Origin: Candidatus Binatia bacterium
GTDB lineage: Bacteria > Desulfobacterota > Binatia > UBA9968
Assembly: GCA_041494945.1 (NCBI GenBank)
Contig: JBGQBP010000001.1
Coordinates: 1-57,759 of the forward strand
Length of the DNA: 57,759 nucleotides
Direction: 5' to 3'
Position 1 is the stretch's first letter. Each line of letters opens with the position of its first letter. Position numbers and translations under genes: made by a program. Below, one piece after another: positions 1 to 57,759 of this stretch. The notes under the pieces are model-generated. The model was not told the origin of the DNA and did no database searches. It was given only the letters and a program-made list of their open reading frames with translations.

Positions 1-780
1 TCGAACTTTCTCTCCTGGTTGTAGATAAAGCAAAACGAAGCCTGCGAGGACAAGGACAAGACTGAACCACTGCGCCTCGGATAAGCCAAACGCGATCGGC
101 GGATTGACACGCCAGAACTCCACCGTGAATCGCGCCACCCCACTGAGGATAAGATAAAGCCAAAAGATCGTCCCGTCCGGGTGGGTTTTTTTTCTGAGCG
201 ACCACAGAATGCCGAAAATCACCAGCGATTGAAGGAACTCGTAAATCGGAGTCGGATGCACCTTCGTGCCGGGGGGATAGGGTAGACCGGTCAGAGGGTG
301 GACCCAGCCGATAATGGCATTGGTATATGCGACGCCCCACGGAACCGTCGTTTCCACTCCCCAATCGCCGTCGCCCGCGACGTGGCAGCCGATACGGCCG
401 ATACCGTATGCAATCGCCAACGCGGGTGCGCAAATGTCCGCGGCCTTGAGCCAGGGAATGCCTTCGCGCCTGACCACCCAGGTCGCCGCCAGCACTCCGC
501 CGATCACTCCTCCGTACCACGTAAAGCCCGCGCCAGTAAAAATAAATTCCCAAGGGTAGCGGACAAAATTCCTCCATTCCTCGAGAATGAACAGAATTCG
601 TGCGCCAAGGAGGCCGCCGACCGCGCCGGCAAAAACGAGCGTGGACGATAGCTCCGGATTGTAGCGATACCGCTTCAGCTCCAGCCAGGCGAGCCAGCCC
701 CCTACGATTGCGGCCAGCGCCATCAGCGTGCCGAAGCTGTAGACCGTAAACGGGCCAATCCGGAAAAGAACAGGATACAT
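1..780 (-). CDS. lgt: prolipoprotein diacylglyceryl transferase; 3' end runs off the window
   Basis: Absent from the ORF track because it is open at the window edge. Reverse translation from the ATG at 780-778 gives MYPVLFRIGPFTVYSFGTLMALAAIVGGW..., with GRIGCHVAGDGDWG and HPTPIYE (Lgt signature region) and several hydrophobic segments. Confidence 0.8.
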   Translation of the reverse strand, partial: MYPVLFRIGPFTVYSFGTLMALAAIVGGWLAWLELKRYRYNPELSSTLVFAGAVGGLLGARILFILEEWRNFVRYPWEFIFTGAGFTWYGGVIGGVLAATWVVRREGIPWLKAADICAPALAIAYGIGRIGCHVAGDGDWGVETTVPWGVAYTNAIIGWVHPLTGLPYPPGTKVHPTPIYEFLQSLVIFGILWSLRKKTHPDGTIFWLYLILSGVARFTVEFWRVNPPIAFGLSEAQWFSLVLVLAGFVLLYLQPGEKVR

Positions 781-1012
781 CGACTCAGCTCCTCAAACGA
801 TTTCCAACCGTACCGATTACGGTATCAGAAAGGCCGGGCGAATTCATCTTCGCGCTTACCGAGCGTCGCTTTTCTGCCGCGTCTTTGTGTTTAACCGGTT
901 CGGGGATGCCCTTGCCTAAAACCGGCCGGCGAACGGCCGCTCTCGAATTCCATTCTCGCAAAAGGCCTTTAGGCTCCTTGTTTTCCGCCGAGAAATATCT
1001 TTATCTGACGGC

Positions 1013-1450
1013 ATGCGCGTGCTCGTGCAGAGGATCACGCAGGCCAAGGTCACTGTGGAAGGAGCGGAAGTCGGCCGGGTAGGCGCGGGCCTTTGTCTGT
1101 TTTTCGGCGTGGCGAAAGACGACACCCGACAAAGCGCCGAATATCTGGCCGCGAAAATCGCCGACCTGAGAATTTTCGAAGACGAGAACGGCAAGCTAAA
1201 CCGCTCTCTCGGCGAGACCGGCGGCGAAGTCCTGGTCGTTTCGGAATTTACGCTCTACGGCGACTGCTCGAAAGGCAGGCGTCCTTCGTTCAGTCAAGCG
1301 GCGCCTCCGGAAGATGCTCGCCGACTTTACGACTATTTCGTTCTGAAGCTCAAGGATTTGGGACTCAAAGTCGCTACTGGAAATTTTCAGGCAAAGATGG
1401 AAGTCAGTCTCGTCAACGACGGACCGGTGACATTGATCATCGACGGTTGA
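1013..1450 (+). CDS. dtd: D-aminoacyl-tRNA deacylase
   Basis: 145 aa. [17 protein letters not shown]...[17 protein letters not shown]...[10 protein letters not shown] is the typical Dtd length and motif pattern. Confidence 0.9.
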
Positions 1451-1452
1451 AT

Positions 1453-1905
1453 ATGCACGTCGTTCTTTATCAACCGGAGATCCCGCAAAATACCGGCAGC
1501 ATCGCGCGGCTCTGCGCCGCAACGCGGACGCCGCTCCATCTCATCGCACCGCTCGGATTCAAGATCGATGACAAGCACGTGAAGCGCGCCGGTTTGGACT
1601 ATTGGCCCTACGTGGACGTGCGGCTCCACGATTCGTGGGAAGATTTTCTAATGAAGCATGGAGATAGCTCCCTGATGTTCTTTTCCAAAAAGGCGGTCCG
1701 GTCCTACACGCAGGCAAGTTACCAGGACGAAGATTTTCTTACCTTCGGCCCCGAGACCCGCGGGCTGCCGGAACAATGGCTGGATGCGCACGCCGGCCGC
1801 GCCTTTCGCATCCCCATGATGACGCAAGCGGTCCGCAGCCTCAACCTGTCGCACGCGGTTTCGATCGTGCTCTATGAAGCTTTACGGCAGTTGGGCAAGG
1901 TTTGA
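1453..1905 (+). CDS. trmL: tRNA (cytidine/uridine-2'-O)-methyltransferase, SpoU/TrmL type
   Basis: Internal ATG at 1453 within ORF 1093..1905, 3 nt after the dtd stop. MHVVLYQPEIPQNTGSIARLCAAT...LNLSHAVSIVLYEALRQ is the SPOUT knot region. The upstream 120 codons are R-rich and overlap dtd. Confidence 0.85.
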   Translation: MHVVLYQPEIPQNTGSIARLCAATRTPLHLIAPLGFKIDDKHVKRAGLDYWPYVDVRLHDSWEDFLMKHGDSSLMFFSKKAVRSYTQASYQDEDFLTFGPETRGLPEQWLDAHAGRAFRIPMMTQAVRSLNLSHAVSIVLYEALRQLGKV

Positions 1906-1975
1906 GGTATTGACCTACATTCTCAGTATGATTAACTAAGGGCCATCAAATTTCGACACAGGGGGAATCTAAATA

Positions 1976-3220
1976 ATGAGGTTGGGAAAGTTGCTGCGGG
2001 ATAAACAGCTTGCCTTATTGGCAACCTGTTTATCTATGTTTCTATTCGTTACGTCCATAGGCTCGTCAATCTTCGCCGCCGAGCCGCAAGCCGAAAAGAA
2101 AGAAGCCGCCGAGGCGCCCAAGGAATCGTTCAATCTGATTCTGCCCTTCACCGACCTGACCGTCGGCCAGGGGCAGGAAGTCACGATGGACGCGGAGATC
2201 GTCAATCGAACCAAGAATCCGGTCCAGGTGGGGCTATCGATCGAGGGGACACCGAGCGGCTGGGAAGTCGGGTTTAACTCGCGATATCCCAGCTATCCGA
2301 TACGCTCCGTGATGGTTCAAGGGGAGAAATCGACCACGGTTGAGTTCAAGGCCAAGGTCCCCGAGAACACCAAGCCCGGCAACTACGAATCCAGAGTGAG
2401 CGCCAAGGACGAGAGCGGAAAAACCACCTACAACGAAAAAGTCGTCTTTCGTGTCACCTCGAAAAAAGTCGAGACCGGAGGCCTCAAGCTCACGAGCCAA
2501 TACCCCGTTTTGACCACCCCGTCGGGCCAGACGCTGAAGTTTACCGTGGACTTAAAGAACGAGACCAATAAACCCCTCACCGCCTCCCTGGTCACCCAGG
2601 CGCCCACCGGATGGGCGGTGCGCTTTAAGCCGCAATACGGCGACACGCAGATCTCTTCGATCCAGCTCAAGGAGAACGCGACCGAGACATTGAGCGTGGA
2701 AATCGACTCCCCGTCGCGCGCCGACGCAGGCGAATATCCGGTTACCGTAAGAGCCAGGGCCGGCGCGTTCGAAGCCTCGACCAACTTGAAGGTCACGCTC
2801 AAGGGAGTCACCGATCTTAAAATGGGCACCGTGAGCGGCACACTCAATGCCTCGGCCACGGCAGGACAAAAAACCCCGGTTCCTTTTCTCGTGGCCAACG
2901 CTGGCACCGCTTCTGTACGCAACCTCGCGTTCGTCACCAAAAAGCCGGATAAATGGACGATAGAATTCAAACCGGACAAAATCGACGCGCTCAATCCGGG
3001 AGAGGTTCGTGAGATATCAATGGAGATCACGGCGCCCGTGCGCGCCATCGCCGGCGACTATGCGATCACGGTTTCCGCCAACAGTTCCGACACGACGAAG
3101 ACCGTTGACTTCAGAGTAACGGTCGCGACCGCAACGCTGTGGGGCTGGATCGGCGCGGCGATCGTTGCCGCCGTGGTGTTGGGACTCGCTATCGTTTTTT
3201 GGCGTCTGGGCCGGCGATGA
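1976..3220 (+). CDS. NEW3/COG1470-like repeat protein with N-terminal signal and C-terminal TM anchor
   Basis: 414 aa. Four repeats follow the pattern 'V.L.N.T..P..V.L...P.GW.V.F.P', and the C-terminal helix is [21 protein letters not shown]. It lies directly upstream of an ABC ATPase and an ABC-2 permease. Confidence 0.6.
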
Positions 3221-4149
3221 CAGCTGTTATCGAAACCAACGGCCTCACCAAGCGCTATCGGGATCTGATCGCCGTCAACGGTCTCAGTTTCAGCGTCGAG
3301 GAAGGGGAGATTTTCGGTTTTCTCGGACCGAACGGCGCCGGCAAGACGACAACCATCCTGATGCTCCTGGGGCTGACCGAGCCCACCGCCGGCGAAGTCA
3401 GAGTTTGCGGATTCGACCCGGCGCGCCAACCCATCGAAGTAAAGAGGCGCGTCGGCTACCTGCCGGAAAATCCCGGATTTTACGACGATCTGAGCGGCCG
3501 GGAGAACCTTCTCTATATCGCCCGCCTCAATCGCATTCCGGAGACGGAGGCCAGGCAAAGAATTACGCAGATGTTGGAGCAGGTCGGCTTGGCCGGTGAC
3601 GGCGACCGCAACGTCAGGGAATACTCGCGCGGCATGAAGCAGCGGCTCGGCATCGCGGAGGTTCTGGTGAAAGAGCCGCAGGTGCTCATTCTCGACGAAC
3701 CGACGCTCGGACTCGATCCCGACGGCGCGGTTCGCATCCTCGATCTCATCACCGGGCTAAGCCGCGAGCGCGGACTCACCGTGCTGCTGTCGTCTCATAT
3801 GCTGCATCAAGTGCAGCAGATGTGCCACCGTGTGGGCATCATCGTCAAAGGAAAAATGATCGTGATGGGAGAAGTGGATAAGCTCGGCAGCGCCGCCTTC
3901 GAAGAGCGCCAGTGGAATTTTCTGCTCGAAATCGGCGGCCGCACCGACGGGATCGAGAGCGAGCTGCGCGCCCTTCCCGGCGTCGCGGCGATCGAGCCGC
4001 GGAGTCGCGGCTGGTTTGTCCGCTGCACCGAGGACATCCGGCCGCAAGTAGCGGCTTTAGTCGTTAGAAAAGGTCTTTCTCTGCTCCAGCTCCGCTCCGA
4101 GGAAACGACGCTGGAAGAAATCTACTTAAAATATTTTCGCGAGGCTTAA
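3217..4149 (+). CDS. ABC transporter ATP-binding protein (ABC-2/exporter type)
   Basis: The start at 3217 forms an ATGA overlap with the upstream stop. Walker [10 protein letters not shown], signature YSRGMKQRL, Walker [12 protein letters not shown]. Confidence 0.9.
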
Positions 4150-4151
4150 CG

Positions 4152-5075
4152 ATGACCGTAGTTTTTTGGAAAGAGCTTGGCGATCACTTCAGCAGTCGCC
4201 GCTTCATGATTCTGCTGGCTATTATCGTGCTTACGGGCGTGTGGGCGATCTACGCATCCGGTCAGTCTATTCGGCAAGACGCCGAAGGCACATCCGTCGA
4301 ATCCGTCTTTCTTCTTCTGCTTACCTCGCAGAGCGGCGGTCTCTTATCGCTTACAACCTTTCTCGGTCTGCTTGGCCCGTTGGTCGGGATCATGCTCGGA
4401 TTCGACGCCATCAGCGGCGAGTACGCGCGCGGCACGCTCTCCCGCGTGCTCTCGCAGCCGATTTATCGCGATAGCCTCATCAACGGAAAGTTTTTGGCGG
4501 GACTCGCCACGGTGGCGACTCTCTGGGCTTCGATTCTCCTCCTGGTCATCGGCTTGGGGATTGTCCTGGTCGGCTTTCCTCCTAACGCCGAAGAACTCTG
4601 GAGAATGCTCATTTTTACCATTGTAGGAATTGTTTATGTCGGATTCTGGCTCGCCTTGGCGCTGCTTTTTTCGCTGTTGTTCCAACGTACCGTAACTGCG
4701 GCGTTGGCCTCATTGGCGCTTTGGCTTTTCCTTGCTATTTTCGCGCCGCTGATTGCCCAGATCGCGGCGAATTTTATCGTGCCGGATCCATCCACGCCCG
4801 AGCAGGCGGCGCGCCAGGTCGATATCGCTGCCATGATCGGGCGCATCTCCCCCACCACACTCTACGAAGAAGCCGTGCACGTGATCCTGAACCCCCTCGC
4901 CCGCCTGTTGGGCGCGGCGCAGGCCGAACAAACTCAGGGAATACTGCTCACCCCGCTTGCTCTCGATCAAAGCCTGTTGCTCATCTTGCCTCAGTTTACG
5001 ACTCTCATCGCTCTGGTGTGTGTCTGCTTCGGCATCTGCTACATCAAATTCATGCGCGTTGAGATCCGCGCCTGA
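4152..5075 (+). CDS. ABC-2 family transporter permease
   Basis: 307 aa with about 6 hydrophobic segments. It starts 3 nt after the ATPase stop. Confidence 0.75.
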   Translation: MTVVFWKELGDHFSSRRFMILLAIIVLTGVWAIYASGQSIRQDAEGTSVESVFLLLLTSQSGGLLSLTTFLGLLGPLVGIMLGFDAISGEYARGTLSRVLSQPIYRDSLINGKFLAGLATVATLWASILLLVIGLGIVLVGFPPNAEELWRMLIFTIVGIVYVGFWLALALLFSLLFQRTVTAALASLALWLFLAIFAPLIAQIAANFIVPDPSTPEQAARQVDIAAMIGRISPTTLYEEAVHVILNPLARLLGAAQAEQTQGILLTPLALDQSLLLILPQFTTLIALVCVCFGICYIKFMRVEIRA

Positions 5076-5127
5076 TCCGAAGCTTCCCGCTCTCCAGACT
5101 AAAAGCCCAGCCAGAATGCTTTATGTA

Positions 5128-5144
5128 TTGACTATTAATGTCAA
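5128..5144. promoter_or_regulatory. 17-bp palindrome TTGAC-TATTAAT-GTCAA upstream of the ubiD-like gene; possible operator overlapping a -35-like hexamer
   Basis: Inverted arms TTGAC/GTCAA read directly, in an AT-rich spacer 50 nt upstream of the GTG start. Confidence 0.25.
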
Positions 5145-5192
5145 AATAATCTAATGTAGGTTCTGTACCGACTTTGCAAATGAGGAGGACAT

Positions 5193-6614
5193 GTGGCTTA
5201 TCGTGATTTGCGGGAATATCTCGCCGCGTTAGAGAAAAAAGGGAAACTTAGAAGAGTCAAAAGAGAAGTCGACAAAGATTGGGAGATCGCGGCGGTGTGC
5301 CGCCAACTCTTTTTTAAGATTCCTCCCGAGCGAAGGCCCGCTCTGATGTTTGAAAACGTGAAGGGGTTCAGCATGCCGGTCGTCGCTGGGGTGCTGGGGG
5401 CGTCCCGGCACGTCTATGCAGTCGGCCTGGAAACCGATTCGGTCGAGGGGATCAATCGCAAATGGGATAACGCTCTGGAGAAACCGATCCCGCCGGTGGT
5501 CGTCAAGAGCGGCCCTTGCAAAGAAAACATCCTGCGCGGCGATCAGGTGGATATCCTCAAACTACCCGTACCGGTTTGGACGGTGGGAGAGGATCCGGGC
5601 CCTTTCTTTACCTCGCCGTACGTGATCACAAAAGATCCTGAAACCGGCGTGCGCAACGTCGGCACCTACCGAATGGAGGTCAAGGGGCGCAACAAAACCG
5701 GCTTTCTCATCGGCAACCGGCAAGACGCGTCCTGGCACATCAGGAAGAACGATGAGCAGAACAGGCCCACGCCCGTGGCGGTAGTCATCGGCGCAGACCC
5801 GACCATCGGCTACGTTTCGGTGTCCAAGATATCGGAAGACGTGGACGAGTTCGCCATCGCCGGGGCGCTCAGAGGCGAGCCGGTGGAGCTGGTTCCTTGC
5901 GAGACGGTTCCTCTTGAAGTGCCCGCGACTGCCGAGATCGTCCTGGAGGGAGAAATCCCCGCGAACGTGCGCGAACAGGAGGGGCCCTTCGGAGAATATA
6001 CCGGCTACATGGGTCCTCCCGGCAAGCAGCCCATCTTTAACATCAAGTGCATGACGTTCCGAAATAATCCGATCTACCAAGCCTTCATCAGCCAGAAACC
6101 GCCGTCGGAGTCGAGCTGCATCCGCGGGGTGGGGCGGGAGTGGCCCTTGTTCAAGCATCTCAAGTACACCCTCCGGCTGCCCATTAAAGATATACGGCTC
6201 AAAGAAGCCGGTGGCAGCGGCGCTTACGTCGTGGTCTCGATGAAAAAACAGTTCGACAGCCAGGTCAAACAGGTGATGTACGCGATCTGGTCCCTGAGAA
6301 CAGGTTTTGGCAAGATCACCGTCGTGGTTGATGACGACATCAACGTATGGGACGACTTCGATGTGGATTGGGCGCTAAGCTGGAGAGTCCGGCCGGACAA
6401 AGACGTTTACATCGAGAAGGATGTGCAGGCAGTGGGGCTGGATCCCTCTCAGGCCCCGCCTTCCGTGCCGCAGCACCACCCGACCCGTGACGTGGGCTCA
6501 CGCGTTGCCATCGACGCGACCAGAAAACACGATTACCCGGCGATTTCGCTTCCGCCTAAAGAGCACCTCGATCGGGTTGCAGCGAAGTGGGAGGAGTACG
6601 GGATCGGCGACTAG
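5193..6614 (+). CDS. UbiD family (prenyl-FMN dependent) decarboxylase
   Basis: 473 aa. N-terminus YRDLREYLAALEKKGKLRRVKREVDKDWEIAAV and central GPFGEYTGYM are typical UbiD features. GTG start with GAGGAGG upstream. Confidence 0.85.
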   Translation: MAYRDLREYLAALEKKGKLRRVKREVDKDWEIAAVCRQLFFKIPPERRPALMFENVKGFSMPVVAGVLGASRHVYAVGLETDSVEGINRKWDNALEKPIPPVVVKSGPCKENILRGDQVDILKLPVPVWTVGEDPGPFFTSPYVITKDPETGVRNVGTYRMEVKGRNKTGFLIGNRQDASWHIRKNDEQNRPTPVAVVIGADPTIGYVSVSKISEDVDEFAIAGALRGEPVELVPCETVPLEVPATAEIVLEGEIPANVREQEGPFGEYTGYMGPPGKQPIFNIKCMTFRNNPIYQAFISQKPPSESSCIRGVGREWPLFKHLKYTLRLPIKDIRLKEAGGSGAYVVVSMKKQFDSQVKQVMYAIWSLRTGFGKITVVVDDDINVWDDFDVDWALSWRVRPDKDVYIEKDVQAVGLDPSQAPPSVPQHHPTRDVGSRVAIDATRKHDYPAISLPPKEHLDRVAAKWEEYGIGD

Positions 6615-7138
6615 GATTTGCGCGCCTTGGGTGACGGTGCGCGCATCTTTTTAGCCGCCGCCAGAATCGACTCGATGATTTTTTTGTAGCCGGTGCAGCG
6701 GCAGATGTTGCCGTGCATGAAGTGTTTGATGTGATCTTCGGTAGGCTCGGGATTCTCTTCCAGCATGACCTTGGCCGCAAGAATCATTCCCGGCGTGCAA
6801 AAACCGCACTGAAATCCGCCGTGCTCGATGAACGCTTCCTGCAGGGGATGAAGCTTGCCGTTCTCGGCCAGCCCCTCGATGGTTTGGACCTGCTTTCCCC
6901 TCGCCTCAAACGCCGGCAGAGTGCACGAGCTGACCGGTCTCCCGTCCAAGAGCAGCGTGCAGGCGCCGCAGACCTGGACATCGCAGGATCTCTTGGCGCC
7001 GGTCAGCCCCAACCGGTCGCGGACCACGTCCAACAGTAATTCGTGCGGCTCCACTTCCAATTCATATGTTTTTCCGTTGACGGCCAAAGAAAGTGAGATT
7101 GTTTGAGCGTTGCGCGGTTTGGACATCAAGCTTGCCAT
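6611..7138 (-). CDS. (2Fe-2S)-binding small subunit of a xanthine dehydrogenase/CO dehydrogenase family enzyme (CoxS-like)
   Basis: CDVQVCGACTLLLDG..SSC, QCGFCTPGMI and GNICRCTGY cysteine motifs. Confidence 0.9.
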   Translation of the reverse strand: MASLMSKPRNAQTISLSLAVNGKTYELEVEPHELLLDVVRDRLGLTGAKRSCDVQVCGACTLLLDGRPVSSCTLPAFEARGKQVQTIEGLAENGKLHPLQEAFIEHGGFQCGFCTPGMILAAKVMLEENPEPTEDHIKHFMHGNICRCTGYKKIIESILAAAKKMRAPSPKARKS

Positions 7139-7163
7139 TACATTACCGTTTCCCTGCGAAATT

Positions 7164-8030
7164 TCACCTGCACTGCTCCACCGCTTGCTGGAAAGCCCGC
7201 TTCAACAAGACTCCGACGATGTGCTCCTTATAGTCCTGCGATCCGTGAAGATCACTGATCGCCTGGCTCGCGCGCGCGGCGGCGGCACCGGCATCCACGA
7301 TCGAACGAGATGCTTCATCGACGGATTTTCCCTTTAGGAGGGACTCCGCTTCTTGAATCCTCTTGGGTATGGGCCCCACACAGCCAACGGCGACGCGCGC
7401 TTCGGCGATCGAGTTCGCATTTTCATTCAGAGACAGAAACAGGGCCACGCCGACACTGGGCCGCTCCAGATAGCCGAACTTCAAGTAAACCACTCCGGAG
7501 CGGGCAGGGAGAAGCGGCACTCGAATCTCGGTGAGGATCTCGTCCGGTTCGAGACGAGTTTCGTAGGCATCCACGAAAAAATTATCGATCGGAATCTCAC
7601 GGCTACCTGTCTCATTCGCCGCAACCAGTCGCGCGGCCAGAACCAACAGCATCGTCCCCGGATCGGCGTGCGGCTCGGCAAAGCAAAGATTTCCGCCGAT
7701 GGTTCCGACTTCGCGGACGCGGATGTTGGCAACGTTTGCCTCCATCGCGGCGAAAGCGGGCAGGCGCCGCTGCGCCGCCGGAGAGAGAGAAAGTTGTCTG
7801 TGCGTGGACAGGGCGCCGATGGAGATCACACCGTTGTCCTGCCTCACCTGGTCCAGATTGGGAATTTTTTTTACATTAACGAGGCGCTCGTAATGGGCCA
7901 GACCTTCTTTCATCACCAGCAGCAGCTCGGTTCCGCCCGCATAGATGCGGGCCGACTCTCCATAGCGAGCCAATAGTTGAGCCGCTGCTTGAACGCTTTC
8001 CGGCTCTTCCAAGCGAAACCGCCGCAGCAT
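7164..8030 (-). CDS. FAD-binding medium subunit (CoxM-like), xanthine dehydrogenase family subunit M
   Basis: 288 aa. IYAGGTELLLVMK and GTIGGNL motifs. Directly upstream of the 2Fe-2S subunit. Confidence 0.85.
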   Translation of the reverse strand: MLRRFRLEEPESVQAAAQLLARYGESARIYAGGTELLLVMKEGLAHYERLVNVKKIPNLDQVRQDNGVISIGALSTHRQLSLSPAAQRRLPAFAAMEANVANIRVREVGTIGGNLCFAEPHADPGTMLLVLAARLVAANETGSREIPIDNFFVDAYETRLEPDEILTEIRVPLLPARSGVVYLKFGYLERPSVGVALFLSLNENANSIAEARVAVGCVGPIPKRIQEAESLLKGKSVDEASRSIVDAGAAAARASQAISDLHGSQDYKEHIVGVLLKRAFQQAVEQCR

Positions 8031-8031
8031 G

Positions 8032-8484
8032 TTAGGCGGCTCCTTCCAATTTCCGCTTCAACGCCTGCGCGAATTCATCCATCACCTGATCCGCTCGGCG
8101 CTTGATGATACTGTGGCCCAACGTCGCCAGCTTGCCGAGGATATCTACGGACACAGTCAAAGCGAGAGCCGTTTTGTCTCCGTTGCCGGTCAAATGGATT
8201 TCAAGATCGACCTTCATACGGCTTCCCATCTTGCTGTCGTTTCCCGTCGCCTGCGCCTTGATATAGGAAAGCTCCTGACTTTCGATCACGTCGATCCGCA
8301 TCGGAAACTCGACCCGAAAGGGTCCGACTTTTTCCGTCATGGTCGCGGTGTAGCGCTTCCCCGCCTCTACCGTTTGCGCCTCCCGGCAGCCCGGAACGCA
8401 GGCGATGAAGCGATCGACGTCCCAGAGAAATTGCCAAACTCTCTCCTTCGAATTGCCAATCTCGATCTCACGCTGAAATTGCAA
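8032..8484 (-). CDS. SRPBCC/CoxG family protein
   Basis: 150 aa. MQFQREIEIGNSKERVWQFLWDVDRFIACVPGC... resembles carbon monoxide dehydrogenase subunit G. There is a 1-nt gap to the next gene. Confidence 0.75.
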   Translation of the reverse strand: MQFQREIEIGNSKERVWQFLWDVDRFIACVPGCREAQTVEAGKRYTATMTEKVGPFRVEFPMRIDVIESQELSYIKAQATGNDSKMGSRMKVDLEIHLTGNGDKTALALTVSVDILGKLATLGHSIIKRRADQVMDEFAQALKRKLEGAA

Positions 8485-8613
8485 GGCAAATCCCCCTTTG
8501 CAGCTTTAGCTATCAAATACGATTCGAAGGCGCAAACAAGTGGCTACCCTGCTGAAGCTATGCGTGCTATTGGATAGGACGGCAAAAAAGGGGCGACTTG
8601 AAGAAAGGCCAAT

Positions 8614-9609
8614 TCAGGCGCCGATGACGCTGTCCTTGATATCCTTGAATTCTTTACTCAGAAAATCTTTGAGCTTTTTTTTCAATCGCTCTTCGATTTG
8701 CCGCACGCGCTCTCGGCTGATGCCGTATCGTTCGCCGATCTCGCGTAACGTCAGTGGCTCCTCGCTCAGGAGTCGCTCACGGAATATGACCAGCTCTTTA
8801 TCCCTGAGTCCGCCGGCAAACTGTTCGATCTTATCGCCAAGGACCTGCCGGTACTCGGCCGCCGCAAAGCTCTCCTCCGGTGTTTCTTTATTGTCCGCCA
8901 AAAAATTTAGCAGGGTCGCTTCCCCGTCCTCCCCGACGGGGATATCGGTGGATAGATCGCGGTTGGCGAGGCGCTGCTCCATCTCCACCACCTCGCCCTC
9001 TTTCACGTCCAATCGCTGGGCCAGGAGCTTCGGACCGGAAGTAAATCCTTCGGCTTCGAGCTTTTCCTTTTCTTTCTGCAGATTGAAGAAAAGCTTACGC
9101 TGTGCCTGGGTCGTCCCGATCTTGACCATGCGCCAGTTATTGACGATGTAGCGAATGATGTAGGCCCGGATCCACCATACCGCGTACGATGGAAAGCGAA
9201 CGCCCCGATAAGGATCGAAGTTCTTGACCGCCTCCATCAGACCTATGTTTCCCTCTTGAATGAGATCCAGAAGAGTTCGAAAAGCTCTTTGATATTCCCG
9301 CGCGATCATCACCACCAGACGCAGGTTAGACGTCACGAGCTTATACGCGGCGTCGACCTTGCCGTACTCTTTGTATTCAACCGCCAGTCGGTGCTCTTCC
9401 TCGCGGCTTAAAAGCGGATAGCGCCGGATTTCCGTTAGGTACCGTTGGAGCGGGTCGTACGGGACAAGATTTTTGGAGAGAGATTTGTCTTCGTCCGGCA
9501 AATCGATCTTTGAATTATAGAGATCGATCTCGTTCGGGAAGGCTTTCTCTGCACGATCGTCCTTCCGCTTAGACATGAAAGCTCTGGGCCGCCGCGGACC
9601 ACCACTCAC
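8614..9609 (-). CDS. rpoH: RNA polymerase sigma-32 type factor; start may be the ATG at 9576
   Basis: Region 2 LRLVVMIAREY, DLIQEGNIGLMEAVKNFDP. RpoH-box-like QAQRKLFFNLQKEK. Region 4 LREIGERYGISRERVRQIE. Confidence 0.8.
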   Translation of the reverse strand: MSGGPRRPRAFMSKRKDDRAEKAFPNEIDLYNSKIDLPDEDKSLSKNLVPYDPLQRYLTEIRRYPLLSREEEHRLAVEYKEYGKVDAAYKLVTSNLRLVVMIAREYQRAFRTLLDLIQEGNIGLMEAVKNFDPYRGVRFPSYAVWWIRAYIIRYIVNNWRMVKIGTTQAQRKLFFNLQKEKEKLEAEGFTSGPKLLAQRLDVKEGEVVEMEQRLANRDLSTDIPVGEDGEATLLNFLADNKETPEESFAAAEYRQVLGDKIEQFAGGLRDKELVIFRERLLSEEPLTLREIGERYGISRERVRQIEERLKKKLKDFLSKEFKDIKDSVIGA

Positions 9610-9747
9610 CGTGAGTCACAAAATCGCCGCCACAGTCATAAAAATATACCTTCTTTCTAGAGCGGTTTCAAGCAAAGAGCAAGAAACACTCCGGTGGGAT
9701 TTAGGTCGGAAGATCAAAGGTGGGACGAGCAAAAAAAGTAAATGGAG

Positions 9748-9954
9748 TTACACGGGTTTGAGTTCTTTTGAGGCCTTTTTTTTGACTTCTCCCGCGGCGA
9801 TCTCTCTCAAAGCCACAACCACTTCGCGGTTATTGCTCTCGATGAGAGGCTTGGCCCCTTTAAAAAGCTGCCTGGCCCTCTGAGACGCCAGAATCACCAA
9901 CTCGAAGCGGCTGTTAACTTTCTCGAGACAATCCTCCACGGTAATTCGAGCCAT
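9748..9954 (-). CDS. rpoZ: DNA-directed RNA polymerase subunit omega
   Basis: Internal ATG at 9954 of ORF 9748..10080. [30 protein letters not shown] is the canonical RpoZ N-terminus. Confidence 0.85.
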
Positions 9955-10030
9955 AACGACTTTCCTCCACTCGTTAACTGTTACGGTTATCAGTTGACCA
10001 GATTCTCCCCCCGTAGTCAAACCGTCCGCC

Positions 10031-10573
10031 TTGACAAGCCGTATTCTTACCCATATCTTCGGCGCACGCAGGGAACACACCGTGCCCGGTCTTTTCAGAA
10101 AAATACGAGAACTATTGGGGTCGTCATTCGTACAAAATGGAAAATCTAAAACGCACGGTCCAATACAGATTCTAGAAGAAAGCTATCGTGATCTGTGCAG
10201 TCTCAGCCGGCAACTTTTCAGCCACGCGGAAAGAGCGCCGTATCCCCACGTGGCGCGGCAATTGCGGCAAATGGCCGAGGAAGCGCGATCGAGCGCTAAT
10301 TTCCTGCGCGATAAGATCCTAAGCACGGGGAAGAGAATAGAAGAAATATCCGGCGACGTGAAATCGGGAAAAAATCACTGGGAGAGAATGGTGCAGGACT
10401 TAAGCGATGAGAGGGAAATCGAAACCCGTTTCCTGGAACGAGCGGCGCTCATGGATGAAGCGGCCCCGGAAGCAGCAGAGCTGCTGCGGCAGATTGCGGT
10501 TTCGCATCGTCCTCACATTGATGCGCTTCTGGATCTTATCGCCCGCGCCGATCCTCAGGCCGAACAAACTTGA
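10031..10573 (+). CDS. hypothetical helical protein; start uncertain (TTG 10031 or GTG 10082)
   Basis: Open frame with coding-like composition, divergent from rpoZ. No motif recognised. Confidence 0.4.
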
Positions 10574-10612
10574 ACCGCTACGGCCCGCCGTTCAAAACCC
10601 GAAGGAGCATCT

Positions 10613-11614
10613 ATGAAAACCTTGTTTTGGCTCACAACCCTGTCGGCAATCACATCGCTGGCAATCTCGATCGGCGCGAGCGATACAAGCGCCCAGGAGA
10701 AGATCAAACTCTCCTACAGTTCCGTGGACGCGACAAATTCGATTTATTTCGTCGCCCTGGAACGGGGCTTTTATAAAAAGTACGGGTTGGACGCCGAGCT
10801 GATTTTTATTCCGAGCACGCCAACCAGCGTATCCAGCTTGATCGCAGGAGACATCAAGGTCGCCAACGCCTCGGGCAACGCGATCGCGAGCGCCGCGGTC
10901 GGTGGCGTGAGCCTCGTGACCGTGGCCTGCTACATCAACACTCTTCCCTATGAGCTCGTGGTGCAGGAGTCGATAAGATCGGCGGAAGATCTGAAAGGTA
11001 AGAGCATCGGCATCAGCCGAGTAGGAAGCGCTTCGGATATGGCCGCTCATGTTCTGATCAAGGGGCTGGGTTTGGAGCCCGTCAAAGACGTCCCCATCAT
11101 ACAGGTCGGAGGCGCCCCCGAGAGAGCGGCGGCGTTCCGCACCGGCAGAATCGTGGGGTTCCCTTCTCCTCCCGGCATTATCAACCTCGCCAAAGGAATG
11201 CCGCACAAAATACTCATCAGCACCGCGGACCTACAGAAGCGATTCGAATTTCCCTACATCTGTGCCAACACGACCAAGAGCTATCTCAACGGCCACAGAG
11301 ACGCAGTGAAAAAAGTGGTCATGGCGCTGACCGAGGGCGTTTACTTTTTCAAGACGCGCAAGGAAGAAACCAAGAAAATCATCGCCAAGTTCGGGAAGCA
11401 GGATAACGAGGCCTATTTGGAGAGCGCCTACAACGCAATGGCAAAACTCTACGAGCGGGTGCCGCTCGTCACGAGACCCGGCATGGAAGAGCAGATCAAG
11501 GAAGCCGTCGCGCGTAAACCCGGCGCCAGCCTTAAAGTGGAAGAGATCGTTGATGAAGGAATTGTAAGGGAGTTGGAGAAAAGCGGCTTTATCGACAAAC
11601 TATACAAGCAGTAG
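10613..11614 (+). CDS. NMT1/THI5-like (NitT/TauT family) ABC substrate-binding protein; orphan
   Basis: 333 aa with a signal peptide. Paralogous to 25789..26802 and 32044..33051, sharing the C-terminal ...GFIDKLYKQ / GFIDGLYKKK. Confidence 0.75.
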   Translation: MKTLFWLTTLSAITSLAISIGASDTSAQEKIKLSYSSVDATNSIYFVALERGFYKKYGLDAELIFIPSTPTSVSSLIAGDIKVANASGNAIASAAVGGVSLVTVACYINTLPYELVVQESIRSAEDLKGKSIGISRVGSASDMAAHVLIKGLGLEPVKDVPIIQVGGAPERAAAFRTGRIVGFPSPPGIINLAKGMPHKILISTADLQKRFEFPYICANTTKSYLNGHRDAVKKVVMALTEGVYFFKTRKEETKKIIAKFGKQDNEAYLESAYNAMAKLYERVPLVTRPGMEEQIKEAVARKPGASLKVEEIVDEGIVRELEKSGFIDKLYKQ

Positions 11615-11637
11615 TCCGGACGGCGAAGCGCCCGGGT

Positions 11638-11838
11638 TTACTGTTCGACGTTCTTCGCGCGACCGTGCCCGGAAAAAACCAGATCCAAAGCAAGACCCGC
11701 AGCGATGGCATCCCAGGCCTCCTCCGGCGCGAGTCCACTGGCCTTGTACGATTGCCATAAAGAAACAATCTCCTCCAGAGTGGGATAATCAAATCCTTCT
11801 AGTCTGGTGGAATGCCCCGTTATTTCGAGTTGGCTCAT
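11638..11838 (-). CDS. small hypothetical protein (66 aa from the ATG at 11838)
   Basis: ORF only; no motif recognised. Confidence 0.25.
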   Translation of the reverse strand: MSQLEITGHSTRLEGFDYPTLEEIVSLWQSYKASGLAPEEAWDAIAAGLALDLVFSGHGRAKNVEQ

Positions 11839-12010
11839 GCGCCGAAAAGGAAGCAATGGATATGCCATAGCGCTAACTAGCTGAAATATCGGTGAGGGCA
11901 ATTATAATGGAGAGTAATTCAGCGACAGCTTTGGATACCAACTGCCACAATGTGGAACAAAATTACCCGGACGAGTGCGACGAACCGTTCGAAACGTGAC
12001 AGATTGAGCG

Positions 12011-12412
12011 TCAGTCGATGACGGCTATTCCCGAAATCTCCACCATACAGTCGGGATGGTAGAGGCTCTTCACCTCGACCAGCGTTATAGCTGGAAAATA
12101 CTTGCCAAAAACTTCCCTATACGCGGCGCCGATGGCTTTCTTCCCGGCCAGATAGGCCGGGAGATCCGTCAAATACATGGTTAGCACGGCGAATTGCTGG
12201 GGTTTGCCGCCGGCGCCCTCCACCGCCAGCTTGAGATTCCGCATGACCTGGTGGAACTGAGCAACAAAGTCGCCTTTGCCGACCACCGATCCATCGGCAG
12301 AAAACGGGGCCTGTCCGGCGATAAAAACAATTTTACCCGAGGTGATCTTCGCCACGTGCGCGTAGCCGACGGGCTTCTCCAGTCCGGAAGGATTCAACAG
12401 TTCAAAGGGCAT
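12011..12412 (-). CDS. RidA/YjgF family reactive-intermediate deaminase
   Basis: 133 aa. PVGYAHVAKITSGKIVFIAGQ....MYLTD...VEISGIAV is the typical RidA layout. Confidence 0.85.
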   Translation of the reverse strand: MPFELLNPSGLEKPVGYAHVAKITSGKIVFIAGQAPFSADGSVVGKGDFVAQFHQVMRNLKLAVEGAGGKPQQFAVLTMYLTDLPAYLAGKKAIGAAYREVFGKYFPAITLVEVKSLYHPDCMVEISGIAVID

Positions 12413-12456
12413 TCAATTCTCCTCGTCTCATTTATGTTCGGCGCGGGCCGGAGTCG

Positions 12457-13518
12457 TCAATAGTTCTTCGGCGCCGCTTTACCCCATGCAGTAATAAAGC
12501 CTCTCAATTCTCCCACGACATCTTTCGACTGAGCGACGTAGGGCAGGATGATGCGCGTCGCCCCGGAGTCCCGGTAGGGCTTGAGCCGTTCATGGATTTC
12601 TTCCACCGACGTTACGGCCGCCATCGGCAAACCTTCGAACAGGCGGTCCGTGATCAAAGCTCTCGCCGCATGGAATCCACCGGTTTTCCAGGCGGCGCGC
12701 ATCGCCTCCACTTCGGCGCCGAAACCCATTCGCGTCAAAAGATCGCGATAATAATCCGCCAGAGCATAGTAAGTGAGCGCGTGACTCAAGGCCTCGCGCG
12801 CCTGCGCCCGATCCTCGGCGACCGAACAACGCATTTTACAAATGATCTCTACACTGTCGGGAGGTTTTCCGGCCTCTTTGGCTCCTGCTCTGGCCTGCTC
12901 GGCGATGCGCCGAATCTCGGCCGGATTAGCCATGTTGATCAGCACGCCGTCGGTCAACATGCCCGCCAGTCGCGTCATCTTGGGCCCAAACGCAGCAAGG
13001 TAGGTTGGAATGGTTCTACCGGATGGTCTGAACGCCAATTTGAAGCCGCGCGCGGAATAAAATTCGCCGGAGAAATTTAATTTTTCTCCGCTCATCGCCC
13101 GGCGAACGACTTCCAGATATTCTCTCACCCGGCCGAGCGGACGGTCGGACGGGAGACCATGCCACTCGGCGATCGTCGGATTCGAGACCCCGACCCCCAG
13201 AAAAAATCGTCCCTGCGACAGCTCATCGAGACCGACCGCCTGAAGAGCGAGCGTCGCCGGCGTGCGCCCGAGAATGTGGTAGACCGCAGAGCCTATTTTC
13301 AGGCGCTTTGTGACCGCCGCGATGGCCGACAGCATCACCGTAGGATCTTTGTTGTTGGCCTCGCCGCCCCACGCGCAGTCGAACCCGTTCGCCTCGGCCA
13401 ACTGCGCGAGTTCGGGAATCGCGTCCATCGGCAACTGCGCGCCGGAGTTGAATTCGATATCGATCTGCACTCCGTTTCCGATAACATCAAAAATCCGGTG
13501 GATCAAGGAATAATACAA
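12457..13518 (-). CDS. LLM-class (luciferase-like) flavin/F420-dependent oxidoreductase
   Basis: 353 aa. AEANGFDCAWGGE...IGSAVYHILGRTPATLA...FFLGVGVS is the TIM-barrel LLM pattern. Confidence 0.8.
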   Translation of the reverse strand: MYYSLIHRIFDVIGNGVQIDIEFNSGAQLPMDAIPELAQLAEANGFDCAWGGEANNKDPTVMLSAIAAVTKRLKIGSAVYHILGRTPATLALQAVGLDELSQGRFFLGVGVSNPTIAEWHGLPSDRPLGRVREYLEVVRRAMSGEKLNFSGEFYSARGFKLAFRPSGRTIPTYLAAFGPKMTRLAGMLTDGVLINMANPAEIRRIAEQARAGAKEAGKPPDSVEIICKMRCSVAEDRAQAREALSHALTYYALADYYRDLLTRMGFGAEVEAMRAAWKTGGFHAARALITDRLFEGLPMAAVTSVEEIHERLKPYRDSGATRIILPYVAQSKDVVGELRGFITAWGKAAPKNY

Positions 13519-13669
13519 AACGCTTGACGCACGGTGATGGTTTGGCTTAATGAGTTGCCCGGACTTTTTAATTTTGCCTCTGTCGTATTGGGAGCTTGGG
13601 CGTTTCGCTCAGTAAATAGATGATCAAGTCTGGGACATTGAGGAAATCTTCGTCTGCGGTCTTGCCAAT

Positions 13670-14467
13670 ATGGCCTTCTTTTTCGGTTTGATCATCGGTC
13701 TTTCTCTTGGCCTGACGGGAGGCGGCGGTTCCATATTCGCCGTGCCGCTTCTGATATACGGGCTGGGCGTGCCAGTTCACGATGCGATCAGTGTCTCGCT
13801 GGCGGCCGTTGCATTGACCGCCGGATTTGGCGCCGCCGGGGCGATTCGCTCAGGGTTGCTCGAATACCGGGCAGGATTGATCTTCTCCGTAGCCGGCATG
13901 CTGACCGCGCCCATCGGCGTGAAGGCATCCCATTGGTTTTCCGAGTCGACGATCGTAACGGCCTTTGCCGTTCTCATGATCGTGGTCGCGTTGTCGATGT
14001 GGCGCAGGGCAGCGCGAGCTGCGGATGTTATCCCTGCCGCCGTTTCCAAGGCGGGCCCGATCTGTCGTTTCAACCCCAATCGGCAACTGCGCTTGACCGC
14101 GCCCTGCAGTCTGGCGCTAGCTGCGGCCGGTATCGGCTCAGGGATACTATCCGGTTTCTTCGGAATAGGCGGCGGCTTTGTGATCGTGCCGGCGCTGACC
14201 TTCCTGACACAGTTGGACATCCATCGAGCAGTCGCCACTTCGCTGCTTGTGATAACGCTCGTCGGACTGTCCGGTGTAGGCGCAGTCCTCGTGGAAGGGC
14301 GGCAACTTCCCTGGGCTTTGTCCGGCTTATTTGTACTCGGGGGCTTTGCGGGCATGCATGCAGGCCGGCTGCTCGCGCGGCGAATCGCGGGCCCGAGACT
14401 GCAGAAAATCTTTGCCTTGGCGATGGTCTTCGTCGCTGCGTTCGTGCTAGCGTTCAGGCAATTTTAA
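13670..14467 (+). CDS. TauE/SafE family sulfite/anion exporter
   Basis: 265 aa, polytopic. The GLTGGGGSIFAVPLLIY and GIGGGFVIVPAL halves are duplicated. Confidence 0.8.
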   Translation: MAFFFGLIIGLSLGLTGGGGSIFAVPLLIYGLGVPVHDAISVSLAAVALTAGFGAAGAIRSGLLEYRAGLIFSVAGMLTAPIGVKASHWFSESTIVTAFAVLMIVVALSMWRRAARAADVIPAAVSKAGPICRFNPNRQLRLTAPCSLALAAAGIGSGILSGFFGIGGGFVIVPALTFLTQLDIHRAVATSLLVITLVGLSGVGAVLVEGRQLPWALSGLFVLGGFAGMHAGRLLARRIAGPRLQKIFALAMVFVAAFVLAFRQF

Positions 14468-14700
14468 GGATCAAGTCACGGTGTTCACGCGTGCCGAACA
14501 GTACGCTTGGCCGCCGATAGGCATCAAGGGTTGGATCACGCAAGTCAATTCCGGCCATCGCGATCGGTCCGCGCAACCCACGAACGTGCGTATGCAGGTG
14601 CGGAAATAAAGGAGCGAGCCGGCATCGAGCGAAGAATGCTTGCCTTTGCCGACTTGCTGAGCTAATGAGCTAAAGAGAAATTACGTTTCGAGGAGAGATC

Positions 14701-15309
14701 ATGGATGCGATCAAACTCTACGATTTCCTATCATCGCCCAACTGCCAGCGCGTGAAGGTAGTTCTCGCGGAAAAAAAGCTTCCTTACGAAACCGTCCCGG
14801 TCGATCTCAAAAAAGGCGAGCAGAAAAAGCCGGAGTTCTTGAAGCTCAATCCCTACGGCAAGGTGCCGGTCCTCATCGACGGCGCCACCGTTCTCTACGA
14901 GTCGCTTATCATCAACGAATACCTAGACGAAAAATATCCCGAGCCGCCGCTCATGCCGAAGGACCACGCCAAAAGAGCCAAGATCCGCATTCTCATCGAC
15001 TACGGCATGAATCATCTCGATCCGCCTTATCAAACGATACGCAAGGAGATGATGAAAGACGAGAAGGAAAGAAGCCGGGAGACCATCGACAAGGCAAAAC
15101 AGGAACTCAAAAACCTGCTGCAGCGGTTTGAGCGCGAGATCGGCGACCAGCAGTACCTCGCGGGAGATTTCTCGCTGGTCGATGCCGCCCTTATTCCTCG
15201 ATTCATCCGCATGGAGGGAATGGGAGTTTTCCCCGACGCCTCACTGTCCCGGCTGGGAGGTTGGCTCAAGCGGATGAAAGAGCGCCCTTCGGTCAAAACC
15301 ATCACGTAA
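14701..15309 (+). CDS. glutathione S-transferase
   Basis: N-terminal thioredoxin-like fold: KLYDFLSSPNCQRVKVVL...GKVPVLIDGATVLYESLIINEYL. Confidence 0.85.
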   Translation: MDAIKLYDFLSSPNCQRVKVVLAEKKLPYETVPVDLKKGEQKKPEFLKLNPYGKVPVLIDGATVLYESLIINEYLDEKYPEPPLMPKDHAKRAKIRILIDYGMNHLDPPYQTIRKEMMKDEKERSRETIDKAKQELKNLLQRFEREIGDQQYLAGDFSLVDAALIPRFIRMEGMGVFPDASLSRLGGWLKRMKERPSVKTIT

Positions 15310-15407
15310 ACATCCAGGATTTTTAATTAGTGGCCGGCCTGGCTGAAGCTTGACAGCGGATGGCGCAATGCCATAGTAGGGCTCGCGCGCTTCAAAGGAA
15401 CCTTCTT

Positions 15408-16208
15408 ATGGCTGTGGCACGGCTCGCTCTGGTCGTCCTGCTCTCCACTGTTCCCTCCACTCTTCCGTCCGTCCACGCCCAGACACAACAGCAAAGTATC
15501 GTGATCGGCGGCGCCCAGTCTCTGGCACCGGCGGCGGAGAAATTTTCTGCCCGCTTTCGTAAAGACCATCCGGGAGTCGAAATCGAAATCCGGCGCGCGA
15601 ACTCGAACTACGGCGTCAGCGCAGCGCAATCCGGGGAGATCCACATCGGCCTGGTAACCCGCAATCTCACGAGCGGCGAAAGAGCCGGGCTCAATGTGGA
15701 ACCGGTCGGCCACGACGCGATTATTTTTTTGAGCTACCCGTGGAACCAGGTGGCCGGCCTAACGTTGGAACAGCTCCGGCAGATTTATCTGGGAAAGATC
15801 ATAAGCTGGCGCGAGGTCGGCGGCGAAGAAAAGGGCATCGTGCCGCTGACGCGCGAGGCGAGCTCGGCCCTCCACGCCATGTTTATCGAGAATCTTTTCG
15901 GCAAACGCTTCAACGGCCAAGAAAAGGCCTTTGTCCTGCGCGCCAGCAAAGATAAAATTTTACGCACGATCAAGCGCGTTCGCGGCTCCTTGGGCTACGG
16001 CATCGTCGGCCTGGAAGAAGCTCAGGCCGAGGGCGTGAAGATATTGGCGATCGATGGAAAATCACCGACCGGAGACAACATCGACCGGGGAGTTTATCCC
16101 TTCACCCGGCCGCTGCTTCTGGTCAGCAAGAACGGCGTCGACACGATCGCCCAGGAGTGGATCCGCGGGTTCGTAAAATTCGGCAAGCAGCCGGAGAACA
16201 ATCGATGA
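15408..16208 (+). CDS. PstS-family (PBP-like) periplasmic substrate-binding protein
   Basis: ATG at 15408 within ORF 15360..16208. Signal peptide, then IVIGGAQSLAPAAEKFSARFRKDHPGVEIEI...YGV. The stop overlaps the kinase start (ATGA). Confidence 0.7.
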   Translation: MAVARLALVVLLSTVPSTLPSVHAQTQQQSIVIGGAQSLAPAAEKFSARFRKDHPGVEIEIRRANSNYGVSAAQSGEIHIGLVTRNLTSGERAGLNVEPVGHDAIIFLSYPWNQVAGLTLEQLRQIYLGKIISWREVGGEEKGIVPLTREASSALHAMFIENLFGKRFNGQEKAFVLRASKDKILRTIKRVRGSLGYGIVGLEEAQAEGVKILAIDGKSPTGDNIDRGVYPFTRPLLLVSKNGVDTIAQEWIRGFVKFGKQPENNR

Positions 16209-18055
16209 AGAGCGTCCTTCACAAACTCCTGCTTTCCTCCCTGGTGATCATCCTCCTGCCGATGGGCCTGGCGATCCTGTGGACCTCAATGACCCTGTCC
16301 TCCATCCTCGAGCGGCGGTTTGCGGAAAAGTCTACGGCCCAAGCCGAACACGTAGAGCTGCTCCTGAGCGAAAAGCAGGAAACGGCCATCGGCCTCGTGC
16401 ACTGGATCGCGGAGATGCCCGGGGTCAGGGACGCCCTCAAAAAACGGGACCGCGCGGTGCTCTTCCAACATCTTCTACCCTTGGTCGGATCGGTCCAGAT
16501 GGACTTCATCGAAGTCCTGGATCGGTCCGGCAAAATTTTTCTGCGCGTTCACGACCCCTCCGTTTACGGCGACACTCCGCCCCTGGCCAAGGATGTCCAG
16601 GGCCTGCTTCAAGGGATCGGCGAGATGTCGAATTATGGCGTGGAGGAACGCTCCGGAAGGGCGTACCTGCGCGCAGCGGAGAGCATCGAAGAAAAAAATA
16701 TCCTCGGGGTCGTCAGCGCCGGATATGCCCTTAACCGCGACTTGGTCAAAAAATTGGAACAGATTGCCGGCGGAAAAGTCGTCATCGCCGTCGGCAACAG
16801 GCTTTACACATCGGAGAGCCCGGGCCAGGCGGCCAAGCAGACACCGACGGCATCGGCCGCAAGCATTGTCGACTGGACACACGAATGGCATCGCGGCGGC
16901 CCGTCGCCCTCGCTGGAAATTCGCGCGCCGCTGGTAACCGACCGCGGAAGCGAAGGCGTAATCTCAATTTTCTTCCCTTCCCGGGAGATGACGACGGCGA
17001 TCCAGAGTCTGCAACGCGCCTTGTTGTCGGTCGCGCTGATTGGCATCGCGCTGGCTTTTTCGATTTCATGGATTTGGGGACGGCGATTGACCAAGCCGCT
17101 GAAAGAATTGGTCAGGGGAACCGAGCAGGTAGCTGCGGGAGATTATTCGGCCGCCGTCAGCATCGATTCCACCGATGAGATCGGCGCTCTGGCCGCTTCA
17201 TTTAATCGGATGCTGGAAGAGCTCGGCAGGTCCAGAGCCGAGGTGGAAAATTACCGCCAAGAATTGGAGCGGAGGTTCGACGAGCGCAGCAACGAGCTGG
17301 CGGACACCGAGAAAAAAAGGGCCGCGATGGCGCACATGATCGCGCACGATCTTAAGAACCCGCTTCTAGGGATCAAAAAAACTCTGGAGCGCCTCGATCA
17401 AACTCCGCCGGAAACCAACGGAGGACAGCGAAAAAAAATTCTTCAGGATCTCGTGAGCGCCGGAGATCTGGTCCTTGGAATGGTCAACGAGATGCTCGAT
17501 ATCTACCGCTCGGATTTCGGCGACCTGCCGCTGGCCCTGGCCCCGCTTCGCGTCGAAGAGCTGATCCAAACCAGCCTGCGCATCCTGGGTCCGGAGATCG
17601 AGGAGAAAAATATCGAGGCCGTAGTCCGCGGCGACGCTTCGCACATTCTCCTAACGGCCGATAAGAGACGGTTGACGCGCCTGCTGATCAATCTGCTGAG
17701 CAACGCCATAAAATTTTCTCCGAACCGAAGCCGCATCGAGATAACGGCGTCGCTGGTAGGCAGCGATCAAGGACACGGGCCCCGCGCGGTGATTCGCGTC
17801 GAGGACCAGGGCGACGGTATTCCGGAGTCCGATCTGCCGAAAATCTTCGACGTGTTCTATTCACGCGATCAAGGCAGCCTCGAAACCGGGACCGGCCTCG
17901 GCCTCCCCTACTGCAAGCTCGTGGCCGAGGCGCACCGGGGAAAGATCTGGGCCGAATGCCGGGCAGGCGGCGGCTTCGCGGTATCCGTCGCGCTGCCGTT
18001 AAATCCCGAAGAGGAGCAACAAAACCATGCCGATCAAGATCATGATCGCCGATGA
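16205..18055 (+). CDS. sensor histidine kinase (periplasmic sensor, HAMP, HisKA, HATPase_c)
   Basis: H-box MAHMIAHDLKNPL, N-box LLINLLSNAIKFS, G-boxes DQGDGI and GTGLGLPYC. Two TM segments flank a sensor region of about 270 aa. Confidence 0.9.
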   Translation: MKSVLHKLLLSSLVIILLPMGLAILWTSMTLSSILERRFAEKSTAQAEHVELLLSEKQETAIGLVHWIAEMPGVRDALKKRDRAVLFQHLLPLVGSVQMDFIEVLDRSGKIFLRVHDPSVYGDTPPLAKDVQGLLQGIGEMSNYGVEERSGRAYLRAAESIEEKNILGVVSAGYALNRDLVKKLEQIAGGKVVIAVGNRLYTSESPGQAAKQTPTASAASIVDWTHEWHRGGPSPSLEIRAPLVTDRGSEGVISIFFPSREMTTAIQSLQRALLSVALIGIALAFSISWIWGRRLTKPLKELVRGTEQVAAGDYSAAVSIDSTDEIGALAASFNRMLEELGRSRAEVENYRQELERRFDERSNELADTEKKRAAMAHMIAHDLKNPLLGIKKTLERLDQTPPETNGGQRKKILQDLVSAGDLVLGMVNEMLDIYRSDFGDLPLALAPLRVEELIQTSLRILGPEIEEKNIEAVVRGDASHILLTADKRRLTRLLINLLSNAIKFSPNRSRIEITASLVGSDQGHGPRAVIRVEDQGDGIPESDLPKIFDVFYSRDQGSLETGTGLGLPYCKLVAEAHRGKIWAECRAGGGFAVSVALPLNPEEEQQNHADQDHDRR

Positions 18056-18686
18056 TGAACGGCTCTTTCGCCAAAGCCTGAGAAAGTTGCTGGAGGGCGT
18101 GAAAGACATACGCGTCGTCGCAGAAGCCGCGGACGGGCAGGAGGCGGTGGTGCAAGCGCAAGAGAAGGAGCCGGACATCGCGCTTCTGGACGTGCGCATG
18201 CCGAAGATGGACGGGATCAAAGCGGCCAAGCTCATCTCCAGCCTGGTCCCCAAGGCCAAGGTGCTCATGCTCTCGATCCATGATGACGACGAAAAGATTA
18301 TTTCGGCGTTGAGGGCCGGCGCCGTGGGATATATTCTCAAAGACGCCGACCAAAAAGACTTCATCGACATCATACGCCACACCTATCAGGGCAAATCGGT
18401 GAGCTCGCCCTATCTGGCTCATCTGACGATTCCGCGCGAAGCGCGCGCTCCTCATAACTCGGAGGAGGACAAGAAAAAAGAATTTGCCGAAAAGTACGGA
18501 CTGACCGAGCAGGAGCTTAGACTCCTTCATCTCTTGGCCGAGGGACTGAGCAACGAGGAGATGGGCCGTCTGGTGAATCTCTCGCGCGAGACGATCAAAA
18601 TGCACTTGAAGGCACTCTTTCGCAAGCTCCAGGTTAAAAACCGCACCGAAGCCGCGGTCCTGGCCGTGAGGGACGCCCTTGGGTAG
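18027..18686 (+). CDS. NarL/LuxR-family response regulator
   Basis: REC domain (IMIADDE...DIALLDVRMPKMDG) plus a LuxR HTH (LTEQELRLLHLLAEGLSNEEMGRLVNLSRETIKMHLKALFRKL). Confidence 0.9.
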   Translation: MPIKIMIADDERLFRQSLRKLLEGVKDIRVVAEAADGQEAVVQAQEKEPDIALLDVRMPKMDGIKAAKLISSLVPKAKVLMLSIHDDDEKIISALRAGAVGYILKDADQKDFIDIIRHTYQGKSVSSPYLAHLTIPREARAPHNSEEDKKKEFAEKYGLTEQELRLLHLLAEGLSNEEMGRLVNLSRETIKMHLKALFRKLQVKNRTEAAVLAVRDALG

Positions 18687-18723
18687 CTCTCCGAGGTGGA
18701 ACTACAAACACCCATTCGGGGAG

Positions 18724-18751
18724 TTGACGTCGAAGGCAACCAGGATATAGA
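18724..18751 (+). promoter_or_regulatory. sigma70-like promoter candidate (TTGACG, 16 nt, TATAGA) upstream of the peroxiredoxin gene
   Basis: Hexamers read directly at 18724-18729 and 18746-18751. Confidence 0.3.
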
Positions 18752-18821
18752 TTTGACGCTCCCGGACGCTGGCCTGCATGGTTCGAGGTTGTTGAACATC
18801 AAATTACTCAGGAGGTCGATC

Positions 18822-19373
18822 ATGGAACAGTTGAAAAGAGCCAGGGTGAATTCGATCCTCTCTATCATCTTCGTTCTGGCCACGGCCGTTTCGGCGGCTG
18901 CTCTCGAAGTCGGAGAAAAAGCGCCGGACTTCGAGCTCAACAGTACCAAGGGAGGAAAACTCAAGCTCAGCAGCCTCAAGGGAAAAAATGTTCTCATCAA
19001 CTTCTACGTGCTGGACTTTAACCCAACTTGAATCACGGATCTGCAAGCGTCCGGTTCGGACAATTACGTAAAGTTCCAAGCAGAAAATACTGAAGTTTTG
19101 GGCATGAGCGTCAACACAGCCTTCTCACAGAAAGCCTTTGCCGATTTCGCTAAGATCAACTATCCGCTGCTCAGCGACCCGGATGGGAAAGCAATAAAGG
19201 CCTTCGGTGCGTACAATGAAGAAAGACGGGCCGCGAAGCGCGCTTATGTCATTATCGATAAGGAGGGCGTGGTGCGTTATTTAGACATCCGCCCCTCCAA
19301 CAGCGAAAAAGATCTTCATTCCACAGAGCAGCTTTTGAACGAGGTCAAAAAGATTAACCAAGGGAGGTCATGA
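18822..19373 (+). CDS. AhpC/TSA (PrxQ/BCP-like) peroxiredoxin, predicted selenoprotein with in-frame TGA at 19029-19031
   Basis: ORFs 18696..19031 and 19098..19373 share a frame, and no other stop lies between them. The ATG at 18822 follows AGGAGG. The sequence reads ...NVLINFYVLDFNPT-TGA-ITDL..., so the TGA aligns with the peroxidatic Cys of the FYPxDFTPxCTxE motif. Confidence 0.7.
19041..19070 (+). promoter_or_regulatory. candidate bacterial SECIS hairpin
   Basis: GUCCG-GUU-CGGAC stem-loop at 19049-19061. The G/U-starting apical loop lies about 25 nt after the U of UGA. Weaker pairing (AA:UU, G:C, U:G) extends the stem. Confidence 0.45.
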
Positions 19374-19437
19374 GCTCTTCGTAAAGCAAATTTTATTTGT
19401 TATGAATAGTCATAAATTCACACCAAGGAGGATAGTT

Positions 19438-19758
19438 ATGAAAAGATCCAATTTATTAATCGCAGCTGTGGTCGCGGTCAGTTTTATGGCCGGGCAGGCA
19501 TTCGCGTTCACTTGCCCGGTGCTCCAGAAAGCCGCTAACGAGTCGATTGCAAAAGCCGAAGCGGCAGCCGAGAAGGTTACCGATGAGAGGGAGAAGGCGC
19601 GCGCCATGACGCTCATCGCGATGGCCAAAGATTTGGTGCAACAGTCCGTGGCCGACCACAAGGAGGCCGGCGCTAAGAAAGACGCGCAGCTTCATTACAA
19701 TGCTGAAACGAAGGCCAGAGCCGCGAAGGCGCTTGCCGATATCGGATGGGTGAAATAG
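19438..19758 (+). CDS. small secreted alpha-helical protein (hypothetical)
   Basis: The ATG at 19438 follows AAGGAGG. Signal peptide MKRSNLLIAAVVAVSFMAGQAFA, then an A/K/E-rich helical sequence. Confidence 0.5.
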   Translation: MKRSNLLIAAVVAVSFMAGQAFAFTCPVLQKAANESIAKAEAAAEKVTDEREKARAMTLIAMAKDLVQQSVADHKEAGAKKDAQLHYNAETKARAAKALADIGWVK

Positions 19759-19807
19759 CGCGACACCAGAGGCGCGCTCGCCATAGTAAGCCACACTGAA
19801 GGTAGCA

Positions 19808-20713
19808 TTGCTCCACTATTTTATGTGGAGAATACTCTCAAAGGTGTTTTTTTCATGGCTCGTTTTGCTACTGTCTGCGGGGCTTGCTCTTGGAACGGCG
19901 CCTTACCAAGAGGGAGAGCAAGATCTGGTTGAAAGAGGCCGATATATCTTCGCCATTGCCGGGGGTTGCGCCTGTCACACAGTCCCTAAAAAGACCCCGC
20001 ACGTAGGTGGTCGTGCCTTCCCTATCCCCTTGGGTAAAGTTTACTCGACGAATATCACCCAGGACAAAGAGACTGGAATTGGCAACTGGTCTGACAGGGA
20101 GATACACAATTCTATCGTGAAAGGAATCCGACCAAACGGCGAGAGGCTTTTACCCGTCATGCCGTACGAGGCATACTCCGGCATGGCTGAAAAGGACCTC
20201 GAAGCCCTGATTGCCTACTTGAGAACCCTGAAGCCGGTGCACAAGGAAAATCTCCCGCTAAAGGTTTGGGTTCCCTTCCTTCGCTCCGTGTTTACTCCAC
20301 TATGGCTCAAGCTTTTTGGGCGCGTTTCCAATTCCCCTGCTAAGGCGCCTGAAAGCGGTGTCGAAAGGGGACGCTACCTGGCTCAACATGTCTCCCTGTG
20401 TAGCGATTGCCATACCCCACGAAACTTCCTCGGTATTCCCAACCTATCTCTCTATTTTGCCGGGGCCAGAACAGGGCCTTTGGGGGAGGAGATACCCAAC
20501 ATCACGCCGGACAACAAGACCGGCATAGGGGAGTGGAGCCGGGAACAAATCGCAGAATTGCTTCTGACAGGGATCAAGCCGGACCAAGAAAATGTCGAGG
20601 GTCTCATGAAAGAAGTTATTCAGGGGGGATACAAAAACATGAAGCGAGAGGATGCTTTGGCAATTGCGGACTACTTAAAATCCATCCCGCCGATTGCCAA
20701 TAAAATCAGGTAA
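19808..20713 (+). CDS. dihaem c-type cytochrome; start TTG 19808 or ATG 19823
   Basis: Two CxxCH motifs (GGCACHT and CSDCHT), an N-terminal hydrophobic anchor or signal, and repeated IGxWS..EI... modules. Confidence 0.8.
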   Translation: MLHYFMWRILSKVFFSWLVLLLSAGLALGTAPYQEGEQDLVERGRYIFAIAGGCACHTVPKKTPHVGGRAFPIPLGKVYSTNITQDKETGIGNWSDREIHNSIVKGIRPNGERLLPVMPYEAYSGMAEKDLEALIAYLRTLKPVHKENLPLKVWVPFLRSVFTPLWLKLFGRVSNSPAKAPESGVERGRYLAQHVSLCSDCHTPRNFLGIPNLSLYFAGARTGPLGEEIPNITPDNKTGIGEWSREQIAELLLTGIKPDQENVEGLMKEVIQGGYKNMKREDALAIADYLKSIPPIANKIR

Positions 20714-20790
20714 ATTTTCAAAACCAAGAGGTTTGTAAAGGATAGAGCAGTTAAAAACTTGAGCAGAAAAAATCTGAGAAGGGAGATGCT

Positions 20791-21156
20791 ATGAAAAAAC
20801 CTTTGTTGTTCGCTTTAGGAGGGGTTCTGTTAGCCTTGACGCTGTCGGTGGCGATCGCCCAAGAGGCACAGAAGGTGACAATCGTCCTGACGAATTACAA
20901 GCTTGACCCCAGTGAGATCACCGTTAAACCAGGAAAAGTCGAGTTTACGTTGGTCAACAAAGGGGATGTTAGACATAACCTGAGACTCAAGATAGGTGAT
21001 AAAGACCTTAAGCTGAACAACCAAGCTAAAGCAGGGGAAACCATCAAAACGGAGGTTGATCTTGTGGCCGGAGAGTATGATATGTCCTGCAGCTCGACCG
21101 AAGGAGGGGGTAGTCACAGGGAAAAAGGGATGGTGGGGAAACTTATAGTCAAATAG
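20791..21156 (+). CDS. cupredoxin-fold blue copper protein
   Basis: 121 aa with a signal peptide. Candidate ligand set is H (VRHN), C (DMSCS), H (GGSH) and M (KGM), with type-1 Cu spacing. Confidence 0.65.
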   Translation: MKKPLLFALGGVLLALTLSVAIAQEAQKVTIVLTNYKLDPSEITVKPGKVEFTLVNKGDVRHNLRLKIGDKDLKLNNQAKAGETIKTEVDLVAGEYDMSCSSTEGGGSHREKGMVGKLIVK

Positions 21157-21284
21157 CGCAAGTGACCGAGGTCGTGAGCAAACGGCGCTGCCACAACAGT
21201 TCCGGCGCCGAAAATAGTCTTAATAAACAGCCAGGGAAGGCCGACGATTAAGACGTGAAGCTCAAGTAGGGAAAGGAGAAAGTT

Positions 21285-22565
21285 ATGAAACACAAAGACC
21301 TGATCTGTCTAATGGTGATTTTTATCGCGGCTGTTGGCTGGTCCCTGGCCAGAGGAGCGGCTAGCAGCGGACCACAGTTTCCGCAAGATGTAACGTTTAC
21401 GACTCTTACTACGACGACAAGATCGATAGAAGGACTGACAGGAGACAATGCGGGCAACCTCTACACCGGCGGAGCTGCCATCGGCGGCGATAACTTCTGT
21501 CCCGTGTGGCGCATCAACCTGTCCAGTCCCACTCCAGTGGTGGTCGGCAAGATCCCCACGCCTTGCAGTCTTCTGGGAATTGCATTGAACGACGCAGGAG
21601 ATATTTTTGTTGCTGATCATGTTTTCGGTAACTTGGTGGTTGGGAAAATCTGGACGTTTACCCCTAATTCCACCACCCCTCCGACGCTGATCACCCCTTT
21701 CGCCTCGGGAGTTCCAGGAGCTAACGGGATCGTCTTTGATAGAGACGGTAATCTTTTTGTTGCCGATGGGACAACAGGTCAAGGGAGGGTGTGGAAGATT
21801 ACAGGTCCGGGAGCCGATTGCACACCTCCTACGCCCACCAACTGTGTCGAGGTATTCCGCGTCCAGCCAATGCGTAACAGCACCGCGCTTGGGGGAGACA
21901 TTGCCGGTGACGGAGTCGGGCGGCAGGCAAGGGATTTTCCTCCTGGGACGCTAACGATCACTATCCCAGCAGCGACTCCACTTCCTACCACCGTTACTCC
22001 AGCAGGCGGACAGGATCTCGTCGCCAACGGCATTGTCATCGACCATCAAGGAAATATGTTCGTTGTCGATACTGCGCGAGGGGCGCTCTGGAAGGTTCAA
22101 TTTGACCGGCATGGGAATCTTCAAAGTCCGACCGGCTGCGACACCACGTTCACAGATAACACGCTCTGCCTCAGCAACGTCTTCGTAGCGCACCCCATCC
22201 TTGAAGGCGGAGATGGGATCGCCCTGGATGTGGCTGGCAATATCTGGGTAGATGCCAATGAGCGGAACGCAGTGGCTGTCGTTACCAAGGATGGAAGAGT
22301 TCTTGAAGTCTTCCGCAATCCAGTCAACACAGGCGGGTTGAGAAATTCGGCCGATACGGCGGCGGCGAACACCCATATCCTGGAATTCCCTACCGGCCCT
22401 TTCCTCAGCGGGAAGGTTTTCTGCACTTCCAATTCTGACGGTAACCGGCGTGATAACTTTCTCAATACCGCTGGAGAAATCACACCGGCAGGGCCGAATC
22501 GAGGAAAGATCTCCTGTATGGACCAGGACCTGATAATCCCTGGCCTAACGCTGCCTGTCCACTGA
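21285..22565 (+). CDS. secreted beta-propeller protein (SMP-30/gluconolactonase/LRE or NHL-like)
   Basis: 426 aa with a signal peptide. Repeated blades of the form 'G(I/L)A.D..GN(I/L)(F/W)V(A/V)D'. Confidence 0.6.
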   Translation: MKHKDLICLMVIFIAAVGWSLARGAASSGPQFPQDVTFTTLTTTTRSIEGLTGDNAGNLYTGGAAIGGDNFCPVWRINLSSPTPVVVGKIPTPCSLLGIALNDAGDIFVADHVFGNLVVGKIWTFTPNSTTPPTLITPFASGVPGANGIVFDRDGNLFVADGTTGQGRVWKITGPGADCTPPTPTNCVEVFRVQPMRNSTALGGDIAGDGVGRQARDFPPGTLTITIPAATPLPTTVTPAGGQDLVANGIVIDHQGNMFVVDTARGALWKVQFDRHGNLQSPTGCDTTFTDNTLCLSNVFVAHPILEGGDGIALDVAGNIWVDANERNAVAVVTKDGRVLEVFRNPVNTGGLRNSADTAAANTHILEFPTGPFLSGKVFCTSNSDGNRRDNFLNTAGEITPAGPNRGKISCMDQDLIIPGLTLPVH

Positions 22566-22604
22566 AACCTAATTGCAAAAAGGTCGTCTTCAATAATCCA
22601 ACAC

Positions 22605-22640
22605 GAGGCCTCCGGGATTCCGGAGGCCTTGTTTTTCTTC
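22605..22640 (+). terminator. rho-independent terminator
   Basis: GGCCTCCGG-GATT-CCGGAGGCC hairpin followed by TTGTTTTTCTTC. Confidence 0.7.
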
Positions 22641-22706
22641 TTCCCTTTGATCCGCGCTTCATCTAGAATCCACTAGCTACAGCGAGATTAGGCGATAGGG
22701 ACAACC

Positions 22707-23693
22707 GTGAATAAGAAAATCTTTTCTATCGCACTTACCTTTATTGCTGTGGCTTTGGTTCATCTGGCCGACGCGCAGCAGCCGAAAAAAGTCCCCAGGA
22801 TAGGATTCCTAGGTGCTGCCTCCCCTGCCACTTTGCCGGCTGGTTTGGAGGCATTCAGGCAGGGTCTGCGCGATCTCGGCTATGTCGAGGGGAAAAATAT
22901 TGCCCTTGAATTCCGCTGGGCGGAGGGCAAGCGCGATCCGCTCCCCGGTCTCGCCGCCGAGCTGGTCCGGCTCAAAGTAGATGTCTTGGTCTCAGGGGGT
23001 GGCAGTTCAGCAACGCGCGCTCTGAAGCAAGCAACCAACACGATTCCAATAGTGATGACGGCAGGTAGCGATCCCGTTGCAGCGGGCTTCGTCGCTAGTC
23101 TCGCAAGACCAGGTGGCAATATCACCGGGCCTACTCTCGGTGGCCTGGAGCTAAGCGGCAAACGCCTGGAGCTTCTCAAGGAGGCCGTTCCCAAACTCTC
23201 CCGCGTTGCTGTCCTCGGGAATCCAGACGGTGCAACATACGGCCCACAGATGAAAGAAATGGAGGTCGCTGCACGGGCGTTGGGTCTCCAGCTTCAACCT
23301 GTGGAATTGCGAGAATCCAGTGATTTGGAGAATGTCTTCTCGGCAATTACCAGAGGGGGTGCCGGCGCTCTTATCGGGCTCAATTCCCCGGAGTTTGCCT
23401 TTCATCGACGACGGATCGCAGAGCTGGCGGTAAAGAGCCGCCTTCCAGCGGTGTACGTAGATAGTGAGTTTGTGAATGATGGTGGCCTCATGTCTTATGC
23501 GCCAGACCGTTCCGACTTGTTCCGCAGCGCCGCAACCTACGTGGACAAGATTTTGAAAGGCCGTAAACCAGCCGATCTTCCCGTAGAGCAGCCGATAAAG
23601 TTCGAGTTGGTCATCAATCTGAAAGCCGCGAAGCAGATCGGTCTCACGATTCCGCCCAACGTGCTGGCGCGCGCGGATAAGGTGATCAAGTGA
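22707..23693 (+). CDS. ABC_sub_bind-type ABC transporter substrate-binding protein; orphan, GTG start
   Basis: 328 aa with a signal peptide. KVPRIGFLGAASP...LGYVEGKNIALEFRWAEGK...LKVDVLV...IPIVM is typical of this family. Confidence 0.75.
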   Translation: MNKKIFSIALTFIAVALVHLADAQQPKKVPRIGFLGAASPATLPAGLEAFRQGLRDLGYVEGKNIALEFRWAEGKRDPLPGLAAELVRLKVDVLVSGGGSSATRALKQATNTIPIVMTAGSDPVAAGFVASLARPGGNITGPTLGGLELSGKRLELLKEAVPKLSRVAVLGNPDGATYGPQMKEMEVAARALGLQLQPVELRESSDLENVFSAITRGGAGALIGLNSPEFAFHRRRIAELAVKSRLPAVYVDSEFVNDGGLMSYAPDRSDLFRSAATYVDKILKGRKPADLPVEQPIKFELVINLKAAKQIGLTIPPNVLARADKVIK

Positions 23694-23698
23694 AACAA

Positions 23699-23740
23699 TT
23701 TTGGATTTTCGATTTGCGATCTTCGATTTTGGATTGTTGG
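23699..23740. repeat. heptamer-periodic T-rich repeat (TTTTGGA TTTTCGA TTTGCGA TCTTCGA TTTTGGA TTGTTGG)
   Basis: Six consecutive 7-nt units read directly, starting 6 nt after the SBP stop codon. Confidence 0.8.
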
Positions 23741-23775
23741 CGAGATCGACGCCGGAGATGCTGGGCATGGAGGTA

Positions 23776-23832
23776 AAATTTCCTGTATGGACCAGGACCT
23801 GATTATCCAGGCCTGCCGTTGCCGATTCACTA
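23776..23832 (+). pseudogene. orphan 3'-end remnant of a beta-propeller gene, paralogous to 22506-22565
   Basis: ttcctgtatggaccaggacctgattatcc aligns with tctcctgtatggaccaggacctgataatcc at the end of gene 21285..22565. It encodes GKISCMDQDLII with no upstream ORF. Confidence 0.6.
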
Positions 23833-23850
23833 GACTCAGTCAGACCGGAC

Positions 23851-23887
23851 AAAGGCCCCTAGAAGAACTCTAGGGGCCTTTTTTTTG
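23851..23887 (+). terminator. rho-independent terminator
   Basis: AAGGCCCCTAG-AAGAACT-CTAGGGGCCTT hairpin followed by a T7 run. Confidence 0.75.
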
Positions 23888-23977
23888 AAATCTTTTTTTC
23901 TTTCCTTTGCTGGGGGATTCAACTAGAATCCGCGACGATTCGAATCGGCGGAGTCAAGCACACGGAAGGAGACTTTA

Positions 23978-24988
23978 ATGAAACCAAACCGATTGCCTCT
24001 ATGGTTCGTTGTGCTCGCTTTCGTCCCCGGCTGCGCCGCGATGGGCCCCAGCGGCCAAGGCCCAAAAGTCTCCATCCTGATCGATCTCGATCCCGCGAGC
24101 GCGGATCGGACGGTGATCATTGAGAACCTCACGGTCGATCAGCAGGGCCGGCTCTATACGACGGACTGGGTATCGGGCAATATCCTGCGCGTAGATCCAA
24201 AGGCGCCGAAGCCGGTCGTTGTGGGCCGAATTGCGGCCCGCGAGATCGGAGGAAAAAGTTCCCGTGGCGATGGTCGGGGAATCGCCTTTAACGCCCAGGG
24301 CGATCTCTTCATCGCCTGCGAGCCGTTCAGAGAGATCGTTCGTCTCAAGCGCGCCGATATCAATCCTGAGAAACCCGGGCTTGCGGAAACCTTCGCCACG
24401 GGCACTGAGGACCCCAATGGGATCACGTTTGACCGCCAGGGGAATCTCTTCGTTGCGGGCGCCCGAACCGGACGAGTTTACCGTGTCGGGCCTGCGGGTG
24501 GCCCCGCCGAGGTGGCGTTCCAGATCGAACGCTACACCCGCACTTTGCCGGATGGAAAGACACAACAGTCGATAGTCGCCAACGGCCTGGCGTTCGATGC
24601 CAAAGGACTGCTTTATGTCACCGACACGGCGCGTGGCGCGATCTGGACGGTAGCGATCGGCGCGGACGGCAAAGCCGGCAAACCGAATTTGCTCGTTCAG
24701 AACCCCCTCTTGGAAGGAGCGGATGGTTTGGAGTTTGACCGCAGCGGCAAGCTTTGGGTCGCAGCCAACGAGAGAAACGCTATTGTCACGGTCACCCCCG
24801 ACGGAAAAGTTCAAGAGGTGGCGAAGAACGGCAGCCAGGGGCCGCTGGAATTCCCCACTGCTATTGTCTTTGTGGGGAATACCGGCTACATCAGCAACAG
24901 TGATACGCCGCGTCGGGACAATGTCGCTGCCGACGGAAAAACGTCCCTCGACGGAATCGGCGCTTCGATCGCGCAGGTGACGCCCTGA
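23978..24988 (+). CDS. SMP-30/gluconolactonase/LRE family beta-propeller lipoprotein
   Basis: Lipobox LAFVPGCAA. Blades include GIAFNAQGDLFIA, GITFDRQGNLFVA, GLAFDAKGLLYVTD and GLEFDRSGKLWVA. Confidence 0.75.
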   Translation: MKPNRLPLWFVVLAFVPGCAAMGPSGQGPKVSILIDLDPASADRTVIIENLTVDQQGRLYTTDWVSGNILRVDPKAPKPVVVGRIAAREIGGKSSRGDGRGIAFNAQGDLFIACEPFREIVRLKRADINPEKPGLAETFATGTEDPNGITFDRQGNLFVAGARTGRVYRVGPAGGPAEVAFQIERYTRTLPDGKTQQSIVANGLAFDAKGLLYVTDTARGAIWTVAIGADGKAGKPNLLVQNPLLEGADGLEFDRSGKLWVAANERNAIVTVTPDGKVQEVAKNGSQGPLEFPTAIVFVGNTGYISNSDTPRRDNVAADGKTSLDGIGASIAQVTP

Positions 24989-24993
24989 CCAAA

Positions 24994-25773
24994 ATGGCGC
25001 CGCTGCTTTCGGTCCAGAATGTCAGGAGGGAGTTCGACGTTCGCGGGAAAAACGTTCTCGCGCTCGACACCCTGAATCTCGCTCTCGATGAAGGAGAGTT
25101 CGTCACCGTCGTCGGTCCTTCCGGATGCGGCAAGTCCACTCTGTTGAATATCGTCGTCGGACTGCTTCCGCCGAGCGCGGGCGAAATTCTCTTTCGCGGC
25201 CGCGCGGTAAACGGCATCAATCCCGAGATCGGTTACGTCACGCAAAAAGACAATCTGCTGCCATGGCGGACGCTGGTCGAAAACGTCGAGCTGGCGCTGG
25301 AGATCCGCGGCGCTGAGAAGAGCGCGCGCCGCCGCCGCGCCGAAAAGCTGATCGTGCAAGTCGGGCTTAACGGCTTCGAGGAGCATTACCCGCACGAGCT
25401 TTCCGGCGGCATGCGCCAGCGCGCCAACATCATCCGCACACTCATCTACGATCCCAAGCTGATTTTGATGGACGAGCCGTTCGGCCCGCTCGACGCCCAG
25501 ACGCGAATCGTTCTGCAGGAGCAGCTCCTGAAGCTCTGGCAGGCCTCCAAAAAAACAATTCTCTTCATCACCCACGATCTGGTCGAAGCGATTACGCTGG
25601 CCGACCGCGTCGTCGTGATGACCTCGCGCCCCGGGCGCGTCAAGCACATCGCGGCGGTGCCGATACCGCGACCGCGCGACGTCTATGAGATCCACACGAG
25701 CCCGGCGTTCCGCGAGGTCTACAATACGCTCTGGCACGAACTCAAACCCGAAGTGAATATGGCGGAAGTATAG
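24994..25773 (+). CDS. ABC transporter ATP-binding protein (NitT/TauT family)
   Basis: Walker A GPSGCGKST, signature LSGGMRQR, Walker B LILMDEPFGPLD. Confidence 0.9.
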   Translation: MAPLLSVQNVRREFDVRGKNVLALDTLNLALDEGEFVTVVGPSGCGKSTLLNIVVGLLPPSAGEILFRGRAVNGINPEIGYVTQKDNLLPWRTLVENVELALEIRGAEKSARRRRAEKLIVQVGLNGFEEHYPHELSGGMRQRANIIRTLIYDPKLILMDEPFGPLDAQTRIVLQEQLLKLWQASKKTILFITHDLVEAITLADRVVVMTSRPGRVKHIAAVPIPRPRDVYEIHTSPAFREVYNTLWHELKPEVNMAEV

Positions 25774-25788
25774 AAAGGAGAGTTTTCC

Positions 25789-26802
25789 ATGAAGCGATTC
25801 GTCATCGTCCTCTGTTCCATCGCGCTCCTCGAGATTGGCTGGCTGTCCGAAGCCGGCGCTCAAGCTCCCAGAAAAGTGAAGATGACCATTCCCGTCGTGG
25901 CCCACTCGATGACGCCGGTCTACCTTGCCCAATCGAAGGGCTTTTTCAAAGAGGAAGGATTGGACGTGGACATCACGTCCACCGGCGGCGGAGGACCGGA
26001 CATCCGGGCGCTCATCGCCGGCGACGTGGACTTCAGCTTCACCACAGGCGACAACGTCATCCTCGCCAATCAGGAAGGCAAGAAGCTGTTGATGGTCGCG
26101 AGCGGCCTTAACAAATTATTTATCAACTGGGCGATACACAAGGACTCAGCCAAAACGAAAGGAATCACGGAATCCACCCCGCTCACGGAGAAGATCAAGG
26201 CGCTGAAGGGACTCACGGTCGGCTTCACTAGCGCCGGAGCCTTGACCCAGCATCTCGCGACCTTCGTCACCCGCAAAGCCGGTTACACGCCGCAGCAGGA
26301 CGTCAATATAATCGCGATCGGCGCGGGACCGACGTGGCTCGCCGCTCTGGAAAACCACAAGGTGGACGTCGCGCTGACGGCGCCGCCGGTTCCCGAAACC
26401 GCCGTCAGCCGCGGCTTCGCGATGATGTTTCTCAGCTACACCAACTACGATCAGCTCGGCATCCCCGAGTTCTTGATGGAGAACCTGATCGCCCGTCCCG
26501 ACACCGTGACGAAAGATCCGGACCTGGTTAGAAAAATGACGCGCGCGCTGGTCAAGGCGAACAAGTGGGCGCTGCAAAGCACGCCCGAGCAAGTCGCCGA
26601 GGCGCTGAAACCGTTCCTGGGACAGACCGATCCCGCGCTGCTTCTCGCCGGAGCGAAGGCGGTGCTGCCGGCTTTGAGCCCTGACGGCCGCACCACCGAA
26701 CGCAGCGTGCAGAGCACTCAGGATATGTTGGAGCAGTCCGGGCTGTTGAAAAAGCGCGTCCCCTATTCCGAGGTCGTCACGAACGAGTTCCTGCCCAAAT
26801 GA
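25789..26802 (+). CDS. NMT1-like ABC substrate-binding protein
   Basis: 337 aa with a signal peptide. Located between the cognate ATPase and permease. Confidence 0.8.
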   Translation: MKRFVIVLCSIALLEIGWLSEAGAQAPRKVKMTIPVVAHSMTPVYLAQSKGFFKEEGLDVDITSTGGGGPDIRALIAGDVDFSFTTGDNVILANQEGKKLLMVASGLNKLFINWAIHKDSAKTKGITESTPLTEKIKALKGLTVGFTSAGALTQHLATFVTRKAGYTPQQDVNIIAIGAGPTWLAALENHKVDVALTAPPVPETAVSRGFAMMFLSYTNYDQLGIPEFLMENLIARPDTVTKDPDLVRKMTRALVKANKWALQSTPEQVAEALKPFLGQTDPALLLAGAKAVLPALSPDGRTTERSVQSTQDMLEQSGLLKKRVPYSEVVTNEFLPK

Positions 26803-27584
26803 TCGGACGCGGCCGCCTCTTCGTTTATCGCGCGATCTTCGGTCTGCTCCTGCTCGCGTTCTGGGAGCTGAGCTCGGGCAGGCTGATCGATCCTTTCTGG
26901 GTCTCGAGTCCATCGCTGGTCTTTGGTTATCTCTGGCAGGTGATCTCGGATGGTTCGATTTTCGGTCATCTCGCGATCACGATGTACGAGACTTTCGCCG
27001 GCTTTTTCATCGGCGCGCTCTCCGGCATCGCCCTGGGCTTCTTTTTGGCGCGAAGAGAAATCATGGCCCAAATCCTTGACCCGTACATCGTCGCCTTCAA
27101 CGGCATCCCGCGGATCGCGCTGGCGCCGTTGTTCATCATCTGGTTCGGCATCGGGCCGAACTCGAAAGTCATCCTGGTCGTAACCGTGGTGTTCTTTCTC
27201 ACGTTCTTCAATACCTATGCGGGGGTCAAAGGCGTGGACATCGAGCTCAAAAATGTTCTACGCATCATGGGCGCGAGTGAAAGACAGATCCTCTTCAAAG
27301 TGACAATTCCGGCGACGGTGCCATGGATCGCCACGGGGCTCAAGATCAGCGTGCCTTACGCGATCGTCGCCGCCGTGGTGGGCGAATTCATCGCCGCAAG
27401 CAAAGGGCTGGGCTATCTCATCAATTACAACACCTCGCTGTTCTCGACGACCGGCGCATTAGGTGGGATTCTGATACTGGCCCTCGTCGTCGTCCTATGC
27501 AACGAAGCCATCAGTCGCACCGAGGCGCACTTTCTCCGCTGGCGTCCGCGTGAGGAAACCAAAAGGGTGAGAGAGCTTTACTAG
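26799..27584 (+). CDS. ABC transporter permease (NitT/TauT family, BPD_transp_1)
   Basis: ATGA overlap with the SBP stop, 6 TM segments, EAA-like loop region. Confidence 0.85.
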   Translation: MIGRGRLFVYRAIFGLLLLAFWELSSGRLIDPFWVSSPSLVFGYLWQVISDGSIFGHLAITMYETFAGFFIGALSGIALGFFLARREIMAQILDPYIVAFNGIPRIALAPLFIIWFGIGPNSKVILVVTVVFFLTFFNTYAGVKGVDIELKNVLRIMGASERQILFKVTIPATVPWIATGLKISVPYAIVAAVVGEFIAASKGLGYLINYNTSLFSTTGALGGILILALVVVLCNEAISRTEAHFLRWRPREETKRVRELY

Positions 27585-27597
27585 GGCCGACGCAAAC

Positions 27598-27625
27598 TTG
27601 ACAATCGGCCGGCAGGCGATAAATA
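27598..27625 (+). promoter_or_regulatory. sigma70-like promoter candidate (TTGACA, 16 nt, TAAATA)
   Basis: A perfect -35 hexamer at 27598-27603 and a -10-like hexamer at 27620-27625, 22 nt upstream of the ATG at 27648. Confidence 0.35.
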
Positions 27626-27647
27626 CTCTTCGTTCGGTACGCGCGTC

Positions 27648-28451
27648 ATGAAGATCGATCCCGACAAGTGCGTGGCCTGCGGCAACTGCGTGCCGGTTTG
27701 CCCCATGGGCGCCATTCATATCGACCCGCGGATCGAACGCGCCAGCGTCGACGAGGACGAGTGCGTCGAATGCTTCGCCTGCTACCGGGGCATGTCGAAG
27801 GAACATTTGAACCCGGCGATGGTGCGGACGATCCGCAGAGCAGCGAAGCTCTTTCGCTTTCGCTTCGATCCGGAGCCGGATATCTGCCCGACCGACGCCA
27901 TCGTGCCACAAGACTTGGTTTGGCCGCGAATCGTCCGCCGAGCGTTTTCCGATCCGCAAGTTCCGCATGAGTCCACCGGCATCCACGGGCGCGGCACCGC
28001 CGAAGTAAAAACCAACGACGTTACCGCCCGCGTGAAGCACGGCGAAGCGGGATTCGTCGTGGAGTTTGGCCGCCCTGGTATCGGCGCGCGCTTCCGCGAC
28101 ATCGAGCGGGTCACCGCCGCGCTCGCGGAATTAGGTGTTGAATTCGAACCGAACAATCCGGTGACCTCGCTGATGCGCGATCGTGCCCGCGGGCTGTTGC
28201 GCGAAGATATCCTGGACGAAAAGATTCTTTCGGCCATCGTCGAGATCAAAACGCCGCTGGAGCGAGTGCCCGACGTCCTCCGCAGAATCAAGGATCTCGG
28301 ACACGAGGTGGAGACCGTGATCAGCACAGGAGTCTCCACCCGCTGCGACACGGATGGAAACGATTCGCTGCGCGAGATGCTCGAGCGCGAGGGATACGCC
28401 GCGTACCGCGGGAAAACGAACCTTGGACTGGGACGAATCACGATCGAGTGA
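27648..28451 (+). CDS. 2x[4Fe-4S] ferredoxin-domain protein with an uncharacterised C-terminal domain of about 200 aa
   Basis: CVACGNCVPVCP and CVECFACY...CP cysteine motifs in the first 90 aa. The remainder is unrecognised. Confidence 0.7.
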   Translation: MKIDPDKCVACGNCVPVCPMGAIHIDPRIERASVDEDECVECFACYRGMSKEHLNPAMVRTIRRAAKLFRFRFDPEPDICPTDAIVPQDLVWPRIVRRAFSDPQVPHESTGIHGRGTAEVKTNDVTARVKHGEAGFVVEFGRPGIGARFRDIERVTAALAELGVEFEPNNPVTSLMRDRARGLLREDILDEKILSAIVEIKTPLERVPDVLRRIKDLGHEVETVISTGVSTRCDTDGNDSLREMLEREGYAAYRGKTNLGLGRITIE

Positions 28452-28461
28452 GCAATAAGCC

Positions 28462-29166
28462 GTGACGAATACTCTCCACCGTTACAGCGAACACTACGCC
28501 TCCGAGCCCGAGCCGAACCCGGAGCCCGTGCGCGACGATTACATCATCTTCGCGATGGCGAGCCGAGGCGTAAACGACGATGATTTGGTGGCGAAGTACC
28601 GAACCTTCCTCCGTCTGGCGCTCAAGCACAAGCCGGTGAATATCGGAGATGCGACCAAGGGAGGAATGCTGCGGCCGCGCCAGGACATGAACCCGACGGC
28701 GCATTGGAAAAGAGATCATCAGGCCGATCCCGAACAGGTGATCGCGGGGATCGAGGGCCATACGACCGTCGCCGCCGTCTTCGACAATTACGACGCGATG
28801 AAAGCATTCGTGGAAGAATTGAAAGCCGCCGACCTCGGAGTCTCCGTCAATATCAGCGCGCCGATGGAAGAGGCCGAGCGCTGCTGCCGAGAGACTGGCA
28901 TCATTCGCCATAGTGTGGAATACTCTCTCGGCTTTCGTGGACGGACGGAGAAACTGCCCGATGCGACGACGCTGGAGCTTTCGACGATGTGCGGCCACGG
29001 AATGCTCTCGGCTAATTTCACGAGGAAGATGGTGGATTGGGTGAAGGAGAACCGTCGAACGCCCGAGGAAGCGGCCCGGTATATGGCGCGATTCTGCACG
29101 TGCGGCGTCTTCAATATTTCTCGCGCGGAGCGGATCATAAGGCAGGCTTGCAACGCGCGGCGATAA
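28462..29166 (+). CDS. conserved-looking hypothetical protein (234 aa, GTG start)
   Basis: Coding-like ORF 10 nt after the ferredoxin gene. Cys-containing motifs CCRETG, STMCGHGM and FCTCGVFN. No family recognised. Confidence 0.5.
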   Translation: MTNTLHRYSEHYASEPEPNPEPVRDDYIIFAMASRGVNDDDLVAKYRTFLRLALKHKPVNIGDATKGGMLRPRQDMNPTAHWKRDHQADPEQVIAGIEGHTTVAAVFDNYDAMKAFVEELKAADLGVSVNISAPMEEAERCCRETGIIRHSVEYSLGFRGRTEKLPDATTLELSTMCGHGMLSANFTRKMVDWVKENRRTPEEAARYMARFCTCGVFNISRAERIIRQACNARR

Positions 29167-29193
29167 GACAGCCGTGCCGCAGGAAGATTGGAA

Positions 29194-30171
29194 ATGAAAA
29201 AGTTGATGGTCGGGTTCGCTCTTCTCGCTTTTGCGCTGGCGCCGCTTGCGGCTTTGGCGCAGCAACCGGTCACCATCCGTCTGGGCCACGTCGGCTTCCC
29301 AGGCTCGCTCTTCGCGATCGTCACGGACGAGTTCGCCAAGCGAGCCAACGCGGAGCTGAAAGGCAAGGTGGATGTCAAAGTTTTTCACTCGAGCCAGCTC
29401 GGCAGCGACGAGCAGATGATGCGCGGCGTAAAAATCGGCGCGCCGGAGATGTTCCAGCCGTCCACCGTGATGAGCACGGCCGATGAGAAGTTCGGCGTCT
29501 TCGAGATGCCCTATCTCATCGTCAGCCGCGCCCACATGAAAAAAGTGGCGGAGAACAAACAAGTGCAGGCGCAGCTCTTTGGCGGCCTGCCGGCCAAAGG
29601 GATGAGAATTCTCGGCGTCTGGGAGAACGGCTTTCGCCACCTCACGAACAACGTTCGCCCTATCGTCAAACCAGACGATCTTAAAGGCATCAAGTTGAGA
29701 GTGCCCGGCGGAGTGTGGCGCGTCAAGATGTTCAAAGCGTACGGCGGCAATCCGTCGCCGATGCCGCTGGCCGAAGTCTACTCGGCGCTGCAATCCGGCG
29801 TGATGGACGGCCAGGAAAACCCCTTTCCCCAGATCGCTTCGGCCAAGTTTCAGGAGGTGCAAAAATTTCTTTCCCTTTCGGGTCACGTCTACACGCCGGC
29901 CTACCTGGTCGTGGGCGAAGACGTTTGGAAAAGGCTTCAGCCCGACGTTCAAACGGCGCTCTCCAAGATCGCCTGGGACATGGGAGACTTCGCCCGCTCC
30001 GAAGGCGAGCGCCTCGATAAAGAGCTGATGGGAAAGCTCGTTCCGCCGATGAAGGCCAACGAAGTCGATAAAGACGCTTTCATCAAGGCGTCGGCGTCCG
30101 TTTACGAAGAATTCGGCAAAGAAGTGCCCGGCGGAACGGAACTGGTGAAACTTATCCAATCGCTCCGCTGA
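29194..30171 (+). CDS. dctP: TRAP transporter substrate-binding protein
   Basis: Signal peptide, then IRLGHVGFPGSLF...HSSQLGSDEQM...FRHLTNN..PI, typical of the DctP family. Confidence 0.85.
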   Translation: MKKLMVGFALLAFALAPLAALAQQPVTIRLGHVGFPGSLFAIVTDEFAKRANAELKGKVDVKVFHSSQLGSDEQMMRGVKIGAPEMFQPSTVMSTADEKFGVFEMPYLIVSRAHMKKVAENKQVQAQLFGGLPAKGMRILGVWENGFRHLTNNVRPIVKPDDLKGIKLRVPGGVWRVKMFKAYGGNPSPMPLAEVYSALQSGVMDGQENPFPQIASAKFQEVQKFLSLSGHVYTPAYLVVGEDVWKRLQPDVQTALSKIAWDMGDFARSEGERLDKELMGKLVPPMKANEVDKDAFIKASASVYEEFGKEVPGGTELVKLIQSLR

Positions 30172-30188
30172 ACAGGCAACAGGCTTCC

Positions 30189-30216
30189 CGCCTAACGCCT
30201 ATCGCCTATCGCCTTT
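30189..30216. repeat. heptamer repeat CGCCTAA CGCCTAT CGCCTAT CGCCTTT abutting the dctQ ATG
   Basis: Four 7-nt units read directly, ending 1 nt before the start codon at 30217. Confidence 0.8.
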
Positions 30217-30732
30217 ATGGAACGACTCTTTCGCAAGTTCATCGACCTGATGGAATGGTGGGCCGTTCTGCTGCTCGTCCTGATGGTCGCGGTCGTTTGT
30301 CTCGGCGTTTTTTTTCGTTACGTCCTCAATGCCTCGTTGGTCTGGTACGACGAATTCGCGTCTTACCTTCTCGTGTGGCTGACATTTTACGGCTGCGTTG
30401 TGGCCTCATACCGAAAGCGTCACATCGGCTTCGACGTCGTTCTGAGCCGGTTTCAGCCGAAGACTCGGAGAATCTTCGATTTCGTTAGCGAGTGTTTCGT
30501 CCTCAGCTTCCAGATCGTTCTTTTCGGTTACGGCTGGCTGCTGGTGCACAAGATGGGAGACGAGATCGCCATCTCTCTTCCATGGGTCAAGATGGCCTGG
30601 GTCTACAGCGTGCTGCCGATTACCGGCGGGTTGATGCTTCTCATCAGCCTGATGCGGCTCGCGGAGATCGCGTTCTCCGTGGAACGCGGGAGAGGAGATG
30701 AAGCGGCGTGGAGTGGCTCATCCTCGGAATAG
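30217..30732 (+). CDS. dctQ: TRAP transporter small permease
   Basis: 171 aa with 4 TM segments, between dctP and dctM. Confidence 0.8.
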   Translation: MERLFRKFIDLMEWWAVLLLVLMVAVVCLGVFFRYVLNASLVWYDEFASYLLVWLTFYGCVVASYRKRHIGFDVVLSRFQPKTRRIFDFVSECFVLSFQIVLFGYGWLLVHKMGDEIAISLPWVKMAWVYSVLPITGGLMLLISLMRLAEIAFSVERGRGDEAAWSGSSSE

Positions 30733-31985
30733 TCATCGTCCTTACGATCATCAACGTTCCCATCGGCTTCGCTCTTTCCATTTCCGCGATCATTCTTCTT
30801 CTGTGGAAGGGCACGGCGCCGCTCAGCATCGTTCCGCTGAATCTTTTTTCCGGCGCTTCGAGCTTTCCTCTGCTCGCCATTCCGCTCTTCATTCTCGCCG
30901 GCGGACTGATGGAAACTTCGGGCATCTCGCTCCGGCTCGTCAACATGGCCAACAGCTTTGTCGGCTTCATTCGCGGCGGACTGGCAATGGTCACCATCGT
31001 GGCAACGATGATTCAAAGCGAGATCTCCGGCTCGTCGGTGGCCGACGCGGCGGCGATCGGGAACGTGGTCATTCCCGCCATGGAGAAACGCGGCTATCCG
31101 CGCGCGCTCAGCGCGGCGATCGTTTCCAACGCAGCCTCGGCGGCAATCTTGATCCCGCCTTCGATCCCGATGATCATCTATGCGTGGATGGCGGAAACTT
31201 CGGTGGCCAAACTCTTCCTCGCCGGATTTCTTCCCGGCTTTATCGCCTGCGGCGCGATGATGGCTGTGAGTTACTATTATGCCCGCAAGTACAACCTGCC
31301 GGTAGAGACGAGCTTTTCTCTCCAAAAGGTCGGTAAATCGACGCTGGAGGCCTTTTGGGCGCTCATGATCCCGATCGTCATTTGGGGCGGGATTTTTCTC
31401 GGCATCGCCACCGCCACCGAAGTCGCGGCTCTCGCCGTGCTGGCGGCGTTTATTATCGGCGTTTTTATTTACCGGGAGCTGCCGACGAAGGAAACCATTC
31501 GCGTCCTCAAGGACTCGGCAGGGCAAACCGCTGTGGTGATGCTGATCGTCGCGTCCTCGGCGGTGCTCGGCTGGTATCTGACCAGTGAGCAGATTCCGCA
31601 GAAATTCGCGCGCATGATCCTGGAGACGACTTCGAATAAATATTTGATTCTCTTTTTCTTGAACATCTTTTTCTTCATTGCCGGCATGTTCCTCCACTCC
31701 GCCGCGGCGATCATTCTCATCGTCCCCATCGTCATGCCGCTCATTCGCCAGATCGGCGTCGATCCGATCCACTTCGGCATTATCGTCACGATCAATCTGG
31801 GCGTCGGGCAGCAGACGCCGCCGGTAGCTACAGTGTTATTCACCGTCGCTACCATCGCGCGCCTCCCCTTCTGGGAAGTCTTCAAATCCGGTTGGCCCTT
31901 CACGGTCGTGCTGGCATTGGTCACTTTGTTGGTGACCTACGTTCCTTGGATCAGCCTGGGCTTGGTGAATATGATCAAGTGGTAG
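30708..31985 (+). CDS. dctM: TRAP transporter large permease
   Basis: 425 aa, polytopic. GTG start after AGAGGAG. It overlaps the dctQ end by 25 nt. Confidence 0.85.
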   Translation: MEWLILGIVIVLTIINVPIGFALSISAIILLLWKGTAPLSIVPLNLFSGASSFPLLAIPLFILAGGLMETSGISLRLVNMANSFVGFIRGGLAMVTIVATMIQSEISGSSVADAAAIGNVVIPAMEKRGYPRALSAAIVSNAASAAILIPPSIPMIIYAWMAETSVAKLFLAGFLPGFIACGAMMAVSYYYARKYNLPVETSFSLQKVGKSTLEAFWALMIPIVIWGGIFLGIATATEVAALAVLAAFIIGVFIYRELPTKETIRVLKDSAGQTAVVMLIVASSAVLGWYLTSEQIPQKFARMILETTSNKYLILFFLNIFFFIAGMFLHSAAAIILIVPIVMPLIRQIGVDPIHFGIIVTINLGVGQQTPPVATVLFTVATIARLPFWEVFKSGWPFTVVLALVTLLVTYVPWISLGLVNMIKW

Positions 31986-32043
31986 ACGATTGACAACAAC
32001 GATGTGCCTGAGTAGCATCCTTCCAGCAAAGGAGAGACCGCCG

Positions 32044-33051
32044 ATGAAACTTCACAAACTTGCAATCGTTTTCATCTGTTTCACCGTTTTTGCCGCGGTT
32101 TCTTCGCCGGTTTCCGCCCAACTGCCACGGGTCCACGTGGGGTACAGCGCGATCAGCGGCGATCAATTGCCCCTTTGGATCGGGAAGGAGACGGGAATTT
32201 TCGAGAAAAACGGCCTTGACGTGCAGACCATTTTCTTCACCGGCGGAAGCACGGCGATCCTGGCCCTGGTCTCGGGCGACGTTCCGATTACGCAGGTTTC
32301 CGGTCCGGGCCTCGTCAGCAGCGGGCTGGCCGGCTCGGAGGCGGTCTTCGTCGCCGGCGGCATGACCTCGTTGAATTACGTGCTGATGGGAAAGCCGGGT
32401 ATCAGCTCCGCCGAACAGCTAAAAGGCGGCACTGTGGCGATCAGCCGTTTCGGCTCGGCTACGGATACGATCGCCAGATTCGCGCTCAAAAAAATCGGCC
32501 TGACGCCGGGAAAAGATGTCACGATCGTGCAAGTCGGCAGTGGGCCGGACCGCTTCGCCGCCGCTCTAACCGGTAGGGTGACCGCGGCCGTGATCAATCC
32601 GCCTTCGAGCTTTCAGGCCGAAAAAAGGGGCATGGTCGTGATCGCCGACGTTGCGAAGTTGGGTCTCGCTTTTCAGCACACCGCGCCCGCCACGACGAAA
32701 AAGTATATCAAAGAACATCAAGACATCGTTCGCCGATACGTCAAAGGTCACGTGGAAGCGGTGCACCGGATGTGGACCGACAAAGAAACCACGATCAAAG
32801 TCCTGGGAAAGTACATGGGGGGAGGAGTCGATCGGGAGTTTTTAGAAAAAACCCGCGAGAACGTCCTGACCGAAGCGCTATATCCCAAAAAACAGATGCC
32901 GACGATGGAAGGACTCAAATTCGTCATCGACGACTTGAGTGAAAGGGACCCGAGAGCCAAAACCGCCAAGCCGGAGCAATTCGTGGACCTGACGTTTATC
33001 AAGGAACTCGATCAGAGCGGTTTTATCGACGGACTGTACAAGAAAAAATAA
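32044..33051 (+). CDS. NMT1-like ABC substrate-binding protein; orphan
   Basis: ATG at 32044 after AAGGAGAG within ORF 31990..33051. Signal peptide. Paralogue of 10613..11614. Confidence 0.75.
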   Translation: MKLHKLAIVFICFTVFAAVSSPVSAQLPRVHVGYSAISGDQLPLWIGKETGIFEKNGLDVQTIFFTGGSTAILALVSGDVPITQVSGPGLVSSGLAGSEAVFVAGGMTSLNYVLMGKPGISSAEQLKGGTVAISRFGSATDTIARFALKKIGLTPGKDVTIVQVGSGPDRFAAALTGRVTAAVINPPSSFQAEKRGMVVIADVAKLGLAFQHTAPATTKKYIKEHQDIVRRYVKGHVEAVHRMWTDKETTIKVLGKYMGGGVDREFLEKTRENVLTEALYPKKQMPTMEGLKFVIDDLSERDPRAKTAKPEQFVDLTFIKELDQSGFIDGLYKKK

Positions 33052-33086
33052 TCGGGCGTTTCATTGCTCGCGGGAACAAAAACATC

Positions 33087-33566
33087 TTGGATCAGGCAAC
33101 CTCACTGACTCTCGTCGAAACCGCCCTGCGCGTCGCCCTGGGCCTCCGCATTCTCCATAGCGGCCTGAACAACGTCCGCAGATGGCCCAACGCGGCGCGC
33201 AACGCCGAGATCGTCTTTCCTTTCGGCGCGCCGGTGTTTGGCTTCATCGCCGTATTTTTCATGGTTGCAGGCGGATTGGGTCTGGCTCTCGGGTTGGGGA
33301 CGCGCCTCGCCGCGCTGATGATCGCTTTGTTTCTAATTCCAACCTTGAAAATCCAGCGTCATTGGCTGCGCGCGCTACCGCCCATCATGGAGGACGTAAT
33401 CCGCGCGGGGCAGAAAGCGTCCAAGAGCAAACTCCAACTTTTAGCCAAACAGGCGTTCCATTCCCATGAGACCGGATGGCAAAACAACCTTTTGTTGTTG
33501 ATCCTCGCTTTGTTTTTCGTCCTTCGCGGTTCGCCCGCTTTCGGCATCGATAATCTTCTCGGATAG
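33087..33566 (+). CDS. DoxX family membrane protein (TTG start)
   Basis: 159 aa with 4 TM segments. LRILHSGLNNV...FMVAGGLGLALGLGTRLAALMIALFL is DoxX-like. Confidence 0.55.
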   Translation: MDQATSLTLVETALRVALGLRILHSGLNNVRRWPNAARNAEIVFPFGAPVFGFIAVFFMVAGGLGLALGLGTRLAALMIALFLIPTLKIQRHWLRALPPIMEDVIRAGQKASKSKLQLLAKQAFHSHETGWQNNLLLLILALFFVLRGSPAFGIDNLLG

Positions 33567-33729
33567 CGCCCTCTATCTCTCGTCGGTTTCGCTATTTTTT
33601 TTCTTGGAGACGCAATTCGATTCTCACGATCGGGTCGTCTTGCATGGAAAAGTTCCCGGCGCGCCTTAAAAGCTAGTTGGGAAGGCATTGTAGACGAAGA
33701 GACTGGACGAGAAAAGGGAGGTTTCGCGA

Positions 33730-33768
33730 ATCGACATAAAAGAAGAGCGCCCCGGAGGGGCGCTCTTC
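33730..33768 (-). terminator. hairpin terminator downstream of the repeat-protein gene
   Basis: GAAGAGCGCCCC-GGA-GGGGCGCTCTTC hairpin. On the minus strand it is followed by TTTTAT. Confidence 0.55.
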
Positions 33769-33805
33769 TCTCTCTTCAAATTTGCCAAGCTTCGAGACGC
33801 GAGAC

Positions 33806-34885
33806 TTATAGGATCGACAGAGCCGAGGGCGCCGTAGGCGGCGGAACGGTAAACGTCGCCGTCACCGACTTGGCCGCACTCATGGTCACTATGCAAGAAC
33901 CCGTGCACGCGCCGCTCCAGCCCGCAAAAGTAGATCCGGCTGCCGCTGTGGCCGTCAGTGTCACCGACGTGCCGCTGTTATAGCTTGCAGAGCACGTAGC
34001 GCCGCAGTTGATACCGGCAGGAGAGCTTGTGACCGTGCCCGTGCCTGCGCCCGCCTTCGTCAAAGTAAGAGTAAAGGTCTGTAGCGTAAAGGTCGCCGTG
34101 ACCGATTGGGCCGCGCTCATCGTCACCGTACAAGTGCCTGTGCCCGTGCATGCGCCGCTCCAGCCCGCAAAAGTAGATCCGGCTGCCGCTGTGGCCGTCA
34201 GCGTCACCGACGTGCCGCTGTTATAGGTCGCCGAACACGTAGCGCCGCAGTTGATTCCCGCGGGTGCGCTCGTGACCGTGCCCGTGCCTGCGCCCGCCTT
34301 TGTCAAAGTGAGAGCAAAGGTCTGTAGCGTAAAGGTCGCCGTGACCGATTGGGCCGCGCTCATCGTCACCGTACAAGCGCCTGTTCCGGTGCATGCTCCA
34401 CTCCAGCCGGTGAACGTGGAACCGGCAGCCGCCGTGGCCGTCAGCGTCACAGACGCGCCGCTCGTAAAACTGAACGAGCAAGTCGCGCCGCAGGTGATAC
34501 CGGCGGGTAAGCTGGTAACCGTGCCGCTTCCTGTACCCGCTTTAGCGAGCGTCATTGTGGCCGTAGTCGTTCCGCAGGCCGCATTGGTGTACGCCGAGTC
34601 CCCGGCCGTATTATAGGCCCGCACCTGATAGCAAAAAGTGGTCGCGTCCGCCAGTCCTGAATCGGTGTAGGAGGTGACATTCGACAGCACCGTACCGATC
34701 TGCGTAAAAGGTCCCACGCTCGCAGGCCCACGCTCGATTTTGAAACCATCCTCATTGGTGGAATTATCCACCCAGCTCAATTGGAGTTGAGCCGCATTCA
34801 GCTCCGCTTGCGAAAATATCGTCAGAGCAATCGACAAGCAGAACAGAAAAGCCCGTTTACGCACGGTCGTTAAGATATTCATCAT
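33806..34885 (-). CDS. secreted protein with an FN3-like domain plus three divergent InlB B-repeat (Listeria-Bacteroides type) domains
   Basis: Signal peptide. FN3-like LSWVDNSTNEDGFKIER...CYQVRAYN. Then a unit of about 81 aa occurs three times: KAGAGTGTVTS.PAGI.CGATCS....GTSVTLTATAAAGSTFAGWSGACTG...C.VTMSAA.SVTATF. Confidence 0.7.
   Translation of the reverse strand: MMNILTTVRKRAFLFCLSIALTIFSQAELNAAQLQLSWVDNSTNEDGFKIERGPASVGPFTQIGTVLSNVTSYTDSGLADATTFCYQVRAYNTAGDSAYTNAACGTTTATMTLAKAGTGSGTVTSLPAGITCGATCSFSFTSGASVTLTATAAAGSTFTGWSGACTGTGACTVTMSAAQSVTATFTLQTFALTLTKAGAGTGTVTSAPAGINCGATCSATYNSGTSVTLTATAAAGSTFAGWSGACTGTGTCTVTMSAAQSVTATFTLQTFTLTLTKAGAGTGTVTSSPAGINCGATCSASYNSGTSVTLTATAAAGSTFAGWSGACTGSCIVTMSAAKSVTATFTVPPPTAPSALSIL
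33850..34561. repeat. 243-bp tandem coding repeat (3 copies)
   Basis: For example, the 54-nt string gtagcgtaaaggtcgccgtgaccgattgggccgcgctcatcgtcaccgtacaag occurs at 34081 and 34324, an offset of 243. Confidence 0.9.
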
Positions 34886-35314
34886 GTCTCCTTATGTCTC
34901 CTTCGGCGGCACCAACTTGACCGAGATCGAAGCAGTACCCTATAAGAGAGGAAGAACCACTCCCACTGCGTCAAGACCTAGTGCCGCCAGCTTTAAGGTC
35001 TTGGTTAATTGCTGCCGTTCTTCTGATTTACAAGTGGTCTTCAGAGCAACCACTATGCCAGGCGGTACAAATGCAAAATGTCCGCTCAATCTCTCACTAA
35101 AACGCAATGACCCCACGAGGTTCTAAATAACAATATTTGGCTTGAAGGCGCCTGAAACAGAAAATCTACCCTTTGTCGGTAAGAACTAGGCTTAGTTTTT
35201 CAGGTAATCCTGTCACCTGATGAAACCATTTTGGCTTGATTGTCGTCCGATGACGGAGCGAAACGGCTATATAACTCGATTTCTTTTTGCAGAAAGGCTG
35301 GTCGGATAGGTAGT

Positions 35315-35563
35315 ATGGTAACGGACAAAAAGGCCGAAGCAGCTACAGAGGAGATCGAGCGTTGGGCCGGCAGGGTGATCCGATCAGTGGAACCCGCGGT
35401 CGGGGTGTCCGTTTATTATGACCCCGACTCTAGCACCTATGTGATGCGCCTAGCTCGAAGCAGTCGGGTGCTGCTGTTCCGCTTTTCCGAAGCGCAGATA
35501 AGAACGCCGGGACGGGAAAAGGAGTGCGAAGAGCTTTTGAGAAAAAAAATACGCGAGTTGTGA
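35315..35563 (+). CDS. hypothetical protein (82 aa from the ATG at 35315; the track gives TTG 35240)
   Basis: ORF only; no motif recognised. Confidence 0.3.
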   Translation: MVTDKKAEAATEEIERWAGRVIRSVEPAVGVSVYYDPDSSTYVMRLARSSRVLLFRFSEAQIRTPGREKECEELLRKKIREL

Positions 35564-35614
35564 CGCTAAAGACCTCGGTCCACGGCTCTATACGAATCGA
35601 TACGGCGCGAGTCA

Positions 35615-36592
35615 TTATCTCCCGTGTAGCTCACGGGCAATGTCCTTGGCAAAGTAGGTGAGAATCATATCGGCGCCGGCGCGCTTGATCGACAGCATCA
35701 GCTCCAGCACGATCCTCCGCTCCTCGATCCAGCCGTTTTTCGCCGCGGCTTTGATCATGGAATATTCGCCGCTGACGTTATAGGCCGCCACCGGGTAGCC
35801 GAATTTCTGCTTCACACGATAGACGATATCGAGATAAGTCATGGCCGGCTTGACCATGATGATGTCGGCGCCTTCGTGGATGTCCAGCTCGACTTCCCGG
35901 AGCGCTTCGTCGGCATTGGCCGGGTCCATCTGATACGAGCGGCGATCGCCGAACTGCGGAGTCGATTCCGCGGCATCGCGAAACGGCGCGTAGAACCCCG
36001 AGGCGTACTTTGCCGCGTAGGCCATGATGGCGATCTGCTCGAAGCCGTTTTGATCCAACGCCTTTCGGATCGCTCCGACTCTTCCGTCCATCATATCCGA
36101 CGGCGCCACGATATCGGCGCCCGCCTGCGCATGCGAGAGCGCTTCTTTGACAAGCAGTTCGAGCGTGCGGTCGTTATCCACGTCGCCGTCCTTGATGACC
36201 CCGCAGTGGCCGTGGTCGGTATACTCGCACAGACAGACATCGGTGATCACCAAAAGCTCCGGTGCCCGCTCCTTGATCGCGCGAATCGCCTTCTGCACCA
36301 CGCCGCCGTCGACGTAGGCCTCCGAGCCGACGCTGTCCTTGCGCTCCGGAATGCCGAAGAGGATCACAGCCGGGATTCCCAGGGCATTTACCTCTTCGCA
36401 CTCTTTGACCGCGCGATCGATGGAGAGTTGGGCCACGCCCGGCATGGAAGCCACCGGCTGCGCGCTGTCTTTGCCGGGACCGACGAATAGAGGATAGATG
36501 AGGTGATCGGCACTGAGAGCGGTCTCCCGCACAAGCGAGCGCAGCCGCTCGTTCCTTCTCAGCCTTCTCGGGCGATAGCTAGGAAATTCCAT
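35615..36592 (-). CDS. hemB: porphobilinogen synthase (delta-aminolevulinate dehydratase)
   Basis: ATG at 36592 within ORF 35615..36886. [24 protein letters not shown]...LIYPLFV, and the active-site region [14 protein letters not shown]. Confidence 0.9.
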
Positions 36593-36618
36593 GAAACCTC
36601 CGGGCATCCATCGACCTT

Positions 36619-37443
36619 TTATCCTTTGCCTTTTGCCTTCTCGAAGTAATCCACAATCGCCTGCGTCAATCCCGCGACGGTATAGTCTCGCGATACGACG
36701 TCCACGCGAATCCCCATCTCCTCGGCCGTGGCCTGCGTGATCGGACCGATGCACGCGACCGCGGTGGCCGTGAGAAGCTGTCTCAGGTTCTTGGCTTCGA
36801 GGAGCGCAACGAAGTTTTTTACCGTGCTCGAGCTGGTGAACGTGACCACGTCGGCTTTTCCGGCCAGCAGCAGCGCGCGCATCCACCCCGGGTCGTTTGT
36901 CGGAGCAACCGTTCGATAAGCTTCAACGACATCCACCGCGGCGCTCCATTGCCTGAGCGTTTGTGCCAGCACATCGCGCGCTTCAGCCGCGCGCGGGATG
37001 AGCACTTTACGGCCGCGCATCTCCTCCGGGCGAAGCATTGCGAGAATCGCCTCCGCCCGAAATTCCTCCGGCACGACGTGCGGCGCTACGCCGAGAGAGT
37101 CTAGGGCCTTTGCAGTCTCCGGACCGATGGCGGCCACGCGCATCTTCCCGAGCGCGCTCGGATCTTTTTTGCAAACGGCTAAACGACTTGCGAAGCAGCC
37201 CACGCCGTTGACGCTGGTGAAAATGATCCAATCGTACTCTGCGATCTTGTTTATTGCGCCGTCCAAGGCTTCGTAGCTCTCGGGCGGAACGATCTCGATC
37301 GTGGGGAACTCGATCGCCTCGGCGCCGAGACTTTCCAGCGCCTCGACAAAAGGTTTCGCCTGCGAGCGCGCGCGCGTGACGACGATGCGCCGGCCGGCGA
37401 GCGGCCTGCCGTCCTCGGACGCTTTGACGTTAGCTCGCGTCAT
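36619..37443 (-). CDS. hemD: uroporphyrinogen-III synthase
   Basis: The HemD position between hemC and hem[15 protein letters not shown]...[10 protein letters not shown]. Start 37443 or 37467, overlapping the hemC end. Confidence 0.8.
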
Positions 37444-38368
37444 GCGCCGAATCCCCGTTCTCGACATTTAAAACATTGTCCGCGCCCAGACTCAACAAGC
37501 GATCGGCTAGCGCGGTCCCTAAGGACTCAGCCTCTTCCGCACGACCTTCCGATTCTTCTCTGAAGACCTTGCGGCCATTGGGCTCGGCGATCACCGCCGC
37601 GAGCCTCAGCCCGTCGCGCGCGGCCCACGCTCGCGCTCCTACCGGAAGCTGGCACCCTCCTCCCAATCGCGCCAGAAACGCCCTTTCCGCCCGAACCTCC
37701 AGCGTCGTCGGCGCGTGACGCAAAAACGCGAGCAATCCGCCGGCGGCATCATCTTCCCGAGTTTGCAACCCGAGCGCTCCTTGAGCCACTGCGCCCAGGC
37801 AGATCTCTTCCGCCAAATATTCCGTGATGCGCTTTTCCAAACCCAGCCGTTTCAGTCCTGCGGCCGCCATCACCAATCCGTCGACTTCCCCGGCGTCCAT
37901 CTTTCTCAGCCGCGTGTCCACGTTGCCGCGGATCGGCACGACCGACAAATCCGAACGGCAATGGAGAATCTGCGCTTGGCGGCGCAGACTGCCGGTGCCG
38001 ATCTTTGCCCCCGTCCGCAGATTCTTCAGCCGGCGATCGGCCACACTGACCAGCACGTCGCGCGCGTCTTCCCGCTCGGGAATCGCCGCAATCTCGAGCC
38101 CCGCCGTCATCTCGGTCGGCAGATCCTTCATCGAGTGGACCGCGAGATCGATTTCCTTTCGCAGCAGCGCCTCCTCGATCTCTTTCACGAAGATTCCCTT
38201 GCCGGCGATCGCTTTCATCGGCGCGTTGAGAAACCTGTCGCCGCTGGTCTTGATCGTAACGATTGCAACACGCAGTTCGGGATAACGCTCTTCCAATTTG
38301 CGCTTCACCCAATTCGTCTGGGCCAAGGCCAGCGCGCTCCCCCGTGTGCCAATGCGGATGGCGTTCAT
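37430..38368 (-). CDS. hemC: hydroxymethylbilane synthase (porphobilinogen deaminase)
   Basis: IRIGTRGSALALAQTNWV...IKTSGD...AVHSMKDLP...GSLRRQAQ...RGNVDTRL. Confidence 0.92.
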   Translation of the reverse strand: MNAIRIGTRGSALALAQTNWVKRKLEERYPELRVAIVTIKTSGDRFLNAPMKAIAGKGIFVKEIEEALLRKEIDLAVHSMKDLPTEMTAGLEIAAIPEREDARDVLVSVADRRLKNLRTGAKIGTGSLRRQAQILHCRSDLSVVPIRGNVDTRLRKMDAGEVDGLVMAAAGLKRLGLEKRITEYLAEEICLGAVAQGALGLQTREDDAAGGLLAFLRHAPTTLEVRAERAFLARLGGGCQLPVGARAWAARDGLRLAAVIAEPNGRKVFREESEGRAEEAESLGTALADRLLSLGADNVLNVENGDSAHDAS

Positions 38369-38382
38369 GGCTCACCCATCAA

Positions 38383-38472
38383 TGCAAAATGCAAAGTGCA
38401 AATTGAAAAATGCAAAATGAAGGAGAGATCCGAGCGGTTTTGCAATTTGCATTTTGCAATTTTCATTTTGAA
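38383..38472. repeat. imperfect 90-nt palindrome built from heptamers (TGCAAAA-type arm, 13-nt spacer, TTTTGCA-type arm) filling the hemA-hemC spacer
   Basis: Arm 1 at 38383-38424 is TGCAAAA TGCAAAG TGCAAAT TGAAAAA TGCAAAA TGAAGGA. Arm 2 at 38438-38472 is TTTTGCA ATTTGCA TTTTGCA ATTTTCA TTTTGAA. Confidence 0.85.
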
Positions 38473-39750
38473 CTACTTATTTGTGAGGCCAAACAGTTTC
38501 CGCAGCGCCTCGACGTAGAGAGATTCCTCTCCGTCTTCCGTTCTTTTCATCCGCGAGATCGGCGCGTGAAGAATTTTGCCGATGATCGCCGAGGTCATGT
38601 CTTCGATCGCCTGCCGCTCTTTTTCCGAAAGACCCTTGAGGCTCGTGCGCAGAGATTTCTCCAACTCGCTGCGCCGGATCTCCTCCAGCCTCTGGCGCAA
38701 GGCGACGATGGTCGGCACCTGATCCAGGGAATCCAACCAGCGCAAAAAACCCGCCACCTCTTCCTCCACTATTTCGTCGGCCTTGCGCACCTCGCCGGCG
38801 CGGCCGTTAAGGTTTTCACTCGCGACCGCCTGAAGGTCGTCGATGTCGTAGAGGTAGACGTTGGCGATCTGGTTGATGGCCGGGTCGAAATTGCGCCGGT
38901 CGCCGAGATCGATGAAGAACATGGCCTTCTGCTTTCTCTCCCTCAGCGTCTCCTCCACGGCATCGGGCTTGAGCAGAAATTCAGGCGCGCCGGCGCAGCC
39001 GATCACGAGATCGGCGAGCTTGAGATAGCGCGGGAGATCTTCGAAGTGAATCGGGTTGCCGCGGAATTCCGCCGCGACCTCCACTGCCCGCTCGAAAGTG
39101 CGGTTGGTCACCATCAAACTGCTCACGCCGTTTCCCTGCAAATGGCGGCAGACCGAATCGCCCATCTTTCCCGCGCCGATCAACATGACCGTCTTGTCTT
39201 CCAGACGATCGAAAATACGCTTCGCCAGCTCCACCGCCACGGAGCTTACCGAGACCACGCGGCTGGCGATGCCGGTTTCCGTCCGTACCCGCTTCGCCAC
39301 CGAAAACGAGCGGTGAAAAAGCCGGTGCAGGACCATCCCGACGCTGCCGGCCTCTTTAGCGGCGATGTAATAATCTTTGAGCTGGCCCAGAATCTGCGGC
39401 TCGCCCACGACCATGGAATCCAGACTGGACGCGACGCGAAACAGATGGCGCACCGCCTCGCCGCCGCCGTACGCGTAGAGATGATCTTCCAGGTTGCTTT
39501 GGCCGGCGGCGGCTTCCCGCTCCAACAAAAACTTCTTGATCTCCCGAAACGCCGCTTCCCTGTCGAACGTCGCCGCGACCACTTCCACCCGATTGCAGGT
39601 GGAGAGCACCGCTCCCTCGTGCACCGACCCCAAGGCGCGGAGACATCGGAGCGTCTCGCCCAAAAGGGACTGATCGAATGCGATTCGCTCGCGCATCTCC
39701 ACGGGAGCGGTGCGGTGATTAAGTCCGACGATGACAATCTCTTTGTTCAC
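38473..39750 (-). CDS. hemA: glutamyl-tRNA reductase
   Basis: IVIVGLNHRTAPVEMRERIAF, STCNRVEV, LIGAGKMG. Confidence 0.92.
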   Translation of the reverse strand: MNKEIVIVGLNHRTAPVEMRERIAFDQSLLGETLRCLRALGSVHEGAVLSTCNRVEVVAATFDREAAFREIKKFLLEREAAAGQSNLEDHLYAYGGGEAVRHLFRVASSLDSMVVGEPQILGQLKDYYIAAKEAGSVGMVLHRLFHRSFSVAKRVRTETGIASRVVSVSSVAVELAKRIFDRLEDKTVMLIGAGKMGDSVCRHLQGNGVSSLMVTNRTFERAVEVAAEFRGNPIHFEDLPRYLKLADLVIGCAGAPEFLLKPDAVEETLRERKQKAMFFIDLGDRRNFDPAINQIANVYLYDIDDLQAVASENLNGRAGEVRKADEIVEEEVAGFLRWLDSLDQVPTIVALRQRLEEIRRSELEKSLRTSLKGLSEKERQAIEDMTSAIIGKILHAPISRMKRTEDGEESLYVEALRKLFGLTNK

Positions 39751-39753
39751 GTA

Positions 39754-40575
39754 TTACTCGAAGCTGCCCATGTGCCTGCCGGGAAACAGCGCGTCGCCCC
39801 AGAGAAAATAGCCGAACCAAACGACAAATCCAAAAATCGTCAACAACGCCGCCCTTCGACCGCGCCAGCCCGCGGTGATTCGTCCTTGAAGCAGCGAGCC
39901 GTAAACCAGCCATGTGATCGTGGAGGAGATCTGGCGCGGGTCCCACGACCAGTAATTCCCCCAGTAGACGCCGGCCCATAGGCTGCCGGTAAGAATTCCC
40001 AGCGTCATCAAGGGAAATCCCCAAACGAGGAATATGTAGTTCAGCCGGTCCAGCCGTTCCAGCGAAGGGAGCGGCTTATGGAGCGCCGTCGTCCTCTTGC
40101 TCTTAAGCCGCGATTCCTGGACGAGGTACATCACGCTCACGGCAAAAGCCAGGGCGAATACCGCGTTGCCGAGAAACGCAAGCGTGACGTGAACCGGCAG
40201 CCAGTAGGTTTTAAGTCCGGGCGGAAGCTCTCCGCCCCCGGCCCCGAATGCGATTCCGGCGAGCGACATGAGCAACGCCAAAGGCGCCACGAAACAACCG
40301 AGGATCGTCAAGCGATATTTGAGCTGGACCAATAAATAGACTCCGACGATGACCCAACTGTAAACGGCAAACGCCTCGTGCAACTCCGTAACAGGAGGAA
40401 AACCTTTTTGTGAGATCTGTATGCCCAACGCGGCCGTGTGCAATAAAAATCCGGCGAGCAGAATCAGCGGGGAAGCCCGCGAGAAAAGATCCTTGAGGAG
40501 CACGACATAAAGGATGAACGTGCCCGTGGCGATCAGATACAACAGCGCCGTCGCCTTGAGGAGAACGATATCCAT
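39754..40575 (-). CDS. ccsA: CcsA/HemX-like cytochrome c assembly protein
   Basis: 273 aa, polytopic. W-rich motif WAGVYWGNYWSWDPRQ. Located directly upstream of hemA. Confidence 0.75.
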   Translation of the reverse strand: MDIVLLKATALLYLIATGTFILYVVLLKDLFSRASPLILLAGFLLHTAALGIQISQKGFPPVTELHEAFAVYSWVIVGVYLLVQLKYRLTILGCFVAPLALLMSLAGIAFGAGGGELPPGLKTYWLPVHVTLAFLGNAVFALAFAVSVMYLVQESRLKSKRTTALHKPLPSLERLDRLNYIFLVWGFPLMTLGILTGSLWAGVYWGNYWSWDPRQISSTITWLVYGSLLQGRITAGWRGRRAALLTIFGFVVWFGYFLWGDALFPGRHMGSFE

Positions 40576-40594
40576 AAGAGTAGGGTATTATACC

Positions 40595-40905
40595 CTAAGC
40601 CCAGGTGGGCTCAAACTCTTTGTCGGTGCAGGAGAAAGTGGCGATTTCCCGGAATTGTTCTAGAGCGGCTTCGAGGTCGTTGACGATCTCCTGGGCGAGA
40701 ACGTCGGGATCGGGAAGATTGTCGGAGACTTCGAGGCTCTCGTCTCTAAGCCAGAAGATGTCGAGACTGACTTTGTCGCAGTTGATTAGCGACTCGCAAT
40801 TTAGAAGCCTCGAAAAGGTTCGCGTCTCCTTTTCTAATCCTTGAATTGATCGACGCTTCAGTGAAGCCTTGGTAAATAGGATTGTAGGAGAATTCAATCC
40901 AATTA
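40595..40905 (-). pseudogene. remnant A of a type I R-M methylase (hsdM) 3' end, interrupted by a 59-bp insert at 40811-40869
   Basis: Encodes ...LINCDKVSLDIFWLRDESLEVSDNLPDPDVLAQEIVNDLEAALEQFREIA, which matches my recollection of HsdM C-termini. No methylase body lies upstream. Positions 40685-40756 are 72/72 identical to 45145-45216. Confidence 0.65.
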
Positions 40906-41056
40906 AAGGGTTAACACCTGATCTCAGCCGCCGGCTTTAGCCGATCGGCTGAAGCATCTGGTTACCGGCATGGAAGTATTTTTATCGAAGCCAACTCAAC
41001 CTAGGATCTAGAAAGACGCTATGGAAAGATTTCTACAGAACAGGTCCCAAAAATAA

Positions 41057-41467
41057 TCAGTGGCCGTCTTTCTTAAACTGCAGTATCACTTCCCCGGGGA
41101 ACTCCTGCAGCAGCTTCTTAATCGCAGCCCCCAACTCCCTGTGCGTAAACGGTTTGGCGATATAACCTTGACATCCGCTTCCTAAACATTTTTCCCTGTC
41201 TCCCGGCAAGGCGTTTACGGTAGCTGCCAATATAGGGATGCCTTTAGTCTTTGGATCATTCCGTATCAGAGAGGCCGCTTGGAGTCCGTTCATTTTAGGC
41301 AGGCGGATATCCATGACAATCAGGTCAGGAAGTTCAGAGATAGCCATCTCTACGGCCTCCACGCCATTTTTCGCCACTGTGACCTCGTAACCAAGAGACT
41401 CCAGCTCCAGCTGCATCACATCAATTGTGTCTGGATTGTCCTCCACTAAAAGAATCCGTTCGTGCAT
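41057..41467 (-). CDS. stand-alone receiver (CheY-like) response regulator
   Basis: ATG at 41467. ILLVEDNPD...DLIVMDIRLPKMNG...KP; no output domain. Confidence 0.85.
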   Translation of the reverse strand: MHERILLVEDNPDTIDVMQLELESLGYEVTVAKNGVEAVEMAISELPDLIVMDIRLPKMNGLQAASLIRNDPKTKGIPILAATVNALPGDREKCLGSGCQGYIAKPFTHRELGAAIKKLLQEFPGEVILQFKKDGH

Positions 41468-41526
41468 GAACACCTCTAAATAAAATCCCACGTACAAGTT
41501 TGGAAACAAGCAGCAGTGCCCGATGG

Positions 41527-44406
41527 CTAGCCCGTTGCGCGTCTTACCTCAGTAACTCCCCGCTCAACTTCTTCAACGGTCTCCACTGGCAGGCGAACGG
41601 TGAAAGCAGACCCCTTGCCGGGTTCGCTTTCCACCTCAACTGTCCCTCCCAGTACGTCGGTAAACTTCTTAACAATATAAAGCCCCATACCCACCCCACC
41701 GTAGCGTCTTGTCTCCGAGCTATCTACTTGACGAAACCGCTCAAAGATCAACGGCAGTGCTTCTTCTGGAATGCCTACTCCCGTGTCTGCAACTTTGAAC
41801 TCTAGGACTCCTGCTCCTGAAAGATACTTGACTGTTACAGCAACATGACCCTCAGCGGTAAATTTTATGGCATTATTAATAAGATTCTGAAGGATATGTC
41901 TGAGCTTCTCCCTGTCGATTTTCACAACCGGCAAGTCGCGGGAATAGTCCCAAATGAGGCGAACCTTTTCATTCAAGGGGATCTCGGAATCCGATCTGAG
42001 ATCGTCTAGGAACTCACGGAGATTAACCTCAGAACTCTCTACCTTCACCGCCTTAGCCTCGATGCTGGTCGTCTCCAATATCTCGTTGATCATCTTCAAT
42101 AGGTTCTCCGAGCGGCTTATCACTTTGCTCAAAGCCTCCACCTGCTTCTGGTTAATCTCCCCTAACATTCCATCCTTGATCATACCCGTATAGCCCATGA
42201 TCACGTTCAGCGGTGTTCTGAGCTCGTGCGACATGACGCTTAAAAATTCATCTTTCACCTTGTTTGCCTTCTCTAGAGCATCCCTAGAGGCTTTGAGACT
42301 ATCGAAGAGATCCCGGTTCTCTAACGCTATACCCATCTGGCGCACGATGGCCATCAGATGCTCTTCTTGACTCTCGTCGAAGTGACCCACCTCACGGCTG
42401 GCCAGGTGAATAATTCCCCGAATCTCGTTGCGTACTTTCAAGGGAAGAAACGCGCAGGAGCGAAGACCCGCTTTAAGCTGGACCTTCCCTGTCAAGCGAG
42501 GGTCGGATGCGATATCGGCTGCGATGATGGGTTCGTCCGTCTCAAACACCTGAGCTACCGCGCTGCTGGCGTCCGTCATAGCCGTCGTGCCCAGGTAGAA
42601 ATCCGGAAAGCCCCGCTGAGTGGCTAGGATGAAATTCCCTGTGGAATTGTCGCGCAGACGGATCAAAGCCGCGTCGGCCCCGGTTGCCGCTCTAAGCCTT
42701 TCAATGATTCCGTCCATAATCCCATTGATGGATTCTGCTGGACCTAAGGGAGTGAGCGCCGTATAAAGACCGGAGAGTTCTTTCAACGACCTTTCGAGGC
42801 GTTGGTTCACCGCTTCTAGTTTTTCCTTAGCAGCTCTAATTTCCTCGTAGAACTGAGAATTGTAGATCGCTATAGCTGCTTGGCCTGCCAGGCTGGTGAG
42901 AAATTCGATTTCTTCGTTGGTAAATTCATGCTCCTCTTTTGTAAAGAAGCTGAGAACTCCCAGAACCTCGCCCTTAGCGGTCAAGGGAACCCTCAGCAAG
43001 GAAACCAATCCATATTTACGGACAAACTTAGAAGATAGTGACCGTGGATCTGTTTGAACATTCCGGATTACCAGAGGAACGTTGTTTTCCGGCAACATTC
43101 TGGTAATCCCACCTCTGGATCTCGCGGTCATTTCTTTCCATTCCTTTTCATCGACATTCCTACAGGCAAAGGATTCCAACTCGCCGGTTTCTCTGTTTAA
43201 CAATCTGACCGTGGTAACGGCATACGGGAGAAAACGGTCAATCTTATCAAGCAGGACATCCAAGACGGTGCGGAGATCCAGAGTTGAGGCAATGGCCACA
43301 TCGATCTCGTGCAGAGCTTTCAGCTGCTGGTGGCGCCTTTCAAGCGACTCGGCCATTGCATCAAAAGAGCGGGCCAATTGTCCGAGTTCTCCCTTATCGT
43401 AAGATCCTCCAGCGCGCGCACCGAGGTCACCTGCAGAAAGTCTTTTTGTCGCATTGACTAAAACATTGATCCGCCGAAGCACGAATATATCGCTGCCAGT
43501 CCATGCAAAAGCCAGCATGAGGACAACAACGAGTCCAAGTCCTGCAAGGTTCACGGCAACTATCCGGTCGACGTCCGCAAACGCCTGTTTTTTAGGTATA
43601 CCTGCCCAGACATATACCGTCCCGCTCTTAGGCATGCCGCGGAGCGAAGTAAACGCATAGAGACATGGGACTCCATCTAACCCAGCCGCCTCAGTTGTGC
43701 CTTCGCGTCCAGCCAAGACGGTCTTAACAATAGAGGCCTCAGGCGCACTCTTTCCGGTTAAATTCTCCGGATCGGGATCGCGAGCTAAGATCACACCCTT
43801 ACGGTCGATCACAGTGACACTCGATCCCTCGGGTAACCGCGCTTCAGCTACGATTCGATGGAACCACGACAAATTCAGCCCAATAACCAGAACCGCGCGC
43901 ACATGACCTCTTGCATCAAGAGAAGGATAGGAAAGCGTGATAATGGGCTTCTTGCTGAAGCGGCCGATTATAAACTCGCTTACTGTGAAGTCTCGCATTT
44001 TAAGGACTTGTTGAAAATATGGCCGGTCTGAAAAGTTAACAGGTTGAGCGCCGGGAGTACCGCTGCAGAATACATCGCCGTTCGGTTTCGCCGCTGCAAT
44101 CGTCGTAAATACCTTAAACTTCCCTATGAGGTCGGAGAAGAGATTGCTACAGCCGTTGCTATCGTATTTGAGAACTTGAGGAAGCTTTGCCAGAGCCACC
44201 AGGAGCTGATGCCCTGACTCAATTAGTCGTTCATGTTCGGCTGAGAGCGCTCGAATCAGTTTTAGCGAGTCCTCTTGTGCGTCGTGGGCAGCCTGCTCCC
44301 GTTGTTTTGATGCCGTGTAATGGATCAGCCCTAATGCCGGGACAACGGAAACGAGAACGAGAAGCAACAAACGGACACGAAGACTTGAAAAGGAAAATCG
44401 CGTCAT
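41527..44406 (-). CDS. sensor histidine kinase (Cache-like periplasmic domain, HAMP, multiple GAF, HisKA, HATPase_c)
   Basis: H-box SVMSHELRTPLN, N-box NLINNAIKFT, G-boxes DTGVGI and GGVGMGLYI. The HAMP region has a LSAGDL-type motif. Start taken at the ATG at 44406 (the track gives 44451). Confidence 0.9.
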   Translation of the reverse strand: MTRFSFSSLRVRLLLLVLVSVVPALGLIHYTASKQREQAAHDAQEDSLKLIRALSAEHERLIESGHQLLVALAKLPQVLKYDSNGCSNLFSDLIGKFKVFTTIAAAKPNGDVFCSGTPGAQPVNFSDRPYFQQVLKMRDFTVSEFIIGRFSKKPIITLSYPSLDARGHVRAVLVIGLNLSWFHRIVAEARLPEGSSVTVIDRKGVILARDPDPENLTGKSAPEASIVKTVLAGREGTTEAAGLDGVPCLYAFTSLRGMPKSGTVYVWAGIPKKQAFADVDRIVAVNLAGLGLVVVLMLAFAWTGSDIFVLRRINVLVNATKRLSAGDLGARAGGSYDKGELGQLARSFDAMAESLERRHQQLKALHEIDVAIASTLDLRTVLDVLLDKIDRFLPYAVTTVRLLNRETGELESFACRNVDEKEWKEMTARSRGGITRMLPENNVPLVIRNVQTDPRSLSSKFVRKYGLVSLLRVPLTAKGEVLGVLSFFTKEEHEFTNEEIEFLTSLAGQAAIAIYNSQFYEEIRAAKEKLEAVNQRLERSLKELSGLYTALTPLGPAESINGIMDGIIERLRAATGADAALIRLRDNSTGNFILATQRGFPDFYLGTTAMTDASSAVAQVFETDEPIIAADIASDPRLTGKVQLKAGLRSCAFLPLKVRNEIRGIIHLASREVGHFDESQEEHLMAIVRQMGIALENRDLFDSLKASRDALEKANKVKDEFLSVMSHELRTPLNVIMGYTGMIKDGMLGEINQKQVEALSKVISRSENLLKMINEILETTSIEAKAVKVESSEVNLREFLDDLRSDSEIPLNEKVRLIWDYSRDLPVVKIDREKLRHILQNLINNAIKFTAEGHVAVTVKYLSGAGVLEFKVADTGVGIPEEALPLIFERFRQVDSSETRRYGGVGMGLYIVKKFTDVLGGTVEVESEPGKGSAFTVRLPVETVEEVERGVTEVRRATG

Positions 44407-44416
44407 CGAACTTGCC

Positions 44417-44617
44417 TTAAGCCTTGAAAAGGAAATCCTCTTTGGCCTCAATCCATTTTTTAAATTGACTTTCTCGAATGCGCCACTGGCCTCCGACTTT
44501 TATTGCCGGCACTTTCTTCTGATGAATCATTCTAAAAACGGTTCGCTTGGAAATCTGAAGCATCCGTGCCGCTTCTTTGAGGGTTAGAAACTCAAGCTCG
44601 GAAGAAACGCTAGACAT
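44417..44617 (-). CDS. excisionase-family (HTH_17/MerR-like) small DNA-binding protein
   Basis: LTLKEAARMLQISKRTVFRMIHQKKVPAIKVGGQWRIRESQFKKWI is the canonical HTH_17 pattern. Confidence 0.75.
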   Translation of the reverse strand: MSSVSSELEFLTLKEAARMLQISKRTVFRMIHQKKVPAIKVGGQWRIRESQFKKWIEAKEDFLFKA

Positions 44618-45090
44618 AAAGACAATTCCCCGGCGATATCTAGCAGCAAACAGCATACCGGAGACGACAAAAAGCGTATAACCTGTTGTTTCTATTTAAG
44701 ATTGTGAACCAGAGCAAGAAACAGCTCGTCCCTGGGGAGTGACAAAACTTGCCAAGCGTTCACAAAAAGGGGAACTTTTGGTTACCTTGGGATATCCTTT
44801 GGTTTCTTTGACAAGACGAGGATCAATTTGACCAAAATTAAGGTCTGTATGCGTTGCGTAGAAAAATAGAAGAGTCAAAGGTCGTTGAGCGATACCTTCG
44901 TCTGTTTGAAGAAATTACCTGGTTTATGGTGCTGCCTCGCAAGCATCGTGCAGAACGTGAAACCAAAACGCTAAGTCTCCCGGAACACGATGCCAACCAG
45001 GAATGAATGAAAACGGCTAACCAACGTAGGAAAGGTTTATCGCCGTCTAAGATCGGATTGAACGACGCTTCAGTGCAATCAACTCGGTAT

Positions 45091-45308
45091 CTAGATCCGC
45101 GAGGATTGGTGGAATTGTTCCAGAGCGGCTTCGAGGTCTTCGAAGATCTCCTGGGCGAGAACGTCGGGATCGGGAAGATTGTCGGAGACTTCGAGGCTCT
45201 CGTCTCTAAGCCAGAAAATATCGAGGCTGGCCTTGTCGCGGTTGATGAGCGATTTGTAATTTAGAAGCCTTGGGGAAATAGGATTGTAGGAGAATTCAAT
45301 TCAATCCT
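45091..45308 (-). pseudogene. remnant B of the hsdM 3' end
   Basis: Encodes RLLNYKSLINRDKASLDIFWLRDESLEVSDNLPDPDVLAQEIFEDLEAALEQFHQSSRI-stop. An in-frame TGA lies just upstream and there is no gene body. Confidence 0.65.
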
Positions 45309-45370
45309 GACATCGCCGCGTGGTTACTTGATTACCCTGTCCGCCCTTGCCGACTTAGCCAATTGCGGGC

Positions 45371-45411
45371 AAAAAAAAACCGGGGCGAACGCGCTTCGGC
45401 GTCCGCCCCGG
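45371..45411 (-). terminator. rho-independent terminator of the secreted-protein gene
   Basis: Minus strand: CCGGGGCGGACGC-CGAA-GCGCGTTCGCCCCGG followed by a T9 run. Confidence 0.8.
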
Positions 45412-45429
45412 CATACGAAACGACGGCAG

Positions 45430-46017
45430 TTAATCGCCGAAACTTACCACGAAGATTCCGGTTAACAGCGGTGTTAACGTATCAGGATGTAGAAAAACAT
45501 TGACCGTATCCCCTGCCGCCACGACGGGAAACGCGGGTGTGACGAGGTCAGGCAGCGTGCAGCCGCCGACTTTTGCGGTCAGTGTCGCAGGGGTCGGCGG
45601 GGACTTTTCGCCGACATTGACGCCGTACTCGCCATCCACTCCCGCCGGCACCAGCGGATTGGATTGATATTCGAACTCGAACTCTTTAATCACCAGCGAG
45701 CAAACGGCGTAATCACTGCCACCGCGAGCCAGGTGCATGTCATACACGTCGTCCTGAGCTGTAACCAAATCCGTCAAAATTGGACATTCCACCTCGCCCG
45801 TGAATGTTTCCGCCGCGGCTAAGGTGATGTTGTTGACCTTCTTCGTATACTTGGCCCCACCCTCACATTCGCCGGGTGCGCCCAAAGGCGGAGCGAGCTT
45901 CGCCTTGAAATGGGTTACCGTGAAGCTGCTTTGACCCTTGGCAAAACTCACCGCGGTGAGCGCCACCTGCGAAGCGAACATTACCGCTAAAAACACCGTC
46001 ATTGCCTTACCTGTCAT
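45430..46017 (-). CDS. secreted hypothetical protein
   Basis: The ATG at 46017 follows AGGAGG. Signal peptide MTGKAMTVFLAVMFASQVALTAVSFA. Four Cys residues. No family recognised. Confidence 0.6.
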   Translation of the reverse strand: MTGKAMTVFLAVMFASQVALTAVSFAKGQSSFTVTHFKAKLAPPLGAPGECEGGAKYTKKVNNITLAAAETFTGEVECPILTDLVTAQDDVYDMHLARGGSDYAVCSLVIKEFEFEYQSNPLVPAGVDGEYGVNVGEKSPPTPATLTAKVGGCTLPDLVTPAFPVVAAGDTVNVFLHPDTLTPLLTGIFVVSFGD

Positions 46018-46332
46018 ATCTTTTCCTCCTTGTCCCTTTTTCAGGGTTATTTTTTGATGAAACCTGTCAAAGCAATTCACGTACCACTACAACTGAGCAT
46101 GGATAACCTTGGTATCCGAGCGAAAACGGGTAGACACGTGGTGCCATGTTTTCCCGGCGACATCGACGCACTTGGGTCGAAAAAGCGCAGAGGCCGTCTC
46201 GCACCTGTACAATAAACGTTACTTCTACAAAGAACGTTACTTCGACCGATAGCATCCGACCTTCCTGACCGAAACAGCGACCAGGGAGCGCGCAGACTCC
46301 TACACATGTCCGAAGGGTTATTCAGACATAAG

Positions 46333-46427
46333 AAAGGTTCGCGTCTCCTTTTCTACTCCCTGAATTGATTCGACGCTTCAGTGAAGCCTTGGAAAATAGG
46401 ATTGTAGGAGAATTCAGTTCAATCCTG
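46333..46427. repeat. copy C of the cassette-junction module, about 90% identical to 40814-40905
   Basis: aaaggttcgcgtctccttttcta..tgaattgat.cgacgcttcagtgaagccttgg.aaataggattgtaggagaattca... is shared with copy A. Confidence 0.85.
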
Positions 46428-46584
46428 CGATTGAGCGTCGTAACCACCAGCGGAGAGCGCCCGGCCACTTGATCGCCTCATCCGCGCGATATAGAAGGGA
46501 CGGTGGGTGGCTAACCCTTAGCCGTACGGAACTCCCATCCGCAAACAAACCGCCGGTTTATCCTGGCGCATAAGGAGAATAAGC

Positions 46585-46692
46585 ATGAAGCAGGACGCTC
46601 GAAAAGATTTGTGGAGGCGCAAGAGAAAAAAGAAGCGCCTTGCTATGAAGAAGTACGTAGCGAAGAAGAAATCAAAGGGTGTGGTAGCGTGA
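46585..46692 (+). CDS. candidate small ORF encoding a 35-aa highly basic peptide
   Basis: TAAGGAGAA lies 5 nt upstream of the ATG. Peptide MKQDARKDLWRRKRKKKRLAMKKYVAKKKSKGVVA. It falls below the ORF-track length cut-off. Confidence 0.3.
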   Translation: MKQDARKDLWRRKRKKKRLAMKKYVAKKKSKGVVA

Positions 46693-46796
46693 AAATCCCA
46701 GGATTGAGTCGAAATTAGTTTTTTTCATCGCCTGCTCTTTTCCACCAGTCACGCATCCGTTCCAGGGCCGTGTGAATATCGCGAGCCGGGAGGTCG

Positions 46797-47072
46797 TTAA
46801 CGATAAACTTCCTCATGGCTCCCAATATCGAGCAGAATAATTTGCTTCTTTGGTGTCCTAAGCATCAGGGTGACACGGTAGGCGTGAGTCAAACTTACCG
46901 CGTGCAGACCTTCCAAAGATCCCTTGAGTGCATGCAACCGCAGGTGAGGTTGGAAAGGATCCGCTTCAAGGTCACGAAAGATTTTCCCTAGCTGTTTATT
47001 AAGTTCGGGGTGGGCACGACTAAATTTGGCTACGCTGCGGTCAAAGTGATGGGTCGTGACCAGCGCGTACAT
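46797..47072 (-). CDS. RelE/ParE-superfamily type II toxin
   Basis: 91 aa. ...LKGSLEGLHAVSLTHAYRVTLML....IILLDIGSHEEVYR is a RelE/YafQ-like C-terminus. ATGA overlap with the upstream antitoxin. Confidence 0.75.
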   Translation of the reverse strand: MYALVTTHHFDRSVAKFSRAHPELNKQLGKIFRDLEADPFQPHLRLHALKGSLEGLHAVSLTHAYRVTLMLRTPKKQIILLDIGSHEEVYR

Positions 47073-47335
47073 CAGTCTTCCAGACCGAGCTCCTCAATCA
47101 GCCTCTTGGCAGTGACGCGACGCACTCGTTTGGCCTTGACATCCTGGAGCGAGGCTTTGATTCTGGCTACGTAGGCTTCTTCCTGGGCTTCTACTAACTC
47201 GCGGTAATGTTCTTCATCCAAGACGACAAACGTCGGCTGGTCGTTTTTGATGATGTGAACGGGACCTTCTTTGAGCGCATCTTCGACTGCCTGTATGCCC
47301 CGCCGTTTAATCTCTCTGGCCGCTATGGTCTTCAT
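47072..47335 (-). CDS. Phd/YefM-family antitoxin
   Basis: 87 aa. N-terminal ...EGPVHIIKNDQPTFVVLDEEHYRELVE is typical of Phd/YefM. Confidence 0.75.
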   Translation of the reverse strand: MKTIAAREIKRRGIQAVEDALKEGPVHIIKNDQPTFVVLDEEHYRELVEAQEEAYVARIKASLQDVKAKRVRRVTAKRLIEELGLED

Positions 47336-47343
47336 TTCGGGTC

Positions 47344-47363
47344 TCCATTCAGTACTAAAAATG
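47344..47363. promoter_or_regulatory. palindrome CCATT-N10-AATGG (contains AGTACT) just upstream of the antitoxin start; candidate TA operator
   Basis: Read directly, 9 nt upstream of the ATG at 47335. Confidence 0.3.
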
Positions 47364-47664
47364 GTACTCTATACAGTCTTCAATTGCAAGGTTCCTTTAA
47401 GTCTGCGCTGCTTCGATCCTTCGCGCACGATCACAGACACCATCCGGCTCGGCGGGATGTTGATCGGGATCGAACCGCAACCTGATCTCGCGGAACTCTT
47501 TGAACTGTGAAAAACGGCCGCACATTTAAAGTCCCTGCGTCTGGTTACTAAACAGCCGTCAAGATAATTTGTCCCCTTTTAAGATGTTCGTCAAACCCGG
47601 GCCAGCTCAATTGTATTTATTTCCTTGGCGTTGTATGGATCAGGCGAAAGAAGGGAGGAGTCAA

Positions 47665-47817
47665 ATGACTATCGGAGCAATATCGATCGGAATCGTTCTG
47701 TTGGCAATCTGGCTTATCCTCACTGGCCTTTCATCCCTGATGCGCTTGGGAATCCCCTCTCAGGCGATGGGGATTCTGGCGCTATTAGCAGGGATCCTGC
47801 TGTTAGTCGGAAGATAG
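47665..47817 (+). CDS. small two-TM membrane protein (50 aa)
   Basis: The ATG at 47665 follows GGGAGGAG. MTIGAISIGIVLLAIWLILTGLSSLMRLGIPSQAMGILALLAGILLLVGR. Confidence 0.5.
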   Translation: MTIGAISIGIVLLAIWLILTGLSSLMRLGIPSQAMGILALLAGILLLVGR

Positions 47818-47848
47818 CTTTGGGTCGAAGAGGGGCCGGGACCAGCTA

Positions 47849-48093
47849 TCAACTCTTTTCGGGCTCTAGGCTTTCTTTTCCTAAGTCATTCGCGATTTCA
47901 CGGAATTGTTCGAGGGCGGCTTCGAGGTCTTCGACCCCTCGACGCGTTCTACGGGCCGCCCGTAGGTCCTGGCTCGGGGTCGTCCTGAGCGAGGCTGAGC
48001 GAGTCGAAGGACGACGATTTCCTGGAAGAGAACGTTGGGATCGGGAAGATTGTCGGAGTCTTCCAGGCTCTCGTCTCTGAGCCAGGAAGATAG
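47849..48093 (-). pseudogene. remnant D of the hsdM 3' end; retains the apparent natural stop but is frame-disrupted and carries an 81-bp insertion
   Basis: One frame encodes WLRDESLEDSDNLPDPNVLFQEIV. After the insertion, another frame encodes EDLEAALEQFREIANDLGKESLEPEKS-stop. It abuts the stop codon of the helicase gene. Confidence 0.65.
47935..48015. mobile_element. MITE-like insertion of about 81 bp with two internal hairpins
   Basis: Absent from remnants A and B at the equivalent position (gtcttcga|agatctcc). Contains CTACGGG-CCG-CCCGTAG and GTCGTCCT-N21-AGGACGAC. Confidence 0.5.
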
Positions 48094-48095
48094 CG

Positions 48096-51000
48096 TTAGT
48101 TCTCACCAAAGCCTTCCCTCCCCGCTTTTTCGAAAATGCGTCTTACCTTACGGGCATTTGATGGAGACGGCTCTTTCTTTTTTTCCAGATCGTGCGCAGC
48201 CCAATAGAGAATCTTGCGGTCGGCTTCTTGCAGCTTGCCGTTTTTTGATGCCCACGTGCGCAATCGGCGAAAAGTGCCAGGTCCTTTCTTGATCATCCAC
48301 TCTACGTCATCATCGGTCGGCGGAGGGGAAGAGGGGTTGTCGTGTGGGCGAGTAAAGCCATCATGTGCAAATGAACTAGCGTGTGGCTTCAACGTCTCAC
48401 CGTCAGCCTTTGGCTTTGGCCTGCTGTCATTATTCTCCGTAAAATTGTTTGCGCTTTCGCGAGGATTTTCATCCGGACTGGGAGATTCTTCCGGTTGCCA
48501 TTGTCTCCGTAGTTCCTCTGCCCGTCGGATGATACGCTCCCTGAGTTCGTTGCTTCCTGTCTCAGGACTTTCTTCAGCGGAAATTTTGTTTTCTGGCAGG
48601 ATTCCAAGAGCCTCTAACCTATGGAACACCGGCTCCAACGCTCGGTCCTCGTCGCGGAAGAAAAGGCTGCCGCGAATCCGCTCAAACGTCCAACCAAGTC
48701 TTATGAGAATTGCTTCCCGTTCAAGATCCTCTTGGAGTCTTTCGGGGCCGTGGAACTGCTCCCCGTCGCATTCGATCGCCAACCGTCGTCCATTTCCGAC
48801 GACAACCAAGTCGATGTAGTACGCGCCTGCTTGATGTTGGGGAATGACATTGTAGCCGCGTTCCATTAGACGGCGTAGAACGGCCCCTTCAAACACCTTG
48901 GAACGCGGATCGACCTTCGCGAGACGCTCCAGTAACTCGCGCTCCCATGCTTCCGGGTCGAGAGAATGCTCGATAAGTCGGCGGCGATAATCTCCAGCTT
49001 GCAGGTCAGTTTCGTGATTGAGGCTGTGAACGACCCACATCTGGTTTCGTGCTCGGCTTGCAGCAACATTGAAGCGCTTTTTAAAAATCCTCTTCGACCC
49101 TTCTTGGCGCATCGGCAGCGGCGGCTGCTCAGGTGGAGAGTCTACCACTGACAAGAACATGACATCGCGTTCGTCGCCCTGGAACTGTGCCGAATCTCCA
49201 CAAAGGATTTGCCTCCGCCGATACTCGGCGGGTTCCACCCGTTGCCGCAACACACTGTCTACTTTCAAAGCCTGCTTATTCCCTACAAGTGATATCACGC
49301 CGAAAGTCGTGGGCTTGCCCTCGTCGTTCTTTGCATACTCCGGTTGCTCAATGGCGGCACAAATCAGCGACGCGATGGTTTCGGCCTCCACCTCATTCAC
49401 GTTGTCCCCACGCTCGTGTCCGGTCTGAACTCGGTAGTGAACTACGTGCGGATTAAGCGGAACTGAGGATGCCTCGCGGAGCGGTTTGATTTCGCCTTTG
49501 TAAGAGAGATCGTTGCTAAAGGCGATGATGTCGGGCGCACAGCGGAAGTGTTCGGTCAGCCGAATCACGCTGCCGAATGACGGCTCGGCCAATTCGTAAA
49601 CTGAAGTTTCGCCATCATAAGCCAAGTGGCCCGGCACACCTGATAAGTAGGTGTTGATAAGTTTCAGAACTTCGGTCTTGTCCTGAAAAACCGTTGGTGT
49701 AACTTGCTCCTTGTCGCCAACCACGACTACCTGACATCCAAGATACAGAGCAAACAATGCTGTCGGATCGCACTGGCTCGCTTCATCAATGATCACGACG
49801 TTAAAACGAGTGTTGCGTGGGTCAAAAGTCTCTGCCACCTCGGCAAGCGGCATGATCCACACCGGAACGGCTTGCTTCGCCAGTTCCATCTCTTTTCGCG
49901 CTGCTTGGAGGAAGTGTTGATCGAGGACACCCTTCCGGCTCTTTGTCAGCTTATCACGGTACAATGCGTAATGTCCGAGCGCACGCCGCTGTTCTGACGT
50001 GACCTGACGGATTTGGTTCATCCACGTTTGCTTTTCGACAAGGTGCGCGGTGACGTCAAGAAGTTGTTGGCAGAGAGCTTCAATGCGTTGCTGCAATTGG
50101 TCGAGCGACACGCTCGCCCGTTTTTCTAACTCATCATGAAGCTGCCGCCATTCCCAAGCGGAGTAGGGGTCGCCCGGTGGCTGCGGCTTACTATGTTGTA
50201 CCAGTCGATTCTCAATCGCCGACGCCCAAGCGGGTGCCGAGCAAGCGAGACGAGCCAAAAATTCGCGCCGGTTTACCAAGTCCAATTCCAAGTTCTTTAA
50301 TCGTAAAAGTTCTTCGTATGCCGATTGATAGTCTAGGGGCGACGCATCGAGCATGGCTTGGCGCAACCGCTGGGTCGCTTGTGCTTCGGACTGACCTAAC
50401 TCTGGTACCGTCTCATACCATGCACGCAATTTTGCCAGAAGTCGCTTATGACGAAGCCAACCGGTCCGCGATTGAAGAATCGGGCCGAGGTCGCCGAGAA
50501 CCGCACGACGGATCCGGCGAAGCTCCGCGTTCTCTCCCGCCTCTGGTGCAGTTGAGTCTAGGAATACAGACCATTGAAAGCCGAGGCGCTGAAACTCATC
50601 TTCGAGCGGTTGCCATGTAACGACGTGCCATTCCAAACAATCTTGGATTTGCGGCACATACTGTTTACAGACCTGCTCTGGCTTTTCGCCCAGTTCGGAA
50701 CACGCGAGAGCACCCTGACGAGCCATCAGTTGTTCCCAGCGTGCAACCAGCTCTAAGCGAAGCTGACTCATCCGCAGCCGTGCGCGTACTGCACGCAAGT
50801 GAGTCGAATTGTTCAACTCGAAAGACCGGTTGCCAACACGAGTTTTTTCTTTGAACGCAAACCAATGGCGTTTGCTCAGCTTCGCGACCAGACCAAATGA
50901 CTTACCGGCTTCGTGATGTTGAATGATCTCGTCAACGAGCGCCAACAGTTCATGCGGAGGGCGTGGGTCGGAAACTTCCGGGCCGTGTTGTATGACCAGA

Positions 51001-53087
51001 GCATAACACTCCCCCACCTCACGCCAAGTGGACTCAATCAATTCCGCCAGCCATTCCCAAAGACGGCGGGCCTGCTCGCCGTCTCGCCCTGCTTGAATAG
51101 CGTCCAGTTGCCAAGGGGCGCTATCGCGGAGAAAATCTATCGTCTTGCTAGCCAGCTCTAACATACGGTCAAACTCGGCTAAGTCGTTCGGTTCCCGCGT
51201 AGAGTCCCAAAGCTCCTCGCGCAGGCGAAGGTTCTGGCCAGCCAACACAGTCATTTCCTCAACGGCGCTCCGAAATTCATTCGGCGTCGGCAATGTACTC
51301 AGGTCTGGCCGACTACGTGCCAATTCGCGTTCGTCAGCAAGAGCGACGCGAGCGTTGGTTTGGTAAAGCGCTACCACTTCCGCGTGGGATAGAGGCAGAG
51401 ATTCGCCGAGATTCACCGGGCTGGGAATCCAGTCATCTTTGTCGGTCCCTTGCTTCACGTGCTTGGCCGCGTCAATAGGGCGAGTTGATTTTCCGCCGAA
51501 GACCACATCCCGCACTTCATCTTGTCTTGCATCGAGAAGTCGCTTACGCGCGTCACGCAGCGCTTCAAGGATACGCGTTCGCTCTCCACGTAATCGCTGT
51601 GCGTCTCGTTCGAGAAGACGGTCATCGTCGCCCAGGCGAACGTGAATCTTCTGCACCGACGCTTGAAGCTCTTCCTGACTCTGCTTGTCGTTATGAAGAA
51701 CACTGATACAAAGCGGCTGAAGTGGCTCGACGACTTTCTCCCTAAGTACGCGCAACGCTTTGGGTGTATGGGCGGTGACGAGCACGCGCTTGCCCTGCGC
51801 TAACAAATGGCCGAGAAGATTCGCAATGGTGTGCGTTTTTCCAGTGCCGGGCGGCCCTTGCACGAGGACACAATCCCTACGAGCGAGCTGTTTGGCAATT
51901 TCAAGCTGCTCGCGATTGGCAGTCTTGCTCAAGAGAACATCGTCATCCTCGTTCCCGAACGAAAGCCCGCCGGAGTGAGATTCCTCCTGAGCGACAAGCC
52001 TCTCCTCCAGCCCAAGGATTTGAAGCAGCGAAGGCGGAAAAACATCACGGCTTGCGATATCCTCCAGCACCAAATCAAAGACATTACCCCGTCCAGTTCG
52101 CCGTGCCCGCATGAAAATCACCGGCTGGCGCATCATAACCGGGCCGCTCTGCTCTTGGTTGGCTTTCTGCTGATTAAAGAAGGATAAGTCAGGCTGCGAC
52201 GATGACACCACACTTTTACTAGCGGGCGCCAGGCCACTCTCAACGACTGTGCCGCCTGTTGGGAAAAGTCCTTGGACCAGCCGTCGAAGGAAACCGTCAG
52301 TGTCCTCGGCTCCGAGGGGCGCAAATTCCGCTTTTTTCTGCTCGTCCGCACATCTGGCAAGTTGCGAATGGTTTACTCCGGGAATGGCGCGAAGAAATTC
52401 CATGTAAAGTTCCGGAAGCTGATCACGCTTTCGGAAAATAAACTGTGGCTGCCGCTTTTCCGGATAGAATTCCAATTCCAGCTTTTGTAACAGGACGGGA
52501 TGTCGGAAGTCGCCGGCCGGATCCGAACAATAGAAAAGACCATCGCCAACTAGCAGTTCAATCTTCTCGCCTTCTCGCTCTAGGACGCCATACCATTCAT
52601 AAACGGTTTCAAAGAGAGTCAGAGTTTCTCTCGCCGGGCGCTCGTTTATTACCCACTGCTCGCGTTGCTGCTGCCATGTGTGAAAAACCGACAACCGACC
52701 AGCATCTGATTCAAACTGTTCAATACGTGTATTCCCGTCTTCGCCGATAACATTGCGCGTTGACTGGACCTCTAATTTTCCAGGATGCTCCTGCCAACCT
52801 GGTTTGAGCCAAGCGAGCAAAGCTGGAGGGGGTGACGGACACTTCGTAATGGAGGGACGACTCAAATGCAGCACGATATCTTTATCGTCCGTGTCATCGC
52901 TAGATTTACCCATATCCCAATGCAGCTCCACGGAAGAATGGGAAGGTAAGTCTTTCAGCCACAAGAAGTACGGCTGTTGAGTGATATTCCGAACTGGCGG
53001 ATAGCGAAGATCTGTGTAGGCTTTAAGGAATTCAAAAAGCTTTCTCAATCGGTCGCGTGCAGGTTGCGTGTTTGGCTGGTCGCTCAT
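48096..53087 (-). CDS. 1663-aa SF1 (Upf1/DNA2-like, AAA_11/AAA_12) helicase fused to a Vsr/DUF559-type endonuclease domain; candidate defence protein
   Basis: Walker A LVQGPPGTGKTHT (nt 51834-51857), motif II VVIIDEASQ (nt 49773-49787), TEHFRCAPDI, FQGDERDVMFLSVV, RFNVAASRARNQMWVV, and nuclease core YYIDLVVVGNGRRLAIECDGEQFH. Confidence 0.85.
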   Translation of the reverse strand: MSDQPNTQPARDRLRKLFEFLKAYTDLRYPPVRNITQQPYFLWLKDLPSHSSVELHWDMGKSSDDTDDKDIVLHLSRPSITKCPSPPPALLAWLKPGWQEHPGKLEVQSTRNVIGEDGNTRIEQFESDAGRLSVFHTWQQQREQWVINERPARETLTLFETVYEWYGVLEREGEKIELLVGDGLFYCSDPAGDFRHPVLLQKLELEFYPEKRQPQFIFRKRDQLPELYMEFLRAIPGVNHSQLARCADEQKKAEFAPLGAEDTDGFLRRLVQGLFPTGGTVVESGLAPASKSVVSSSQPDLSFFNQQKANQEQSGPVMMRQPVIFMRARRTGRGNVFDLVLEDIASRDVFPPSLLQILGLEERLVAQEESHSGGLSFGNEDDDVLLSKTANREQLEIAKQLARRDCVLVQGPPGTGKTHTIANLLGHLLAQGKRVLVTAHTPKALRVLREKVVEPLQPLCISVLHNDKQSQEELQASVQKIHVRLGDDDRLLERDAQRLRGERTRILEALRDARKRLLDARQDEVRDVVFGGKSTRPIDAAKHVKQGTDKDDWIPSPVNLGESLPLSHAEVVALYQTNARVALADERELARSRPDLSTLPTPNEFRSAVEEMTVLAGQNLRLREELWDSTREPNDLAEFDRMLELASKTIDFLRDSAPWQLDAIQAGRDGEQARRLWEWLAELIESTWREVGECYALVIQHGPEVSDPRPPHELLALVDEIIQHHEAGKSFGLVAKLSKRHWFAFKEKTRVGNRSFELNNSTHLRAVRARLRMSQLRLELVARWEQLMARQGALACSELGEKPEQVCKQYVPQIQDCLEWHVVTWQPLEDEFQRLGFQWSVFLDSTAPEAGENAELRRIRRAVLGDLGPILQSRTGWLRHKRLLAKLRAWYETVPELGQSEAQATQRLRQAMLDASPLDYQSAYEELLRLKNLELDLVNRREFLARLACSAPAWASAIENRLVQHSKPQPPGDPYSAWEWRQLHDELEKRASVSLDQLQQRIEALCQQLLDVTAHLVEKQTWMNQIRQVTSEQRRALGHYALYRDKLTKSRKGVLDQHFLQAARKEMELAKQAVPVWIMPLAEVAETFDPRNTRFNVVIIDEASQCDPTALFALYLGCQVVVVGDKEQVTPTVFQDKTEVLKLINTYLSGVPGHLAYDGETSVYELAEPSFGSVIRLTEHFRCAPDIIAFSNDLSYKGEIKPLREASSVPLNPHVVHYRVQTGHERGDNVNEVEAETIASLICAAIEQPEYAKNDEGKPTTFGVISLVGNKQALKVDSVLRQRVEPAEYRRRQILCGDSAQFQGDERDVMFLSVVDSPPEQPPLPMRQEGSKRIFKKRFNVAASRARNQMWVVHSLNHETDLQAGDYRRRLIEHSLDPEAWERELLERLAKVDPRSKVFEGAVLRRLMERGYNVIPQHQAGAYYIDLVVVGNGRRLAIECDGEQFHGPERLQEDLEREAILIRLGWTFERIRGSLFFRDEDRALEPVFHRLEALGILPENKISAEESPETGSNELRERIIRRAEELRRQWQPEESPSPDENPRESANNFTENNDSRPKPKADGETLKPHASSFAHDGFTRPHDNPSSPPPTDDDVEWMIKKGPGTFRRLRTWASKNGKLQEADRKILYWAAHDLEKKKEPSPSNARKVRRIFEKAGREGFGEN

Positions 53088-53329
53088 ATCGCTATTGTGC
53101 TGGAAATGTAATTACCCATTCGTTTTTTAGCCTCGATCACTCCCGCCGCGCTGCCGTTCACGTAGAGAAGGTAGTCCGCGAAGCCGTGACCTGTCCTCAA
53201 CGGAAAGTTACGGATAGCCAAGCCGCAAGAAGCCGAGATATTCGCTTCATTGAGATTGCGAACCTCCCAGCCGGCGCTGGCGAACATGCGGTCGATATTT
53301 TCGCGCGCTTGGTCTTCGGGTGTCGGCAT
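53084..53329 (-). CDS. 81-aa ORF equal to the N-terminal (HSDR_N-like, PD-(D/E)xK) part of a type I restriction R subunit; truncated remnant or retained small gene
   Basis: PEDQARENIDRMFASAGWEV...FPLRTGHGFADYLLYVNGSAAGVIEAKK matches my recollection of HsdR N-termini. Similarity ends right after EAKK. The stop overlaps the helicase start (ATGA). Confidence 0.55.
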   Translation of the reverse strand: MPTPEDQARENIDRMFASAGWEVRNLNEANISASCGLAIRNFPLRTGHGFADYLLYVNGSAAGVIEAKKRMGNYISSTIAI

Positions 53330-53437
53330 ATTGGAAACGTCTCTGAAGACGTAATTCTGCCATTTTACGCGAACAGCGGGGAATCTGGCAAGCGGTTTAA
53401 ATGCAGGTGATAAGGATCGGCAAGCGCCGATTTCTAA

Positions 53438-54709
53438 TCACGCCTTCTTCGGAATCTTGAGCTGCTGGCCGATGGCGAGACGATGGGCGTTGCTCATGCC
53501 GTTAGCTTGCTGGATCGAGCCGATCGAGACTCGATAGTTGCGGGCGATCTTGGAGAGGGTTTCGCCGGGGGCGACGTGATGGAGAACCCAATTGAGTGAA
53601 GTTTTCGAAGCCGCGACGATGGTGGCCGCGGCGGGCGATGAGCCGACGATTCTTTTATACGCGGCAATGAGACTCTCGAGCTTGTCGGGCGGCGCCTTGA
53701 CGCGGTAGCCTCCGGGGAGGTCTTTGACCTTGGAGCTCACCGCCGGGTTCCATTCGAGAAATTGCGCGTGGGAAATATCGGTCGGCTTGAGCAAGGCCGT
53801 GATCGAGACGTTCCGCCCCACAGTCAGCTCTTCGAGCGTCAACGGAGAGTGATACTCCAGGGTCGGAAAAAATTCTCCGCTTCTCCGCGCCACGTCCACC
53901 GCGGCTAAAAACTCCGTGTAGAAGCTCTTGGAAGCAAACCCAAACGACGGGCCCTGGTAGCGCTGAATGATATCGACCAGGTTGCTGGAGCCCACGTCGG
54001 AGACGGCCCGCAGCATCCCTTCCCGGCCATGATTATAAGCGGTGAGCGCCAACGGCCAGTTGCCCAGAGCCTCGTAGTTTTGCTTCAAGAACCGCGCGGC
54101 GGCGCGGGTCGATTCGATCGGATCTCTCCGCTCGTCCAAGGTGGGACCGACGCGCATGAATTTCTTTCCCGTGGAAGGCATGAACTGCCACATCCCTAAA
54201 GCGCCCACACTGGAGCGGGCGTTGAGATTGAAAGAGGATTCCACGAGAGGCAAATACGCGATTTGTTCCGGCACCCCTTCTTCGCGCATGATTTTCTGCA
54301 TCTGATCGAGATAGCGCCGCGAGAGCGCGAGCCCGGCAGCATAGCGTTCTTTGACGCCTCGCTGCGCCCTTACCCGCTCTTCGGCCACCGCAAACCCTTC
54401 CGCCTGGCCGATCGCGTCGATCTCCTGCTTGATGAGCTTGCGCGCGTTGCTGTTGTCGTCGATATTGACGACTTTGTAGATTTTCAGCGGATCTTGCCGG
54501 TCGTGAAAGATGACCTCCCCGGTGCCGTAACGCGTGAATACGAGCCGCCAAAATTCCACCGCGTTCTCCAATCCGGGGAGCACGGGGAAAGCATCCTCTT
54601 GCGCCGACAACGCGCCGGGCCGCCCAAGGCAGACCGAGAGCGCCAGAGCCGAGAACAGGCAGACGAGCAGTTTTGCGGATCGGTGGTTAGCCATATAAAA
54701 TTGACGCAT
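53438..54709 (-). CDS. MltD-like lytic transglycosylase with a C-terminal LysM domain; start 54709 or 54694
   Basis: SLT core VESSFNLNARSSVGALGMWQFMPSTG...AYNHG. LysM HHVAPGETLSKIARNYRVSIGSIQQANGM...LAIGQQLKIP. Confidence 0.85.
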   Translation of the reverse strand: MRQFYMANHRSAKLLVCLFSALALSVCLGRPGALSAQEDAFPVLPGLENAVEFWRLVFTRYGTGEVIFHDRQDPLKIYKVVNIDDNSNARKLIKQEIDAIGQAEGFAVAEERVRAQRGVKERYAAGLALSRRYLDQMQKIMREEGVPEQIAYLPLVESSFNLNARSSVGALGMWQFMPSTGKKFMRVGPTLDERRDPIESTRAAARFLKQNYEALGNWPLALTAYNHGREGMLRAVSDVGSSNLVDIIQRYQGPSFGFASKSFYTEFLAAVDVARRSGEFFPTLEYHSPLTLEELTVGRNVSITALLKPTDISHAQFLEWNPAVSSKVKDLPGGYRVKAPPDKLESLIAAYKRIVGSSPAAATIVAASKTSLNWVLHHVAPGETLSKIARNYRVSIGSIQQANGMSNAHRLAIGQQLKIPKKA

Positions 54710-54724
54710 TGTACCAAAAGAGCT

Positions 54725-56314
54725 ATGGTGCTGTCAAAGTACATTCCTCGTAAAGTGAATCTTAAAATCCCCTTCCTCCTTATTTTCCTTTGCCCGGCGG
54801 CGCTTTTGTGCGCCTGCCGCAGGTCCGCAGAATCCGAGCGGCTCCCCAATACCCTGGTCGTAGCCCTGGAGAGCGGCCCGACCCACCTCGACCCGCGCTA
54901 TGCGATGGACGCGGATTCGGAGCGCATCAGCGCGCTCATCTTCAATTCCCTCGTCAGGCCCGATAAAAACTCCCGCCTTGAACTTGAGCTGGCCGAAAGC
55001 TGGCAGGCGATCGACGAGCGCACCTACGTCTTTCAAATACGAAAGGGAGTCTCTTTTCACAACGGCAAACCTCTTACGGCGGCGGACGTGAAATACACTT
55101 ACGAATCCGTGCTCGATCCAACCAACCGTTCTCCCAAGCGCGGCGCGTTTAGGTTTCTCGAAGGCGTGGACCAGCTCGGCCCGTATGAGGTGCGCTTTCG
55201 CCTGGCGATTCCTTTCGCGCCTTTTATGGAAGAGCTCACTTTAGGCATAGTCCCGGAAGCGACCGCGGCGGATGGCGCAGCCGGCGGATGGACTTTAATC
55301 GGTTCGGGCCCGTTCAAGCTGGCGGAATTCTCTCCGGGGGAAAGAGTCGTTCTCAAAGCCAACGCTTCCTATTGGGAGGGAGCGCCGCCGCTCTCCGGCA
55401 TGGTATTCAAGATCATCCCCGACGCCATCGTGCGCGTGCTGGAATTTAGAAAAGGCACCGTCGATTTTATCCAGAACTACTTCGAGCCCGACATGCTTTC
55501 GTGGATGAAAAAAAATACCCGGGCCGCGATCTTGAGCGAGCAAGGAAATATTTTCCAGTACATCGCGATGAATCTCGATCACCCTATTTTGAGACGGCGG
55601 GAGGTCCGCGAGGCGATCGGCCATGCGATCGATCGCGAGGCGATCATCCGCAACATCCTCAAGGGCCTGGCCATTCCCGCGACCGGCCTGCTCTCGCCCG
55701 AGCATTGGGCCTACGAGCCCGGCGTCAAACGTCTCGAATACAATCCCGAAGAAGCCAAGAGGCTGTTGGACCAGGCCGGCTTTCCCGATCCCGACGGCGA
55801 CGGCCCGCTCGCGCGCTTCAAGCTCTCTTACAAGACCACCACGCTTGACCTGAGAAAGAGAATCGCCGAGGCGTTGAAAGAGCAGCTCGCGCGGGTCGGC
55901 ATCGAGTTGGAAGTGCGCGCGTTCGAATGGGGAACTTTTTACGGCGACATCGGCAAGGGCAACTTTCACACCTATTCGCTCGACTGGGTCGGCACGAAGG
56001 ACCCCGACATTTACTACGATCTGTTCCATTCGAGCAGCGTGCCTCCCAACGGGCGCAATCGTGGCCGCTACCGCAATCAGGAATTGGACGCGTTGCTGGA
56101 GCGCGGGAGGCGGACTACGATCCTGGACGAGCGCAAACGCATCTACGGCCGGGTGCAAGAGATTCTCGCGGACGATCTGCCGTACATCCCGCTCTGGTGG
56201 GGAAAGAACGTCGCCGTCATGCAGCCCGCCGTCCGGAACTTCGATCTTTATCCGGACGGCAAGTTGATCTCGCTTAAGAAGGTCTCGTTATCTTCTGCGA
56301 AGCCCGCGTCGTGA
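54725..56314 (+). CDS. family 5 (Opp/Dpp-type) ABC substrate-binding lipoprotein
   Basis: ATG at 54725 within ORF 54263..56314. Lipobox LLCAC. ...LVVALESGPTHLDP...ELAESW...TYVFQIRKGVSFHNGKPLTAADVKYT. Confidence 0.85.
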   Translation: MVLSKYIPRKVNLKIPFLLIFLCPAALLCACRRSAESERLPNTLVVALESGPTHLDPRYAMDADSERISALIFNSLVRPDKNSRLELELAESWQAIDERTYVFQIRKGVSFHNGKPLTAADVKYTYESVLDPTNRSPKRGAFRFLEGVDQLGPYEVRFRLAIPFAPFMEELTLGIVPEATAADGAAGGWTLIGSGPFKLAEFSPGERVVLKANASYWEGAPPLSGMVFKIIPDAIVRVLEFRKGTVDFIQNYFEPDMLSWMKKNTRAAILSEQGNIFQYIAMNLDHPILRRREVREAIGHAIDREAIIRNILKGLAIPATGLLSPEHWAYEPGVKRLEYNPEEAKRLLDQAGFPDPDGDGPLARFKLSYKTTTLDLRKRIAEALKEQLARVGIELEVRAFEWGTFYGDIGKGNFHTYSLDWVGTKDPDIYYDLFHSSSVPPNGRNRGRYRNQELDALLERGRRTTILDERKRIYGRVQEILADDLPYIPLWWGKNVAVMQPAVRNFDLYPDGKLISLKKVSLSSAKPAS

Positions 56315-57234
56315 AGCGCTACCTGCTCCATCGCCTGCTTTTGCTTTTCCCCACGCTGCTCGGGACGGTGACGGTGGTATTTCTCCTGATCCACGCGGTC
56401 CCCGGCGATCCCGTGGAGGTGATGTTGGGAGAAACTGCGGCCAGCGTCGACAAAGAGTCGCTGCGCCGGGAGCTGGGATTGGATCAGCCGCTCGCGCGCC
56501 AATACCTCCATTTTCTGGCCGGACTCGCTACGGCGGATCTTGGACGATCGCTTTATAACCAGGCGACCGTGAGCAAATTAATTTTGAGGCGCCTGCCCGC
56601 CACTCTCGAGCTGACGCTTGGCGCCATGACCGTCGCGTTTCTGCTGGCTTTTCCTCTGGGAATTTTAGCAGCGGCGCGGCGCGACTCCTGGATCGATCGC
56701 GGCGCGCTCTTCTTTTCGCTTTTCGGCATGGCGATGCCGAACTTCTGGCTGGGCCCGCTGCTGATGATTTTTTTCTCGATCGAGCTGGGCTGGTTGCCGG
56801 TCTCCGGCCGCGGCGGCGTCGCTCATCTGATCCTCCCCGCACTGACGCTCGGCATGGCGATGGCGGCAATTCTAACCCGTATGATCCGCTCGGGCTTGCT
56901 CCGGACGATCCACGAAGATTATATCCGAACGGCGCGCGCCAAAGGCTTGAGCGAGCGCCGCATCTGGCTCAAGCACGCGCTCATGAACTCGCTCATCTCC
57001 GTCATCACCATCGTCGGACTCCAGTTCGGCTCGCTGCTCGCCGGCTCGATCATCACGGAGTCGATTTTCAGTTGGCCGGGAATCGGCCGGCTCACGCTGC
57101 TGGCGATCCAGACGCGCGACTATCCTCTCGTCCAGGGTTGCGTTCTCGTGATCGCCGTTGCTTACCTGGCCGTCAATCTGCTCGCGGATATCTGTTATCG
57201 TCTGGCGGACCCGAGAATCGCCTATGACAAGTAG
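56311..57234 (+). CDS. ABC transporter permease (DppB/OppB-like)
   Basis: GTGA overlap with the SBP stop. 307 aa. Typical N-terminus YLLHRLLLLFPTLLGTVTVVFLLIHAVPGDP and an EAA loop. Confidence 0.88.
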   Translation: MKRYLLHRLLLLFPTLLGTVTVVFLLIHAVPGDPVEVMLGETAASVDKESLRRELGLDQPLARQYLHFLAGLATADLGRSLYNQATVSKLILRRLPATLELTLGAMTVAFLLAFPLGILAAARRDSWIDRGALFFSLFGMAMPNFWLGPLLMIFFSIELGWLPVSGRGGVAHLILPALTLGMAMAAILTRMIRSGLLRTIHEDYIRTARAKGLSERRIWLKHALMNSLISVITIVGLQFGSLLAGSIITESIFSWPGIGRLTLLAIQTRDYPLVQGCVLVIAVAYLAVNLLADICYRLADPRIAYDK

Positions 57235-57759
57235 AGCGATTGTTTTCATCGGCGCCGCGATTCTCATCGCTCTCGTCTGCATGGCGGCGCTCGCGCCGGC
57301 TATAGCGCCGTACAATCCGAGCGAACAAAATTTAGAAAACGATCTCACCGGCTCGTCGCGAGATCATCCGCTGGGCACCGACAAACTCGGCCGCGACGTG
57401 CTGAGCCGCATCATCTATGGCAGCCGCATCTCGCTCATGGTCGGAACCACCACGGTGACAATTTCACTCTTGATCGGATTGATGGTCGGTTCCGTGTCCG
57501 GTTACTTCGGCGGCTGGGTGGACCAATCGCTCATGCGCCTCGTGGACGTGCTGCTGGCGTTTCCCGGCATCCTGCTCGCCATCGCGTTTACCGCCGTCCT
57601 CGGTCCGGGCTTGGACCACGTCGTCCTGGCGCTGAGCCTGATCGGCTGGACCGGCTACGCCCGTCTCGTGCGCGGCGAAATCCTGGCGCTGAGAGAAAAG
57701 GAATTCATCCAGGCGGCGCTGGCTCTCGGCGCCTCGCCAGCGCGCGTCATCGGGCTTCA
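57224..57759 (+). CDS. ABC transporter permease (DppC/OppC-like); 3' end runs off the window
   Basis: Translated by hand: MTSRAIVFIGAAILIALVCMAALAPAIAPYNP...HPLGTDKLGRDVLSRIIYGSRISL...GWTGYARLVRGEILALREKEFIQAA. Confidence 0.85.
   Translation, partial: MTSRAIVFIGAAILIALVCMAALAPAIAPYNPSEQNLENDLTGSSRDHPLGTDKLGRDVLSRIIYGSRISLMVGTTTVTISLLIGLMVGSVSGYFGGWVDQSLMRLVDVLLAFPGILLAIAFTAVLGPGLDHVVLALSLIGWTGYARLVRGEILALREKEFIQAALALGASPARVIGL

Follow-up and report, generated by a model that had tools for sequence, protein, structure and literature searches.

An island between mltD and ccsA that is probably a degenerate type I restriction-modification locus turned into a cassette array bounded by hsdM tails

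Gene content and limits of the island

The window, i.e. the whole stretch of DNA analysed, comprises 57,759 nt from a Candidatus Binatia bacterium. It carries, between the core genes mltD and ccsA, a 12.7-kb island (~40620-53337) that is compositionally foreign. Its GC content is 0.521 (40620-53337) versus 0.570 in the left flank and 0.595 in the right flank, and its tetranucleotide distance to the flanks is 0.021 versus 0.006-0.009 for equal-size flank chunks. These profiles (52.1% against 57-59.5% GC) bear out the lower GC claimed in a first, sequence-only reading of this DNA. The features of the island are listed below; positions in the hsdM tail are negative numbers, the count starting at the last base of the stop codon and running upstream.

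40576-40639, minus strand: right island junction, native ccsA-upstream sequence with a TATAAT-like box
40640-40905, minus strand: tail copy A, with hsdM homology at the DNA level over 40640-40795 (-188 to -33) and at the protein level to 40831
41057-44656, minus strand: signalling cassette (HTH_17 protein, histidine kinase, single-domain response regulator)
45093-45307, minus strand: tail copy B, hsdM positions -188 to -7 plus ~35 nt of 5' extension
45370-46307, minus strand: secreted-protein cassette (216-aa secreted protein, 76-aa ORF upstream)
46333-46425, minus strand: unit C, the 5' extension of an A-type unit, cut off before the conserved tail
46426-46707, minus strand: spacer segment, common to L011 (92.8% identity) and L160 (82.8%)
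46797-47335, minus strand: toxin-antitoxin cassette (Phd/YefM-type antitoxin, YafQ/RelE-type toxin)
47569-47817, plus strand: small membrane-protein cassette, on the strand opposite to the tails
47871-48092, minus strand: tail copy D, beginning 3 nt past the helicase stop codon
48096-53087, minus strand: helicase-nuclease gene, encoding a 1663-aa SF1 helicase (AAA_11/AAA_12) with an MTES_1575/DUF559 nuclease domain
53084-53329, minus strand: hsdR 5' remnant, 81-aa ORF (Pfam HSDR_N, PADLOC REase_I)
53338-53437, no strand: left island junction, intergenic, after the mltD stop codon (blastn)

The three co-oriented minus-strand copies of the hsdM 3' end (A, B and D) noticed in the first reading are real, zero being expected by chance, but the fourth, partial unit C had been overlooked. 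The identity of these tails, as initially proposed, is upheld by three comparisons: copy A matches positions 412-475 of 487 of PADLOC MTase_I (E 4e-13) and residues 457-500 of EcoKI HsdM (PDB 2y7c), and residues 434-497 of an intact 498-aa HsdM used as tblastn query are matched in A, B and D. As initially stated, the tails have no gene body: the same query detected no hsdM body anywhere in the window, and no hsdS is detectable anywhere in the window.

The 5' extension of copy A reaches 40905, the end of the whole repeat unit. The ORF first assigned to A (40595-40905) does contain an hsdM tail, but its last ~40 nt (~40584-40619) are native ccsA-upstream sequence, common to L010 (40585-40617) and L013 (40584-40619). 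At its 3' end, A joins the ccsA promoter region through a junction orthologous to the one in L011_T3. Copy B lacks 57 nt internally, between AGGCTTC microrepeats, and its 3' end is frame-disrupted; unit C matches the 5' extension of A (40814-40905) at 94-95% identity. The 72/72-nt identity between A and B (40685-40756 and 45145-45216), verified base by base, is the maximal identical run, A and B being otherwise 9-13% diverged. Copy D, originally described as diverged and disrupted, is indeed interrupted, by a discrete insertion of 76 nt (47936-48011) with a 4-nt GTCG duplication at its sides, which is also found in three other genomes (L011_T3, L075c and L081). This insertion separates hsdM positions -153 to -74 (48012-48092) from positions -77 to -13 (47871-47935); the natural hsdM stop is kept.

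At the other end of the island, residues 1-69 of the hsdR ORF align with the same residues of HsdR from 11 other loci at 58-66% identity (tblastn), in agreement with the survival of an hsdR 5' end proposed earlier. The stop codon of this ORF overlaps the ATG of the next gene, the helicase-nuclease gene, which sits where the rest of hsdR, hsdS and the hsdM body are missing. The order hsdR 5' end ... hsdM 3' end is canonical for the type I family concerned. The island is likely to be a degenerate type I restriction-modification locus that now forms a cassette array delimited by hsdM tails.

The cassettes are very diverse. The helicase-nuclease resembles the defence candidates PDC-S37 and Hhe, and its homologue in L164/L165 (34-38% identical) is also directly followed by an orphan tail. 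The toxin-antitoxin pair has a homologue directly downstream of an orphan tail in L132. The small membrane-protein cassette also occurs in L081. Taken with the 77 nt at the 3' side of tail D, it shows 96.6% identity to L163 and L100, versus 92% for the core flanks. The spacer holds on its plus strand an ORF for a very basic 35-aa peptide, and its homology in L011 stops exactly at the start of unit C. The secreted-protein cassette, bordered by C and B, which both have the 5' part of the repeat unit, includes an intrinsic-terminator-like hairpin followed by a T-run (~45370-45410); the 216-aa protein has no Pfam match. The signalling cassette encodes a 974-aa histidine kinase (dCache-HAMP-GAF-GAF-HisKA-HATPase), and cassettes encoding single-domain REC proteins also come after hsdM in L080 and L081. 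The first reading named hsd loci as known hot spots for embedded defence genes; the cassettes do not carry only defence genes.

Variability of the site and tail arrays at other loci

The mltD/ccsA site was ancestrally empty. In the more distant relatives L012-L016 and L027, mltD abuts ccsA without any island. The comparison of this interval in relatives, suggested in the first reading, also revealed other cassettes in the close relatives L011, L010, L160 and L163, which, like the window, have different contents at the same site between hsdM tails. On the left side, homology to the sister strain L163 stops at 53337 and homology to L160, L012 and L013 at ~53437-53447 (blastn). In L011, an HsdR C-terminus and a YgjP peptidase persist at the site. 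This locus carries a tandem [tail+rhomboid] unit twice and L163 a single tail-rhomboid-tail; the doubling probably arose by unequal crossing-over.

Other environmental contigs of the same hsdM family harbour 2-8 co-oriented tail copies separating cassettes, the kind of arrays flanked by repeated hsdM 3' ends that the first reading suggested looking for:

L075: 6 tail copies in 8 kb
L073: 4 tail copies
L081: intact hsdM then 7 orphan tails
L090: 3 tail copies
L100: 3 tail copies
L083, L091, L123, L159: 2 tail copies each

No tail array was found in ~1 Mb of control ccsA loci. The architecture is widespread within the hsdM family concerned; all sampled loci carry this one family, are metagenome contigs and may stem from one broad clade. 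Cassettes recur across loci in different orders and belong to a shared pool (DUF4926, NMT1 substrate-binding protein, rhomboid, small membrane protein, REC, GIY-YIG-RAMA, PDC-S37-like helicase). Such a recurring layout suggests that genes are shuffled by a system for which no recombinase was found nearby; no published description of hsdM-tail cassette arrays was found.

Among 31 within-array pairs of orphan tails, differences are distributed 167/131/370 over the three codon positions. The third-position fraction is 0.55, versus 0.66 for intact-intact pairs, and a uniform expectation is rejected (p 4e-33, the pairs not being independent). This bias shows that the tails come from different functional hsdM alleles and not from local duplication followed by decay. 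Furthermore, orphan tails are usually not nearest to the resident intact hsdM. The tails within one array are therefore of independent allelic origin.

Recombination in the tails and competing explanations

The tails are supported as putative recombination points by segments common to several strains, which start or stop in or next to a tail, as expected from the recombination anchor initially proposed. In loci sharing a cassette, homology ends at differing points: identity between the window and L163 or L100 is 96.6% from tail position -77 onward, homology between L011 T2 and L100 stops at ~-23, and that between L073 and L075 at ~-29. The right end of the L075-specific segment, at tail position -125, reads to us as a likely microhomology joint. 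A and L011_T3 have their tail/ccsA junction in common, the insertion-bearing variant lying 7 kb off in the window as D. The identical A/B core, which gene conversion would probably explain, is counted as evidence for recombination between tails.

From these sequence comparisons, it seems likely that cassettes accumulate and are shuffled by recombination in the conserved hsdM 3' end, both homologous and of an illegitimate, homology-anchored kind. The last ~170 nt of this gene, encoding ...INRDKASLDIFWLRDESLE.SDNLPDPDVLAQEIVEDLEAALEQFREIA, would plausibly serve as a portable stretch of homology. A type I locus would have entered the empty mltD/ccsA intergenic site and later turned into an array of tail-delimited cassettes. 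DNA from other arrays or from other hsd loci of the same family would recombine inside a resident tail or at its edge. Homology would be used on both sides in some events (Campbell-type insertion of a circle, double crossover of a tail-cassette-tail segment or unequal crossing-over); others would combine homology on one side with a microhomology joint on the opposite side. Each would add, remove, duplicate or swap a cassette, leaving a tail from a different functional hsdM allele. In the window, the helicase-nuclease gene would have replaced hsdR codon 70 through hsdM position -153, and the cassettes between D and A would have entered through recombination in a tail already abutting the ccsA promoter. 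We infer that host homologous recombination does the work without any dedicated recombinase; tails in one array are 76-90% identical, which is a poor substrate for RecA-type recombination. The nature of the recombination intermediates and any adaptive role are likewise inferred. The repeated overwriting of an ancestral hsdR...hsdM locus, each event leaving one tail copy, as first envisaged, agrees with the canonical gene order and with recombination at the tails, but the site was ancestrally empty and the array looks more like accretion and shuffling of tail-borne cassettes than pure overwriting.

A site-specific cassette system (integron/SCC-like), in which a recombinase from another part of the genome would act on a site in the hsdM tail to insert or excise circular one-tail cassettes, is rather unlikely. 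It would account for the gene-then-tail arrangement, the tail typically starting no more than ~70 nt past the preceding stop codon, for the co-orientation of cassettes and tails, with orphans downstream of an intact hsdM in L081, L083 and L090, and for the clustering of orphan 5' ends at -170 to -222. Neither this clustering nor the short stop-to-tail distance is predicted by simple homologous recombination, and a site-specific process could be the source of both regularities; we attribute both to the variable linker that lies ahead of the conserved block and to longer repeats being unstable. In two insertion-free pairs, homology also ends at the 3' edge of the tail (-23 and -29, see above), but other boundaries lie at -77 and -125, and the gene linked with the tail lies upstream in some units, downstream in others (tail + GIY-YIG-RAMA in L081 and L164). 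Furthermore, in agreement with the first reading, no integrase or resolvase was found among the island ORFs (Pfam) or in the array-locus gene tables (precomputed Pfam for some loci), and a single XerC sequence had no tblastn match in ~1.8 Mb of loci. The tails show no conserved secondary structure and, among 62 intact hsdM genes, no excess of synonymous-site conservation; neither an Rfam hit nor a tRNA was found.

It is improbable that a single hsdM remnant gave rise to the copies within the locus (through tandem duplication, slippage or unequal crossing-over), unrelated DNA being inserted between them later. Such a purely local origin fits the tandem [tail+rhomboid] duplication in L011, the lineage-specific 5' extension common to A, B and C, the A/B core and the slightly greater proximity of the window copies to each other (86-87%) than to copies from other loci. 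However, it does not fit the third-position enrichment of within-array differences, orphans that are often nearer to the intact hsdM of other loci than to the resident gene, or the insertion-bearing variant and A-type extension common to unrelated arrays (L075, L081, L164); the tail copies of one array also tend not to group together.

Serial decay of successive complete type I systems in one hot spot, each worn down to its last gene and an hsdM tail, is slightly less probable again. Hot spots commonly carry type I loci (review PMC12707154), and both the different functional alleles and the hsdR remnants at the site would be expected. However, it would take as many as seven near-identical deletions (L081, L075), each leaving only ~170 nt of hsdM and a neighbouring gene, no hsdS, hsdR or hsdM-body remnants lie between tails, and the same cassettes in different orders are left unexplained. 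Finally, a function of the repeats themselves, as a small HsdM C-terminal peptide modulating methylase assembly or as a cis-regulatory element after each cassette, is very improbable: the conserved block is uninterrupted in 32/49 orphans, public data list many as ORFs of 60-100 aa and substitutions are biased to third positions, but 17/49 (B and D among them) have frameshifts or stop codons, 5' ends and start codons vary, and neither a structured RNA signal nor an Rfam match was found.

Relationships with known systems

Homology-facilitated illegitimate recombination, in which a one-sided anchor promotes the integration of foreign DNA in naturally transformable bacteria, has been described as a laboratory and population-genetic process. 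The proposed events would resemble it, with one junction in a homologous anchor (the tail) and, in our reading of the L075-specific segment, the other at a microhomology. To our knowledge, it has never been described as building ordered arrays round one conserved gene end.

Defence genes embedded in type I loci include PrrC and the rlo genes. Embedded genes were catalogued by Payne et al. 2024 (bioRxiv 10.1101/2024.01.29.577857), who give no mechanism and in whose text the words 'recombination' and 'truncated' are absent. The PDC-S37/Hhe-like helicase-nuclease, PDC-S14-like GIY-YIG-RAMA, AbiEi and toxin-antitoxin pairs in or beside type I genes recall these embedded genes. However, the host system is degenerate here, much of the cargo is unrelated to defence and hsdM tails bound the cassettes.

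In the orphan arrays of polymorphic toxin loci (cdiA-CT, rhs-CT and mafB-CT), modules that each start with a conserved-region fragment also lie downstream of a full-length gene. This fragment supplies the homology by which modules are swapped or deleted in a RecA-dependent way. It continues in frame into an alternative toxin tip, behind which comes an immunity gene, whereas the extreme hsdM 3' end is unfused and separates unrelated genes.

Successive elements likewise pile up at a gene 3' end in the case of SCC, at rlmH (orfX), and of genomic islands, at tRNA and other genes. In SCC, the gene is a conserved methyltransferase gene, and direct repeats of its 3' end demarcate composite islands with variable cargo. 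However, the repeats of such islands are 15-20-bp core sites cut by element-borne Ccr or tyrosine recombinases, whereas those described here are ~170 nt long, 76-90% identical and derived from different alleles, with no recombinase present.

Integrons (IntI, attI, attC; CALIN when devoid of integrase) display similar co-oriented cassettes of one to three genes with very mixed functions, a repeated element of ~60-190 nt a short way after each cassette, a fixed anchor gene upstream of the array and a cassette pool common to different genomes but variable in order. They differ in that hsdM-tail arrays have as their repeat a protein-coding gene end, conserved by sequence and not by structure, with no IntI-type recombinase found, no attC-like fold and no fixed homology boundaries. 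By analogy, hsdM-tail arrays would work like an integron without being one.

Composition of the island and identity of its repeats

The region between ccsA and mltD had been described as an island of lower GC content. Over its full length, from the ccsA start (40575) to the mltD stop (53438), its GC content is 52.1%, lower than that of the flanks (57.0% and 59.5%), and its tetranucleotide distance from them is 0.021 against 0.006–0.009 among flank pieces of equal size. The three co-oriented gene tails that the sequence-only reading had placed on the minus strand were recovered by repeat finding, pattern searches giving a chance expectation of zero, and a fourth, partial unit has to be added.

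40640–40905, minus strand: tail copy A
45093–45307, minus strand: tail copy B
46333–46425: partial unit C, which shares the 5' extension of A and lacks a tail
47871–48092, minus strand: tail copy D, interrupted by an insertion
53084–53329: 5' remnant of hsdR (81-aa ORF)

The assignment of these tails to the C-terminus of HsdM, the type I methylase, is borne out by profile, structure-database and tblastn matches, which agree. Indeed, copy A matches positions 412–475 of the 487 of PADLOC MTase_I (E 4e-13) and aligns with residues 457–500 of EcoKI HsdM. An intact 498-aa HsdM from another locus (L081) matches the window by tblastn through its residues 434–497 in A, B and D (80–86% identity), with no match beyond these tails. 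The ORF at A, taken as a whole for an hsdM tail, is one except for its last ~40 nt, which are native ccsA-upstream DNA. The 72-nt core common to A and B (40685–40756 and 45145–45216) contains no mismatch and cannot be extended without one. The disruption noticed in D is real and can be refined to a single, discrete insertion of 76 nt with a GTCG duplication on its flanks.

The remnant proposed as the 5' end of hsdR also stands: it matches HsdR residues 1–69 in eleven other loci, in which the hsdM tail follows 1.3–9.5 kb downstream of hsdR, both being on one strand. Its identity was settled by tblastn against the HsdR genes of these related loci; a search against the PDB gave no match. No hsdS was found in the window by tblastn, which detects only HsdR 1–69 and three copies of HsdM 434–497, that is, not the intact hsdR, hsdM and hsdS of a functional type I system.

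Outside the island, the intergenic region between the glutamyl-tRNA reductase and porphobilinogen deaminase genes (38383–38470) carries AT-rich nested inverted repeats of TGCAAA(A/G)TGCAAA motifs, with 28-nt arms 86% and 20-nt arms 95% complementary, which could be an operator or attenuator.

A hypervariable site and tail arrays in other loci

The comparison of the ccsA-to-mltD interval among relatives, suggested by the sequence-only reading, reveals that the island is absent from distant relatives and that its contents vary among close ones. In six genomes (L012, L013, L014, L015, L016 and L027; ccsA 63–84% identical), mltD is the direct neighbour of ccsA and has the same orientation, and relatives that are 92–97% identical hold other contents at this site. 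Judged from these alignments, the site was empty before the island was inserted, and it is hypervariable. The island thus displays atypical composition, absence from relatives and content varying among close strains, as genomic islands do. The contents found in relatives are as follows.

L011: HsdR C-terminus (PADLOC REase_I, E 2e-34), YgjP peptidase, tail, rhomboid, tail, rhomboid, NMT1 substrate-binding protein, MBL hydrolase, RidA, tail, ccsA
L163: mltD, 87-aa ORF, tail, rhomboid, tail, small membrane-protein cassette as in the window
L160: mltD, AbiEi, second copy of the mltD 3' end, partial tail, B-like tail, rhomboid
L010: unrelated gene adjoining ccsA, no tail

In L160, the final ~154 nt of mltD are directly duplicated and bound the AbiEi cassette beside this gene (L160 6148–6301 and ~5035–5188, the latter corresponding to window 53427–53580), so that at this hot spot the 3' end of a second gene acts as the hsdM tail does. 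An ORF of 35 aa (MKQDARKDLWRRKRKKKRLAMKKYVAKKKSKGVVA; window 46560–46670, plus strand), extremely basic and annotated as a gene in the contig L003, lies within a spacer kept in two other arrays with 83–93% conservation (L011 ~4640–4820; L160 6499–6835).

An assembly artefact was considered and rejected. Contigs whose ccsA is identical, found in three JGI samples and in one NCBI MAG, reproduce the window arrangement, and its recovery in independent samples rules out a one-off misassembly. Tail arrays also occur in apparently long-read contigs. Contigs with identical ccsA tend to stop at the repeats and, since metagenome contigs break at them (L001–L009), such regions are fragmented systematically in MAGs.

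The search for other cassette arrays bounded by repeated hsdM 3' ends was likewise carried out and found them in several loci. Orphans, i.e. tails without an hsdM body, were counted from DNA with nhmmer, using a DNA profile of the tail, and not from protein matches. Arrays are present in 7 of the 80 loci of a peptide-based metagenome scan, short contigs notwithstanding. With the tail profile, control loci around ccsA in other genomes (~1 Mb) gave no copy, and the 31 records of a plasmid database that carry this tail family hold one copy each and no array. The following three loci carry arrays.

L075: six co-oriented tails within 8 kb, after hsdR and YgjP, with a tail behind most gene groups
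L073: four tails, one being the end of an intact hsdM
L081: intact hsdM, REC, tail, ATP-grasp, tail, DUF350, tail, NMT1 substrate-binding protein, tail, GIY-YIG-RAMA (PDC-S14-like) and two ORFs, tail, DUF4926 and one ORF, tail, Ldh_2

Of these, L081 shows the layout most clearly. From locus to locus, the same cassettes turn up in various orders and beside various neighbours: DUF4926, NMT1 substrate-binding protein, rhomboid, small membrane protein, single-domain REC, GIY-YIG-RAMA and PDC-S37-like helicase-nuclease. The tail usually starts at most ~70 nt past the stop codon of the co-oriented gene ahead of it, and the gap to the gene that follows varies more. From the loci compared, the tail-delimited architecture is general in this hsdM family.

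The impression that all top protein matches are short orphans is partly an artefact of split genes. Indeed, the proteins P0011, P0022 and P0120 each come from the C-terminal ORF of a full-length hsdM gene that is broken by frameshifts in long-read assemblies, and such splits make short HsdM C-terminal proteins look too numerous in public collections. In L073, L074 and L079 (ENA ERZ250395xx contigs, apparently long-read), full-length hsdM and hsdR are split into two or three ORFs, probably by indel errors.

Among the cassettes, membership of the PDC-S37/Hhe defence candidates would call for an SF1 helicase core, a C-terminal PD-(D/E)xK (MTES_1575/DUF559) nuclease and a family HMM match. The 1663-aa protein of the window, which may belong there, carries AAA_11, AAA_12 and MTES_1575, its N-terminal 390 residues lying outside assigned Pfam domains; it matches PDC-S37 (E 7e-57, covering residues 1009–1525 only) and Hhe (E 3e-33). 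The helicase-nuclease of loci L164/L165, 34–38% identical to it, likewise has an orphan tail directly behind. The L164 protein (2–3538) bears a GreA/GreB C-terminal domain (residues 970–1043) after the nuclease domain, which the window protein lacks.

Probable recombination in the hsdM 3' end and competing explanations

The reading that we consider probable is that a type I locus degenerated and became an array of cassettes bounded by tails, which homologous recombination in the conserved hsdM 3' end would build and reshuffle, homology-anchored illegitimate recombination in the same segment also contributing. Several junctions bear on it (tail positions are counted back from the last base of the hsdM stop codon). 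Between the window and the loci L163/L100, identity is 96.6% from −77 through the membrane-protein cassette, against 92.3% in the core flank, and upstream of −77 the sequences show no relationship. A and one of the L011 tails, L011_T3, have orthologous junctions with the ccsA promoter. The latter bears a 76-nt insertion whose window counterpart sits in D, 7 kb from A; on the simplest reading, the cassettes from D to A would have entered by a crossover in an ancestral tail that bore the insertion, at a point 3' of it. In the pairs L011_T2/L100 and L073/L075, the upstream cassette and its tail are common, and homology stops at ~−23 and ~−29. Furthermore, a 1.7-kb segment specific to L075 starts at the 3' edge of one tail, and its right end can be read as a microhomology joint at −125 of another, the pattern expected from anchor-plus-illegitimate recombination. 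The boundaries of homology between loci thus fall at −23, −29, −77 and −125.

Exchange between repeats within a locus also appears to have left its marks. In L011 (1238–3502), a ~1.19-kb unit consisting of an hsdM tail and a rhomboid gene is present in tandem, and L163 carries a single unit between two tails; as read from the two loci, this doubling is what unequal crossing-over classically produces where repeats are direct. A and B differ at 9–13% of sites outside their 72-nt identical tract, which suggests gene conversion. Apart from the repeats, the HTH_17 gene of the window (44417–44656; excisionase-family fold), whose product matches PADLOC mad1 (E 1e-11), shares 35 nt with the start of the kinase gene. 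Its counterpart in L002 (4–240), a contig of the NCBI MAG, is only 82% identical and the neighbouring kinase 99.5%, which suggests that a recombination boundary separates the two.

The 76-nt insertion, at tail position −77, has imperfect terminal inverted repeats (CCTTCGACTCGCTC / GAACGCGTCGAGGG), its flanking duplication being 4 nt long. It is conserved in four different genomes (window 47936–48011; L011 6372–6448; L075 ~7195–7267; L081 ~4823–4892), always within a tail and each time with a different cassette ahead, and no further copy was found in the window and 166 loci. The duplication and inverted repeats would fit a multicopy MITE, yet the occurrence is restricted to tails.

That a trans-acting site-specific recombinase builds the arrays is unlikely. 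The observation fitting it best is the clustering of orphan 5' ends, which lie between −170 and −222 in ~26 of 42 cases. This falls at or in a variable linker (−290 to −195) that, in an entropy analysis of 62 intact hsdM genes, separates the conserved block of the tail from the catalytic domain. The clustering is attributed to alignments stopping in this linker and to instability of longer repeats. No enzyme was found: the earlier statement that the island encodes no integrase or transposase holds for the Pfam domains of its ORFs, integrase, resolvase and transposase domains being absent from these and from the gene tables of the array loci, and tblastn with XerC (approximate query sequence, limited sensitivity) gave no match in the window and 166 loci. 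Nor was a conserved secondary structure found in 15 tails by RNAalifold (−8.4 kcal/mol, with a positive, i.e. unfavourable, covariation term), and there was no Rfam match and no tRNA. Given this weak fold without covariation, and with the insertion in D folding no better than shuffled sequence (z 0.07), an attC-like or structured-RNA reading of the tails is rejected. Finally, the tail of intact hsdM genes displays no special conservation at the DNA level, its third-position entropy (1.0–1.55 bits) being no lower than that of the rest of the gene (0.95–1.5 bits).

Purely local duplication of the tails is still less probable. Duplication followed by decay is expected to spread differences evenly over codon positions, and such a spread is rejected (p 4e-33, for 31 mutually non-independent pairs): within arrays, orphan pairs differ at 167, 131 and 370 first, second and third positions, a third-position fraction of 0.55, compared with 0.66 between intact hsdM genes. 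Furthermore, orphans are often nearer to the intact hsdM of other loci than to the resident gene; for example, the orphan L081_3745 is 79% identical to its resident hsdM and 85% to that of L082. Together, these data indicate independent allelic origins, most of the divergence among tails of one array having arisen while each belonged to a functional hsdM. Serial decay of whole type I systems, one after the other, appears very unlikely as the source of the tails. That they act as a functional peptide or cis-element is most unlikely. Frameshifts or stop codons interrupt 17 of 49 orphans, which are therefore not a conserved small gene.

Meaning of the arrays and relation to known systems

Type I loci are known to harbour embedded defence genes (bioRxiv 10.1101/2024.01.29.577857), this work proposing no mechanism and not mentioning repeats. 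No description of hsdM-tail repeat arrays was found in open-access papers and preprints, although an earlier one may exist. More tentatively than the homology-based origin of the arrays, it may be proposed that the hsdM 3' end is the recombination module of a recombinase-independent analogue of integrons, in which host homologous recombination would capture, stockpile, reorder and exchange between genomes cassettes for defence, toxin-antitoxin, signalling and transport functions. The arrays offer a concrete, testable route for genes entering restriction-modification loci, and the analogy, if true, would supply the mechanism of this embedding. A ~170-nt coding segment, kept for protein function, would double as portable homology for the build-up and movement of cassettes, a protein-coding constraint being co-opted as a recombination site. 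Bacteria would then have a second, mechanistically distinct way to integron-like cassette stores, and repeated hsdM tails would be a simple sequence signature by which to find, in uncultured bacteria, accessory regions of very high variability and new defence candidates.

Diversity-generating retroelements are a poor match: the island ORFs encode no reverse-transcriptase domain and the differences among tails follow codon position. The arrays resemble integrons by their anchor gene, by co-oriented, diverse cassettes each followed by a repeat (window, L075, L081, L100 and L163) and by a common cassette pool. They differ from them by the lack of an adjacent IntI, according to the island ORFs, the array-locus gene tables and the XerC search, and of attC hairpin sites with their fold. 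With SCC elements and islands accreting at tRNA genes, they share the build-up at the 3' end of a gene, but they have neither a short core site nor a recombinase, their boundaries are scattered and tails within one array are 76–90% identical. Like the arrays of orphan modules at cdiA and rhs loci, they use part of the main gene as homology.

Follow-up and report, generated by a model that had tools for sequence, protein, structure and literature searches.

Domain organisation of the helicase–nuclease and its flanks

The window analysed here is the whole 57,759-nt stretch of contig JBGQBP010000001.1 (assembly GCA_041494945.1) from a Candidatus Binatia bacterium. The only long open reading frame (ORF) at positions 48096–53087, on the minus strand, encodes a single large protein that we call the helicase–nuclease. 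Fragments of type I restriction–modification (R–M) genes, denoted hsdR' and hsdM', lie on its two sides. The features, in order of position, are as follows.

40637–40810 (−): hsdM' copy A, a direct repeat that forms the last boundary of this variable region and adjoins the ccsA/hemA-C-D-B core genes
45101–45270 (−): hsdM' copy B, a direct repeat and cassette boundary
47879–48092 (−): hsdM' copy C, a type I methylase 3' end that directly follows the helicase stop, with a 77-nt insertion at 47935–48011
48096–53087 (−): complete helicase–nuclease ORF, 1663 aa, ATG start
48099–48497 (−): aa 1531–1663, variable C-terminal extension, in which a basic tail (about 65 aa) follows a disordered P/S/E-rich linker
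48615–48893 (−): aa 1399–1491, Vsr-like (MTES_1575/DUF559) endonuclease domain with D1426, E1439 and D1441
48933–49865 (−): aa 1074–1385, C-terminal part of RecA1 and RecA2, motifs II–VI (AAA_12 at aa 1172–1353)
49866–51686 (−): aa 468–1073, all-alpha-helical insert of about 600 aa within RecA1 (AF2 model), without a Pfam family
51687–51920 (−): aa 390–467, N-terminal part of RecA1 with Walker A (GPPGTGKT, K417); AAA_11, AAA_19 and AAA_30 matches
51933–53087 (−): aa 1–385, family-specific N-terminal domain, without a Pfam, PDB or BFVD fold match
53084–53329 (−): hsdR' leader ORF, 81 aa (HSDR_N, 4e-6)
53362–53391 (−): candidate sigma-70-like promoter ahead of the hsdR' leader (TTGCCA-18-TAAAAT, 10/12 matches, by consensus match only)

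The SF1 motifs, nuclease core, linker and basic tail that the earlier note had read from this 1663-aa ORF are all present. GPPGTGKT lies at aa 411–418, DEASQ at 1101–1105, TEHFRC at 1178–1183, FQGDERD at 1302–1308 and NVAASRAR at 1340–1347, and the block that comprises the C-terminal part of RecA1 and RecA2 also contains VGDKEQ. Both AAA_11 (80 bits) and AAA_12 (48 bits) exceed the Pfam gathering score, as does MTES_1575 (2e-26). Sequence matches to the helicase in the PDB include Upf1/Nam7, Sen1 and DNA2 (4e-9 to 2e-6) and IGHMBP2 (6e-4), and Foldseek returned Dna2, senataxin (Setx), IGHMBP2 and UPF1 (E 3e-4 to 5e-3); the protein is a member of the Upf1-like SF1B (Upf1/DNA2-like) helicases. 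The nuclease core, YYIDLVV...AIECDGEQFH at aa 1423–1446, is followed by the linker and tail. Its domain scores 92.3 bits against PF18741 (cut-off 38.2), matches DUF559 too and, in the AF2 model, resembles the catalytic domain of I-Bth0305I (Foldseek probability 0.98, TMt 0.65), and it belongs to the Vsr-like MTES_1575/DUF559 endonucleases.

Large parts of the protein lie outside described families: Pfam at E ≤ 10 gave no match for aa 1–390, aa 516–1090 or the tail, and chance-level matches only across aa 1500–1663. The first 400 or so residues, in which no motif had been recognised, likewise yielded nothing in fold searches. With the AF2 model of the N-terminal domain (pLDDT 76, pTM 0.68) as the query, Foldseek found no PDB entry below E 0.1 and no BFVD entry below 1e-3; the one marginal BFVD match (E 1.2e-3, TM 0.24) is to a further 'AAA domain protein'. 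The very large insertion claimed within the helicase is real; it corresponds to helices H84–H689 in the AF2 model of aa 385–1560 (block pLDDT mostly 80–92), gives non-significant matches only in fold searches and can be aligned without gaps throughout the family. The C-terminal extension is common only to one homologue, P0001 (50% identity); other family members have different small C-terminal domains instead.

A widespread family with relatives among defence proteins

The helicase–nuclease belongs to an unnamed family of more than 1000 clusters at 50% identity, which is captured by neither PADLOC v2 nor NCBIfam r20 and whose members are currently annotated only as 'AAA domain-containing protein' or 'very-short-patch-repair endonuclease'. 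Relatives are encoded in at least 569 species (more than 5000 matches); the best 80 listed loci come from many phyla, and the family extends from Saccharibacteria to Firmicutes and Verrucomicrobiota. Searching with the N-terminal domain gave 1079 representative clusters at E ≤ 1e-3, and the full-length matches were nearly all 1500–1790 aa long and carried the domain at the N terminus or close to it. The architecture is conserved across aa 1–1530. When residue conservation was scored in 66 diverse members, K417, D1101, E1102, Q1128 and R1345 proved invariant (66/66) and Q1105 and E1306 were each kept in 65; among the nuclease residues, D1426 was conserved in 63, E1439 in 60 and D1441 in 65. The ORF is not a chance one, because dN/dS against homologues is 0.14–0.16 and an identical protein is encoded on three other metagenome contigs (L083–L085). 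Taken together, these sequence comparisons show that purifying selection acts on the helicase, the nuclease, the N-terminal domain (385 aa) and the insert (600 aa), and that all four are conserved together across phyla. They also show what is predicted to be an intact ATP-driven SF1B translocase joined to a Vsr-fold endonuclease with acidic catalytic residues.

The nearest profiles of the helicase–nuclease are defence proteins: PDC-S37 (7e-57), ProA (1e-56), Hhe (3e-33 in PADLOC, 5e-45 in NCBIfam) and MkoA/MkoC (1e-31/1e-30). Kinship to Hhe, Nhi and Mokosh had been left undecided in the earlier note. The defence affinity is borne out, yet profile scores and missing domains rule out membership in Hhe, ProA, PDC-S37, Mokosh or Nhi, and the protein is not a full-length match to a known family, its Hhe and ProA scores lying far below the curated cut-offs.

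Hhe has an N-terminal DUF4011 domain and a C-terminal DUF3320 (wHTH) region. Pfam finds neither in the helicase–nuclease (DUF4011 was absent from aa 1–390 at E ≤ 10, and DUF3320 from aa 1500–1663), and a family-specific domain occupies the N-terminal 385 aa instead. The Hhe profile match lies within aa 979–1519, and the NCBIfam profile aligns with aa 986–1519 only, at 153.5 bits against an equivalog cut-off of 2000. What the protein has in common with Hhe (the single-gene system of Gao et al. 2020; NF042953, PDLC02194) is a single large polypeptide with an SF1 AAA_11/AAA_12 helicase ahead of a Vsr-like MTES_1575/DUF559 nuclease, which bears a catalytic Glu. Hhe is encoded by one helicase and Vsr-nuclease gene, mutation of the Glu in the Vsr domain abolishes defence (bioRxiv 10.1101/2022.06.16.496414), and phage DNA-metabolism genes trigger the system (PMC11482910). 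The helicase–nuclease is related to Hhe but distinct from it, and we propose, by analogy, that it would follow the same working principle.

ProA (NF058533, 'anti-phage protein ProA') aligns in one stretch, with aa 402–1558 on profile positions 662–1765 of 1903. Because this alignment spans Walker A, the insert, RecA2 and the nuclease unbroken, the helicase–insert–nuclease layout is common to both proteins; however, the score is 192.4 bits against an equivalog cut-off of 1500, and the first 660 or so profile positions have no counterpart. PDC-S37, a PADLOC candidate for which no curated cut-off exists, is the best PADLOC match (191 bits), and its profile length of 1550 is similar to that of the family. 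The helicase–nuclease and six diverse members nevertheless match it mainly over RecA2 and the nuclease (profile positions of about 850–1390, 187–231 bits), and on these alignments we assign PDC-S37 to a sister family that is distinct from that of the helicase–nuclease. We found no describing paper for 'ProA' or 'PDC-S37' in the literature searched.

Two further systems combine similar parts. Mokosh MkoA/MkoC share the COG1112/Upf1-like helicase core (104–108 bits), and type II Mokosh also unites helicase and nuclease in one protein; its effector, however, is a PLD nuclease, whereas the nuclease here is Vsr-like and Pfam detects no PLD domain, and the MkoC profile matches the helicase alone (aa 1094–1358). 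CnuH of CoCoNuT type III-B likewise has a Upf1-like SF1 helicase, a coiled-coil/helical insertion and a fused Vsr-like PD-(D/E)xK nuclease, but it operates within a conserved operon with the McrB/McrC-type proteins CnuB/CnuC (PMC11090510). No partners of the CnuB/CnuC type occur at the helicase–nuclease locus or at the homologous loci (79 + 42).

Genomic context and proposed function

In the window, the neighbours of the helicase–nuclease are the hsdR' fragment, MltD and a Phd/YafQ toxin–antitoxin pair. Sister strains with the same slot (MltD at least 90% identical) lack the helicase–nuclease and have AbiEi/AbiEii with BrnT/BrnA, or a methyltransferase with a PIN toxin–antitoxin (TA) module; the slot is a strain-variable hotspot. 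Close homologues, too, occupy small inserts beside toxin–antitoxin or defence-type genes: L081 is accompanied by PIN TA, RmuC, AAA_15 ATPase, PDDEXK and MNT/HEPN genes, L087 is inserted between Rieske and cytochrome b genes together with Peptidase_M78 and DUF4411, and L089 adjoins a PIN TA module. The most frequent neighbour families across 42 close-homologue loci are OLD/AbiEii-type ATPases. No partner gene is conserved, either in those 42 or in 79 genome loci (largest neighbour cluster, 5/79), and contexts vary with no conserved housekeeping operon among them. The 231 nearest neighbours, mostly those of distant homologues, contain any one family at most three times; genes of ordinary metabolism or transport predominate, and only a handful are strong defence matches. 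The expectation that homologues would sit in defence neighbourhoods is therefore supported only in part: the hotspot of the window holds AbiE and toxin–antitoxin modules in sister strains, but enrichment of defence islands among distant homologues is modest, as counted without a background set.

The ordinary metabolic genes around many distant homologues would suit a housekeeping or stress enzyme of genome maintenance with no part in immunity, acting at replication–transcription conflicts, R-loops or mismatches, where the helicase would expose strands for the Vsr-like domain to nick. Such a role fits the known functions of Vsr, a nuclease of repair, and of the helicases Upf1, Sen1 and DNA2, which serve maintenance or surveillance; it also fits the presence of a large DUF4011 gene among the core genes of P. 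aeruginosa (PMC10250203). We nevertheless judge this explanation quite unlikely: the loci lack any synteny, the gene is missing from the same slot in sister strains, family members reside on plasmids and the C-terminal add-ons vary in a manner typical of conflict systems. Moreover, the distribution is patchy but very wide, with close homologues that are 57–85% identical in several phyla, a pattern that implies horizontal transfer.

The plasmid-borne members, which are full length and include one on a 50-kb Fusobacteria plasmid, and a few viral contigs are consistent with another alternative, in which the protein serves mobile elements as a weapon or maintenance function, for instance in competition between plasmids or islands, in entry exclusion or as an addiction-type toxin that keeps the cassette array stable; the surrounding array is rich in toxin–antitoxin modules. 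We consider this unlikely, given that an integrase, relaxase or replication gene is not consistently nearby, that no cognate antitoxin-like partner is conserved and that only about six full-length members occur among 2.9 million viral contigs. The same viral count led us to reject a phage origin of the family.

On balance, we favour the reading, to which we assign a probability of roughly 60%, that the helicase–nuclease is a stand-alone, single-polypeptide effector against phages or mobile elements. The earlier proposal of a stand-alone defence helicase–nuclease gains from the helicase–Vsr fusion, the lack of a conserved partner, the strain-variable hotspot and the defence nature of the nearest profiles, and it is weakened by the modest enrichment among distant homologues and by the low scores against the Hhe and ProA cut-offs. 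In the mechanism that we envisage for such an effector, the N-terminal domain, the helical insert or both might hold the enzyme inactive or away from host DNA. A phage-associated cue, conceivably intermediates of replication or recombination, or single strands with a free 5' end, could then allow the helicase to load and move 5'→3', whereupon the Vsr-like domain would nick or cut the tracked DNA. Cutting would destroy the invader or, if host DNA were also cut, abort the infection, and the variable C-terminal tail (here the basic 65-aa module) may tune targeting or regulation. Upf1-like helicases can also act on RNA, which makes DNA a presumed substrate here. If the protein does act against phages or plasmids, a large family (more than 1000 clusters in at least 569 species) would be named and opened up, and the N-terminal domain and 600-aa helical insert would be a candidate new module for sensing or autoinhibition in helicase–nuclease immunity.

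hsd fragments at cassette boundaries

The first 69 codons of hsdR' (53123–53329) correspond to the N terminus of a type I restriction R subunit and end just past its D...EAK motif. Homologues that are 62–70% identical, found in L081, L082, L144 and L147 (two copies), are truncated at that residue or shortly beyond it. As the earlier note had described, the helicase start ATG (53087–53085) overlaps the TGA (53086–53084) of the 81-aa hsdR' ORF. At the same junction in L082, however, the stop is separate and lies 5 nt upstream of the start codon. Compared with L082, an A-run in the window differs by a 1-nt indel, which produces the ATGA overlap, and we rejected the overlap as a designed trait of gene-precise insertion. 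The former hsdR promoter probably drives transcription of the helicase–nuclease, and translation of the latter is probably coupled to the 81-codon hsdR' leader. At the other end, hsdM homology does adjoin the stop codon, but it begins at about 48091–48092, 4–5 nt beyond the TAA at 48096–48098, and not about 3 nt away at about 48093. The peptide of hsdM' copy C matches the extreme C terminus of a 491-aa DNA methyltransferase, and the helicase/hsdM' junction recurs in L003/L104 and in L127.

The 3' fragment hsdM', which spans the last 45–60 or so codons of hsdM, is present in three direct copies in the window and in one to four in sister strains, and the hsdR' 5' fragment precedes an RmuC–ATPase cargo in other genomes. 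The hsdR and hsdM remnants are thus genuine, but the gene-precise replacement claimed for the locus was not a local one-gene swap, given the repetition of hsdM' and the other cargo behind hsdR'.

A functional link to type I R–M, with the protein as a PrrC-like guardian or as a replacement motor–nuclease acting with Hsd subunits, would account for a helicase–nuclease positioned between hsdR and hsdM sequences. The window and the loci most closely related to it have such flanks, and in prrC there is precedent for a defence gene that resides within a type I hsd operon (EcoprrI locus, PMC12707154). Unlike those around prrC, the hsd genes here are fragments that reappear, in repeated form, at the boundaries of several unrelated cassettes. 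The island contains the first 69 codons of hsdR and three hsdM 3' fragments, with no intact hsdR or hsdM; fragments are found at about 10% of close-homologue loci and at none of the distant loci examined; and the hsdR' leader also precedes unrelated cargo. We regard this link as highly improbable.

The hsd-flanked cassette array is more unusual than the helicase–nuclease itself. Integron attC sites were rejected as an explanation for the hsdM' repeats: the eight strands fold no better than shuffles (z −1.1 to +2.0) and an integrase is absent, with no integrase gene between MltD and ccsA. A more far-reaching reading, possible although doubtful, is that hollowed-out type I R–M operons have become an integrase-free cassette system. 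Under this reading, a widespread defence family (at least 1000 clusters), whose sensor domain has a new fold, would have in the helicase–nuclease its first characterised member. In such a system, the conserved hsdR 5' leader would bring a promoter and about 69–86 codons, with a stop at or a few nucleotides from the start codon of the cargo, and the other end would be a conserved hsdM 3' trailer of about 140–190 bp. Leader and trailer could serve as portable homology arms by which unrelated defence cargo (helicase–nuclease, RmuC with ATPase, toxin–antitoxin, AbiE) would be looped out, transferred and re-inserted through homologous recombination, and arrays with repeated hsdM' boundaries would accumulate at a single chromosomal hotspot. 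From the repeated hsdR'/hsdM' boundaries we derive a testable proposal for how defence genes could pass between genomes without a dedicated recombinase.

The hsdR' fragments themselves have dN/dS of 0.07–0.13 and dS of about 2, compared with dS of 0.6–0.9 for the adjacent helicase genes. Neutrally decaying pseudogenes co-inherited with the helicase do not fit a dN/dS of about 0.1 and a dS above that of the helicase.

A helicase–nuclease and its family

The minus-strand ORF at 48096..53087 is the sole long ORF in its stretch, and its 1,663-aa product also occurs, identical, on three further metagenome contigs. The earlier note described a single ORF carrying SF1 helicase and nuclease motifs, and every motif that it quoted was located in the product.

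Motifs and domains of the helicase–nuclease (Pfam domains above gathering score)
aa 411-418, Walker A, GPPGTGKT
aa 1101-1105, DEASQ
aa 1123-1128, VGDKEQ
aa 1178-1183, TEHFRC
aa 1302-1308, FQGDERD
aa 1340-1347, NVAASRAR
aa 1423-1446, nuclease core, YYIDLVV...AIECDGEQFH
two stretches, Pfam AAA_11
aa 1172-1353, Pfam AAA_12
aa 1399-1491, Pfam REase_MTES_1575 (Vsr-type), 2e-26

Pfam also gave a weaker match to DUF559, and zero matches even at E ≤ 10 for aa 1-390, aa 516-1090 and the tail, which agrees with the earlier view that the N-terminal ~400 aa hold no recognisable motif. In a sequence search of the PDB, the helicase core matched Upf1/Nam7, Sen1, senataxin-like, DNA2 and IGHMBP2 helicases. 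We modelled the protein with AF2 in two pieces (aa 385-1560 and the N-terminal ~400 aa) and searched for related folds with Foldseek. In the model of aa 385-1560 (pLDDT 72.8), two RecA domains are seen, and an all-α-helical insertion of around 600 residues (aa 468-1073), predicted with confidence, divides the first of them; the motor part of the model matched Dna2, senataxin, IGHMBP2 and UPF1, and its C-terminal domain matched the Vsr-like homing endonuclease I-Bth0305I. This single-gene unit combines an intact SF1B motor with an intact Vsr-fold nuclease. The N-terminal model was reasonable (pLDDT 76, pTM 0.68), with zero significant neighbours in the PDB and a single marginal one in BFVD.

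An exhaustive HMMER search with the N-terminal domain (aa 1-390) recovered 1,079 clusters at 50% identity, 660 of them at E ≤ 1e-10. Nearly all full-length matches are 1,500-1,790 aa long and begin, or nearly begin, with this domain, which is therefore the signature domain of one family. A word-indexed search with the whole protein gave more than 5,000 matches, the best 120 of which are ~1,520-1,560 aa long and share 57-82% identity with the query across 92% of its length. At least 569 species encode a relative in one scan of species-representative genomes, and the best 80 listed loci include Verrucomicrobiota, Acidobacteriota, Saccharibacteria, Firmicutes, Proteobacteria, Planctomycetota, Chloroflexota, Actinomycetota and Fusobacteria. 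Across 66 members at 31-85% identity, the entire aa 1-1530 architecture is alignable nearly gap-free, and the N-terminal domain and helical insert are co-conserved; K417, D1101/E1102, Q1128 and R1345 are invariant, and the nuclease residues D1426, E1439 and D1441 are kept in 63, 60 and 65 members, respectively. Codon comparison with close homologues gave a dN/dS of 0.14-0.16. A few plasmid records carry full-length members, which are rare on viral contigs (~6 in 2.9 million).

Beyond aa 1530 the proteins are variable: 13 of the 120 closest homologues have tails of at least 60 aa, in which a disordered linker precedes differing small domains, and the basic tail of the window protein is common only to P0001. 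The family has at least five unrelated modules added at the C-terminus, among them a UvrD-type Tudor domain (P0068) and several classes of wHTH-like domain (bearers: P0020, P0038, P0042, P0051, P0054, P0059, P0060, P0066, P0068, P0082, P0097 and P0105). These modules have the look of modular tails for targeting or regulation.

Relation to known defence proteins

The best PADLOC and NCBIfam matches were defence proteins without exception.

Profile matches of the helicase–nuclease
PDC-S37, PADLOC, 191 bits, no curated cut-off
Hhe, PADLOC, 112 bits, no curated cut-off
Hhe, NCBIfam, 153 bits, cut-off 2000
MkoA/MkoC, PADLOC, ~105 bits, no curated cut-off
ProA, NCBIfam, 192 bits, cut-off 1500

The PDC-S37, Hhe and MkoA/MkoC profiles cover only the Walker A and the RecA2-plus-nuclease part, whereas the ProA profile also spans the helical insert. 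Six diverse family members scored 187-231 bits against PDC-S37, their best stretches lying within positions ~850-1,390 of the 1,550-position profile; given these low, partial matches, the family is a sister of the known families rather than a member. Hhe is marked by DUF4011 and DUF3320, neither of which Pfam detects here, and the PLD domain of Mokosh is likewise absent. The comparison with Nhi, Mokosh and Hhe drawn in the earlier note holds in that the nearest profiles are defence proteins, but not for the marker domains of Hhe and Mokosh or the Hhe score, which falls far below its cut-off. The McrBC partners of CoCoNuT III-B (PMC11090510) are also missing beside the gene. On every test of membership that we applied, the family fell outside the known helicase–nuclease families, and we rejected such an assignment.

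A single protein with a Upf1-like helicase and a Vsr-like nuclease is a kind already known, shared with Hhe, ProA, PDC-S37 and CnuH III-B; the distinct N-terminal domain, which has no detectable fold relative, sets this family apart. Members are labelled at source only as 'AAA domain-containing protein', 'DUF559 domain-containing protein' or 'very-short-patch-repair endonuclease', and an unnamed, very widespread candidate family is useful to the specialist rather than startling. The functional precedent is Hhe, in which one gene encodes a helicase together with a Vsr nuclease; it acts against lambda, T3, T7 and PhiV-1, and the E1731A mutant loses its weak defence against T7 (bioRxiv 10.1101/2022.06.16.496414). 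Phage DNA-metabolism functions apparently set off Hhe, which is then toxic (PMC11482910). The original definition of the MTES_1575 nuclease type came from proteins of conflict systems (PMC3710099).

A strain-variable slot with hsd fragments

The gene lies in a region that varies between strains.

Features of the variable slot
53438..54709, MltD-like SLT/LysM gene, one edge
53362-53391, sigma-70-like site (candidate promoter), just upstream of the hsdR' leader
47879-48092 (-), hsdM' copy C, with a 77-nt insertion
47072..47335 (-), Phd/YefM-type antitoxin (Pfam, just under gathering score)
46797..47072 (-), YafQ/ParE-like toxin (Pfam, just under gathering score)
45101-45270 (-), hsdM' copy B
41057-44656 (-), HTH_17 (AlpA/excisionase-like) protein of 79 aa, Cache-HAMP-GAF-GAF histidine kinase of 974 aa and lone receiver-domain protein
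40637-40810 (-), hsdM' copy A
below 40575, ccsA/hemA-hemC-hemD-hemB genes, other edge

On contigs of other samples, MltD is at least 90% identical in protein (90-95% in nucleotides) and different cargo lies directly downstream: AbiEi-AbiEii and BrnT/BrnA in L169, and an O-methyltransferase, a DUF2281-PIN toxin–antitoxin (TA) pair and VIT1 in L168. These sister-strain slots are the strongest contextual evidence that the helicase–nuclease, whose location is an accessory hotspot, is exchangeable cargo in an abortive-infection/toxin–antitoxin slot. After hsdM' copy C comes a cassette (46797-47335) in which an antitoxin and toxin overlap by one base; the three genes between copies B and A are unusual cargo for a defence-type slot. 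L169 also carries, inside its cassette region (3164-3303), a 140-nt, 88%-identical copy of the MltD 3' end and downstream sequence (window 53430-53569), which suggests that the opposite edge of the hotspot has a repeated boundary too.

Upstream lies an 81-aa ORF whose first 69 residues match an HsdR N-terminus as far as the D...EAK motif. Its stop overlaps the helicase–nuclease start (ATGA, 53084-53087), as noted earlier; this overlap arose by a 1-nt indel in an A-run relative to L082, which has the same ~35-nt linker from EAKK to the helicase ATG. Other hsdR' fragments are 62-70% identical and cut at or shortly past the same residue. In L082 and L147 they stand before the helicase; in L081 (2986-7484), L147 (925-6922) and L144 (427-5326) they stand before a cassette of RmuC and a large AAA_15/AAA_23 ATPase, and there the leader (69-86 codons) stops within a few nucleotides of, or overlaps, the cargo start. 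L147 has two leaders, in the order hsdR'-RmuC-ATPase-PIN-hsdR'-helicase, and the second junction, directly before the helicase, looks in sequence like a longer ancestor. The fragments have a dN/dS of 0.07-0.13 and a dS of ~2, compared with a dS of 0.6-0.9 for adjacent helicase genes; simple decay alongside the helicase was therefore rejected, and the fragments either diverged mostly as functional hsdR genes or are still constrained.

Downstream, hsdM-like sequence adjoins the stop codon (TAA, 48096-48098), as the earlier note claimed, at a distance of 4-5 nt rather than ~3. It encodes ...IFWLRDESLEDSDNLPDPNVLFQEIV / EDLEAALEQFREIANDLG, matching a 491-aa DNA methyltransferase at its extreme C-terminus. 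The three direct copies in the window hold the final 45-60 codons of a type I hsdM, each at the 3' side of a cargo block; the insertion splitting copy C (47935-48011) is absent from every other copy. Such repeats, 80-95% identical, separate unrelated gene cassettes in one hotspot in several strains: three to four in L168 (2361-2456, 3654-3841, 5793-5955), one in L169 (5400-5552) and two in L003 (3410-3548, 4435-4539). A copy directly follows the helicase gene in L003/L104 and L127. All share a 3' limit at the hsdM stop region and differ in their 5' limits. We found neither hairpin folding of the copies nor an integrase near them, and rejected attC sites on those grounds. A second window repeat of ~90 nt (40814-40903, 46333-46423 and 45252-45305; two copies 94-95% identical), containing a small palindrome, GGATTGAATTCTCCTACAATCC, directly adjoins hsdM' copies A and B on their 5' side and has one solitary occurrence at 46.3 kb.

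Because hsdM' is repeated and hsdR' also precedes other cargo, the earlier picture of a gene-precise, one-gene replacement between the hsd remnants does not stand. Instead, a decayed type I restriction–modification locus may have become a cassette hotspot, in which the hsdR' leader and the hsdM' trailer recur as boundaries or as arms for recombination, the helicase–nuclease being one of several interchangeable cargos. This hsd-flanked array, only partly characterised in this analysis, is the more surprising element. The flanking fragments could also bring to mind a guardian dependent on type I restriction–modification, which is very unlikely; only ~10% of the loci of close homologues carry either fragment, and these encode the proteins closest to that of the window.

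Neighbourhoods of homologues and possible function

A survey of 79 genome loci, mostly of distant homologues, revealed no conserved partner gene: the top neighbour family occurs in at most five, and the gene is therefore not in a housekeeping operon, the context that the earlier note had named as counting against defence. Of the nearest neighbours, 231 measure at least 150 aa; no Pfam family recurs in more than three of them, and many are ordinary metabolic or transport genes. A genome-maintenance role, in keeping with such company and with the Dna2-like motor, is improbable. Strong PADLOC matches were a handful (type II methylase, type IV restriction enzymes, ZorD/DpdE/DrmD-like helicases, JetA, PglZ and BrxH), a modest defence-island enrichment by raw neighbour counts, not relative to background.

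The context of close homologues is clearer. Among 150 neighbours at 42 distinct close loci, AAA_21/AbiEii-type, SMC_N, AAA_15 and AAA_23 ATPases are commonest, followed by RmuC, PIN and DUF2813. The 82%-identical homologue in L081 neighbours an RHH-PIN TA, RmuC, an AAA_15 ATPase, NT5C, PDDEXK and RNase H genes and several MNT/HEPN pairs, and that in L089 adjoins a PIN TA. A function in mobile-element competition or addiction, to which toxin–antitoxin neighbours and plasmid-borne members could be fitted, is slightly less improbable than genome maintenance; viral contigs seldom carry the gene. We favour a stand-alone defence or anti-MGE effector, at a probability of roughly 60%.

As such an effector, the protein would be expressed from the promoter that once served hsdR, its translation coupled to that of the leader ORF, and the N-terminal domain and/or helical insert would hold it inactive. 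It might then load on a phage-associated nucleic-acid structure and translocate 5'→3', the variable C-terminal tail modulating targeting, and the Vsr-like domain would cut DNA, so that the invader is cleared or infection aborted.

In a further close locus, L087 (7311-16223), a homologue of 77% identity has entered the bc-complex operon along with genes for a Peptidase_M78 (ImmA/IrrE-like) and a DUF4411 protein. The three lie between the Rieske iron-sulphur and cytochrome b genes and so break up an operon that is normally contiguous.
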